From Haplodiscus bocki (taxonomy: Eukaryota), in the NCBI GenBank assembly GCA_965655095.1, contig OZ296651.1, positions 43,896,001 through 43,960,000 on the forward strand: DNA of 64,000 nt. Direction: 5' to 3'. The translations under genes were made by a program, and so were the position numbers. Positions 1 through 64,000 of this stretch are shown in pieces. Under the pieces are notes generated by a model. That model searched no databases. It was not told where the DNA came from and saw only the letters and a list, made by a program, of their open reading frames with translations. How positions within the stretch are numbered: position 1 is the stretch's first letter; each line of letters opens with the position of its first letter.

Positions 1-470
1 CCGCCGAAAACTTTCTGACAAAAAGCCAAAAACCTTTGTCTCAATGTGCGATAATGAATAGAAAATACACTTTTTTCAGAAAATATATTTTATTTCAAAC
101 TGTTCCTGTGGACACGTAGAATGCAGTTTTCAAGACCCCTCTGAAAGTTTTTCAAAAAAAAGGTCAAAAAAGTTTTGCTCAGTGTCCCAAAATGATAGAA
201 AATACATGCGTTCCTCAATAAATTGTTTTCCTCAAACTATTCCTCTGGACACGTAGAATGCAGTTTTGACAACCCCTCCGAAGAATTTTCGAAAAAATAG
301 GCCGAAGAGTTTTTGCTCAATGTCCGAAAAAGTTAAAGAAACATAGTTTTGTGAACAAATTGTTTTTCCGGAAACTGTTCCTCTGGACAGGTAGATTGCA
401 GATTTCACAACCCCGTCGAAACAATTGGACAAATGGGCAACAATTTTTCACCAACTTTCCGAGAATAAAT
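1..470. repeat. Tandem repeat, ~137-bp unit, at least 3 copies (continues off the left edge)
   Basis: GGACAC/GGTAGAATGCAGTTTT..ACAACCCC core recurs at 110, 247 and 385 (spacing 137 and 138). A reverse-complement fragment of the same unit (gggttgtcaaaactgcat) sits at 51681. Confidence 0.85.
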
Positions 471-1537
471 TTAGGAACTTTGCAATTTGCTATAGAATAC
501 AAGTGAAATAGAAAGGTTTTTGATATATGTACGCACTTAGAAATTGTTTCCTGTGAGAAATCGTTGTAACGGCCAATTTTCTGAACATTTTTTCTAAATC
601 TTCTTTTTCCAACCATATTAGGATTTTGCGAAAAAACAGAAATATTTTAGAATTTCGAAGAGTTAAAAATTTGATTAAGTTTTTCTTTCCAAAAGTTACG
701 CTTCCATGTTTCTGAAAGGCATCTTTAACAAAATTGGAAGGCGCAAAAGATCCTGGTGGTTGCCAGGTGTCTTGTTGAGCTTTCATTTTTGTCTGGTGTT
801 GCCACGCGCTCCCCTATCTAGAGTTCATTTCTTCTACCGGGAATCTTACTCCGTGGCCTTTACACCCTCAATGTGGCGGCCTGCTGAGGGCGCTTGTGGT
901 CAAAACATCGTTCTACTGCAATTTTACGCTTAAAGCATGGGTGCTTGACGATTCAAGATTGCCTATGATCTTTGGCAACGAGCTTCAAGAATAATGTCGT
1001 TTGCAACAATTTTTTTCCAAGAAATTGGCAATTGTTTGTAATGAAAAAGAAGCATAATTGAACGGTGGACATGAAAGTTCAACAACAAACTAATACTTTT
1101 CGAGTTACACAAAAAAATGACAACAGAATGTGAAAAGTGTAGCTTGCCAATGAAAATGGGCTTATGAAAGAATGATTCGGAAGAATGAAAAACAGTAGGT
1201 TGTTCTAAAGCAGCGCTACGTCAAAATTCGCGTTGACTAGTTATAAAATTGAAAAAAAAATGGCGGCATTCATTCTTTTTTCAATCTTTTGGAGATTTCA
1301 TTCTAAATGCGTTGTGGTCAAGGGATTTGATTTCAAAAAAAACAATGAGGTCAAAGTCTATGTCTTTTTAGACGCCTGGCAAGTCTTTGTTTATTTCCGC
1401 GTTCCAGAAAGTGCAATTTCACGAAACATGAGGCTATAAAATAGCCTTTCTTGAATTTCATGATTGGCAGATCACTTATTTGACTTTGAGATTGTGTTAC
1501 TTCTTTGAGAAGTACCTTAACAGTGCTTTCGTTTTTT

Positions 1538-1850
1538 GGACCAAGTGAACAATCTCTCTCCCCCCCCCCCCTCCCCAAAGACCAAGTGAACAATCCCCCC
1601 CGACCAGACTATATAAGCTATCTGCAGCTGATCAGTATTGAAACCGGTGACTTAAGCACCACTACATTGTCCGTATGAATGCCCTCGGTAGTCTCTGAGA
1701 TGATTACCTGGCGTCAATAATAAGTGATACTCTTAGTTGGATGCCTCTGATACGAATATTGGTTTCTCTAGCATCGATTGCTTAAAGTAGACTAGTGAAC
1801 TATCTCCCCCTAGGAGCAGTTGGGGGGGAGAGAGATTGTTCACTTGGTCC
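1538..1850. mobile_element. MITE-like non-autonomous element (~313 bp) with ~29-bp terminal inverted repeats
   Basis: ggaccaagtgaacaatctctctccccccc (1538-1566) is the reverse complement of 1822-1850. It is flanked on both sides by gtttttt (1531-1537, 1851-1857). Extra internal copies of the agtgaac(a/t)atc motif occur at ~1585 and ~1795. Confidence 0.75.
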
Positions 1851-4800
1851 GTTTTTTTAATATAGAAGGCGAAGTTGAAGATATTATTAGATCGATATCG
1901 TGTAAGTTTTCTCCATAGTTGAAGATGTGGATATGATGTCTATCCATACTGATGTTAGTCACGAGTAACACGTACAGGCGAGTAAGTGTGTTGTGTTTCT
2001 TACATGTACATGCAAGATAGTACTGTTGTGTTTTCATTATAATGTTGTTTCGACGTTCAATCGCACGAGGGCAACGTCAATTTGACGAATTAATTCGTTT
2101 TTGTCATTTTACTCTATTTTCGGCTTTTTCTCCTCGATAGAGTTTCCACTCCAACTCTTTTTGCACATTGTTTTTGGTGAGTCACTTTTCCTCTAGCTTT
2201 TTCTTCTTGCACGGTTTCCAAAAGATAACAATTTTGGTACAAAAACTCTAGAAGTTGTAGTTGGGGATGAAGGAATTTGGAAATAACAATTGTTAGGGAC
2301 TTAAAATTTGCTCTATGAGCACTTAATCAAAAGCCAGATAAACCTGGAAAAAAGCTCCTGAAATTCGAAAAAATTGGGAAAAATTTAGGAAATACCAAGA
2401 AAAGCTTTTCGATGGTTGACTATGATTATTGTTTAAATTTGTTTTCCTCCGTGACAGCGTTTTCATTTGGGCTTATAGAGCGCTTATTCAGAAACCAAAA
2501 GTTATTCAGAAAGATGCTGTGGCACATACTTGGGCTTTTTTTTCAGTTTTGAAGAAAAAAATTCAAAGGCACAAAGAGAAACCTAATGAAGGTTGACCCT
2601 GATCGATATTCGAACTTAATATTTTTTAACTTTCAAAGAGTAACAATTTTTACAAAGTGAATAAGGGAAAGAAAGTTTCTGTTTCTTGGTACCACACTGA
2701 CCAACGATATTTTTGTCCTTTTTTCGAAATCTTAGAAGACACGGGCCTTGATCGCGATTCACCAGAAAGTGCAATAATTGATTGTCTGTAATTGATATCC
2801 GGGCTCAAACGTGTTTTTCCCAATGTCTCGCGATATAATGTTCTCACTGTTGTCCGATTCAAAAACTTCACTCCCTAGAATGTCTGTGGTGTGAATAACA
2901 AAGTTAACGAAATTGCTTCAATCGGCAGGGGGGTTGAGTTTTCAACCCCGCATCCCATGACTATATTTGGCAATCAGTCAAATTCATCAAAGTGTTTATT
3001 CATGGCTGTGTGTTGCTTCATTTGAAGGGGGCACATTCTTTTGGAGACACCTTCCTTTTCAAAAGCCGGCCTGCGTTCATTTTTGGATATATGTAAAATG
3101 TCAAAGAATGAAAAAAGTTTATGGAATCTTTCGCTTTGTATTTCGCCGTCTGTGTTCTTTTTTTTTTGAAAAAAATCTCAGCCGAAGGGGAAGATATTAA
3201 AAGAACAAGGTCGTGTGTTTTTTTCCGGAGTTACAATAGTGGATATGCTGTAATTCTCACTTGATGTAAACATACGTGCTCAACTGCTACACTTGTGTGA
3301 TTAAAGAACGGAGCCTACATTTGCTAATAACTATTTTAGCGATACATATATACATATACATACGAACAACTGGAAATTACAAGTTATGGTTCAATCAATC
3401 GTTTTTCAGAATTTCACCTTGATTACAGCAAGATGGTTATGACAGCAGTTCTGAGGTTTTGTACTTACATTCACTAAGATGGGGATTAGCTTTTGCATCA
3501 CAACTTTTTATGTTTTAAGTGCTTAGTTAAAACCCAGTTTTTGATGACTTTTTAAATACTGTCAACATTCTTCTTGCCTACTGATTGCACCCCAAAAATT
3601 GGTAGCTTTTTAGTGTTTACGTTTTCAAAACAACATAGACAGTAACAACCTTTTCAACGCAATAACATTGAACATGAAATGACGCCTCAAATTTTGTCGA
3701 GTTTCTCTGAAATAATGAAAACAAGGAAAGAGCCAGCTCCTGAGTTCCACCAAAACGTAAGAGGTTTCTTGTCAGGTTATTAAATGTGAACAAGATTTGG
3801 GTCAAAACCACTTTGAAATTTGAAAGCTGCGATGTTTAAGACTAAAATTTTTCTCCTTATATTTTAAAATAAAAAATCTGAGACCTACTGCAATGTTCAG
3901 GTTAGATTGAGAAACAGCTGATGGGTCAACTCAATTTTTTCACTAGTTTAGAAAAACTGTCTATTGAAAAAATCAGCAGATAAACCGTCTTTTTTATCTA
4001 GCAGCGTAACTAAATACATGCATAAACAAAAGCCCGCGAAAAGTTAACTTTTATCGAAATTTCAATGATTTTCAGTGATTCGCAGAAACGTTGCGCTGGA
4101 AAATCAAACAGGCCGTCGGACGCTTCGTTCAATGCAGTTTTTGGCATTTTACACTTTTTATATCTATCTTCATTGGTTCTAATCGAAAAAAAAGCATTTT
4201 CATGAGGTAGTCAGATTTTCAACTCCAACAAGTCGATTTTCTAGAAAATTGAAGTCGTTTTTCTTAACATATAGATTTTTATTAGTGGTGGGTGACTACA
4301 TTTGAGTTACTATAGTCAAAACCAAGTAATTTAACGTAAAAATGTGTGCTCGACCTTGATGCAAAAAAAGTCGTCAGACTTTTTGCGAAAGTACCACTTT
4401 CTGCCGTTTTTGACTACCCGGGTGCAGCTTTAGAGTGAAAGTCCCTGATTTTCTTCTAAGGGAAGTTGTTATGAACACTGAGTTAAGCTTCGAGCTGCTA
4501 AGCTTCCAAAACCCGTGGAGGGGGCTAGCTGCTCAGCAAGTCGATTTTTACAAAAATCCGTAACTGTTGCTACTGATAAGTTTTTGCACAATTCCAAATC
4601 TAAGCTTTTCATCCATTGGGTGTAGTTTGCATCGGTGGAAACTGTTGGTTGACATGTTTTTACATCTTCAAGTTTTTTACATGGCAATTGTGGTCCCTAA
4701 ATAAAATATGGTACTAAATTTCGGATGCGGCAGTGTTATAATCTTAAAAAACGGAAAAATGGCGGCCATGCGCATTGTCAGACAAAATTCCAATTGCACC

Positions 4801-6634
4801 TTCTTGTATTCCTTCTATGCTTTGATAATTTTTCTTCACTCTTCTTTATTTTTTTTCTGTTTTGACGTTGTAACTGAGCTGAGAAACTTTGCGATTTTCC
4901 ACACCACCTTATTTTTTGTCAACATGACACCCTTCGAGGTAAACAGCGTTGACGTTTGAGGTCAAATTAGATGGAGTACGAAAAATATGCTGCAGCGGAT
5001 TTGCTATGTTAATATAAGTGCAGGCGGTAACTCCAAAACAGCTAATAGTTTAAGCCTTGTTTGGTTTTGTTCCGGAGCAAAATTTTCTTTTCATTTACCT
5101 TTCCTTTTGCCACGTCTATTCCCATAACTAAATTCATTAATTTCACGCGTGTCAACAAAGAAAAGCTACTAATTCAATTATGGCCATATGGATCAGTTTG
5201 AATCCTTTTTTGATGATATTCAACAATTGAAAATAAATTAAAATGAAACTTTAAACATCATTTAAAAATTTTTAAGAAGCTCAGGTTAAATAATTAATAA
5301 CAAAAAAGGGGCGCAGTAGCACTGCGATTCATTCCCTCATCGCGATGATTATAACTTTGATAAAACATGCAACAAATTACTATTACAAGGAAACCACAAA
5401 GTGACATAAAACTTGGGCGGGGCTGTGGGAAAAGTTTGAGCCAGTAGTTTCAATGAATTTTCAGTCTGAGAGCCGACAAAACAGATTTTTTACTTATATG
5501 TTTTCACATACTCGGTCTATCAAGTGGCCAAAAAGTTCAAACGACTTTGAAGTATAAGTAGGTTAGTTGGAATTTTGGTAGAAGAATTGAAGGTTGTTTA
5601 TTTTTGGAGAAGAACGAGTTTGAGTGTCGTGGTATAGCTACACTAAAAGCTTTTTTTGGCACTTTGAGCGATCAGGGTTCCAACGCCGATATACAGAATA
5701 ATTACCATGATGCTTACAAACAAATAGACCACCTCGTTTACTAAGTTATCGAGTTACACTTTGATCTGGTACTGAAGCAGATATGGCTGAAGAAAAAATG
5801 ATTTGATGTCGAGACATGTCAAGGCTAATCGGAACTTCCGTCAGTTGTGGCCCATTAGAATTCCAATGCAGGAACAGAATTATTAGTTTTTCAACCAACA
5901 CTATACGAAAAGAACAAATACATTGGATAGAAAGAATCAAGCTGGTAGTTCGTGAAAGATATGAGTTCAATTATGGAGATTTTTGAAATTTCAAAACATT
6001 TTGGCATTCTCGGACTGTTCTGATTCTTGCGGGAGGAACAAATTTAACACTTTTGAACCTCAAAACTCTACAGAAAAATTGGCCGAGAAAGATTTTCAAG
6101 CAATGTCATGTCATCATTTATGCAGAGATCCGAGTTGGAATGTTGAAGTAACGACAAAACCAGCAGCAAAACTTTAGTATCACCAAACCTTCGAAGAACC
6201 CACGCAGGAAACAAAACCAATCAATTTCAAGTCCCAACTTCTGGTACAACAGGAACTTTCAATTAAGGTTTTGATGGAAGAGATCCGGGTGCTGGTTCAG
6301 AAAAAACAAGTGTTCGAATATCTATGAATGTCGAAACTCGAAAAAATTTGAGTGTCAACGCACTAAAAGTGTTTAAACGCAAAGAACGGAAGGGTTAGTC
6401 TCCTAACTAAGAATTACTCCTGAATTGAAATAATTTTCGATTGATACCTTGATGAAAGAAGTTAAGCCTGTAGTTTTGGAGAAAAAACATGGACTCCGGG
6501 CGCGGGAGAAATCAAAATAAGTAGCCTCTTATGGATTCTTCGTACAACCAATGCTCTGAACCAAGCAACAAACTTATTAAAAATTCCTCTTAAAAATAGC
6601 TCTTAAGGCCTCAATTATCAACAGAAGGTCTACG

Positions 6635-6850
6635 ATAACGGCTCATCGACGGTCCACTAGCCAGTTAACGGCGGTATCATCGGAATTACCGGCGACGGCA
6701 AATTTCAAAAAAATTCGAACCGGGAGGAAACTTTCAGTAACACCAAAAGGTCCCCCTACGAAGTTTTATGGTACCGAGACAATCAATTTTGACATAAGTG
6801 ATACAGCTTCTATGGCTCAGCCATTTTTTGCCCCCCCCCCCCCTCCCACA
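6635..6850. repeat. Juxtaposed fragments of two interspersed repeat families
   Basis: 6635-6725 (aacggcggtatcatcggaattaccggcg) matches 22255-22355. 6750-6790 (ccccctacgaagttttatggtaccgagac) is the reverse complement of the ~125-bp unit in the 61650-62740 array. Confidence 0.65.
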
Positions 6851-7624
6851 TGGGCAGCGCTGACATTGAGTTGTTTTCGGCTTGATGAGAATGAACTGAA
6901 ACCTGTGATTTTACGTTTTGTTTCCTTATTTACGTATCTGTTACAGAAATGGATCAATACCTACACCAGGCGTTGGAAATTTTGTAAACTCTGAAAAGCG
7001 TCATAAGAAAGGGACTTGAAGCCAAAATATCGAATTGCCTGTTTTGTCCATTGATTTATCGTTCGTCTATGCATTAAGCAAAATACTGATGTGTTTTGCT
7101 TATTAGTTTTTTCACAACTTTCGGTCTGTGCAATTTAACATGCGAGCTGGCTACTACAGCTATAAAGAATTTTGTAGCGAGTAGATGTCTGTTTTTAGTC
7201 GGCTCTTTAGTTATTGTGCTAAAAAGACCGACTATCAGAAACACTTAGTTTTTTTTTTACGAAGAACCCCAAAATGTATACCAATAACCAATGTTTTTAC
7301 TAACTCCAACCACAATCTAAGTACATATTTTTAGCAGGACGTGCCAAAGGCCTCCCAAGATGAACCAAAACCCGAGAAAGCCAAAAAAATTTCAAAAGTA
7401 TACACCAAAAATATTGCGGTTACCTTTGCAACTGTCACTAGATTAAAATTTTTCCTGATACTCCCATTGTTTTCCGAATTCCATTTTTTGCAACTGAGTT
7501 TCCCAAGTGCCTATGGCTTAGCAGAAGGCACTGTTATAAATTCCGCCTTTCAAAAACTATTTTTCTCGTAAAGTTTTATTAAACATCATCAACTTTCAAG
7601 AAGCCCAAATTTTCTCGAGACTTG

Positions 7625-7693
7625 AAAGGGCCCCCCTTTCTAGTATATTGAGCCATACGGGAGGCACCGATTTGGGTCGTTCCCGGCTTGTTG
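7625..7693 (-). repeat. End of an interspersed repeat family
   Basis: The reverse complement cccaaatcggtgcctcccgtatggctcaa matches cctaagtcggtgccgcccgtaaggctcaa at ~54953 and ctcaagtcggcgccgtacttaaggct at ~55219. Confidence 0.6.
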
Positions 7694-8202
7694 CTTATCT
7701 ATCTGGACCACTAAATTTGAAATTCATTCTATCAGTCAATTTAGCTCACCAAATGAACATCTAATTTCCAGACTAATTTTCCTTGTGGACTCGCGATTGT
7801 TTGTTTCTTAGAATGTTTGGAAAAAATAATTTGAAAGTTACGCATTCTTTATTGTTTTCTGTCTATATTGTATCTAACTCTTCGTTGATCATCCCGCTTG
7901 CAGTAATTCTTGCAGCTGACTTGAAGAAATATCAAGTCACTGGGCAATTTTTAATGGCTATTGCTCTCTCTGTTCACGTGCATAGTTTTTCTGAACTCAG
8001 TGAATGTTTGCTTCATTCTGCCGAAGATTTCAACTTGATAATTTGATGTTTAATTCCTTTTGTGAAGAAAACAAAATTATTTCTCTATGAAAATTGCAAA
8101 ACAAAATTATTGTATTCAATCAAACAATTTACCCATTTTTGATCTAAATTCAGAATGGATCAATGGGGATAGGAAGTGGGCTCACCAGTGCCTTTTCCAA
8201 GC

Positions 8203-8243
8203 CTCTTTGTATATTCATCTCTAAAAAATGAATATACAAAGAG
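8203..8243. other. Perfect 16-bp inverted repeat with 9-nt loop
   Basis: ctctttgtatattcat (8203-8218) pairs with atgaatatacaaagag (8228-8243). Confidence 0.8.
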
Positions 8244-10599
8244 TGTAATAGACTTCCTTTGCTGCTTCTGAAATTGGTACAGAAAAAATATGAACGCCCA
8301 CGTAAATGGGCATTGGGGCAGAGTAGCACTTCCTTTGATGTCAAATTGAGCACTTTCCAGAGTTATGACAAAAAGTCAATGAGCTGAAAAACTTCGGCCA
8401 CATTCTCTATGAGACTTCAATAGTTTGACAACCAATTTGTCTAAAATACAGCGTCTTTTTTCTGCAAGAACGTAGCTAGGATAACCCAGTCCGCCACCGA
8501 ATATTGAACATACCCTTTGATTAAAAACATATCAAACTAAATCATAATTACGCAAAATCTATAAAGTTTTGTCTTGATGCTGTAAGTTCCAGAGCAAAAA
8601 TTAAAATGGTGCCGCGAATTTTCGCATTGGCAGTATAAAGTCGAGCTTGAAAGCCAGGGGTTGATGACCGTCATGTAATGAGATAGGTTATAGTTTGTTT
8701 TGTTTTGTTTTGTTTTTATTGGCCAACGAAATTTTTCCCACAAGGGCCAGCGGCGGCTGCTCCCGGATACTTTTTACACTTGCGGCTACTCAGCTACGTA
8801 CACAGTTCAATCGTTAATACGCTCGCAGTCAATTCTTACTCCTTCGGTCAACTACTATACAGGCGACTGTCTAATACGCAATTTAAAACGCCCTTAATTT
8901 TTACGCCTGCGGTTAATTGTCAATGAAGTCAAAAAATGTTTCCGACTAAGTAAGTGAGATATTCAAAAACAATGTGAACTTTGATTTTTTAAGAGAATTT
9001 ATAATATCCAATGAAAATGTTATGATAATAAGGGCAACTCATTTACCGAAGGTGTGATTTTTTGAGTATGCCGTCACCGAGGAAAACAATATATGTAAAA
9101 GTACCACATACTTTATTTTTTTGCTGGTATGCATGAACGAAATCTTGCACAGCTCGGAAATCCAAAGCTATTGACTAAACACCTGTTTCCTCTTCGAGAA
9201 CGTTTCTGTTCTACAAATGGTCCTTCACAAGTATCTTCGAAAAATTTTTCCTTTAGTTTTTGCTGCTGAACCTGACTTTATTTGTTGTCTGATCGACGCC
9301 ACAAAACGTTTTACTGCACAGACAAATCATTCCAGCACAACAAAACTTTTTAAACAAGGCATCTTCTTGTTTGTGGTGTTTTTAATGTTCCTGACAGATT
9401 CAGGGGAAGAAACTGCTGAACATCGTCGGGAGAAATGTTCCTACGATCACTTCTTCTGAAAGTGTTCCTTTTTGATACAATCTTCATGAGAAGCGAAGAA
9501 CAGGGTATAAGGAAAAAGTGTTCGTTTCAATTTCTCTGAAAGAAATGAAATTACAAAACCTTTGAAAAACCAATTAATGCCAATTAATTAAAAACTCTTC
9601 AAAAATTCTTTGTTGCGGATGTTTCACTCTTGCTTTTATGTTCGAGTAGTTTCATTCACGACTGGAAAAAACAACCTTGAGAACTTTAGTAATTTCAGAG
9701 CTTGCGCAGGTATGCCTACAACATTTTTAAGAATTTGATAGTCAAAATGAGTTTTTCTGATGAACTGCATTTAGGCACACGACTGTAAGTTTTGCCATTT
9801 GGCGGAAGAGTTTTGAACATTGTCAAACAAGTCATAGGTTGAATTACTCTTACCTTGCTGCTCTTATAGCCTTGCATAGAACAACACCAGTAGCAGCTCC
9901 AAGGAAAGCCATAACATCCAAGGTCTCAACGTTCCTAATTTTGAAAACAGAGACAAACTGATTCATATTTTCGAAGACTGTTGGTTCCATTTCTTTTCCA
10001 ATCAATAGCAAATGATAGGGATAGGAGCTTTCAAGTTGATGTCTTCATCCAAATCATTTAACAACACCTCAAAGAGTGTTGAGATAACCCGCGAAGTGAT
10101 GTGGGACCTCAAATAAATCATTCTTTTGAGTTGATGAAGATTGTCGGAGTGGTTGTTTCTTCTTAAATCTATCCTCGTGCTCAACAACATACGCTCCATC
10201 AAAATTGCAAGATCGCCGAAACTCTCGTCTTCGTTTGCCCAGCGTTGACATGATACGTTCGACTTTTCTTAATGCTTAACGCAATTTACCGAAAATTGAC
10301 GCTAGTTTCCTTTTTACTTTTCCCCACAAAGCTTTTCGACAATTTGGAAGGCAGAGACTAGCGAGTGAAGTTCCCCCTTACAGAAAAACCGTCTTTTACA
10401 GCGAATTTGTGTTTATACAGACTAAACATGGAACATCTTTAACAACCGAAAGTCCTGCATCGACTTAAAAACTACTTTTTTTTTTACAAAAATAGATTCA
10501 GAATCAAACACCAAGAAGTTTTGGAAGATCACTTTGTCTCAACTACCTCAGTATCGGTGTATGTCACCAGACCAAAAAGCATTTCTCTTGGTTGATAAA

Positions 10600-13500
10600 C
10601 AGACTTTGGGTGTTTCTTCGTCAATGTTTCTTTTTCGCGTAGATTTTTGTGTACTTTTGAATTTTTTCGGAGTGATATATCACAAATTGGTCAACAAAGT
10701 AATTTGACATATTTGTTCGCATCAATGATAAAACACATATGAGCATCAAAACGCAATAAAGTAGCTGTGATACTGGATCATTGCTCGGAGCTTTCAGCAG
10801 ACCCTCCAAAACCTCTCCAATCTGATATTCCAATTTTTTCAAGCAGGAAAGTTACCATGGCTAGACCTTCAACGTTGTGAAGGCCTTCGAGGGCAAGAGT
10901 CAAGTTGATGTTTCGATGACTTATTTTTAATACGGTAGATTCGCTATGAACCTCACTGTTCCTCTGTCGTGCATTCAATTACCGCTTAGTGGGCATGGAC
11001 CGTTGCTATGGCGTTCTTCGTCCACCCGGTAAGTAAGTCAAATTTTATCACTGCAGCTTACCACGTTCAATTTTGATAACCCATCTTGACATCCGATGGG
11101 AACGCTCTTCGGAAACCCAAAAAAAATTGTCACCATTGGAGCAAACCGAAGCTCCCATTCATTAGATATTCGCCACCAAGCCTTAGCTTCCACGACGTTC
11201 AGACACACACGCTCTGCTGCAATTTCAGAATACCTTCCTTGTTGGCTATAAGTTGTGACAATTTGAGGGGTGAATTAATTTCATTTGCAAATTTTTAACT
11301 TCTACTGCCTTCTTCCATGGTGTGAAGTACAAAACCAACAGCCTCTTTTTTATCGCCGCAGTATGTAAAACTTCAATTATTGTTCGAATTTATAGTTTTT
11401 TTGCCTGCATGTGGGAATAAATTTAGCTGACGCGGTGTGCAGCTTTGTCTGCAATTGGGTTTATCAGGAAAAAAATGAGAAAATTTTGATGGGTAGTGAA
11501 CTCTGCACGGAATTTTTGGTCATGCTAGTTACCCTTAATCAAATCCAGGTTCAAAGAAACCTTGTGAATTTTTCAAGGTTTGTTATTTTCATTTTTTGTT
11601 ACTTTGCTGTCAATAAAAACTGGAGAAATCTTTTTTCACATAAAAGACAATTTTTTTTGCTTCCGATGATGGCTTCCAATATTTTTTTTGCAATTTGGTG
11701 ATTCACTTTCTTTTGAGTCTTCCAGAACAAATCGACAGTGCACACTTTCTTGTTGTGATAAATTTGCTTCCTTCACGCTCCTGCGATGGTTACTACAATT
11801 TAATTTTCCCTTTCGATCAAGAGAAGGCTTCACAGGTACTGTCCAGAATGCTTGTGACAATTTAAGAAAGATCACTGATCTTAGAAGTAGCAAGCTAATG
11901 TTCAGAATGACTGTGAAAGGCAAAACAGTTCGTTTTTAGACTTCAGACAAAAACACAATGGCACTGCTCAATCGATAAAAACACCAAGATAGAAACGAAT
12001 CCATCGAATGACGCCACATCACGACTATCCGACTTTTGATAAAGTAATGACATCAAACTGGGCAAGAGATCAGAGACTAGCTCGCTGAAAACTTCCCAAT
12101 CACTCCCATTTAGCCCTTTTAAATGAAAAGTCCAGCCAAAAGCACTAGACTTTTGACACATATACTGCTGGTAAATGATTCATTACTTGCTAAATTTCAC
12201 CCCACTGGAACTAATCTGAGCAAAAACTAATGTGGAATACGCGTAGAAAGATTATGTTTTCCAATATCTTTTAACGAGTTTCTTTCAACTACTGTTGTGA
12301 TGACTGGAAAAACCACTCAAGCGTTACATGAAGTCCGCGAAAAAGTCGGCTACCAAATACGAGAATCTAATTGATTGTCGTAGTTATGTTTACCGCAAAA
12401 GGAAGAGTAGAGAATATTTTGTTTTGAAGCAAGTTTTCTTCAAACCGCTAGAGCGCACCCGAAAATAATTGAGCAGAATAACCCCAATTTTTAATTGGCT
12501 GGGACGCATTGTTCACTTCGTTCATAATTTTTTCTTGTCCAGTTTTGGTTGTTAATATCGCACAGATGAGTTAATTTCGGTTGAACTTCAGTTGTTCACA
12601 ATATCAAAACTATATACAATGCACGAAAATTTCCTAGAAGATTCACTAGACGACACTGACGTTGATTCTCATTTCCAGCAGAGCAATCTAAGCATCTAAA
12701 AAACAACGTTTTCTACGCGTGAGCAGGAGTCTCAAAAGTTTCACTAATCACGATACTTCGAATTTTGTCATAATTGACAGTTGATATGAGGTGACTTTTT
12801 CAAAATTTATCTCAAGGACTTCCGGAAGTACTGGGAAGGTAAGTGCAGCCAGCGTCTTCCTTGGTTTTAATTGTAAGTTCAATAGTAATAGCCTCAAGTT
12901 ACTTTTCACCGATTAAAGTCACCGAAAACAAACCCACGCAATGCAAGCTGGCTTCCAAAACAACTGAAGAATGAAGTTTGAACAGTAGCAATCTCAAGTC
13001 ATTTTACAAGAAATATGGGAAGGGAGCTTCCGAAAAAAGTGAACAGACAAATGTTGCTTCCACTTTCAGTGAAACTTTTATTTCTATTGGACCGCTAACC
13101 ATAAATGGAAGAAGGTCCTTACCTTGTCTTTAAAAGGAAGAAAACTGTAAATGGGCACTGAGAAAAACTTTTTTTGTCAGACGCTCCACTCAACTTGCTC
13201 ATTCGTTCCTTTCGTTATCTCAAACCGAAAATGGTCCGAAAAGAACTTGCTTTAGGTTCACGTTTTATCAGTTTTGTCCACGAAAGCCAAAAAGAAATGC
13301 AAAAAGACTGCGACTCGGAATATTTCGCCTCCGATTGATTATGTGGACTTTGAAAATAAAAGATTACGAAGTTGGAAGACTTCCCTGATTTAAACTGAGA
13401 AAATATGACAATAACTACTCGGAAGTTCAACTGAAAAGATTCAGGAAAGGCAAAGAAGAGGAGTCCCGATGATCAAAGAGTCAATTTAAGTGAGTCGGAC

Positions 13501-15150
13501 TGTAGGCAACCTCCACAGCTTTACAACCCAAAAGATGCCGCTACTGGAGACTTCACAAGTTAAATTTATTTTTATCTACTTGTTGTTTTGAGTTATCAAA
13601 AATTCGGAAGAGTAAAAAAAGCATGTGCTAAAACTATCAAAATTATTTCAAAAGCTATCACGCTTCATTGAAATGTTATTGCAACCATGATTAAATGCTA
13701 TGTGACAAACCACTAAATTCATACGTGGAAATTGCAGCCTGCATGCCAAAAAAATTACAAATTTTCCAACTTTCGCCATTTGTAAACTAACAACTGGAAG
13801 ACTTTTTGCAGATACTTCACTCTACTAAATCTATATCAGACCGAATTTTGTCTGATTAGTCTCAGTGTAACATTGTACACCTTGGTTTTTCAACTCGTTT
13901 TTGAACTAGTGATTCTAAATTGAATTGAAACCTTGATGACAGTAGATGACTAAATTTGAATCTGACTTTGGATTTTATTATAAGAAGCTGAAATTTTCTG
14001 AAGGGTCCTCAAAATTGCAGTCTACGAATACGCCAACAATCAACAGTTACTCTAAACATGAACCTTGATGAAGAGATCTCATGTCTGAAAAAAAACACAT
14101 ACAATGAAAGTTACAGTTTCTCTCTAATTTTCTCAACCAATAACGTAGACAATTTTGTTTATCGATAATGCATCAACCATTGTCTGAAAGATTTAGACCA
14201 ATGGCTGACTGTGTTTGAGTATGAAGCATTCTTGCAGGCAAGTATTTTCTTAAGTTTTTTTGACTTCTTCCCTAGCAAAGCAATGGCATTTAAAAAAATT
14301 AGTCACAAAGTTTGGAAAGTGGTTGAGATTTGATGTGCATTTACTAAGTGTGGTTTTTCTTCATTTTGAGGAAGATGTTTTCCGATTGAAACGGAACATA
14401 GTGAGGTAAAGTTTCCACTAGAGTTTGTCACTATTTGGATTCTAAAACTTGTTTGCGTGAAATGAAGTTTTTGCACCCTCAAAAATGACTGATTGGTCAG
14501 AGTGATTCTTATTTTCACAGCATGTTTTGTTATCTTAAAGTGCTTCGTGTACAGGCAAACGTTCATGATTTTGGGATGCTTTTTTTCAAACAGCAGAAAT
14601 TATTCTCGATACTGCAACAAAATTAGACGTCTTCTCTAGGTCATATCAGCGGATATTTATTGTCCATTTTGGAGAGTACTGTTCTTCTCAATTTCCGACT
14701 TCTGCGATTTTTGACCCCTCTTCTACTGAGCTCGGCTGTTGTGAACGTACGGCAAGGACTTTTTTCAACGAAACCTCTAATGTATCTTGCATCATTCGAA
14801 AAGATTCACTTTTCTAAATTGGTTTCCAAAATGTGTTGAAAGCTCTGCGAACTTTGCTGAACAAAAAGTGTATATTCCATCATTTGGCGGTTGGCTGCCC
14901 TACTGGACAGTATCATTTTAGATGAAAAGTACCTGCTGAAAACAATCCAGAATGTAGATCCTGTAGTTGTATTGGACACCCTTGTTCAATGTCGATAATC
15001 GTTTTTCTGACCCAATTTTTTCAAAAGTGGCTAATCTTTGGGCTAATTCCCACAAACGTTTTTGTCCACATGTCTCGGTGATGAAACATCTCGGGTGGGA
15101 TATTTGTGTTTTACGGCTCGACTTGTCGCTCTCACTGCCCACACAAAAAC
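10600..15150 (-). mobile_element. Highly decayed Ty3/Gypsy LTR retrotransposon pol remnant (RT-RNaseH-integrase)
   Basis: Minus-strand fragments in Gypsy order: RT-like LVQKRVEKTKV (~13900) and MVAITFQ (cf. NAPATFQ, ~13680), RNaseH-like VVLEASLHCVG (cf. TDAS..G.G, ~12950), integrase-like FFGFPKSVPIGCQDG (~11110). Many stops and frameshifts; boundaries approximate. Confidence 0.45.
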
Positions 15151-15549
15151 AAAGACATCCCCAAAGGAGACCGTAATTTCACTATTCTCGTCGCAATGCA
15201 CTTTTCAAACAAATAACGAAGTTTTAACCTATGGATAGAGTAGGAACTTTCCAAATGATGTTTGGTGGAAACGTTTCTGTCAATCAACATCGCCCACAGG
15301 TTTACGATCGCATGAAAAAAAAACGGTGGAAAGCATTGAGTTTGCTTTGGATGTGACTTTTGACTCCACCAACACTTTCGAAAGAATGAGACAGAAAATG
15401 TCCTCGACTTATTCAACCCATGTCAAAAAACTCAAAAGTCAATAGTTTTTTGGAAGTTGCTGTTGCTGGAAGACATGACGGACTCAAAGGAAAAAAACAT
15501 AACACATTTTTTTGAACGAAGAATTTCAGTCAGGGTAATGAGCATCACA

Positions 15550-18500
15550 GCACTCAAGTTGTTCAACCCATATCTGCAAACCATGTCTTGCACCTTGGCA
15601 GACATAAAGTTTAGTTGACACTCGCGGACTCGTCAGTTTATTGTTAAAAAGCTGCAACAAGCATTGCATTTGGTATTTTGTTAGTCTTTTTGTGCTCTCG
15701 ATCATATGGTTGATTACCAAACAAACTTCTCTAGTGAAAAAAGCCGCTCGATGTTCCACCTTCTCGAATAACCTGTGTAGATTGAAGGTACCGGGCGATG
15801 ACCAAACATTTATTCTTCATTCTCCGAGCATTCCAACATGTTTTCCAAACGAGCACTGTACGAAATCTTCAAAGAACCACCAAAAAATACTGGCAAAGGT
15901 TTTGATAAGAACAAGCGTTGACGTATCGAAATTCAAGTGACTTACTTTTGGTGGCGAGAATAAATTTGAAAAGAGTCGCAGAACAATCTTTTTCAAAAAA
16001 TGTCCACCAAATCAAACCTTTTCCCCATTCATCATTTTGAACCTGACTTAACTTGATGCAGAGTTTGTTGATGTATTCCTATAAAATAACACAGTCGCAT
16101 TAGAAAAAGAACATTTTTCACAAGAGAAGAATTCCTCACATATCAAATTGAAAAGAAATGCAACTATCATTTTGAAACATAGCAAAAACCGCAATCAAGA
16201 AGAACTTGTCTGCCAAAGTTGTCCGAGATTTCTATTGAGCGCGAAAAAGCTTCCCAACTCCAATTTCCTGAGCATGGTTGTAATATATATTGGCGTTTCT
16301 CTAAGAGTTTTTGCAAATGATGTTATATGAAAACGCTTAGTTCCAGATGATCAGTTCAATTTTCAATAGGCTGCCGAAATTGAGTCGAGTTAAGTTCTGA
16401 TCGAAAATACCAAGGAAAGAGTCAGAGGAACCTGCGCTCCCTTCAAAAATTTCAAGAGCAAAAAAAAATTAAAAGAAAACGTCTACAGCACTTGGATCCC
16501 TACATAACTTGACTTGAGATATCGCAATTTTACATCCAAAGGCCGATATTTGCTACAACTACAGATCGCTTATACACCGAGCCTATTGTTTAATCATAAC
16601 ATTCGAAACATTGAAAGCTCCTGGAAGATGTGACTACTTTGAATTTATCGAACAACTATCATTCTTTGATGAAATAACAAAAATTAGGAATGTTTTCAAG
16701 TACCAATTTGTTGTTGAAGTTGAAGACTTGACAGAAGAATTAATGCAAAAAACATGAAGACAAAGTGTTTGGAAAAAACAATGAAATGTTCTGTCTGCAG
16801 AAATGCTCAGGAAAAAAAGTCGACGGAGGAAAAATTGTTAGATCAAGATAAAGATTTTTCTGCAAACCAAAAAGATTTTGGGCCAATGACATTTGAAAAT
16901 TTCATTTGTGAGGTTTTTAGTTAAATCGGAAGTTTGGCACATCAAAGAATCACGTCCCTCAAAAATATCCTATACCTAATAGGAGACGGTGAAAATAAAG
17001 GCTACAAAAAAACACAAATCGCTTCAATTTCTGAAAACAATGAACTCCAGGGAGAACGGAGCAATTGACATCAGACGGATAAAATTCAGGTACTCTGTTC
17101 TCCGGTGTGTGGTTTTTTTTATCAAATCCTAAGGGTGTTTTCAAAAGCCAAACTCGTGATTGGTGGTTATAAGGTGCGCATTCTGAGGTCTGCTTCCCTC
17201 TCACAAGTTGTTTTTAGCAGAAATTTGTAAATATGATGAGGTTATTACCAAAAAACCTCTAACGTACAAAATAGGGATAAACCATAAATTTGTTAAACGT
17301 GGAATGTCGTCTTTTCGGAAAATATTGATGTGAGTCATTTGTCGTTTTTTTCCTCTGCAGTAGAATTGGTTTCAGACAGATCGCCCCAAAAATTTCCAGA
17401 CAAGAATTGAGATTCTTTATGGTTTTCCACATGAGTTAGTCAGCAAAGATGAGCTGTTGGAGGTAGCATTTTCAAGAACATTTTACATGTCATTGTACTG
17501 GAAACTTTCTTAAAAATTTTTTTTTATTACGAGAAAAGTTCAAAACAAGAAGGGTTGTAGTTCGTGGAATCAAGACCTATCCATTCATCGAAGATAATGT
17601 CAGGATGACGATCTTGATCGATCGAGGGATATGATTGCTACTAGTACTGCATCAGAATGAAGATTTCCCCTATAACACAGAAATAGGAGTTTTATCTTGT
17701 AATCGAAGATTAAAGGTAATTAATTTTTAGTTTTGACCAAGTAGTCATGTTTAGGTTGACGGTCTAATTGATAGGTGTTTTGTAATGCAGTGGAACGGCT
17801 ACACAACCTAATAATCGTAAACGATATCCTTTTAATTGATTTGGGCATGAAATGAAACAATTACTGTTGGGTATCAATCAGTCGGAGGAACAAAAGCACT
17901 TTTATCAAAAGGTTTTCTTTCTAAATCACTTTAAAACTAAGTGCAAATTTGATAACGGGCAGTGTTTTACAAAGAAAAACAGACACCCGATAGTCTACCA
18001 TTCTGCGCTAATTGAGAATTTGAAATCACATGGTAAAACTACTCTTAAGAGATACATCAATTGAGAAACAGCTTTTGTTTTGTGGCTGATTAGTTGATTG
18101 GTTCTCATCTTTGGAAAAGCATTGAACTCATTACAGGAAGACGATATGTGAAGTGATTGCTGCTGGAGAAGTACATATTCCAATGTGAGAAGTTGTGGGG
18201 ACACAACGAAAGCAAGGATTCTCTGCTTTTGCTCAATTTCTTTGGAGAACGGCCAATAATTCCTCAGAAACCTTTTATTTTCAGCTACCAGACGCATCAG
18301 TGTTGACAAGTTGGATCTCGCAGCAGTGGGATTTTTGAAAGAAGTCAGTGGTACGAAAAATAACTAATCGATTGTTTGAAAATATGGATTGCAGGAAGTA
18401 TCACACGAGCGATATCTTTGCTACAAAATAAAAAGGCGGAAAAATTGAAGACGCAGAGATGTTTCCGGTACCATGGCAATTTGGAAATGACATGATAAAG

Positions 18501-19100
18501 CAGTTTTCATCATCAGTTTTTCGCGTTTGATTCTGATAATCATGATGTCGGGGTCCCATTTGAGGTTGAAATTTCGTCAACTGGCTCAAAACAGATGTAT
18601 CTTATCACATCGCTTGATGAGAACTGCACAGAGTTTGAATGTCTGAAAAACATAATTTATGGAGTTGATTCGAAATAGATTCACCTAGTTGTTGTTGAAA
18701 GACGTGGTTATGATACTTTCGAAACCAATGAGACCAAAAGAGAACGTAGAATGGATGCATCGACAGTCTGGGTGAAGATACTATTCCGCTACCACTGATA
18801 ACTCATGTGAAAAAAATTAAAAACTCAGGTTTTTCCAATGTTCAGCCTTGCATCAACTAGAAAAAACAAAGCCACGACTCTAATGAAATCAATGCTTTTA
18901 AGTTTTGTGCTTGAAAATTGTTTTTGGAAGCCCTCTTTGATTGAACGTGTGCTTTACATTTCCCAAGTTATGGCTACGATGAATACCTTTTGCCGATATT
19001 CCAGAAACGCTAGTGCTTGAACTGTTTCTCAAGAGAAAAATGAAAATGCTTGGCAGACTTGAAGGCTGAAATTGGGGTCAATACCTCCTCAATTTTGGAG
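15550..19100 (+). mobile_element. Highly decayed Ty3/Gypsy pol remnant
   Basis: Plus-strand fragments: protease-like LVDTRG (~15612), RT-like PNSNFLSMVVIYIGVSLRV (~16255) and FTSKGRY (~16530), RNaseH-like LTSDG (~17065), integrase-like VGVPFEVEISSTG (~18550) and ENVEWMHR (~18740). Confidence 0.4.
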
Positions 19101-19599
19101 TAATCAACACAACATGAAAGTTAGAAAGCGGTTGATGTGAGCCAGACCCAATTTTCACTTTCATAATGACGTTCCTAAATTGGTCTCGAAATTGTAGTTC
19201 GTGCAATCTTCGTTCGTTGTGCTAATCTCATTATGGATTATTCAAAAAACAGTAAAAAGAGCTTGCATAGGCTAACTTAGAAACAACTACTTAGAAATCT
19301 TGACAAAGTTATTTATCAACAAAATTAACCAAAATCAGTTCAACCAAGAGTATCTTTTCAAGAATGCTCTGACTAGCAGAAAGGCAGAAAAATGATAACC
19401 TACTTCGATTCCACTGTAACGTTCATTTAACAATTAGTTTGGTATCCAACACTCCGGCGTCAGTCAAGTTGAAGTGCCCAGACGAGGGTAACCAATTGTA
19501 GACTATGACACGTCAAACCATCGCCTTTGTTGAAACTACGCTAAAGCAAAGAAAGCAACGGTCTTCCAGAATGACGGTCCGCCAATCACCTATGGAGAA

Positions 19600-22500
19600 T
19601 TAAAAGATCACTTGGTGCAACGTTTTGATTCAACATCAATGCGAGACGCAACTAAACGGTAAACATTCCGAACCGTTTGGCGAATCGTTGAGATTGGAGC
19701 TAATTTCCAACTTTGTTCTTCAAGATAATGCAAAAGTCAATGTGTTGAGTGAAAGACTCTCTCCAAATGTCTTCGAAAAAAGTTATTGTTGTTGGGGAAT
19801 ACATGTAGTATGGACAGATGGACATAATTGTACCTACACGTTGTTTGCTTTCGCTGTGTTTTGTCTGTTGCAAATCTCCGCAACGATACATTTTCCATTT
19901 TTAACTTGTAACCTAGCAAATTGCAGGGCGAAAGCCGGATACTGATGGCAAACCTTTTTGCTGACTTCGTTGAGCGTAAGGATTACTACTTTCTGGTGCA
20001 ACACTTCAAACAGTTGACTGAGAAACGAATTGCACGTCCAATTCTGCGTTTGCAGTTTCTAATCGTTAAGCCTGTGAATGGACTTCACAATGTTATTGCC
20101 CTCTGTTTTAAACTTATATAGCATTTATTTTTTCCTTTTCTTCCGTGTAAATGCTCAGCTTGTGCAATGTGCGCGTTGTCTTTCAAACAAGTTGAAAATT
20201 TTTGCCAGACTTGAACTCAACCTTTTTACGTAACATTCAGTCACGGCAGGAGCCATATTAAAAAACCTAAGTGTAAAAAACCTATCCAAATAAATACAAC
20301 TGTAAATGTAACAAAAAGCTGCGCTTGAAAAAAACCGCCCGTGTAATAACTTTCCAGATATCAATTAGGGGATGACGACCCTCATATTATATCGGCTCCT
20401 CTGGCGTAATTTAATTTTTGAGGGCTCTTACCCACTCCTCGTTGTCAATTCCAACCATACACTACTGGCCTTGAGTAATTGAAACGTGTCGGTCGAAGCC
20501 ATGAGAAGGGTTTGATTTCCAACCTTTAATTTCCAAACAACGAAACTGTTTTGTAGCAATTCTGTATCCCTATTGCTTGTTTCATAGTTACCGGTACAGG
20601 TTTATGTTTTTGTGTTTTGTCACTTCCTGGGAAGACGTTTTCAGACTACGTCTACCATAAGGGTTTCAATGCAACCTTTGAAGCTTCTTTGTAAAACAGA
20701 AAAGAGCTATATGGGAGTACAGGGGGACCGTGTGGACCATCATAGTAGCCGTGAGAATACACGAATTGAAGATTTCTTCGAAAATCTAATCTTGCTGCAG
20801 AGTCAATTTGTTTATGAAAGTATCAGTCCGGAAGATTTCGGACTACGTCAACGCAAATTCCAGCACAACGAAGTGTGTGCTACAGTCGAACTCTCTGGTT
20901 ATCCCAGAAAGCGGCTAGCGAAGTCCACTTGATTTAGGGCAGCTCTGTTTGGTCAACTGCTTCTTATCGTATGGGGCAATTTGTAAACCTTGACGAATTG
21001 AAATGCACTGCAACTTCAAAGAAAATTCTGGAAGAGCAGCTGCAAGGGATTCGCTGTTATCTTCTTGAGCATACGGTTCACGAACAACTACAAATCGATT
21101 TTCTCAACAAACCTTTCAGTTCAAAAAAATTGTGACAATACGTCAATTTGAAACCTAACTCGAGACGTTTGATGCAAAACCGCAGGCGCTCGCATACATT
21201 GCGTGCTCAGTGGAGAACAACTGCGTTCGGGTATCTGAACTGGTTGGAAAAACCAATCCATTCGTTGAGTCCACCCGGGTCGTAATTTTGGCTGAAATTT
21301 TTCTCCGATAACGGCGGATCGGTGGTAAAAAATCGCAAATCCGCCCGTAATTTGTAGAAAAATAACGGCAGTTACCGGCGTTTCTTAGAAATTTAGCAGC
21401 GGTTACCGGCGTTTCTTGGAAAAATAACAGCGATTACAGCCGTTTCTTAGTAAATTTCCCTCAATAATTTACCACCCATATCTTAGAAAAATAACGGCGG
21501 ACTTCGAATCGCCACTATCTTAGCAAAATTTCGCCAAACAAATTTTTCGCCGCTGTTGTCCAACATTAACAGCGAAAGTCTTCAATTTCGGACCCTTTTA
21601 ACTAGCTAGTCAAAAGGATAAAAAACGTGAATCAAGTTGTCGGACAACGTTGCCTTCCACAAATCAAGTTTTCAGATGATGGGAACAGCAGTCTTGATGT
21701 TTCAAACTGGAGGCTCTGAGCTCGCGGGCACAAGTTAGCCCACTTGACAGGATCCACTACGAGAACGTGGCCTCCATAGGACCCCACTACCTGACAAACA
21801 GAATCGAGATAACACAAAACTGACAACAAATGAAAAATCAAACAGCCAGATTCCGATATGGAACAAACTGGAAAAGACTCAAAAAGACAAAACGTGCTAG
21901 TCAAAACAAAAAAAAATTAGAAAATAGTTGTCGAACCATCTTCACGCCCACAAATACAGTTGCAGATGATGGAACCGATTGTCTATTTTTTTGCAGGAAA
22001 CTTGATTTTTCCACCTTTTTCACGGAATTTTCGAGGCGAAGATTTCGGTGTACGATAGCTTCCATTTTGAAACAAAAAGTATTGCAACGTCTTTTGTTTT
22101 TCTTTTGGGGAAACCTGGTTTGCCGATAGGGTACACCCTTTTCTGCATCCGTACGAAAAACTATACCGCCGCTTTTTGTGGAATATCGGCGGAAATAACG
22201 GCTTTTCGTTAAAAAATAGCGGCGATCAACTTCAATTCGCTGCAGAAGTTCTACGGTAACGGCGCATCGGCTGTTCTTAGAAGATTACCGGCGGTATCGG
22301 CGGAATTACCGGTGATCGTAGAAAAACAACGGCAAATGTCAAAATAATTTCGACCTTGGAACAGATTCTTGGAAAAAAGATCCTCAAAAGAAACTGAAAA
22401 CAATAATCATAGTTGCTGGCTTCAAAGATCATCGAAGCCCCACTCATGTTTTCTGAAATACTCTTTATCCATTTAATTGTCACGAAAGTTAATCGCTCAA

Positions 22501-23400
22501 TTGCACTACTGTTCAAAATCAACTCTGAAAAGGAAAATCTTGGTACTGAAAACAGCATTCTACAAGCCGCTGATTTGCTCAAGTTTTCCAATTAGAGCTT
22601 ATATTTGCAAATTTTGGTTGTAAATTCGACAGCAAAAAAATCTGCTGCGACGGAATCATTCGCCTTTCCCGTGAAAAGAGGACCTCGCACGCATCGTCAA
22701 CTTTAATCTTCAATAATCCACCAGTAAGCTTTTGTAAAGGGGAATAGTTAAATTGTGTCGTTTCTGGCTGAAGTGACAGCATCTTCTTTTTTTTTTGGTG
22801 TGTCACCAATTGAGAAGTGAAACCGTCACCATCACCGAAGCGGTGTTTTTCGGAACGGGTTCCGCTAGCTTCGTGTCCGATGCACAGAGTTCATGAGTAG
22901 TTAAGCCTCATTAGAATGCTTTGTTTTGCAGAAGTAGCAATAGCTTTGAAGTTGAGGCAACCAGAATACCCACAGCTCCTAGAAAAGCAATAAGAGCACA
23001 TGTCGTTAATGCAACTGCAGCAGCTGCAACCATTTGTGGCAAAAAGGTTACAGGCGAGTGAAATCAATGCCCATCATAACAACAACTTCGAAGTCATCAA
23101 CTGGAGGCCGGAGTGGGTCACACTGACAGGAAAACAAAACTGGGCCTTCTTTCATTGATAGTTTCGATGTAATTTTTGTACAAATGAGTGAAAACACACA
23201 TTTTGAATGAGAGCTCATCTGATCCTCGCTCGAACCAAGGGCAAACAAGGCGCTTCAATTGGTAATACATTTGAAAATCGATTGGATGACTGGATGATGT
23301 TTTCATACAGTCCTCAATAGAAGCAAAGAGGGCACGCAATAGCTACGACGCGAAGGTTCACTTCGACACGCCGACGTCCACTGGGAAGTTTACCAACGCA
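19600..23400 (-). mobile_element. Decayed Ty3/Gypsy pol remnant, interrupted by the 21290-22360 repeat
   Basis: RT-like PIDFQMYYQL (~23270), RNaseH-like CGFASN (cf. VAFASR, ~21180), integrase C-terminal-like YYMYSPTTITFFEDIWRE (~19780). Confidence 0.4.
21290..22360. repeat. Interspersed element with ~31-bp tandem subrepeats (gaaaaataacggcagttaccggcgtttctta)
   Basis: Three 31-bp units from ~21357, then longer variants to ~21535. The ataacggc/ttaccggcg motifs recur at 22190-22335 and 6635-6700. Confidence 0.65.
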
Positions 23401-23849
23401 TCAATGTACCGTTACCAGACGAAAACGGAGTGTGTTTGGCGTCCATGAGAGAATGGGAGGAGAAAAGTAAAAGTCATGCTGATTTCGCAATGAAAACAAT
23501 GTAAGACCGTGTTAGTGAACATGGAAAATGTGGCTAGTGGAAACGTTTTTTAATTTGATCAACATTTTACCATTGATGATAGAAATAACGCGTCAACGAT
23601 CACAAAATCTTCGCTGGCAACATAGAGAAACCATGGACTATCGGTTGCAGATACAATGTACTGGCGATGATGGTTTTCGTCTAATCGTCAGTCGGCAATA
23701 AACTTCTGAATCTCCCTATCAAGGTGAACTCGATCTTTAGCTACATATTTTTTCCTTGATAGTTTTCCGACGCCCTACAACGCTTGTCATCTCCTACCTG
23801 TTGAAAAAACCCCGGCGCACACTCATTATTAATATAAGTAGTTCCGAGA

Positions 23850-26800
23850 GATCTCATCAGATGGAGCTTCCTTAGATTTATCAGGAACCATAGAAAAGTT
23901 TTTTGTGGAAAAAAACAGCTCTGTGTTGGTCAAAAGTGCGGCGATGAACATGCCATGCACAAATATTTCTGATTTAAGCCATTCCTATGATTCATCCGAA
24001 AACCGGTTTCAACAGTCTGCACAAAAAACTGGCTCCGCGAAGCAACAAAACATTCTGTCCGGTGACGATCACAGCCTTGTTGAACTCAAATCGAGCACCA
24101 ACAGAAACTGCTTTTGAACGCAACACCCTTTCCGTCAAAAGATGGAGCAAAACAAGGAGAACCCTAGACAATGTCCGTGTATGGGTTAGAAATTTTGCCC
24201 CTAATACATCCACTGGGAAAATCTGATGCAACCCAACCGTAGTATGCGGACAACATACGCAGTGGAAAGCCTCGAATTTTCTTAGGATTTTGAATGAGAA
24301 CTTGCAACTCTAAGAATTTGCGTTCAAAATCAACCTCACTGCATGCCACCTAAAAACCATAGAAAATTGAAAACCGAAAGCCTGGGGTTGTTTTAAAAAA
24401 ATAGACCTCAAAGAAATTCAGGAAAACTATGTGGTTGAATTTAATTTTGGACTGACGTACCCTTTAGAGAATATCCTGCTTGATGAAGATAGCTGAGTAT
24501 AGGCAAACTTCCAACTAATTCGCTCAAAACGAAGAAAGTCTCTCAAAAAGTTTGCCATGCAATCGTCAAATGGGTCCAACAAAAACTGAATTCCCACTGG
24601 CAAATGAGTTCAGACATTTTCAGTATCCAGAAATCAAGGTGAAACATAAAATGTTACCGAACACCACCGGCCATGGCCATCACAACCGTTGAGCAAACAA
24701 TAATCTCTCTGTCGATGGACATGAGTGTGTTCGACATCCTGACGATCCATTTACTTGTTTTGGTCGAAAACGGGAACATTTTATATAGATACTGACACCG
24801 TAAATGCTTCCGGAAACAAGCAGTAAAAATAATACACTAAATAAAAAGTCAAAACTTCTACTAGCTGAATATCAGGAGCCTAAAACGAGCTAAACAAGGT
24901 TTTGTACCAGTAAGTTTTTAAAAAAGTTGCTTTAAAGTGGCTCTCCGTCTCGCCCCTGAAAAAATAAGGTTCCAACAAGACCAAATATGAGTTGCGCTAA
25001 CTGAAGACTGGAAGCCAAAACCATCCCCCTAAAAAGGTTTCTGAAATCCAGTTATCCCTGTTATCGATTCTGTTGATTGTGGAAAAAGAGGCACCCACAT
25101 GCTGCACCACAGACAACAAGTACAGTCGCCACAAACAAAAATACGCTCGCTAAGACGTCGAAGTGTACCAACAAATCAAAACTTTCTAAGGAAAACCCCT
25201 CTATCATAACACAAGATGTACCGACGATGAAGCTCACCTCGATGTTCAAGCAAGCGGTAACTGGCAGACAGTGTTTGCAGAACGGACTTCGATGTCAAAA
25301 TCTTCAAACAGTCGCGAATTCTTTTCCGGAAGGCATCAAAATTGTTTACTGGTTTCAAGAACTACAGAAAATCTGAAATCTCTTAAAAGAAAACTACATC
25401 TGTTAATACAGCTTATTCAATCTGCTGGTTTTTTCTTACACAAGAAGTGCAGACCTCTTTGCTTTCAAATTTGTTTCCAGCTTGCACTGAAGATCAGGAA
25501 AAAATGCGGGATTAGCTAATCCGATGCAGCGAGCCAGTTTTTGAAGACCAGTAGTTTTGCTCTTTTACCCTATTCTTTTCATAGGATGAGCTGGTGCCTG
25601 TCAATCTCTTGAGAAACTAATTGAGAATCATCAACCTCCGGTGTAGTAGAACCTTGACAGCTGCTATGAATTAACTGAATGAACCAGTTTTTGTCACTTT
25701 CATTTTTTTCCGAACCGTCCGAATAAAGTTTGGATTACGTCGATCAAATTTTAAAACCATCGTCCACTTGCTGGTCTCTCAGAACTTCTTTGAATAACAT
25801 GAGAATCAGGTTACGACACTAAGGGTGCTCTGCAGCCTGCAGCTCAGTGGCGCTTGTTTTTTTTCAACTTATCAAACTGCATCACGAGCTCTTCAACATT
25901 TTTCCCAACGAAAACTGGCTCCGCTATGCAGTCTTCGCAAAATTTATAGTGGGATAATATTTGAGAAAAAAAGTGAGCAGGATAGTTTTTGTTTATCAAA
26001 AGCAAAGTTGGTGCCGCCGGTTTTGCTCAATGGAAAACAATGTACTTCATCAAAAATTTCCTCGGGAAATTAAAGAGAACTTGGTCTAAGCTAAGCTTCG
26101 AAACTGTCACGTTTTGAGTTGATGGTACTCTCAAAAAGAGTATCACGGAAATCTCTCGGGCGCTCTGTCTGAAACTTTTTCTGGAGTTGAGTGAGGTTTA
26201 CGGCGCGGTTTCCGGTATATCTTGTGATTTCTTTGTCTTGATAAAAAAAGCAACTTTTGCTGAGGTTGGCACCTGCAACTTTTATAATCGTTGGAAGGAT
26301 GGGGCATGATGAAAAAAATCTGGACCGAAAGTCAAAATTTGTTGTATTAAAAACAATCGAGGTGTCGGTAATGCAGCATTTTGCCGTCAGTTCAGAAATG
26401 ATTACCATGCTCTTGTCCCCAATTAAACACAGTATGTCAAAGTTTGCGATTTGAGACGAACCGAGACAGTGGTGATGAAAAAATAAGTTTACGTCGTTGA
26501 GCGTTTCTAGGTGGCAGATTTCTTAGCGTTTGCAAAATACTAGATCGTGGTGTAGTAGTTTCTTGTTGTCGTTGTTCAATGCCGTGTAGTTAGAGAAAGG
26601 AAGTCTTCCTCTAAAGCGTTTCAGACCCTTATTGTCGAATAAATCCTTGAAGGTGCTAAAACACGGGCTGTCGGAAGGCTGATAGGGTGCATATCCTAGA
26701 AACCTCCAACCTCGCTTCACCATGGTTAGTGAAAAAAAGTCGGTGTTCGCTTGTTTGTAATCACTTTCGTTGGAAGTCTCATGAGGGTACCCGATTTTAA

Positions 26801-28236
26801 AAACGTTCCTGAATTGACTAATGTGGCATGCGTCTACTTTCTCCGAGTCATCTTCGCATCAGGCCCATATTTCTCAATGATAGAGTACGACTGAAAAAAC
26901 GATCGAAATGTAAACTATGTGGTTTTTCAACCCGAATTGTTTCTGACTTCTCGGATAGTTTTTACAAAAGGATGAGCCTGTCGATAGCGTGACTTTTAGT
27001 GGAAGATCAGTTTCCCTTGATCGGCTAAAAAACTACCAGGTTTTATTTTTCTCTTAAGTCTTTTTATTCTCAGTTTTCTCAACTAATGATGGTCGTAATT
27101 TTTATGCTTTTGTCTGCATTAACAAAGAGATTTTGCTTCCTGTTGCAATAATGATCGGAAAGTTTTTTCCATGTTTTCCCGTGCTAGTGCAAACAAAGTC
27201 GATGACCTTGGTGTAGTGGCTTTCGGTTGGATCTGTCACAGTGCAGAAGCTGTGGTGTTTTTGTGTTGAGTTGTCATCTGCCCTAATTCTTGAAGTTCTT
27301 GCTGCAGAAACAGACTGTTGTTGTTTTTGACTAAGTTGTCGCCTAGTGGCTACCCTTTGTCTATGTTGAAAGTCAGGTTGTCTCTGCTTTTGATACTTTG
27401 GACTTTAAGTGTTGTGTCGGAGAGGAGGCACGGTAACTATTCATTCTCCTTGTTGCCTTTTTTTCTGCTATAACTGTCTTATAAACAATGCCGGTCGTTA
27501 ATGTCGAAGTCAGCAGTCATGTTGAACTTGTTGATCAAGTTTTTCACTTCGAATATTATTTTTTGTAAACTTCTTGCAGGTTTGAATGACGTCTGTGATA
27601 CACCAGCCTCGTCTGCAGGCACTTTGAGATGGTGAATTGTGATTGCCAACCCCCGTCCGTATTCTGTCACAGGTGATGGGTGATTTTTTTCTCAAATGGT
27701 AAAGAAAACTAATGAGGGCCGCAGGTTACTAACGACACCGTCGGTTGGGTCAGATTCCTGCAGTTGGCACAAAGATGCCTTTGACAACAGTTGTTGAGCC
27801 ATTTTTAATGAAAAAATCGTTGAGCAGGTGACTGATTTCTTGTCGCAATTAGCCAGTTCCAAATTTGATGAACTCCGTGTGAACTCCATGGACGCGGGAT
27901 GCTTTATCAGTTTCCTTTTTCTGAATCTCTGCGACAGTTTTGAGCTGTTCTTGTTTTGTCGTAGAAGGGAGTGATCATAGATTTTCGTTTTCGGAACTCA
28001 GCCGTTTAATGTTCCGTTCCTGCCGTGTAAACATTGTTATGGTTTGTCAGATTCTCCTGTTTTGGCATCTATTTTGCGTCCTGACTTGATTTTTCTTCTT
28101 GAAACCTTCGACAGCTTGGAACGTTTTTTGCAAAAAATCCGATTTTTCGATCCCATTGGTAAAGTTTTCAGCAATTTTTGCAGCGTTATCTTGTAGTAGT
28201 TTTTCAGTTTCACCTAGGATCATAATTCGCTTCCTC

Positions 28237-28275
<39 letters not shown>

Positions 28276-28300
28276 AAGTTTTTGCGCATTTCAGCATTCA
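23850..28300 (-). mobile_element. Decayed Ty3/Gypsy LTR retrotransposon (gag-pro-RT-RNaseH-IN)
   Basis: Protease-like IIIATGSKISL (cf. DTGS, ~27140), RT N-terminal PSDSPC...RLPFSNYTALN (26580-26690), KKPAD*IS (cf. NADALS, ~25420), integrase-like FHLDF (~24640) and post-core FPVDVLG...VTGQNVLL (24040-24225). Confidence 0.55.
28239..28274. repeat. (CTT)12 microsatellite
   Basis: Read directly from the sequence. Confidence 0.95.
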
Positions 28301-29559
28301 GTAATGTAACTGTTTCGTGATGCAAAATCTTTCGTTCTGTCGAGAGTTGCTCGACAATTTTCATGTGGTGCTCCGGAACGAGCTTTTTGGAGGTGTCAGA
28401 TTTGCTGTGTTGTGAGTGAATTTGGACACTTGTTCCTAGTTGCTACATGCAGGTAGCTCATACCATTTTCTGATGGGTTTTGCCAGGTAGGTTGCACGGG
28501 ATTAGCGTCCATGCATAACGAGGCTACAACTGTTCGCTGGCTGTTCTGGATGTTTCTTTTGGTATTACCGTTGCACTCTTGGAACGATGCGAATGATTAC
28601 AAGACGCTGGCAAACCTTTGCTTCTGCTCCTCTGTAACATCGCTCGTCATGTAAGTTTGAGATCGACTTTTAATTGTACGTCAACTGATCAAATTGGTTG
28701 AAAATCAAGATCTCATTGCAATTGATTGTTCGTTTCAATTCTAAAGTTTTGAGTTAATTGGCACTGTGTTGGAACGCTGTAATTGTTAGGGTTAGAAATT
28801 GGGCTTTGGAAAACCTGTTTAGCCAGTTGCCGAGTAATTGTTATTCGCTTCTTCCATTGCTTCATATGCCGAATGAAATTTCGTTTCTATGCTTTCCCCT
28901 TTTTCTGTGGTGTCACTTCTGCGAATTTGTCATCGTTGCCTGTGAGATATCCAGTGTGTAGTGCATAAACGTTGAAGTTGGTCAAGTGTTCGCTTGTCTC
29001 CTCAGTGTTAGTCTCATGTTGTCTTGTTTCACTGTACTGAAAGGGGGTAGTTTTGTAAAGTTAGTACGTGGGCGTCCGATGTACATGAATTCATGATTTG
29101 CTGGTTTCATATCGAGCTGCAAAATAAGTTTGGTCTGTCTTTTTCCAGCCATCAGACTTTTCAGTTTTTATCGCTCGTTGCAGCTTCCATTTTTGCATTG
29201 CAATTGCTACGTACAATATTTCTGTAAACTGTAGTTTTTTCGCACCTATTGCCAGTAGAGATATCTGATACTCTTCTTGTTCCACATATCCGGCTCTACC
29301 TCTAAAACTTCCCTAAGAATTATGCTCAGTCCTTTCACTCACAAGTGAACTTTTCTTTGGCCCCTTAGGGTCTTGTACTTGGCAAGAAAAAAGCTGCATG
29401 GGTTCTTAGGCGGGTTTTTTCCCCTCATATCAGTCAGATAAACCACATCACCGTCCTCTTTTCTTCCTTAAAAGCATAAAAATGAACTGCATGTCGTGCC
29501 ATCCAAGGTAGAAAGACATAGATGGCACTTTGACTGGTTCCAGTTCCTTTGATATATTT

Positions 29560-32220
29560 CATTGCCCATTATCTTTTCCGTGGCCCATCAATGCACAAAC
29601 TCGAGCTCTGTTTGCTTCGCTGTTTTTGCTCCCAAGCCTGAGAACCGTTCACTAGTGTTGAAACAACGTAGTCAACATTTTCATTCAGGCGTAGGTTGAG
29701 TGTGCATGTGTTCGAGAGGTTCTGCTTTAACTGATGGAGGGTTATTGTAACTTTGTTCCTTCCATGATAAAAATTGTCCTTCCAGGACACGCTGATAACA
29801 ACAATCAACTCAAGGTCTTTCTGTGTAAATTGAAACGCCACATGTTCCTCGTTCACGCAATCTCGCAGGTTGCTTTGATGTTCCGCAGGTTGCGCTTACG
29901 GAACTTGAGAGCTTTTTTATTTTCATCACACGAGTTTTTGATGCGTTTTCCACAGTAATCTAGTTAATGCTTCGTGCTGGCTATAATTTTGGAAAACAAT
30001 GCATAGTTAGAACAATCGCACTGGTAGTTCCACTGGCAGATCCTCGATAAAAACCAAGATCACTGGAGGGCATTAATTTGAGGCCTGGTACACCCCGTCT
30101 GAGACAAGGTTCTCATCTGATTTTTTGCAAGAGATGGAGACCAACTGTTTCCGGTTTGAGTTCTGAAAACAAAAACGTTTCAGCAACTTCCCTCCAAGTC
30201 CAGAGTTTTCCAGCATTCCATTCAGTTGGCCGTGTGGTACTTCGTCAAAAGCTTTGGCAAAATCATGGTGCAGCAAACTAAGTTCACGGTCATCCAGTTT
30301 CAGAATTAGGACGTCGATGAAAGTCATCATTTGTAGAGTTGCAGATCTGGTTTTAAAATAACCACACTAAATCTGTCCAACTTTCTATCTAGGAAGCTTT
30401 TTAGTGGCTCGGCGATCACTTTTTCAGGCACTTGCGGTATATTAATCAGTAAACTGATTTTTAAGTATTTCTCAATAACAATTCGGAAGCTAGCTTTACA
30501 TACTGGCTGACGTTTATTTTTCTCTAAACGTCACGCTGAAGTTTTTAGTCGACCACCGTTTGAACCCTGGTCTGACTCATGGTTTCAGGAAATGAGAACT
30601 CGCTCCTTATGTTTGCTAGATACTTTTGGATGAGGCTGAAACGTTGGCTCTGGAACACCTCTGATTCGATTACACGAAGAGTTTTGTTGATCAGAATTTG
30701 GAGCTTGCTCAATCTTCTTTATCTTCATTCATGAGACACACTCAAATTCTTGTTGCTTTTTTCAGTGTGTTAATCTTCTTCGTTAGGTGCGACGAAAATT
30801 TTGGAGGCTTTGGTTGCAGGGTTGCGCGGTTTTTGGTTATTTCAGCGATATGTGCTTTGATCTTCCATGACAAAACAATACTACCCCTGATCGAGCAAAA
30901 ATATGACAATGCTTTATCACAAAAGACTGAATTTGTAGCAAACCAAGTCGGCATTCATTGTTTCTGAGTGTGCGTTCCTCGAAAAACTTGTGACAATTAC
31001 CATCAACATTTTTCTAAGAATGAACCAAGGGGATTTGGGAATCTATGCTAGTCGATCGTAACATTTTTTTTAAATCAGACTGTACTTGAGACTCATCCCT
31101 GTGTCTTGAGATGTTGTAATTTTAGATTACACTAAAACCTCTACTTCTGTTTTTTTCCCTCGGAGGAAGTTCATGTAGCCGCTTTCCACCCGGACTTCTG
31201 AAACTAATCTTTAAAACGTTCACTTGATAGACATATTTCCAAAGCTGGTCGGATCGAAACTGAGATCGCCGGTGACAACAATGAAAATGACTTCGGGAAA
31301 TACTTTCTCTTCTTCCAATTATCCAGCCAGTTTTTCGAAATCGGCTGAGAACCAGCTGTTTTCATTGGCCTTTGCAGTTCCTATAAACCAAAAAAATGGA
31401 GCGAACATCGTTGTTTCTAAGTTTCAGGCCGCAAAATCCACTACATGAAGATCAGTTTTAAGTCACTCAAGCTGGATTTCGTTTTGGATTGCTATAATTT
31501 TTCCTCCCTCTCTTGAACTTCTATTCACTACAATTTGCTGATAATGTTTGTGAACGTCAACTCTTCTCAGGAAAAAGGCGTTATCAAGTGTCGAGCAAGT
31601 TTGTCTTAGACAAGTGACGTCCTGACCGCTCATTCGAAAACATTTTGAGACTTCTTTTCATCTCCCGAGGTCAATGATGTTTCTCACAATTAAGATTAGT
31701 ATCTTCGTTGCGTTACGTGATTAGTTCAAATTCGGAACCAGTCAATCATACCTAGTGGGATTTTCAGCGATCTCGTGGACGCTTTTTTTGGCGCCCGGTT
31801 TTGGAGCAATGTTTGCATATTTCTTCTTTGGCTTCTACCCATTCCCCACGTTTTTTCTATTTGAGCCTGATTTTTTTAATCTTCAGGTTTCGCTGTGAGA
31901 GTCGTGCCCTTGAGAAATGACGATGCAATTTGAGTGCTACGCATTTTTTCTATGAGTCGCTTTTTGTCTGCAGCAGGCTCAGGAAAACTGCGTTCTCAAC
32001 TTCATTGCATTCTTTCTTTTTGGGTTCCAATTTCAGTAGTAACTTTCAATCGACCAGACTCCCCGTCTCAATCACAATACTGCCTGATGGTTTGGATTTC
32101 TCGTATTTGCGCCTTTTTTCGCTTAGTTGAGCCGGTTTCAAGATTTCTAAGATGTCAGTCAACCTGTCAATATCTAAGTGGAGATTTTTTCGGGAGATCC
32201 ATCAGTAGAATCGGTTGTCC
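29560..32220 (-). mobile_element. Decayed CR1/L2-clade LINE (partial ORF1, APE and RT)
   Basis: RT motif DFAKAFDEVPH..L...G.GGKLL...NRKQ.V...GVYQ (30073-30330). APE N-terminus KILILIVRNII...DVTCL (~31610-31705). ORF1 RRM-like RKYEKSKP...VFLS...NLKIKKIRL (31860-32200). Confidence 0.8.
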
Positions 32221-32224
32221 ATTT

Positions 32225-34700
32225 TTTATTGTTGTTGTAGTTGTTGTTGTTAAAGTTGTTGTTGATTTGCATTGAATCTTTGGAGTGCCCTCCCCTGCAT
32301 TTGTTCAAAACATAGCCCACTTATATTTGCAGTCTTGACAGTCACAGCACAGCTGCCTAGAGGCAGTTTGTCGAGTAAATACTCGTTGATAAACTTCCAC
32401 TTGGAGCTTAACTTTCGATTTCTCAACCATTTAGATGTCTAGAAGTCAACATATCAACTTGTTCTGTTGACAGTCCTGCATTTGCGATGGATGAAATTAC
32501 CCTCAGTTTTTTCTGTTCTGTATGTTGGTAGCTTGAAAGAAGCCCTTTTCCGGTTTCCTATTACTTCAAAATCTGTTGGCTCTATTGTTCTTTGCCTTAA
32601 AATTTTTTATATAAAGAACGAATGCCCTTTTATTGGAGAAAGAAAGAAAGCCGAAGGAGTTTTAGTAGCCACAGTTGTTCGTTGTACTTTAAGTTTTCCC
32701 GAGAAGTGTCACAAACCCACTTCAAAGATTTCTTTTGGAAAACGTCAAGATCTCGGATGCGCTTTTTTGTCAGATGTGCGTAAATTAGGTCTTAACTGAC
32801 TAGTGGCAGGATTTTGGACTTATGCAAAGCCCGTTTAAAGACTGTTTCCGAAAGACAGACGCGCAATGTTGTTCCGTAAACATTATAAAGTATTGTTAGG
32901 GCTGCTGAGGCGTTCTTTGGAATGACTGGACCATGATGGTTTATGGATAGCTATTTACCGGAACACCTAAATTTTGTTTTGCTGTGAAAGTTCAGAGCGA
33001 AAGTTCGTTCTGATTTACTTTTCGAAAATAATTGTGCGCATGTGTCAGAAGCTAAGTCCAATTTATTATTACTGATCCAGTCCTTGATTTTTGATATGGC
33101 ACCTTGTTTTAATGAAATTTAATTACCCTTTCAAAGAAAATTCAGGTAATCGGCATAAGAACCTGTTGCACTGACGTTAATGATTTTGGGTAAATCGTTT
33201 CCAATGATACAGAAGAGACGTGGCTGCAGCAGTGATCCTTGCATTAACCGACTTGAAAATGGCAACTCTTTTGAGCACTGTTTTTCCAACCAAACAAACT
33301 ACTTGCATCCTTCCAAGTAGTCGAAGAGAATGTCGATTAACACACCGCCGATTTTTTCAAGTCTTTGGAGATCTGTTTCACGGCTGAAAACTTTACAGAA
33401 CTGTAAAAAAACTGCTACTCCAGAATCGTTTGAGTTGTTGGTCAGTGCTCTGTAGATATCCTTCAATAAATGTAGCATGACATGAAAAATTATCGTTTCC
33501 TAACCAAACCGTGTCGATTTTTTTTGTCATTTCTGCTGCAAAATATTGATACAGTGTATCATCAAGGCAACTTTCGAAACACTTTGCTATCAAACTTCAT
33601 TGGTTGTTTTCCCTGAGAAATTGTCACTTTTCTTTTTCCCCTTCCACTGATTACGCTTGACAAAAACTTCTTTTCATAGTTTCAGAGTTTTCCTCGTGTT
33701 CTTCCTCCTTGCAAGGTTCAATAAAGTTTTCCAGAGGTTTGTTTCGCGTTTTGAAAAAGAAACAAGGGCGCTTCAATTGCGCCTATGCTCCGGCTGACGT
33801 CAAAGTCCGTGAAGTTTTCTCCACTTCTCAATCTCGATAAGTGTTTTTCCTCAGGTGAGCGTGTTTGTTTATTAGGAAATCTTCAAGTTCATATGTTTCC
33901 TTTCAGGACAAAACTGGTTTGAAAAGTCTGTTGAACAAGTCAGCTTTACCTGAAGATGTGGACTCTGCTACGCTATCAGGAGTCATAGTGTGTGGGAAGT
34001 GGGAGCTTTTGTTGATCTTTTTCAGGTGTTTGTAAATTCCTTCGGTTGCTAAGTTTTTAATCATGTGTGAAGTAGTTGAAGGTTTGATCCACGGCGGAAA
34101 TGCTTGTCGATGAGTTGTTCTGAGAAGCACATTTCTTTCGTTCAAAGTTTTGTTTGAGAAAAACACTGCTTCTGGGAAAAATCGGTTTTCAAATTCTGAC
34201 TTGTCCATACTGGCCATTACTGTTCCAAGTGTTTCGACAAGTAGAAGGAAGATTGAGCTCTCCGCCTGAAATGGCTATTTTGTTCTGTGATATCGTTTCT
34301 AGAATGTTTGCAACTCGTTCAACATCAAGTCTTGTTGGGTTGTTTATTAGTGGCTGGTGGAGAAAACAATTATAGATGATAGATCGTTCAGTGATGGCTT
34401 TACACGAGATTGAGATGCTGTATTCAATTAGTTGCCTTTTTCCTGTTGCATTTTTGTCACCTTTCCTCAGCTGATCTCATAGATTCCGCGTGGGAGGCAA
34501 GTTTTTCTCCCATAAGTACCAGTCTTCCTGCATACTCTTCATGGCAGTTACATTGGCGGCGTGCTCGAGAAGCTTGTTCAGTTGCTGCACTTGCAGTGCA
34601 AGCTCATTCACAGTAGAATAAGCCTTCTGGGCGCAATTTCACCCTTTATAATTGTTTTTCTTTGCAAACTGCTCAGCTGAGCATCAACGAGAGGGGCGTA
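32225..34700 (-). mobile_element. Decayed CR1/L2-clade LINE ORF2 remnant with (CAA)n 3' tail
   Basis: RTTHRQAFPPWI and KADLFN (33903-34217), IAKCFESCL..TLY (~33570), QGSLL.P.LF...NDLP (33185-33245), C-terminal CCDCQDCK (~32330-32350), and a (CAA)n-like tail at 32229-32265 on the minus strand. Confidence 0.75.
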
Positions 34701-36747
34701 TGAAATTTTTGGCACTGGCGCAGTTGGGAAAAGCGAAAATTCAACGAAACTGGGAGCTGGGATGCGGAACCTGTGACTCCGGAGCACCTTAGTACTACCC
34801 ACTAGCTCATATAATTTTGTAAAAAACCTTATCATAAACTTTCTAGTTTTTGGACACTATAGAATCTGTGGTGAATATATGTTAAAGTTGGATCAGTTTG
34901 ATGACTTCTTTTAACATACGGAAGAAAGTCACAAGAATATTAGGCCTCTTGACTAAAAATGAACCGCTGACTACGAAGGTGCCCTATGACGTCTATACAT
35001 ACACTTGAAAGAAGTTTTGAAGTTGGAAAATAAATATTTTTGTTCCATGAACCGCCGCGAGAAATGTTCATAGATGCACAAAAAATATCGATGCGATATC
35101 GAAAAGTAACGGTTCAAAGTTACGGGAGCGAAGCGCTAATGACATTCTAATTTGCTCTTGATAACTGCAGTGGAAGACCGGTAGTGGCCAAACGGCTTTA
35201 GGACAACTAGCAACAGTCGACAGGTTGCCACAAAATTCAAAAGGCAAGAATTCAGCACAAACTTGTTGTACTGTTCCTCGTAATTCCTCGTCACAAGAAG
35301 TTTGAGAGGAAACATCTGTGACATTAACACTGAATATGGTGAAATGAAGTTAAAACCCGTTACTAAATCAACAAAACTGAAATCCTTCAACTAGATCTAG
35401 CTATTAAGTGGCGAAAATAATTGTGGCACGTTGTCGCCTCTCTTGTGTTTTGTCACCTTTCGCTGTCAAACCACTGATCCTCATTGCAGTGTTCATTTAG
35501 TTTGATTTTTTCTCAATTGTTTGTTGCTTTGGAAAACGACTACTTCCGACTTATCTTGTTCCTGACTGTTTCATTTTATACGGATTTTCACCTGCTTTAG
35601 TCGCGGAATTTGACCCCCTGAATTTGGTATTCTTACTTTGGTTTTAGTTGATTATTTCACCAATGTGCTTAGAAAGAGCTGAACCATCCACAATTTTTTC
35701 TTCCTTTTAAGGCGGACTGGATTTCGTCATATTTGAAATTGTTGCTCAAACTCGCTTCTCTACATTCCTTTGTGCTTCTTTTACCATGACGGTTCTTAAC
35801 GTCATAGTGAATTGAAAGAAAGCAAGTTTGTAAGAAGTTACGCTAAAAAGTGAAATTGGTAGGAGGCTTGGTAACATATTTTCTGGATTTTCGTCACACC
35901 ATCCTTTTATATATAGTGTTAGAATATTGTTTCTTTAATGGTCCCTGACTGGTATTTTAACTTCAGATATTTTATGGTGTTGTACTGAGAAGGACAACGA
36001 GTATTGTTTATTGGGTCGTCGTCTGATCAGGGGATCTTGCTGAGTCTAGTCCTTGTACGAATGGACGACTTTCATGTGTCACTGAGGAATTCCATCGATT
36101 CCGATCGGATTGACATCCTCAAAAGTGAGTCCCCTCTATTTTGCTCTTGTTCTATACTGACAACAGTGTTTCATATGTGAAGACGTGGAAAGTATTCGGA
36201 ATATACACAAAGGCGATTCAAATTCCAATGGTATATGGCATTATCAGAATGTTTTGTCAGAAGGCCTTAAGAATAAGAAGAAGAATTTTTTTCTCTAAGT
36301 CAATATTGATAGCAATGTTATTTCAATTGATATAGCAAATGTTGGTTTTCTTTTCAGTCTGCCCTAAGTAGGCATTAAGTTTTGCTTAAGGTCTATAGAA
36401 TTTTTCCTTAGCATCTTCGCGCCTTTTCGAGCATCTTGCAAATCGACATGATTGGCCGACTGAGCGATGAATTGAAGCGGAATTATTTCTACTTATTTAA
36501 TTTGTATTTACCAAGCTAGAGCTAACGTCACTATTTACCCTCTCCGTTTTACAAGTACTTGCAGTGATTGATTCAAAAATTTCTACAATTTGTCATTAAT
36601 TGCATTTACCACTTTTGACACATTCTATTTGACTGACAGGAAGAATCTATTGAAACCGGCTTTTTCCAAGTTTTTTAATACTGCTTAAAACTTGCATTTT
36701 TTGACGTCATTGAAGAGTCTAGTCATCTAGTGTAAACGGTCTTTTTT

Positions 36748-37165
36748 GGCAGGTACTTCTTGATTTTTGCGCTGTTTATTGTACAAATCTCTCAAAATTT
36801 GGGCAGCAAAGTGGCGTAACATGAAAAAGTTTGACTTCAATTTTATGAACATGGGACAAGTAGCTGGTACTTGTTCGTTTTTGCGTTTTTACTGTGCAAA
36901 CTTCAACATCGGGCAGCAAAATAGGGTAACCTAAAAAAATTTATTTCAATTTCATAAACATGGGACAATGTAGCAGGTACTTGTTCGTTTTTGCGTTGTT
37001 TACTGTGCAAACTTCAACATTGGGCAACAAAATGGTGTAACCTAAAAAAATTGACTTCAATTTTATGAACATGAGACAAAGTGGCAGATACTTGTTCGTT
37101 TTTGCGTTGTTTACTGTGCAAACATCTTCAACATTGGGCAACAAAAGGGCACAACCTGAAAAATT
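36748..37165. repeat. Tandem repeat, ~111-bp unit, ~4 copies
   Basis: G(G/A)TACTTGTTCGTTTTTGCG...TACTGTGCAAAC core at 36752, 36866, 36976 and 37087. Confidence 0.9.
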
Positions 37166-37964
37166 TTGGTTGACATATCAACATTTTTTAGGCATGAGAG
37201 ACTCAGGCCCTTGTCAGAGGTACTTGTGTCAGTTTGACTTTTTTGAACTCTTTATTGACAGTTAGTGTAGTATTTCCCAAAGTGTCGATCAAATCTCCTA
37301 TCATTGTTTCAAATGTCTCTCGGGATCTGTGATCGCAACAGACTTGTCAATGTGTTCCGAACTTCTGCTTTGCCTCTGTGCAAAATTATCAATCAATTTT
37401 TTACTTTTCAATTTCTTAGCACTTAATGGCTAGCATCGATGTTACCTTTGTTTTATATAATAGTTTCTGATTTTAAGTGAATCAGATTATTTTTGGCAAA
37501 TATATTTCTAAAGTCACTTATTAAACTTATTAAATGGATCTTTTTCAGGGATCTGATGCGGGAGTGGCAGTTGACACTGCAGTTCGTTTATTCATCACAC
37601 AATATTTACCAGTTGTAGTTTGGACGTATGCGTCTGCCACTTGTTATTATCTATTCTTTATTTACCTATTTTTACTTATTCACTAAATTGCCTAGTGTTT
37701 GTTTCCTAGTGACTTCTTAGAGTTCTTTGTTGATCTCGTTGTTGCTCAATTATCGGTGTTGCCGTAGTAGTATCGGTGTTGCCGTACTATTATCGGCGGC
37801 TTTTTTAATCAGCTAGATCATTTTGGTGGTAAATTGGATTACTTATTTGTGTTAATAGTGTCAAAGTAAAGTTGTTCTTCTCTTTCTCCCCAGTGCCTTC
37901 TTAGGTACTACTGGAGATTGCAGTCTGATAACTTTATAAATTGAATCCTCTCGAATTGTTGAAC

Positions 37965-38792
37965 ATGGGCCCAACAGATTTACCCTGACAACGACTAGAC
38001 TCCCAGTCCAAAGACTACTTCCCCACGGTCGTGGAAATCCTGGCAAATGACGAAGCTGTGAATAAACATTTAAACAAGATGAATTTAAACAAGATGAATG
38101 AAGAATCCGTGTCTTTTCCGTCAAATGCCATCACAATTTCACGAATCTAAAAAAATGAAAAATATTTCGCTAAATTTAAAGAATAAGATGAGTGCCTTGA
38201 CGAAACAAGTTCAGGGACTTAATGAAAACTCCGTCAAAACAATTCAGGATACTGTACATTCTGTTATGACAAGTGCACCATCACAGCAAACTGCTGCCAC
38301 AATTGCCCCCTCCCCATCCAAAATAAACCTTTCAATAACCAACATCTGTACCAAGTACGCATAGATGGTATACCTGAATCAAAATCGAACAAACGTGCAG
38401 AAATTGACCAACACGAGGAAAAAGACTTAAACGAGGCTCTGAACTTCCTTGAAGAAACCCCACCTATCGAATCGCTACGAAGACTTGGAAAAACACGACC
38501 TGATGATAACGCTCGACCCCGTAGACTGCTTCTCAATCTGAAGTCCAATTGGGACGCTCGCAAAATATTATCTAAATCAAATCAATGGAAAGACTACGCT
38601 GGCAGAACTATCTATTTATCTCGGGGACTGACGGATGACGAAATAAACAAAAACAACAAAATCCTCCGTAAACGACGTGAGCTTATAGGAAAAGGTGTAG
38701 AGCGAAGCAAGATAAAGATCGGATCCCTTCAACTCTTCGTAGATTCAAAAGAAGTGCATCTGGAAGAGGACACAAACCAAGTTTCCGAATGA
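37965..38792 (+). pseudogene. LINE ORF1 (coiled-coil plus L1-type RRM/CTD RNA-binding protein), disrupted
   Basis: 38340-38792 translates QVRIDGIPES...RRLGK...RPRRLLL...IYLSRGLT...KRRELI...IKIGSLQLFVD, typical of LINE ORF1. Stops and frameshifts occur upstream. Confidence 0.8.
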
Positions 38793-41643
38793 CTAACTTC
38801 AATAAACATTCTGGTACTAAATGCCAGAAGCTTACTACGACTTGAACGACGTCAAGCTTTTGCCAATGCCATGCTTATTTCCAATCCAAAAATTTTCTGT
38901 GTGACTGAAACTTGGCTCACAAGCAATTTCTCTTCATCCGAAATTTTCCTTCCTCGATATACAATAATACCAGCAGAACGTACTCTTTAATAATTTCTCG
39001 TCAAGACACGGAGGCGTCATCGTCGGAATATCATCTGAATTCAATTTTACAGTGCATGACTTGTCTTCCCTCGACAATTAGCGAATCTTTCCTTTGGGTT
39101 TCCATAACTATTCAAGATAGTGAACTTAACATCTGTTGTCTTCACAACCCCCACCCAATAGCAATTATCGTATCCCTCAGAACAATCTTTATGACATTTT
39201 TCAGCTTCTTCACAATACGAAACCCCATCAACCTTGCTATATTGTTGGAAATCTCAACCTCCCGAACATGGACTGGGAATCTTTTAGTAGCCCAGACGAA
39301 TACGAAGAAAAAATTGCTCAGACTTTTCAATTTTAATTGGACACAACTAATTGACTTTCCTACTGTGGGAAAGAATACGTTAGGCGTCGTCATCACGAAC
39401 TCACCCGAATCAGTAATCTCTCTGGAAATTTAAGAAGTTTTCAGGAACCACTTTGTATCAGTTGACAACCGTTACTTGAGTAACCACATTCCAATCATGA
39501 TTGACGTAAGTTGCAAAAATGAGTATGCATGAAAAACCAGCATAGTAAAAGCGTTCAGTTTCTGTCGTGGTGATTATTGTCTTCTACGAAACCTCATGAC
39601 TGAAACCCCTTTCATCCCTAACTGCTATCGTAGCATAGACGAAATGGTCGACGAATGATATTCCTGGTTACTTGATCTACTTGAGAAAAACGTCCCAATC
39701 AGAACAAAGCACCGACAGTCCTTAGCACTTTGGATTAGTCCTTCACTACCCAATCTTAAGAGAAGAAACTGAGTCGTGGCGTCTGTCCCTCATCGGATTT
39801 AATGCTCAAAGTACCAAAGCTTTCGCAAGAGTTAGAAGAAGCAGTAACCAACGACAAAAGATTTTACGAAATATCGCTCTCTGATAGTCGAACTCTTGCT
39901 ACAAAATTCAATTACATCAACTTTGTTAAATCTGTCAGTTCAGCCTTCCTACACTTTTAAACAATGGTAAAAGTACTGTCATCGATGGAAAGAAGGCTGA
40001 CCTCTTTAATGAATACTTTGTATCTGTCTTTGTAAGTCCAAATGGTGCCGACTCAAACCATACAATCACAATCCCCTTCACAGATATGTACTATCAGCGA
40101 CTACTGCATCGAGAAGATTACGATTGCCAAGTTCTGCAAAGATCTCAACACCAGAAAAAGTCGAGGACCCGATAATGTGCCTCCAAGTGTTTATATGGAG
40201 ACAGCGGAGGCAATAGCTTCTTGTTTACACTATCTTCAAAAACATCAAGCGTTTTGGCAAGTACCCGACGAAATGGAAAAATGGAATTTTTACTCCCATA
40301 TTCAAAAAAAAGGCAGCAAATCAAAGGTAGAAAACTACCGACATGTAACATTGCTGGATATTGCTGGCAAAATCCATGAGAGATGTATATACTTTCCACT
40401 ATATAATCTTTTCATAAAGTTTATGTCATCACAGCAATTTGGCTTTCAGTCCCGTAAATCAACCATTATTCAACTTCTCAACTGCCTCCATCATATTCAC
40501 TTTGATATCGACAACAGCAAAAAAGGCCTATTATTCTTCGACTTTGCCAAGACATTTGATAAAGCAAACCACAAAATCTTGTGACCAAACTATCATCACT
40601 TGGACTGCAAAAGTCTATATTGACAGTTATCAAGACTATTTACAAAATCGACGCCAGGCCATCAAAATCAATGATCATTATTCCTCGTGGGCGCATGTTC
40701 TCAGTGGTGTTCCTCAAGGGTCAGTTCTTGGACCCCTACTTTTTCTTATTTTCATCAACGATTTACCTGATTCAATCTTACCTGTATACCTCTTCGCGGA
40801 TGACCTAAAACTCTATATTTCAACAAGTGAATCAGACAGACTAGATCTTAGTCAGGACATCGATGCAATTGTGGAATGGATTTTGACAAACCACATGCAG
40901 TTAAACATATTCGAATGTCAGTTCCTCCCGCTTTATTTTCGCGTCATGAACCATTTGTACTGGATACCATAGCTGTAACTCCGCGCCTAGTAAACGATCT
41001 ATTCCTAAAAATCGAATCGAACCTTGACTGGGCATTTCACATAAGACATTTCTTAACGAAAGTAAACAGAGCATATCAACTTGTTCTACGAAATTTCTCA
41101 CCATCTCTGTCACCCAAAAGCAAACTAAATGTTTTCAAAACCTCTATACTACCTATAGTTTGCTATGCTAACCAATGCTGGTGTCCATCAAAAAGCAGTG
41201 TTGCCGATGTCGGAAAGTTCCCTCAAATGATAATGACATGGATTCTGCCAGCCCACGATTACCAGTCCGCATTAATTATATTGAACGTCTTACCTCTGCC
41301 TTACTATATGGTGCTAATGGACTGTGTAACATTATCCCGAATGAACAACAACGAATATGAACTAAACTGGCGAAGCCACTGCAAATTAAATCAATCAACA
41401 TTCACTACAAATACTAGAGGTACCTTTTTCCATCTGCACTCTATCACAAAAGAGTCCCAGCGAGGCGACTTCTTTAACAGAATGGACAAACATGAGAATT
41501 TCACGGACACTCGAGGACTGAAAGGCAGACTCTCAAAATGTTTAAAGAAATTTTACAACGACCATTATAATCTCAACAACACTTGCACGTGGTACCCCAA
41601 CTGTGGTTGTGTGTCATGCAAGCTGAATCCTAAACAATTTTAG
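38793..41643 (+). pseudogene. LINE ORF2 (AP endonuclease plus reverse transcriptase), frameshifted
   Basis: APE: ILVLNARSL, CVTETWL, VGNLNLP, SNHIPI. RT: KSRGPDNVP, ENYRHVTLL, QFGF, DFAKTFDKANH, SGVPQGSVLGPLLFLIFINDLP, LFADDLK. C-terminus CTWYPNCGCVSC. Confidence 0.92.
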
Positions 41644-42603
41644 TTTTTGACTGAAACCTTCAATGTGATCACTCCCATATTCAAATCCATATTAATAATA
41701 ATAATAATGAAAAGGAAATGCAGACAATCTAGATTATTGAAGAATAGAGAGAAAAAACCTGCAGATATTTCAGAGCACTATGGTGTTGCAACCTGCAATA
41801 ACTGTATTCTGTCCTCCCCAGGAACATTCACGGAATTCCGCTAAAAGTAATTCGGCCGAAAAATCGATTTTTTTGCTTCCCGTGCCGACGTCTAATGGGT
41901 ACACTTTCTGTCTGATAGGAGATTGTGTACTGAGATTGGCTTTTTTTAGTTTGGATGCTGCCTAGTGTAAGCGGTTACAAATCGCTTTTTAAAGACATTT
42001 GGAAGGTACTTGTTTCTTTTTGCATTCTGAGAAGTGCTATTTTTTTAAACATCGTTCTGAAAAATGAACAAAAGCTTCCTAAAAGGTCATGTTTCACAAA
42101 TCAATGTTTTGATTGTGAAATAATGTGGGCTGTATTTTGTTCTTTTTTGCGTTGCTTTCTGTGCAGATATAAGCATTGACAAATCAACCTTTTGAGTATG
42201 AGACACTGACAGTTACTTGTCTCATTCCCACTTTTTGAATAAATTTTCGATAGACAGTTGGCGTAGTAGTTCTCAATAAACCAATCAAATCCCCGATCAT
42301 TTTTTGTAATGTGCTTCCCGACCTTTGATCTGAAGTGAGAAGTCAAAATGTGTTGCGAAGATCCGCTTCGCCTCTGTGTATCTTCTCGCTGTGGTAATTA
42401 GTTAGGATAGAGGAAATTTTCAGCGGAATTATTAGATATCTGATAGCTTTTACTAGCAAAAAAGCTTTACCGACAAAGTATTAGATTTCGTATAATTTTT
42501 GCTTCGACCTCAAAAATTTCGAAAAGCTTCATTTTAGAAAACCCTGAGGCAATTTTGCTTTCTCATTTTCAAGCAAGATTTCTATGTGAAAGCTAGCATT
42601 AAG

Positions 42604-42605
<2 letters not shown>

Positions 42606-42665
<60 letters not shown>
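42606..42665. repeat. (AT)~30 microsatellite
   Basis: Read directly from the sequence. Confidence 0.97.
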
Positions 42666-42667
<2 letters not shown>

Positions 42668-42669
42668 AA

Positions 42670-45600
42670 GATTTAATCGAAAGCTTATCATGTGTAGATT
42701 GATTTAAGTTGAGCATTTTTTCGCGAATAGGTTTTGTCTGCTAGAAATGATCATCCCAACCTTGCTTTAATTGAGTATGATCCCGATTTTCAGAATGCTA
42801 CTGTCAGTTTTTTCATTTACTCCCTGATCGACAGCCTGATTTATGTAACTTGATTCAAGTTGAGCACTTTCTCCAAAATTTGTTTGCTAATCTAGAAATG
42901 ATGGTCCAAAAAGTTTTGATGTACGGTCCAAATGATGCTACTCATCCGTATAATCACTTTCAGTCAGTTTTACGAATGCTTTTTTTGTAACTACCCATTA
43001 AATTGTCCTCATTTACGGTCTGTTCAACAGCTTTTTTGGAATTCAGTTGAATGGAGCAGTTTTGAGATTTCATTTCGTTTTCCAAAAACTATGTTCTAAA
43101 CCTCGGCACAAATTTTGTGATTCCATTTTTGATCGAACTCCGAAATGCTGCTTTCGTAATCTGCGGACTCAATTCTTTTCATTTACAGCCTAAAGGTCAC
43201 ATTTAAAATTCCAAACCCTTTCAACTGAAAATTCGTTGACTTTTTGATCCATGTTTTGAAAATGATGGTCCGAGCGATGCTACTCTACCATTTGTCGGTT
43301 TTAGTGAACTTTACGATTTTCTCAACTTTTCACAATTGCTGCTAAAGTGGCCGCTGTTTTCATGCAAGTTGGCTTCAATGCATTCTCCCGAGATTTTTTT
43401 GCCTGAAAAAAATTTCCGAAAGGAAAATATTCAATTCTTTAGCTGGAGTTTTTTTCTTTTCCTAGTACTGCTGGTAATGCGCAGATTTCTCTGAGCTGCA
43501 GAATAGGTAGTGGCTTTTTAATACTTATGTGGGATGTCACTGCGGTTAGGTAAACGAAGTAGCAGATTCGAATCCTTCTGCGGGCGTGTTTGTTTTGTTA
43601 TCAGATCCTTTGTTTACACATTTTGTTTTTTGTTTTTATTGGGTGAGAAGTGTTTTCGACCAAATTTAGGCTTTTCCGATAAGTGGGCTCTAAATTTTTT
43701 TCTCCGAAAATCGTTTTTCCGACATACTTAGAACGAGTCGTTGTTTTACAATGTTTTTCAGGAAACTGGGACAATATTTTCGATTGTACCGAAAAGCCAA
43801 AAAGTTTAAATCTGTTAGCAACTTTAAATGTAAGTGTAATAAATTGATTTTCTTTCGGTTTTTCGTATCTTTTTTTCGCTATCCGCTTTTTTCGGGAAAA
43901 ACAATACACAACTTTTCGAAATTATTTCTGCAGAAGTTTTTTCTGTGATCTCGGAATTGGGGGAATGCCAAGAAGCCCAATTATTACTGAGTTTCCTTGT
44001 TGTTGAAACTCATACTTTTGCAAAAAGGCGAGGTTCAATTCGTTGATCTACGTCGCAGTCGACATCTTTCTGCTTGTGGTCAATTTTTCGATCAGAAAGT
44101 GTTCCATTTTGATCCTTTCGTCAGAATCCTGATGGTTCGAAATTCCAAAATATGCCTTCAATATAGATTTCTCTCCATATTCTTTTTCGTCTCGATAGTC
44201 AATTTTTTCTTTCTTCTAAGTAACAGGTTCCATTGCTTTCGTCAAATGTTTCAACCGGTAGCTTTAAAATTGTGGTAAGCTGCTTTTTTTCAAAGAACTG
44301 TTTGATTTTTTTCATGGCATCAAACTCCTGATGGTCCGATTATTCCAAAATGTGCGATTAATAACGCTTCAGGTTGATATTGGAACTCACTTTTCTGCGT
44401 AACCAGGAGTTTCGTTTGTTTCATGAAGATCTCAATCGAAAAATTTCATTTTCTGGCATTTCATCCGGTTCAAAAGTCCTTGATTTTGTTCTTGCATTAG
44501 TTTTGATTTATCTCGATGTTCGAACTCATGTTTCTCCGCAACTGCAATCTTGATTTTCCCATCAAATTATCGACCGAATGCTTCGTAGCTAAACAGGACT
44601 ATTCGATTGAAAAATCCCTGATTTTATTTTCAATAGAATCCCCGGTACACTGGAAATTCGGAAATGTGCCAATAATTTTGAAAGTTTCAAATTTATCTCT
44701 TCATAACTACTGGCTCGATTCGCTCGATCAAGGTATCAATCGAAAGCTTTCAACTTATGGCAAAGCAATCGGGTGAAAACTTGATGACTTTTTTCCTTGG
44801 AGTAGAATCGTGATCGTCCGAGATTTGGAAAAAGTGCGTTGAATACTGATTCATTTCGACATTCGAACTCAAATTTCTACATAAGTACCAGCTTGATTTC
44901 TTCCCTCAAGGTCTCAACTAGAAGCTTCAAAACTGATTGAGCAACAATCGATTGGGAACCCATCTACTCTGATCCTTACATTTTCAATTTCAAATGTTTT
45001 TGTAATTGCAATTTATATTTTCAATGTCTGAATCGGCAGTGTTTCAGTTTTAAATGAGTTCTGTATTGAACGAATTATGAATTTAGTTCCTTTTGTTGGA
45101 GTTTTGATTGTTCAAAGAAAAAAAACCGCTACTGAGTTTGACTTTTTTTCCGAATTTCCAACTCATTTTCGTGTTTAGTGACCTGATTTTTCGTTTTGAG
45201 TGTCCATCTAAACGTGCTCAATGTACCGGAAGTGCTGAGAAGTGTTTTAGTCTGAACTGCCTCGGTTTTGAAACTCATGTTTTTTCATTTCTCTCGGCTG
45301 CATTTTTGCGTTGACGTGCCAATAGATAACCTTTTTTATGAGGAGGTCTGTTTGTTGTCCGGAATCATGAAAATTGTTTCCTTCTTTGTCGGAATCCTGA
45401 TAGGTGAAAATTGGCGAATGTGCCCTTAGTGTAGATGTCTCGATATTCTTAGGTATTTTTCTCGAGAACTACCTTCTTGAATAATTCCATCCAGGTCTCA
45501 ATTGAACGTGTTTCACTGTTAAAAAAATCTTAGGTAGAACAATATCTTTTTTCCGTAGATTGGAAACCTGATAGTCCGGAGATGCAAAAAAAGTCCTAAT

Positions 45601-47760
45601 TATATTTTCTCTTCGTCAATTTGAAAACACTTTTCTGCAAGGCTATGGGATTCAGTTCTTCCCTGAAGGTCTCCCTCGAGAACTTTTTTCCCTGGAAAGT
45701 GTTTTTTTGTGAAGGCCCTATGTTTCATGTTAATCTTTACTGTGCATCCTTGACGGAAAATGTGAGACTGCGCTTCCTGTTACAACTTCCTCTAGTTGTT
45801 TTCCCATCATTGCAACAAATGCACTGGATGCCGACTTCAGTTGAATTTTGCAATGCTTTTTCTTTTAAACTAGCGACTCACTTCTTTCCATTTTCCGCCT
45901 AATCAACAGCTTTTGGCAGTTCTTTCGACTCTTAGAATTTATCCAGATTTTTCTTCAATTTTATCAAAACTATGGTCCAAATACTGCTACACATGCACAT
46001 TTTGTCGATTTCAGCCGTTTTTCTTGTGCGTTTTTTCTTAAACAACTCTCAAATGTTTTCCTTCACATTCTGAACGGCAGCTCTTAAATTGGAAAGTCAT
46101 GAACCTTTCAACTGGTTGTTGACATTTAGATCCCAGTTTTGTAACTGATGGTCCAATGAATGCTACTCATCAATGTGATGTCATTTTCACGAATTTTTTT
46201 GTAATGATCAACAGGTTTTAATGTTCATAACTTCGTTTAACTGGAAGTTTCTCTCCAAATATCGTTCGATGTTCCAAAATTTAAGGTTGCAACTTTGCCA
46301 CGAATGCATGGTATGCCGATTAAAGGCAAAATTTTAAATGCGTTCCTGTCAAACCTCCAGCTGAATTCTTTTCCTCGACGGCCTGCCTAATCGACAGCTT
46401 TTAGTTTGCAAATTTCTTCAGTTTAGTTTGCAGGTTTTCTTCCAACATCTCAAATCTTTGGTCGAATTGATGTATCTGATGCCAATAACTGAATTTTGAT
46501 CTTCAGTTAATTACTCGATATCTTTCATATATGGCCTAATCGACAGGTTTTGCCATCCTTATTGTTTCAGCTGCAACGGGTTTTCGATAGTTCGATCCTA
46601 ACTTTGAGAATGGTTATCCAACGAATGCTACCACTTTCATTGGATGCCGTTTTTACGAATGCGTTATCTCCTAAACTACCCTCTCAATTCTATCCACATA
46701 CGTCCTAATCGACAGCGTTTGAAAGCAAACTTCAACTCGAACCGGTTTTCTAGATTTTGATCCAAGTCCAAGATGTTGATCCACACAATGGTACTCATGG
46801 ATTTAATGTCTTTTTCAGTCATCTTACGAATGCTTTTTCTTCTCAAACATCCATTCTGTTCTTCTCGTGTGCAGATAGAGTGGAGAGCCATTTAACTAAG
46901 ACTTTCTCCGGCTTTTGCTGAAATTTCCGAAAACGATGTTCCAGGTTTCGCTACTCATGCATATGATATCGGTTTATAACAGTTTTGCAAATGCGTTTCT
47001 TGAAAGAACTTGCTCAATTCTTTTCATTCCTGTCCTAATCGACAGCTTTTTATATTTAAATTGTCTTGAGTGAAGCAGTTTTTTGTCTCTTTCGTTCTGA
47101 TTTCCTAAAATGACGGTCCAAACATTGCTTCTCAAGCGTTTTTGATTTTGGCGCTTTTTACCAAAATTGTTCTCTTAACGACCCATTCATGTTTCATATA
47201 GGGCATAATCGAAAGATATTCATTTGTAGATTGATTGAACTGGATCAATTTCAGAGGTTCCGGTCCCTTTTCTCACAATGCTGATGCAAGTAATGCTGCA
47301 AAGGCATAGGCTGCGAATCTTTACCAATATTGCAATTCGTTCTTCCGTTCAACTACGTACTGGGTTCTTTCGATCTAGAGTCTAAAAGACCCTTTGCTAT
47401 GTAGGTTGACTTTAACTTAAGTAGGGTTTGAATTTTGTTCCTTTTCTAAAAATGATGACCCTGACATTACTTCAGAATCATATTATTTCATATTTAGTCG
47501 TTATTCAAAACAGTTTTTCTCTTCAGCTACCGATTTAGTTTCATTCATCGGAGGCTCATCGGTAGATTTTTCGTTTTGGTTTTGTAATTCAAGCAGTTTT
47601 GTTGTTGTTGGTTTCACTTTCAAGAAGTTATGGTCCAAATTTTTTTTAAGCAGGTGGTGCCGAAGTTTCTATTCTCCAAAACGTTCTGCTCCTAAACTAG
47701 CCATCCTGTTCTTCCATTCCTGGCTTTATCAGGAGGCCAATATGTGTAAATGATATAACG
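42670..47760. repeat. Degenerate satellite-like tract (~150-200-bp units, two families)
   Basis: cctaatcgacagcttt-like motifs at ~42674, 42824, 43021, 45899, 46386, 46535, 46704, 47034 and 47204, with atggtccaa/tgctactcat companions. A second motif, cctgatggtccga...caaaatgtgc, occurs at ~44128, 44327, 44810, 45395 and 45567. Confidence 0.6.
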
Positions 47761-48286
47761 GAGGCACATTTGTTAGTCAACTTTTTGGTTTCTTAGCATT
47801 AATCAACTGAAATCGGTTTGTCAGCTTCAAAAAAAAAGGTTCAGTTGATAATTTTAAGGATATCAAACACAAGCCATCAGTCGCCTAGTAAAAATTTACT
47901 CGGTCATATTTTGCCGTTAGTTTCGAAATGCTCCGATAAATACTGTTTTCTTTCATGTGGGCATTTTGAAGCTATAATCACTTGTGTAAATTCTTGTGAG
48001 GTCTGAAATGTCTTTGTTTGTACTCATCCAAAAATTGGTTTACTTTACTTTCGAGTTAAAATGTACGAAGCCAAATTGGATTAAAATAGTTGTAGAAAAC
48101 TCTTAAATTGCATGCTTTGCAGTGGGTAACTGTTGGAAAAGTTTTAAAGTCATAATGAACGAAGAACGGAAGTACGTTGTGCTAAAAGATGACTAAACTT
48201 TTCTATAATCAATTTTGATAACTTTCGCTGCACGGTAAGCTGGAACTTTGAATCCATGAATTAAGCGTGCTTTGTATTTGTTTCAG

Positions 48287-48519
48287 TAATTCTTGAGGAG
48301 GCTCAGTCTAAGGGGTTGATAGAGAACGTGAACGACGTATACAAGGGAAAAACCCTTCTGCATTATGCCAATGAGCATGGCAACGTGGATGCAGTGAGAG
48401 CTCTTCTTGTTTCTTTCAATGCCGACCCAAGTGTCAAAAACGATAAAGCAGTCACTTGCTACTTGGCCAGTGTCAACAACAGCAAAATCGCAGATGTCTA
48501 CCACTCTTACTTCCTGCAG
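48287..48519 (+). CDS. Internal exon of ankyrin-repeat / GH20-like gene (first ankyrin repeat)
   Basis: tttcag acceptor ends at 48286 and the CAG|gtaaaa donor follows 48519. Encodes GKTLLHYANEHGNVDAVRALL...ADPSVKN (ankyrin). Ends in phase 0, matching the next exon. Confidence 0.85.
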
Positions 48520-48870
48520 GTAAAAGCTAAATTTATATGTTATGGTTGAATTAAGTCAAATTATAGTGGATGCCAAAAGACGTTGATTAACGGGTAAATT
48601 ATCAATTAACGTGTGATCAATGTTTGGAACAGTTCAACTCAAGTTGTGTGTGAATATCCGCGTGATCATCTCATATCTCAACGTCTGGTAAATCTTGGAC
48701 ATTCTTTAACAGTATTATCCATCGTGTTTTTGTTCGCTTCCAATTTTTCTAAGATACTTTCAAAACGAAAACGGACGAACTAGATGCACTTGTTTAATTC
48801 CAATGAATTTTGTCGCCTAGTTGGCGAGTCAAATGTTTATTCAAATTACATCATTACATCATATTTGCAG

Positions 48871-50549
48871 GTTGTGACAAATGACAAATTAGAACAAATT
48901 GAGAAATGCATCGCTGGAGGCTTAGACCCAAACCAGGAGTACCCTATGGAAGGCGCATTCATTCTGCACTGGGCATGCCAGTACTCGGAAACTGAAACGA
49001 TCCAGTGTTTATTACGACATGGGGCCAATCCTCACGCTTTTGACACTGACGGACTCACGGCTTTACATGTTGCAGTAAAGTATGCAAACGCAAGCGCAAT
49101 CTCAGTTTTAATTGAAAGCCAAACTTGCGACATCTCTATAAAAGCGGGAGCAGGTGATTATGCTGGTTTCACTGCGTATGAATTGACTCAGAGATTTTGC
49201 CCCCAGTTCTCGCATTATTTTGAAAATGACCAATATGTGAACGGAAATGCGCAAGACGAAAGTATCGATGTCGCTGAAAACGAACATAACCATTCAGGTG
49301 GTTTAGTGACAAAATCTGAGGATCTGTCATTCAAGGGAACCCTGTCGGTCATATCTCCAGAGCCTTCATTGCCGCCACTTCAAAATGATGTTGAATTTTC
49401 CATGGAACTGACTTCGAAGCAGTCAGATGATAATGCAGCTCCCTGGGATTGTTTTGACTCAGCAAAAGAGGCCACTGGCCTTGTAGTGTGTCCCGTTCCA
49501 AAGGGAGTGAACATCGTCGCAGGCTGTGAACCGTTCAACTTTCCTGCAGGATCCGAGGTGTTGGTCTATCCTCAAAATTTCGAATGTTGGCAGAAGATTT
49601 TAGACCTGATTAGCATGATTATGAGCTCGTTGGGAAGAATTGGCTGCAAGTTTAACATGTCAGTTGTATCACCTGGAATGCAAAACCAGCAACAAAAATC
49701 AGAAAAACCGGTTACGAGCAAGTCACTCTATCCTCTACATATCGTGTTACTGAACCAATCATCTGGTAATAAATGTGGGAGCTATGTGCTAAACATGCAG
49801 TCTAAGCAATGTTCTTTAAAAGCAGCGACTGTCGAAGGTGTTCGAAACGGGATGGTTACCTTTTTGCAGTTGGCCATTGACCGGGAAAATATTCATCCTG
49901 CTGTGATATACGATGAAGCAGTGTTCCAAAGCAGATCTCTGTTGTTTGATGTCAACGAATTTTTAAACTGGAAAGTTGGAATTCTTTATGAAGTGGCTCT
50001 TTTAGCTTCCGTTTTGAAGTTCAATCAAATTGTTCTGCCTCTTACGTCATCAAATTTTTTCCCTGAAAACATGAATGGTTCGCCCGTTTTCACGCTGCAG
50101 AAAGTTTGCGAAAAGTTAGTTGACGTAGTTGTGCTTACAGAGAGATTTTGTCTCCAAACTTTGCCCTTTTTGGAAGTTTCGAGTGTAGAGCTTGACACGG
50201 ATCACGAATTGATGGCAGAGATTGATGTCTTGAAACATTTACTCAAGTGCTTCAACAACAAGAGTCGCGTTATTTTTGGGTCTAACTTATCAATGGTGGT
50301 GGCACAGAGACATGGGTTGCTGCTGCAAGTTATGTTTAACTTGGGCTTGGATCCAATGAAGACGGATTTGGTTGTGTGTCTGAATTCTCCCTCGGCTGTT
50401 AATTTGATTGGCTCTTCAGTGGGCCATGTGACCGTTTGTACAGATAGAAGTGACGTCATCAAAGAAGTGTTGAATTGTGGGTTGAGACTTGTTCTGAAAT
50501 GTTGCTCTGATCAGTCGTCTTTGTTTGGGAGAGTGGAGCTGCCTCAAAC
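48871..50549 (+). CDS. Large exon: ankyrin repeats, GH20 domain-2 (Glyco_hydro_20b-like) and start of a degenerate GH20 barrel
   Basis: ttgcag acceptor ends at 48870 and the AC|gtaagt donor follows 50549. Ankyrin: LHWACQY..TIQCLLRHGANP, GLTALHVAV. GH20-like: VCPVPKGV, GSYVLNM...AATVEGVRNGMVTFLQL, IYDEAVFQSRSLLFDV. Confidence 0.9.
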
Positions 50550-53500
50550 GTAAGTTTTTTGGCTTTGTTTGTTTGTTTGTTGTTTTTTCAGACTATGTTC
50601 AGAATAAACTAAGAATTAATCGCAATTAACAAGACATGATGCTGAGTGTCACCTAGACGATGGTGTGGCAATATCAATGAGGCAAATAAGCACTTACATG
50701 TACAATGATCGGCCTGAAATTTCTAAAAAAACATTGAATAACAATTTGATCTTCTGTGTTTAGTATTTTTTCCGGCACTTTACTAACAGTTAAGTCGCCG
50801 ACTAGTACAGTTTTTCTTTCATTTTCGTTTCCGCATTTTCTGGTGTACCTTCCAATTTTAAAAACCTTCCAAAGTCGGCAAAACTTTGTGATTCCCCTCT
50901 TTGCATATGCTCGAAATTTTTAAATGACCGTAAACAACGAAAATCTTCGTGTTACCCTTTACTTAAACTGGAAATTTTTCGGAAGGCAAGCACGGAAATT
51001 TTTCGTGAGATCCTCTTGCGTCTTCCGATTTTTTTCGCCAACACAAATTTTGAAAACGTCTCGCGATACTCCCTCGCATATAGACGAAAGAGTTTCAAAA
51101 AGTCCATTTTCATATACTCGCAACTTTTTGGAAAGACATGCAAAGAAATCTGAGATTCCCCCGACTTATCCCTCGATAATCCGCTGTTAGAATCTCCGCC
51201 ACTTTTGACAGCTTGATTTTGGGGGGAGTAAATACCCACCAAATTTGGTTATACGCCAACCTTGACCAAATGATTACACATTTGACATTCATTGTTGAAT
51301 ATAAGTTAATAATTTCGAGTCCCTTCTTAATTTTGTGACCGAAATTGAGGGAATATTTTACTTCGCTGTGGTACAGAGTTTTCTTGAAAAGTGAAAATCT
51401 AATCAGCATTTATTTGCTGTGTTCAGACGAGAAAAATCGAAGATATTTTTTCTAATTTTGATTCCCGAAGAACCAGAGTTGCGAGAAAAATTGATACCAA
51501 AATGCAGAGAAAAGGTCATTTCTTTGTGTTTTAACTTTTGTTTTTTAGGAATGATTTATAGTTTATTTCGGCTTTTTTGTAGAAAATGTGTCGTCAATAC
51601 TGCATTATGTCTAGAGGAACATTAATTTTTTTGCCAGAGTTTCAATTTTTTTTCTTCCTTTGGGCAAAAACTTTCCCGCTGGGTTGTCAAAACTGCATCT
51701 TCCGTTTGTGGAGGAACATTTTGAATGATTAAACTTTTTCCAAATTTATGCAGTTGCTGAAGCCACAGTTGGCAAATCACCGGAAAAAAGTCTACACATT
51801 GATAGTGATTTTCCTTTCGTAATACACGTTACAACACAAAATATTAGCCAGTAAGGTAACAATAAATAATAAAATTGCACTACAAATGCAATTATTGATT
51901 TTCTCGGGCATACAGTTTTAACATTTTTTTTTCAGACCAACACAAGTTAGTTCGCTTATAGTCTCTACGAATTTTTATGATGTCCCCCTCCATATATTAT
52001 TTTTCCCGATTACTTCATCGTACCTCCTTTTATAAACCGAAAAACATCCAGAAAAACAAGAATTGTGAATTTTTATCTTGAATTTTCTTATGGGACTTCG
52101 GGAGAGTTTAATTTTACGTAGTACTTAGTGTTACTCTGTTTTAGTTTTTGTCGCTTTTTTCAAACGACATTTTGAATTTTTTGAGTTGTGGAAACGCAGC
52201 AAGGCTCCGTGGAACTACAGGACAGACCATGCGGACCATCAGAGCACGGAAATGAAAAAAATGAGAATTTTTTTTCTGACTCCCCAGTCAAAATACTTGC
52301 GAAAGAGTGAACCCCGAGACATTCCGAATTCATTAACACCAATTGGTTGGAAGATGGAATGAGGGTTAGGGGAGGGACCCTCTGGTTATTTCAAAAGTGT
52401 TCCGGGGTCCTATCCGCTTTGGGCGGCCGGTTTTGAAACCTTTTCTGCAGTTACAAACAATTTCCCGGAGCAGTGTTAAAATCTTGTTAGCTGAAACCCC
52501 ATCCATAAACCGAAGACTATCTCAGCAGTCAATTGACTGGAAGTTTGCCGCAAAAACGCCTGTCTTGCAACGGATGCCATCTGCTGTTGGAAAATTACAA
52601 TTAGTGCTTGGAAAAAGATCGATTGAAGCTGCGAAATCGAAGAAAATTTTATTTCGGTTGAATTTATTCGTGCTATTTGGAAACAATCAGTCGAATTCTT
52701 TGCTTTTCTTTGTTTCTAAAAAGTTTACTAGCTGGAAAATTTCAACTCAGTGGTTCCGTTTTCCATCTTTTCCCACGAAATAACTTGTTGCTGTTGGGAA
52801 TCTGATACTGCCTTTTGTTTGGGTTGTTCGTTAAAACTGATTTTGTCAATGATTGTAGATCGAATGAGGCGCGCTCATTTCACTTGTGTCGTGGACTCTC
52901 AGCTTAGTAGAATAGATGATGTATTTGGAATATGTTTTGCGTACAATCGTGATTTGCAAACGAGGAAAGCAAATGTTCCTCCCTGCGTTGTATAATAAAA
53001 CGGTCTGAGTCTGGGACTATTGGTCGGACTAGGGTCATTCAGCTACTGGAGTTTGTGCTGAGAACCTGGGGAGGTGTATCTTCAAATATCTGGAAAAAAT
53101 CTGATTTTTCAAACACAAGTAGAGATTTTTTCCAGAAAATCAAAGATGTTCTTTCTTACGTTGTTTATTGAGACTGCTTTTCTAAATAACTTGTAGTGAG
53201 ACCAAGGGCCATCAAGAGCTCATTGCAATAGTTGTGTCCCAGAGTTTCTGCGAAATAGCTTGGGAGGTCTTTTTTAAACTTTGTACTGCAAAAAAATTTT
53301 TTTGTGAAAGTCAACTATGTTTTTCTTGTGATATTCATCAAAACTGTTTTCAGAATGACTAGTAAGTGGAATTGCGTCCATATAGTTCCAAATAAACTAC
53401 TCGCTGCTTTGAGTTGATGTTTTTTGTATGGTCTGTTATCAAGTTTGATGGTGAAAAACGATGACTTTTTCTTGAAAAATCTAAAAAAAACCAAAAGAGT

Positions 53501-54471
53501 TTTTGGTTGAAACTTTTCATTTATGAGTAGTATGCGTATCTCATTTATCTTTGGTTCCTGCTAGTGTTTTTCTGGAACTTAGTAGCTGTGACGAGTGCTC
53601 TTTTTCGTATTTCATTTTAGGAAAATGGTAGTTTTAGTTTAAAAATCAGGGGTGTTTTCTCTTGCATTCAACGCCCTGAATGAAAAGGTATATAATTTCA
53701 GATGCAATTTAGTGGCGCGGAAGTTTACGTTCCGTTTTCAGTTGCGAGAGAAACTGATTCTGAATTGAAAGAAAACATTCCTTTAGACTTTAGAGGATTT
53801 TCGAAAAGGTTTCCTTGTGGCTATCGTTTCGATTCAGTTCATCGAGGAAAGCGTGTTTTTTTTCGTACGGGAGATAGGGGTTTTGTATTTTTCTCTTGAA
53901 AAATGCCGAAAAGAAGAGATGTCAGTGCCAATTTTTTTTCCTTTTTCTTTTTGTAGATTGGAAAAACGCTTTCTAATTTGTTTGCTCCGATATTCGAGCC
54001 CTACTAATGGTTCTGATGTTTCTAATTATAATAGGAGTGGAATGAACGTGACCTGAAAATCAATGATAACACCAATGAATAGCTGGTATAGCGACGGAGA
54101 GCGTAACAAGGAAATTCGATGCGAGTGTAAAAGTCTGTCTATGCTCAATTGTTTGGGAACTCCCGGATAAGAGTCTCATTCATTGCGAATCTCCTTAGCT
54201 AGTGAACAAACGCCTATTTGCTTTTAACTTTCGAGTGCGATGATGAACCATTGAATTCAAAGTGGATAATAAATTCAAACATTGTCCGAAATATGTCAAT
54301 TTTATTGTTTGGCTGTTTTCTGCTATTTCAAAATAATCAATTTACATAAAATTGGCTTGCTTTTTTCACTACGCGTTTTTCTTGTTTCTTAGCTATTACT
54401 ACCTGGCACCCTTCATGGCAGTGCTTCAATTTTTCTACTAGCTGCAGCTATTCAACTGTTTTAAATTTCAG

Positions 54472-54927
54472 GCTGACCAGCATCACTCACAACTCAACGT
54501 GTGAAGGTCTTCTCACTGAATGTACTTTTGGTGCTGAGGCAGTTCCACTTTTTGTGACGTGTGTACCCCAGCTTGTCACCTGCTCCGACTACGCTTGGAA
54601 CTCCTGGTCATCTCATCAAATGTCTCCTGACTTTCTCCACAGCGTCATTGACAAGTTGCTGTTCAACCAGGCCCCTGGATTTGGCAATGCGTTAAGTCTT
54701 CTTTCTCACGTGGAAAAAAGTCTTATGCCGCCCATAGTTGGAAGGAATTACAAAAGAGGGTCTAGCAATAAGTCTTGGAGTCCAGATCAGGTTTATCCGA
54801 ATAGTTTGATGTCAGCTTCTGGGACTAGTGGTCTGAGCCAGATTCTGAGAGCAGTGATGGAGCCAGGACTCATATCCTTGGATCATTTTGAGCCGCATTT
54901 GATAGCACAAGCTGAGAAAGATTTGAG
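54472..54927 (+). CDS. Next exon of the same gene (C-terminal part of GH20-like barrel)
   Basis: tttcag acceptor ends at 54471. Phase 2 joins AC+G to give Thr in frame. Encodes CEGLLTECT...P..VTCSDYAWN. A GAG|gttaga donor follows 54927, so the gene continues downstream. Confidence 0.8.
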
Positions 54928-56519
54928 GTTAGAAAGCAGAAGACGCCAATGTCCTAAGTCGGTGCCGCCCGTAAGGCTCAAAACATGCGTATGGGAGACT
55001 TGTCATGATCGTGTTTAATACAGGAAAATTTTGGTTATTCTGGGGAGCGATTTTCACGGAATTGCGGGCTTTTGACTTCTGTAAAAGTTTTCATTATGCA
55101 AAGAATAGGCATAGGAATTGGCCCTTGGAGGTTTATAATGACTGTCAACCTCGCACCGAAAGTTTTTGCTTCGACTTAGTAAAAAATTGTATAGTCTCAG
55201 TTCTACGGTTAAAACAAGCTCAAGTCGGCGCCGTACTTAAGGCTGGTAATACTCGTGGGGCTTTGGTTATTGAAAAGCTTTTTTGGAAAAAATGTCATAC
55301 CTTGATGTAACTTTATGAAGAAAGTGCGAAAAATTACTAAGGGTTCTTTTCTACGTTATATACTTCCTGAGAAACTTAGTTGCGAAAAATTGGAATATAT
55401 TCGAGCGTTTAGTAAAATCTTCAAAGCGTTGACTAAAAGTTCATGCGAGGCCTGACTAATAATTTCAAAATGTACGCAGTACATCAAATAATGAGTAATT
55501 TTTGAAATTTTCCCAAGGCATTCAAAACATGTCTTTTGTCATTTTCGGACTTTTAATTTTGAAAAATAAAGAGTGGCGGAACCTGCTTTCATTCAAATAT
55601 AACTGTCTGCATAATCCAAGTTTCTAAAGAGACCCAGGTGAAGAAATTTGAGTTATTCATTATTGACAAATAAGATTTTTTGTCGACAAAAAGTATATGG
55701 TCTTTCTCGAATGCGTTTGCATTTTTCGGAAAATATACCATGATACCTCCTTGCAGTTGCCTAAAATTTTACCGATTGCTCAAAAAACCACAGTCGTCTC
55801 AAGAGGGTTACGAATCGTAAGTAGTAAGGAAAACGGCCGGCCTTTCAACGGGGGGGGGGGGGGTCCTTGTTTCAAAACTGGAGGACCCTCCTTAGGCCGG
55901 CCGTTCACTTTTCTTAGGACCCCTACCTAAAACGACAGTCCGGTGAAATCCGGACTAGAATGCCGAGTGCCGCTCGGACTTCGGAAATCTTAACAGATGG
56001 TCTGCATCTCGTGATTGCAACTCGTCCGGTTGATTTAATTAGTCGGATCACATTCGTGTCGCGCGGCGCACATAAAAAGTTATTTCGAGAATGCGGTGGA
56101 CTCCAAAACAATGAGACCAAAAGAACTAGACGTGAACAGAGTGCAACAATTTTTCGATCGACTATCTAATGATAAAGCCGACGATTTTGATGTCTACAGA
56201 AATTGTTTTGAGCTTTTTTTACTTACCTGAGAAATACTACTCTGAACGTAACACTAGAACAACTCCAAAGCTTGTTGAAAGAAAAGCCAGGAACCAAATG
56301 TGGATTGTTTTACAAGCATAGTAAAGTTTACAGACTACTTGTGATTGTTTCTGACGCGCAAATTTCACTTGGAAATTTCTGTGACAAAGAAGACTTTCGA
56401 TACGAGAAACAAGTTTGAAAGATTTTGGTCAGCTTCAATTCGTCCCTTATGGAGTATTTTGAGATTGAAATTATCACCCCAAGCACACTGGTTTAATGAG
56501 TTGGAATGTTGAACAAAAA

Positions 56520-56790
56520 CGAAGACATTGTTATTGATTTTAAAAGTTTTACTTAACAACTGTATATTGAAAGAGCTGACTGTTGGTGGAAAAAGTTTTA
56601 AGACACTGTTTTTCAAAGCACCGAAAAAGCTGCTTGACTGTTCAATCACACAACGGCGCCCGATAAATTTGCTTACAAGAAGAATTCTTGGTATTGACTG
56701 GATTAGTGGTTTTTACGCTTACAGCGTGATTAACCAATTTTTTTTTGCCTTCGAATTCGTTTTCCCAAATTGAGTTTTTCGGCAGTCATG
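56520..56790 (+). pseudogene. Polinton accessory protein, DEDD/DnaQ-exonuclease-like remnant
   Basis: VIDF then (frameshift) ILKELTV...LFFKAP...LLTRRILGIDWISGFYAYS resembles the KELA..F.FKPP..WL...HGL.W..G...Y family seen in Mavericks. Confidence 0.5.
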
Positions 56791-57878
56791 TTAACTCCTT
56801 CTTTGAGCGTTTGTTGTTAGCAGCAGTAAACAATAGTCATATGGTCACTTTGACCGAAGACGAGTATATTGGAATTGGTTCTTCAGTGTTTTGAGAAGGG
56901 GTGTGATCCAGTTGTCTCTCTCAGTGTACTACCTACAAAAGTCTGCGTTTGGTGTTGTTGACGCCGGAATTTTGGATAAAATATGCCAGGAGAGTCAGAG
57001 ACCCGGCAGCAAAGTTTTCCATTATGAAAAAGGAAATACCACCCCTCAACTTTCCCAACAAGAGACCCCCACGTCCGATAGAAATTCATACAGGCTATTC
57101 TAATTTACCCAAAGAAGAGAAGCAGATTGTGAAAAGACGGCAAGTGGATAAGATTCGGTTCTTCCCTGCTTTCGGCAAGAGACCCTCAAGTTGCAAAATT
57201 GATGTAAATACTGAAGACGCCGAATGGAACTCTTTCATTATTTTACATGACACGAAGGAGTTTGTTTTACCTAGTAGTAGTAGTTTGTAGAATCAACTAA
57301 TATATGCATGATTTGTAGACTGATCATTTTTTAAACTATTGTACCGTTCTCTTCTTTCTTTTGGAACTATACTAGTTTACCGTTCTTTTCTTTCTTTTGA
57401 AACTCAAAGACAAGAATTTCTTGTTCAAGTGTACCTTTACTCTCTTGAACATTGCCCAGCCAGAAACACTGTCTAAAAAGACACACAGTGAAAGGCATCT
57501 CTTTTAGTGCTCAGAAAAAATGCCTGCTCTTCTGCAGTACATTTTTCAAAACGAATTCTGACTGCTTTTATAATGATTCTTTTCTAAGTGAAAATCTCTT
57601 CATGTTATTGTTTCGGATAATGTGTTCGGAGCCAGTTGAAGTACCAGATCTAATACCAATTCATGAATGGTTTATGATGAGAACAATGTAGAAAGATCCG
57701 CTTGGAAGTTTTTGCAAATCTACAAAATTACCAAGATCCGAATGTACTTTGCATCTTTACTTCTGAAAACATTTTGTTTGATGAAATTAAGTTCTTTCGA
57801 CGTTGCTTGTGATGACAAACCTTTTTGGACATCACTTCTATGGGGAACAGTTGGATATCTTTTGCCTGACCCAAAACC

Positions 57879-58517
57879 ATGAATAACATAATTTTACAAC
57901 AGAGAATTCTCTTGTCCGTAGGTAAACCTTCTGGATCGAGAAAAACAATACCATTTTTTTCATTGTTGACTTCCAAAACGTTTTATCCCTGGTTCGAAAA
58001 AAATTGTTTTTTTAATCGCGATTTTCAACTGCTCTTGAAAAAAGTTGAGAATAAGATGAATATTGTCAACTGTCTGGATTTGGAAATGATAAAAACGCTT
58101 CAAAATTGGCTGCTCATTTTTGACGATTCCTGCGAAGAAATTTATCAAGAGAAAGACTTTGAAAAAATTGCAGTTTCTGGTCGACACAGAGGGATCCACA
58201 GTATTTTTGTCAAACACAACTTGTTCCAGCAAAATCGATGGTCGCGTACAATTGACCTCAATACTACACGTATTTTTCTCTTCAATTCACCACGCGATAG
58301 TCAACAAATTGAAATTTCCGGAAAACAACTAAACAAAATCAACTTTTTGAAAGAGTGTTACACAAAGGCAGTAGCAGAGCCACATAGTCATTTACTCATT
58401 GACTTGGGCACAGTAACAAGTGATTGTTTGAAATTTTGTTTAAACCTTGTAGGTCCTGAACCAACCACATTTTATCTGCCATCTTCACAAGCAAAAATTA
58501 CAGAAATCAACAATTAG
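57879..58517 (+). CDS. Polinton FtsK/HerA-superfamily (A32-like) DNA packaging ATPase, Walker A eroded
   Basis: VGKPSGSRKT (Walker A, cf. GPSGSGKT), LLIFDD (Walker B), SGRH, HNLFQQ..SRTIDLN...FNSPRD, LLIDL. Confidence 0.88.
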   Translation: MNNIILQQRILLSVGKPSGSRKTIPFFSLLTSKTFYPWFEKNCFFNRDFQLLLKKVENKMNIVNCLDLEMIKTLQNWLLIFDDSCEEIYQEKDFEKIAVSGRHRGIHSIFVKHNLFQQNRWSRTIDLNTTRIFLFNSPRDSQQIEISGKQLNKINFLKECYTKAVAEPHSHLLIDLGTVTSDCLKFCLNLVGPEPTTFYLPSSQAKITEINN

Positions 58518-58543
58518 AGAGAAAATTTTGCGTAGTCTGTCTC

Positions 58544-58807
58544 TTGGAAAAACTCACTTCAGTTCAGCAACAAAAACTCTTGAAAAATGGTGACACGGAT
58601 TTTCTGATATTTTGCACTGAATTTGCACTCGATGTTATAAACGGTACTGCGGGAATCAATTTGAAAGAGCTACATCCTCATGAAAAGCAACTGAGACTGC
58701 TCTGTAGAAACTCAACGTCATTCAAGAAACATCGAGAAAATTTAATGTCATCAATAGGTCTTATGTTAATGAATTTGATAAATCATGCTTGTTTTTTTGG
58801 TATTTGA
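58544..58807 (+). pseudogene. Small conserved Polinton/adintovirus virion-module protein
   Basis: LLK....LIFCTEFALDVING...L..HEKQLR.L....SFKKHR..L resembles the small helical ORF that follows the ATPase in Mavericks. Confidence 0.5.
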
Positions 58808-59469
58808 CAGATTGATTTTTGTTATGGATACACCTGAAGTTAATCTCAAGTTTTCTTACAATCAATTTTTGTTTCGAATACTCAGGAATTTTTTCTTGTA
58901 CCAAGGAGTTGCTATTCACAACAAAACAATTCAACATTACAAGCTTTGACAAACCCAGACGTTGAACAATAAACGAAATCTCTGACTTTTTCCCAAAGAA
59001 ATAAAACGTTCACCAAAACCTAACCAGTGGACAAAAGGAAGAAAATCACAAACGGAAACGTTTTGAAGACTCTTGATTTGCTGAGAGCGGCCCAGAGACA
59101 AAAAACAAGAAATTTTGAGCAAAATTGAAGCTTCTGACGTTATTGATTTTAATGAGGCTTGTTAATTAACTGTGAACACGAATTCGACGAAAATTTCACT
59201 TTAACATTACAACATACAGCAACCAAACTAAAATTTGAAAAATCCCGTGTGTTCCATTGTCTTGAAAGAATTACAGTCAAAACCCCGATTTGGTCCCAAA
59301 TAAAAACGTGCGAAAAATTCCGAATTGTACGCTCGAAACAACTGGGAAAAAATAGACCACTCTCCAAAATTTTGACATGCCACGGACGAAAAATTTGAAG
59401 AAACTTTTAAAGGCTGAGCTTCTGGATCGAAAACGTGGACAAGTCTCTGGAACGGAGCAAAAGTTTTGT

Positions 59470-60320
59470 AGAAACCGTATACACAAGGTCCCCCCGCGGA
59501 TGGAAGTATTCAAAACTTACTAAATGCAAGTAAACTGTCAAATTTCAAAAAATAATTTTTTTGGTTGGAACAGACGCTCACGTAAAGTCCCGCACTCCGA
59601 GAAAAAAGTTCCTTGGTTGAAAGTTCAAGCCTACAGGATAAACGAAATTTGGTCGATTGATGTTGCTTACATGGACAAAACTGCCAAATACAACAATGGT
59701 TTAAAGTATTTACTAGTTGCCGTAAATGTTTTTAGATTTTTGAGTTGAACCCATGAAAACCAAAACTGCGACAGATAATACTCTTACTTTCACGAGAATG
59801 ATAACAAAACTTTTTCCTGAGAATGTATGGTCAGACAAAGGAACAAAGCTTAAGGGAGGGTTCAAACACTTTTGTGATTCCAACAAAAATGTGGAGCTGT
59901 ACAGTACACACAGTGAAACAAAGTCTGCTTTTGCCGAGTGAAATATTCGATCACTCAAAATTGTCAATTTTGAACATTCGGAAAATAAATGGTCCTTTCA
60001 CTATATCAATAAGCTTGATGACTTTCTAGATTTTTTTTATTTCATGAGTCAATCGAGTGGCTGGTTTAGCTCCAGAAAAGGTTACGACAAATCATGGATC
60101 TCAGTTGTTTTCACTGGTCTCTAATCAGTCCACTAAACACCTATAAAAGCCAAATTCAAGCCGGCAGACTTTATGAGAGTGTGAAAACAAAATTTACTTT
60201 GGAAAAAAGTTAAGCAAAACTTTACCGACGAAATCTTTGAAATTGAAAAAATTACCACTCTGAATCCTCCTACGTACACTGAGAGATTCCAAGAGAGCAA
60301 AAATTCTGGGTATTTTTCAT
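59470..60320 (+). pseudogene. Polinton retroviral-like (rve) integrase, frameshifted
   Basis: YTQGPPADGSIQNL, INEIWSIDVAYMDK..KYNNGLKYLLVAVNVF, VWSDKGT, KSAFAE*NIRSLK, KFKPADFMRV, FTDEIFEIEKI...PPTY. Confidence 0.9.
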
Positions 60321-60327
60321 CAACCTT

Positions 60328-61209
60328 TTTGAAGTGCACTTGCTGTCTACAGCATCAATAAATACTTATGCTGACAATACACTAGCGTCATTCAGGAATC
60401 AACTCCCCTAAAAAGTATCTTTACAAGGTGACTGGCGTAACACACTCTCCGAAATTATTTTTCCTTTGGAGATAAACCTATTTTACACAGACTTTTTCTA
60501 TCACGCTTACAACATTAACGGCAAAGAAAAACAACGAAAACGATGATGATGAGGAGAAAAAACAATGGAGAGCAAGAAAACGTGGATAAAAAAAGTGTTG
60601 AAAAAGAGAAGGAGACTAAAGGGGTTTTAATGTTTTATCAAAAAAAATGAAACCGGGGCAGTACAGAAAAATTTGTAACGTACTCTTCGCACTTTATTCG
60701 AAACCTTCGTGTACTGTGCTACAGGAGCATCTCGAATCCTTGAAGAAGGAAGAGTCGAACTTGAATTCAATGCAAACGCTGGTTTCACATTTCCCAACAG
60801 AAACATCCCCAATATTCTCGTTTTTCGAGGAAGAGAGACACCTTTTGGCATCCACATAGGAAATGAAGATTTCGGAGAAGATAGAGTCCTTGGTGACTTT
60901 CCAAATAATCTCATCTCGGGCATCACCCTAGTTTTTGTGTACAATGATTTGGTTGAATACCAAAACACTGATGATGTAAAAGCACCAATTCTGGGAATCA
61001 TTGATTGTGGGAAATGCGTAGAGAACAGTGTGGTTGTGACAACACTAGGTTCGGAGCGAAGATCTTCTTTCGTTCTGAAATACCAGAAACTGTTTGTACA
61101 AAACATACAAACAATCAGCATCCAACTTAAATGTGAGACTGGTAATCTTGTTCCTTTCTTTGGCACAGGAGAAGTTGTTTTGACGTTGAAATTCAGAGAA
61201 TTTGCATAA
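60328..61209 (+). pseudogene. Polinton minor capsid (penton, single jelly-roll) protein, disrupted
   Basis: N-terminus FEVHLLSTAS..YADNTLASFRNQLP*..LQGDW...LSEIIFP. C-terminus FVYNDLVEYQ..DVKAPILGII...YQKL..NIQTISIQLKCETG.LVPF.GTG.V.LTLKFR. Confidence 0.85.
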
Positions 61210-61462
61210 TGAATGTTTATTGCGCCAAACATGTTTATTTACCCCATTTTTCTAGCTATAACAGACAACGAGGCAGTGGAATTGGTGCTTTAGCAGAAGA
61301 AATTGGTCGAGTTGCTTGACTTTTTGGCAAAAAGATTCTTTTACCCGCCGCAAGACAACATTGGGAAGGTATTGCTTGCACAAACTGTCACTGAAGTTTT
61401 GAAAGTAATCACAAAAAGAGAATCACCCCGGAAAGCAGCCAAAGAGGTAATATCAAAAACAA

Positions 61463-62910
61463 CACGACGGCCGGCTAGCACCGCCATATTTCTCGCCAAA
61501 TTACAGATTTTTTGTTCAACTTATGCAAACGGTTAAAAACAAAACTATTGTTTCGAATTTAGTTTTCAAATAGTTTCTAACAAACATCATTTCCACCACT
61601 GATTTCTGTACTTTTTGCAAAAGGGTATCACTACTTTCGGTTGAAAAATTTTTGTCTCAGAGTGCCGAAAAGGTTCGTGGATGATCCCTGCTTTGTTTCA
61701 GCAGATTTCTGGTATCGAAATTTTTTATCGGTAAGGGGAGGGGGAGAGGGAGTATGACGATTTGCTTTCAAAATATATTTTGTCTCGCAGTACCGAAAAA
61801 CTTCGTAGTGGAAGCCTTCTGTGCTGTGTTTCAGAAAATTTCCGGCAGCGAGAAAGTTTATGAATAAGAGTGGAAGAGAATATCAAGATTTTCCGCCGGA
61901 AAATTTCTCTCTCACAGTACCGAATCATTTGTTAAACTAACCCTTCTGTGTTTCAGAATATTTCGGGTATCGAAAAGTTTTACGCTTAAAAGGGGAATAT
62001 AACGATTTTCTATAGAAAATTTGTTGTCTAACAGTACCGAAAACTTTCGTACGGGAACTCTTCTTTGCTGTGTTTCAGAAAATTTCTGTTAGCGAAAAAG
62101 GTTATGGATAAGGGGGGGGGGGGCGGAGAGTTTCAAGATTTTCTGTCGAAAATTTTTTGTCTCACAGTACCGAAAAACTTCGTAGGGGAACCCTTCTGTG
62201 CTTCACAAAGTTTCTGGTATCGAAAAAATTTTTTGATACGAGAGGGGGGAGGGTAGGGAGGAAGTATCGCGATTTTCGATGAAAAACGTTTGTCTCACTG
62301 TGCCGAAAAATTCGTACAGGAACCCTTCTGTGTTTCAGAAAATTTCTGGTATTGAAAAATGTTAGTCATAAGATAGGGGGCGGATATCACGATTTCCTGT
62401 CGAAGTTGTTTTGTCTCAGAGTACCGAATCAATTCGTAGAGGAACCGTTTCGTGTTTCAGAAAGTTGCGAGAATCGAAAAATTTTATGACTAAGAGGGGA
62501 ATATCACGTTTTTCGACAAAAAAATTTGTTGTCTCACTGTATCGAAAAACTTCGCAGGGAGACCCTTCTGTGTTTCACAAAATTCCTGGTAGCGAAAAAG
62601 TTTATGGATAAGGGCGAGGGGGGAGTGAGGAAGTATCAAAATTTCCCATGGAATATTGTTTGTCTCTTAAGTGCCGAAATTTTCGTAAAGGAACCATTTA
62701 GTGTTTCTTTCGAGTATCGAAAAATGTTAGGGATAAATCTTGTAAATATTCGGCTCGACAGAGACTCGATCCCCGAACCTACTGCTTGAGAACCTTGTTG
62801 TCCTAACCCTACTGCTGTCATTACTTTTTGAATAAAAAAATTTTTCGTCTGAAAAAAAAGACGACCCTACTGAAAGAATAATTTTTCTTGCATATTACAT
62901 ATGCGGCGTG
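61463..62910 (-). mobile_element. Non-autonomous element carrying a ~125-bp tandem array and a tRNA-like segment
   Basis: Ends CACGACG...CGGCGTG, flanked by aaacaa/aaataa. Excision restores the interrupted viral reading frame. Nine tgtctc.cagtaccgaaaaacttcgtagg units lie at ~61650-62740. Confidence 0.75.
62752..62822 (-). pseudogene. tRNA-Glu(CTC)-like degenerate sequence (SINE-type head)
   Basis: The minus strand reads cagcagtagggttaggacaacaaggttctcaagcagtaggttcggggatcgagtctctgtcgagcc. This resembles the tRNA-Glu TAGTGGTTAGGA...CTCTCAC...GGGTTCGATTCC pattern, but the stems are broken. Confidence 0.5.
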
Positions 62911-63049
62911 AAATAATAAAGAGACAGATTGGTGGAAGAGGCAACCAGCCTCGAATATCCGAAATTAGAAAAACCACTACCAAATCAAAAGGCAAGCAGA
63001 GAAGTCGGTCGGATTTCTGTTCAAAAGTCAGAACTGTTGCCTAACGTTT

Positions 63050-64000
63050 AACCTCTGGAAGCATCACACAGCTGTTTGGACGTTTTTGAACGGTCACCAG
63101 TTTTGATTACTTTTGATTCTTCTTCTCAAAAAATTGGTCCACTTCATTCACCCAATGGGCCGATGCTTAAATTTGAAGTTGTTGGCAATAGAAACAACTT
63201 TTTAGACTTGCAAAAAAATTTTGGAGATAAAATGCAAAATATCACCATGCGATGGCTCAGATTTTTGATATGACGCACTTAATGCCGCCCAATGTGATGC
63301 TCCTGTCTTTCTTAACAACACTCTTCACTCGCTTTTTTCTAAGTGTACATTTACTGCCAATGGAATGAAAGTTTCAAGCCCAAACGGTGTTTACGCTCAT
63401 AAGGCTTTCATTGAAACCCAATATTCCAATGGAAAAGAGGCCAAGGATACGTGGCTAAGTTGTCAAGGATGTACTTACGAAGCAGACCCTGGAAACCATA
63501 CCAGTGTCGTCTTTAGAAGCAGAGACTAGAGAGTCCCGAGAGGTTACACTTTTTGGTAAAGGTGCAGCAGACATCTGCGACAAACACCTGCTCAGTGGTG
63601 TGACACTGCGTTTTGCTTTTGTTAGATCCAAGCGTCAGTTTGTTTTGATTTTTGACGGCGCTGCCAAAAACTACAAAAACATACTATCCCAAGCTAACCT
63701 CTACCTTCGTGAAATGACTGTGTCTGATCAAGTTTTTACTGCAATATAAGACATTGACAAAAACAACTGCTCTTTATCGCTACACTGAAGTTTTGCCAAA
63801 GACGTATCTAATTCCTCAAGGAAGTCGAAGCTGAAGCAAAGAGGATGCCATCAGCAAGAAGCCAATCAGACGTTTTGCTCTGGCTCTGATTCGGGCCTTT
63901 CTTTGCTTCAAATTAACAAATGCATTCCCTTATCAAAAACATGGCTTGAACGAGGTTTTAGTTTACCGCAATGGATAACTCATTGCAGGCACTCCTCTTT
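63050..64000 (+). pseudogene. Polinton major capsid (hexon-like double jelly-roll) protein, frameshifted and truncated by the window end
   Basis: HSCLDVFE...GPMLKFEV.G..NFLDL, FLNNTLHSLFS.C...NG..VS...VYAHKAFIET, LLSGVTLRFAFVRS..FVL, ANLYLREMTVS. Confidence 0.88.

Follow-up and report, generated by a model that had tools for sequence, protein, structure and literature searches.

The window, the 64,000-nucleotide stretch of DNA analysed here, carries at its downstream end a Maverick/Polinton provirus that begins at position 55820 and runs 7,574 bases past the window end into the adjoining downstream stretch, L011 (L011:1 is window position 64001), for a total of 15,755 bp. Its 67-bp terminal inverted repeats, one beginning with AGTAGT (55820..55886, + strand) and the other ending in ACTACT (L011:7510-7574, +), match each other at 84% over 67 bp, and the 6-bp target-site duplication at 55814..55819 (+) recurs as a perfect copy at L011:7575-7580 (+). 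The left end that an earlier note on this DNA had placed at 55820 proved exact, as in all four DNA runs, which are genomic with introns unspliced, 9-14 contigs per run diverged at precisely that base into mutually unlike letters, and the right terminus ACTACT predicted by the same note was found within the next 8.1 kb. The same end anatomy was seen in both of the two other copies read at both ends. These ends are more than chance, given the identical 6-bp duplication on both sides, the matching terminal repeats and the anatomy shared between copies. Both the (AGT)2//(ACT)2-ended inverted repeats with their 6-bp duplication and the length, which includes a later insertion of 1.45 kb and falls within the ~13-25 kb of Maverick/Polinton elements, are those of this family. 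A hairpin from the left terminal repeat reaches ~55916, with a raw DNA fold energy of -24.4 kcal/mol.

Provirus genes were located by tblastn with the open frames of sister copies as queries, frames that were required for gene identification because a Pfam search of the window's own ORF fragments gave no viral family; Pox_A32, rve and DNA_pol_B_2 were matched in the sister copies. The resulting gene order was accessory ORFs, ATPase, two small ORFs, integrase, minor-capsid candidate, core-like ORF and major capsid, followed by protease, three accessory ORFs and polymerase. All six co-directional genes listed in the earlier note lie on the + strand in the order it gave, but the list had omitted the ORF at 58808-59450 and the 1.45-kb repeat that splits the core-like ORF. 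An eroded ORF at 56111..56420 (+) had no sister-family reference match at E 0.01. Next come an eroded accessory ORF (56506..56737, +; 69% to the sister ORF), ~250 bp shorter than its sister-copy counterparts, as seen by a gap in the alignment, and a small accessory ORF (57009..57290, +; 69% to the sister ORF) whose matched part contains no stop. The former has an N-terminal D-x-E motif, which we take to be reminiscent of DEDD exonucleases, and gave no informative Pfam, PHROG or PDB match.

The A32/FtsK-type packaging ATPase (57879..58590, +) is broken, with a degenerate Walker A and a frameshift near its end; its frame is open for 215 codons. It is 74% to a sister ATPase that has Pox_A32 at E 7e-5; sister ORFs match this family at E 2e-5 to 3e-4, and the window fragment alone had no Pfam match. 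Two small ORFs follow, one (about 58510-58810, +) at the position of vertebrate Maverick PM, according to the gene order in the available text of PMC8097293, and one that is heavily broken and was found by tblastn (58808..59450, +) at that of PZ; the names PM, PZ and PW were assigned by position alone. The RVE integrase (about 59428-60300, +), broken by at least five stops as well as frameshifts, was recognized through a sister ORF with Pfam rve (E 3e-9), to which it is 40-47%. The minor-capsid candidate (about 60319-61209, +), broken and 30% to its sister ORF with six stops in the match, has the right position and size for the single jelly-roll minor capsid protein of Mavericks/Polintons, with no Pfam match and PHROG matches all of unknown function; its position is shared with PX, for which a place one gene ahead of the major capsid has been described (PMC4028283). 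The basic core-like ORF at the position of PW (61209..63040, +) has collinear sister matches at 61209-61470 and 62916-63040, and an Atlas search with it returned unnamed clusters only, at low recognition. It is split by a 1.45-kb host repeat element with a 120-133-bp tandem array (61463..62910), a later insertion that is missing from sister copies L021, L022 and L025 and both of whose ends recur in L024 and L036.

The major capsid gene (63034..64000, on to L011:312, +) is also broken and is 45-69% to its sister ORF. Its fold was computed for the sister-copy ORF rather than the broken window copy, using an alignment-based model (pLDDT 85.8) in place of a poor single-sequence model (pLDDT 30.9). 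With Foldseek, the sister-capsid model matched Sputnik, iridovirus and PBCV-1 capsids, with 237 PDB chains at E <= 0.001 and the Sputnik capsid as the best of them (E 3e-16, TM 0.63), which identifies a double jelly-roll major capsid on the sister-ORF model. The capsid sequence profile found nothing in PDB, and viral contigs gave 95 pattern matches, 0 of which were confirmed. The double jelly-roll fold of the sister capsid, together with Pox_A32, rve and DNA_pol_B_2 in the sister copies, bears out the viral call made in the earlier note.

The protease and polymerase that had been predicted both turned up in the 8.1 kb past the window end. The capsid gene is immediately followed by a broken adenain-like protease (L011:315-735, +), for which all three PDB matches were weak ones (E 0.3) to adenoviral proteases, in which the His and Cys regions aligned; these matches and the gene position point to the adenovirus-like cysteine protease of Mavericks. 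Three broken ORFs follow, namely an H-x-H ORF (L011:736-1325, −) with YH-x-L retained in 5/5 aligned relatives, a small ORF (L011:1309-1689, −) and a further ORF (L011:2110-2583, +). Pfam, PHROGs, PDB and Atlas lent no support to an HUH and a DEDD interpretation of two accessory ORFs. The protein-primed family B polymerase of Mavericks/Polintons (L011:3538-6780, +), with N-terminal zinc fingers, is 35-61% to a sister ORF with DNA_pol_B_2 (E 3e-15) and is broken by at least 12 stops, frameshifts and two deletions.

Upstream of the provirus lie exons of a host ankyrin-repeat gene. An exon with an ankyrin-like repeat (48287..48519, +) forms one open frame between a preceding AG and a following GT (48520), and a large ankyrin-repeat exon (48871..50549, +; Pfam Ank_2 E 5e-12) has no stop, ends in phase 2 at a GT (50550) and is 73% identical to homolog P0002; a Glyco_hydro_20b match (glycosyl hydrolase 20 domain 2) was weak and below cut-off (E 0.0017). 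A candidate short exon was also noted at 50592. The penultimate exon (54472..54927, +) is in phase 2 at both ends and 68% identical to homolog P0154. The open phase-2 donor claimed after 54927 was confirmed, the similarity of both exon homologs stopping at the donor codon and one homolog ending there. Between this donor and the provirus, a single acceptor-like site was found, yielding a 20-codon frame. The terminal exon (L011:7627-8080, +; acceptor AG 7625-7626) is open, in frame with the phase-2 donor and followed by poly(A)-type hexamers at L011:8327 and 8336. Its homologs in other genomes are 76% and 51% identical, with similarity beginning at least 18 codons past the acceptor because their records begin at an internal start. 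It starts 52 bases after the provirus, leaving the last 46 intron bases (pyrimidine tract, AG) untouched, and all host exons examined remain open. Homolog searches found no protein spanning the exon junction, so that the join rests on phase and on co-location: the longest contig recorded for P0002, P0154 and P0159, homologs of three exons, measures 900,947 bases in every case, in keeping with a single contig of a related genome. By frame and conservation, then, the provirus very likely occupies, in sense orientation, the final intron of a conserved animal gene, as had been proposed before this downstream exon was found.

Three other accounts of the locus were weighed. The provirus might lie between two host genes, the first ending at or soon after exon 54472-54927 and the downstream exon belonging to a different gene, an arrangement to which an exon frame open to 55018, an AATAAA at 55565 (the one such hexamer ahead of the provirus) and the missing junction-spanning homolog would lend themselves. 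The end of homology at the donor codon in both homologs, the strong acceptor of the downstream exon in matching phase and the common contig size make this very improbable. That the insertion altered the host gene, with sense-strand polyadenylation signals truncating some transcripts and so shortening the protein by its last exon, is somewhat less far-fetched but still unlikely. The sense orientation, AATAAA inside the provirus (14 sense vs 8 antisense), the growth of the intron from about 938 to 16,699 bases and the closeness of the insertion to the acceptor all favor such an effect, whereas such numbers of hexamers are, by our estimate, nothing unusual in 15.8 kb at 37% GC, and the last exon has kept both its open frame and 76% identity to its homolog.

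Domestication of part of the provirus by the host, with the altered Walker A as the mark of a new function, would agree with an ATPase frame open for 215 codons and with one small ORF that lacks a stop. Every core gene of this copy is broken; the erosion by stops and frameshifts described earlier is real, and Walker A is canonical in both of the sister ATPases printed, which upholds the alteration reported for this copy. Private changes numbered 262 in 4,620 sites of five genes (5.7%), at 102/87/73 by codon position; between families, 228 ATPase codons showed 52/33/134. Because private changes are spread evenly over codon positions, the provirus appears to have decayed neutrally since insertion. 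The ATPase, with private changes of 15/14/11 and 11 bases lost in 4 gaps, resembles the other genes, which largely refutes domestication and leaves it scarcely credible. Judged from these substitution patterns, the altered Walker A belongs to the neutral decay, and the provirus is a neutral fossil rather than a special variant. As one of many related copies in this genome, it is for the most part an ordinary fossil.

We consider it highly probable that the locus holds a 15.8-kb Maverick/Polinton provirus with intact ends and broken genes, located in a host ankyrin-repeat gene, within the last intron, from which it would be removed by splicing. The provirus was likely inserted by its own RVE integrase, since the 6-bp duplication is typical of the Maverick family; its genes would then have decayed neutrally, with the 1.45-kb repeat entering the core-like ORF later. 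It is presumably now spliced out as part of the 16.7-kb intron, because the last 46 intron bases are untouched and all examined host exons are open. For the ancestral element, protein-primed replication and DNA packaging in double jelly-roll particles are predicted; this copy itself is incapable of either.

At least 150 related capsid matches, spread over several families, occur in the genome (150/150 scored candidates match the capsid piece, from 4,963 candidates). In a quick capsid tree, with 20% of columns covered by the window row and a long branch for family C, an SH-aLRT 99 clade of 23 rows unites the provirus family and its sister family. The sister family has a GT-AG intron in the polymerase gene in 20 of 30 copies. 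Poxvirus-style gene starts (TAAATG) are not a feature of families A, B and C, occurring in 1/64 listed ORFs at their loci (flanking ORFs included) vs 8/16 in a nested fourth family. A tentative reading, quite possible if slightly short of probable, is that the provirus comes from an unnamed polintovirus clade, probably centred on acoels, that relies on the host for transcription in the nucleus, that the sister family's replication depends on host splicing, and that a second, poxvirus-style family is co-resident, with two life styles and polymerase exchange between families. The sister family would have fixed its spliceosomal intron, which lies between motifs B and C of the polymerase, before it spread genome-wide, and the Polinton family with poxvirus-style starts would even be nested inside copies of the provirus family. 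If true, one animal genome would contain two polintovirus life styles side by side.

As a single locus, the provirus carries little weight, being a typical degraded Maverick, and it suggests that a conserved gene can tolerate an insertion ~50 bases from the acceptor that lengthens its last intron 18-fold. The wider family is of more use: several Maverick families of differing age, without names in databases and one with a polymerase intron, in what is likely an acoel genome would broaden the sampling of polintoviruses to an animal group that branched early and warn that such elements are undercounted by open-frame screens. No gene-level description of the lineage was found in the literature, and it is in this weak sense that the suggestion of an undescribed lineage stands; as a repeat class, Mavericks have already been reported from an acoel genome, as 4.5% of it (PMC6451197).

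The closest named proteins are Maverick capsids of the acoel Convolutriloba macropyga, labelled 'uncharacterized protein F54H12.2-like' (e.g. XP_075253281.1), which are 57-58% identical over 97-98% of the sister-copy capsid and fall outside the clade that holds the provirus and sister families in the quick tree. The best viral structure match to the sister capsid by E-value, at 23% identity and a low TM-score (0.38), was R9XLG5 of Cotesia sesamiae bracovirus, from an insect host, presumably the capsid of a Maverick carried in the wasp bracovirus. A work on a Maverick that moved to a wasp bracovirus appears among the references of PMC4028283. Like the provirus, adintoviruses of the class Polintoviricetes, in the portions available of Starrett et al. 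2021 (PMC8502044) and Krupovic et al. 2024 (PMC11161782), reside in animal genomes and carry PolB, an rve integrase, an FtsK-like ATPase, an adenain-like protease and jelly-roll capsids between inverted repeats. The OTU-like domain at the PolB N-terminus of adintoviruses was not detected by Pfam at E 0.05 in the sister polymerases, where C2H2 fingers and, weakly, endonuclease VII were matched instead. Vertebrate Mavericks/Polintons, as described in the accessible sections of Barreat and Katzourakis 2021 (PMC8097293), share with the provirus (AGT)2//(ACT)2 ends, a 6-bp duplication, two ORFs after the ATPase, the run integrase, minor capsid, one ORF, major capsid and protease, and mostly degraded copies, and their sizes (12.7-24.6 kb) and TIRs (46-1,447 bp) encompass those of the provirus. 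The core genes of the provirus are all on one strand, as these sections describe only for Xenopus tropicalis among vertebrate Mavericks, and the sister family has a polymerase intron, whereas no intron is seen there in the vertebrate elements. The vertebrate polymerase adjoins the ATPase, while that of the provirus lies at the far end, with extra accessory ORFs.

In this 1.5-Gb animal assembly, the element opens with AGTAGT at window position 55820 and closes with ACTACT at L011:7574, in the 10 kb directly following the window, the right terminus that the earlier note had predicted, giving a total length of 15,755 bp. Its terminal inverted repeats match at 84% over 67 bp, and an identical six bases flank both ends as a target duplication; the same termini, each with its own 6-bp duplication, were present in two other copies for which both ends were read. 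In all four DNA runs, 9 to 14 contigs departed at exactly 55820 with mutually unlike letters, as expected for the border of a dispersed element. A search with the left 301 bases, in which 40 of 89 candidates were scored, returned at least 67 matching rows; a capsid piece matched all 150 of the candidates scored among 4,963, so that related capsid matches number at least 150.

A Pfam search recognized no family in the window's own viral fragments, and unaltered open frames of related copies were therefore used as references for gene mapping. These frames matched Pox_A32, rve, and DNA_pol_B_2, and the polymerase frames also gave weak endonuclease VII and C2H2 matches. The mapped genes begin with three accessory ORFs, of which the first is unmatched, and continue with the ATPase, a small ORF and then a further ORF, the integrase, the minor-capsid candidate, the core-like ORF, and the major capsid. 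Behind these come the protease, two ORFs on the reverse strand, one on the forward strand, and the polymerase. The virion-assembly genes and their order were thus as the earlier note had listed them, apart from the overlooked ORF between the small ORF and the integrase, and reading beyond the window, as it had advised, yielded the protease and the polymerase. A model of a sister-copy capsid, derived from 103 sequences (pLDDT 85.8), matched the capsids of Sputnik, iridovirus, PBCV-1, and mavirus as well as viral capsids in BFVD, which, together with the Pfam matches of the sister frames, bears out the viral assignment. The protease gave three matches in all, weak and every one an adenoviral protease. 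The minor capsid is a candidate assigned by position, one gene ahead of the major capsid, an arrangement described in the available portion of PMC4028283; every defining Maverick feature tested was otherwise found. The window element's family also carries the reverse-strand H-x-H ORF that lies between protease and polymerase; searches with this ORF gave no informative match.

The element had been proposed to lie within a host intron, and the flanking exons argue strongly for this position. Exons 48287-48519, 48871-50549, and 54472-54927 join in consistent phase into a single chain, the large exon 48871-50549 encoding ankyrin repeats (Pfam; homolog 73% identical), and homologs of the exon ending at 54927 lose similarity at the donor codon. 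An acceptor 52 bases past the right end of the element is followed by a 150-codon terminal exon in matching phase (L011:7627-8080; homologs 76% and 51%), the downstream host exon that remained to be sought; the last intron would measure 938 bases without the element and 16,699 with it. Counting against the intronic position are an AATAAA at 55565 and the failure to find a protein spanning the exon junction among the exon homologs. Homologs of three host exons share one value for the length of the longest contig (900,947 bases). Whole-exon relatives of the host gene (window 48287-54927 plus L011:7627-8080) comprise few records only, and exon homology searches found no named ortholog; the gene combines ankyrin repeats with a weak glycosyl hydrolase 20-like part. 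Elsewhere, window 1538-1850 holds two perfect inverted repeats of 29 bp separated by 255 bases, an arrangement resembling a small MITE; L012:3094-3465 contains a conserved-looking host exon presumably resembling STEEP1/CXorf56, and a long tandem array of ~ 1.6-kb units (L013-L018) starts ~ 20 kb past the window.

Every core gene of the window copy carries stops, frameshifts, or both, and two deletions leave its polymerase ~ 650 bp shorter than that of the C1 copy. The core-like ORF is interrupted by a 1.45-kb host repeat (window 61463-62910) with a central 120-133-bp tandem array, also found at window 6727-6779 and in L024 and L036, whose anatomy we take to resemble non-autonomous Helentron-type elements. 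Changes private to the window copy fell at 262 of 4,620 compared sites in five genes, distributed 102/87/73 by codon position, whereas ATPase differences between families A and B were distributed 52/33/134 over 228 codons. These counts point to a lineage formerly under purifying selection and a window copy that decayed neutrally; the altered ATPase Walker A, indeed degenerate, is part of that decay. By analogy with the family, as described in excerpts of PMC8097293, PMC8502044, and PMC4028283, an active ancestor encoding a virion and replicating from its termini by protein priming would have integrated by its own RVE integrase, leaving the 6-bp duplication. Because the insertion point would lie upstream of the host AG and its pyrimidine tract, the acceptor was preserved and splicing of the host gene would continue; the copy would later have gathered neutral damage and received another mobile element.

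Across its genes, the window copy shares 76-82% identity with one sister copy, and in a quick tree it falls with family A in a group of six rows (SH-aLRT 99). Families B and C look younger and include more copies that keep long open capsid frames. The closest named capsids belong to the acoel Convolutriloba macropyga, where they are unannotated, the one and indirect indication that the host is likely an acoel; relatives were also sought in viral contigs, and none was confirmed. The window element's family is without TAAATG gene starts (1 of 64 listed ORFs in loci of families A, B, and C, flanking ORFs included), compared with 8 of 16 listed ORFs in a fourth family, represented by a 19.7-kb Polinton nested with a 6-bp duplication inside a family A copy (L019:4628 to L021:4316). 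Element genes are duplicated in tandem internally in L037 and L048, and faint remnants of polymerase, ATPase, and capsid genes from older Mavericks lie at window 9067-9639, 15444-15686, and 19111-19783.

The family B polymerase gene (L051-L080, e.g., L032:6265-6462) contains, between motifs B and C, an insert of 184-208 bp that falls on a codon boundary and that the window copy lacks. The insert was absent from all five copies of other subfamilies with both flanks matched, its estimated borders combine a GT start with an AG end in 20 of 30 loci, and its lengths spread across all three remainders (12/9/9); judged from these sequence features, it is likely a spliceosomal intron. Separately, a long tandem repeat follows the polymerase gene in family B copies (L032:7500-8800, L034, L035, and L044). 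The capsid of family C (L045-L046) is related, at about 45% over the piece searched, and this family carries the H-x-H ORF in opposite orientation. Family B polymerase pieces had no match to the family C polymerase at E 0.05, and polymerase exchange between families is possible.

The window element is real, correctly interpreted by the earlier note, and mostly an ordinary Maverick. No gene-level description of acoel Mavericks was found in the literature searched; the main text of PMC9911081, in the portion available, does not mention them, and its supplementary repeat table may have them. Mavericks account for 4.5% of the genome of Praesagittifera naikaiensis, in whose introns transposons are common (PMC6451197, in part). 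Nuclease inserts and polymerase exchange are described for Polinton polymerases in sections of PMC10748475 and PMC11161782, and introner insertions for dinoflagellate Polinton-like elements in a section of PMC11957031. Among vertebrate Maverick loci, 96% are degraded according to the part of PMC8097293 available, indicating that a fossil like the window copy is the rule.
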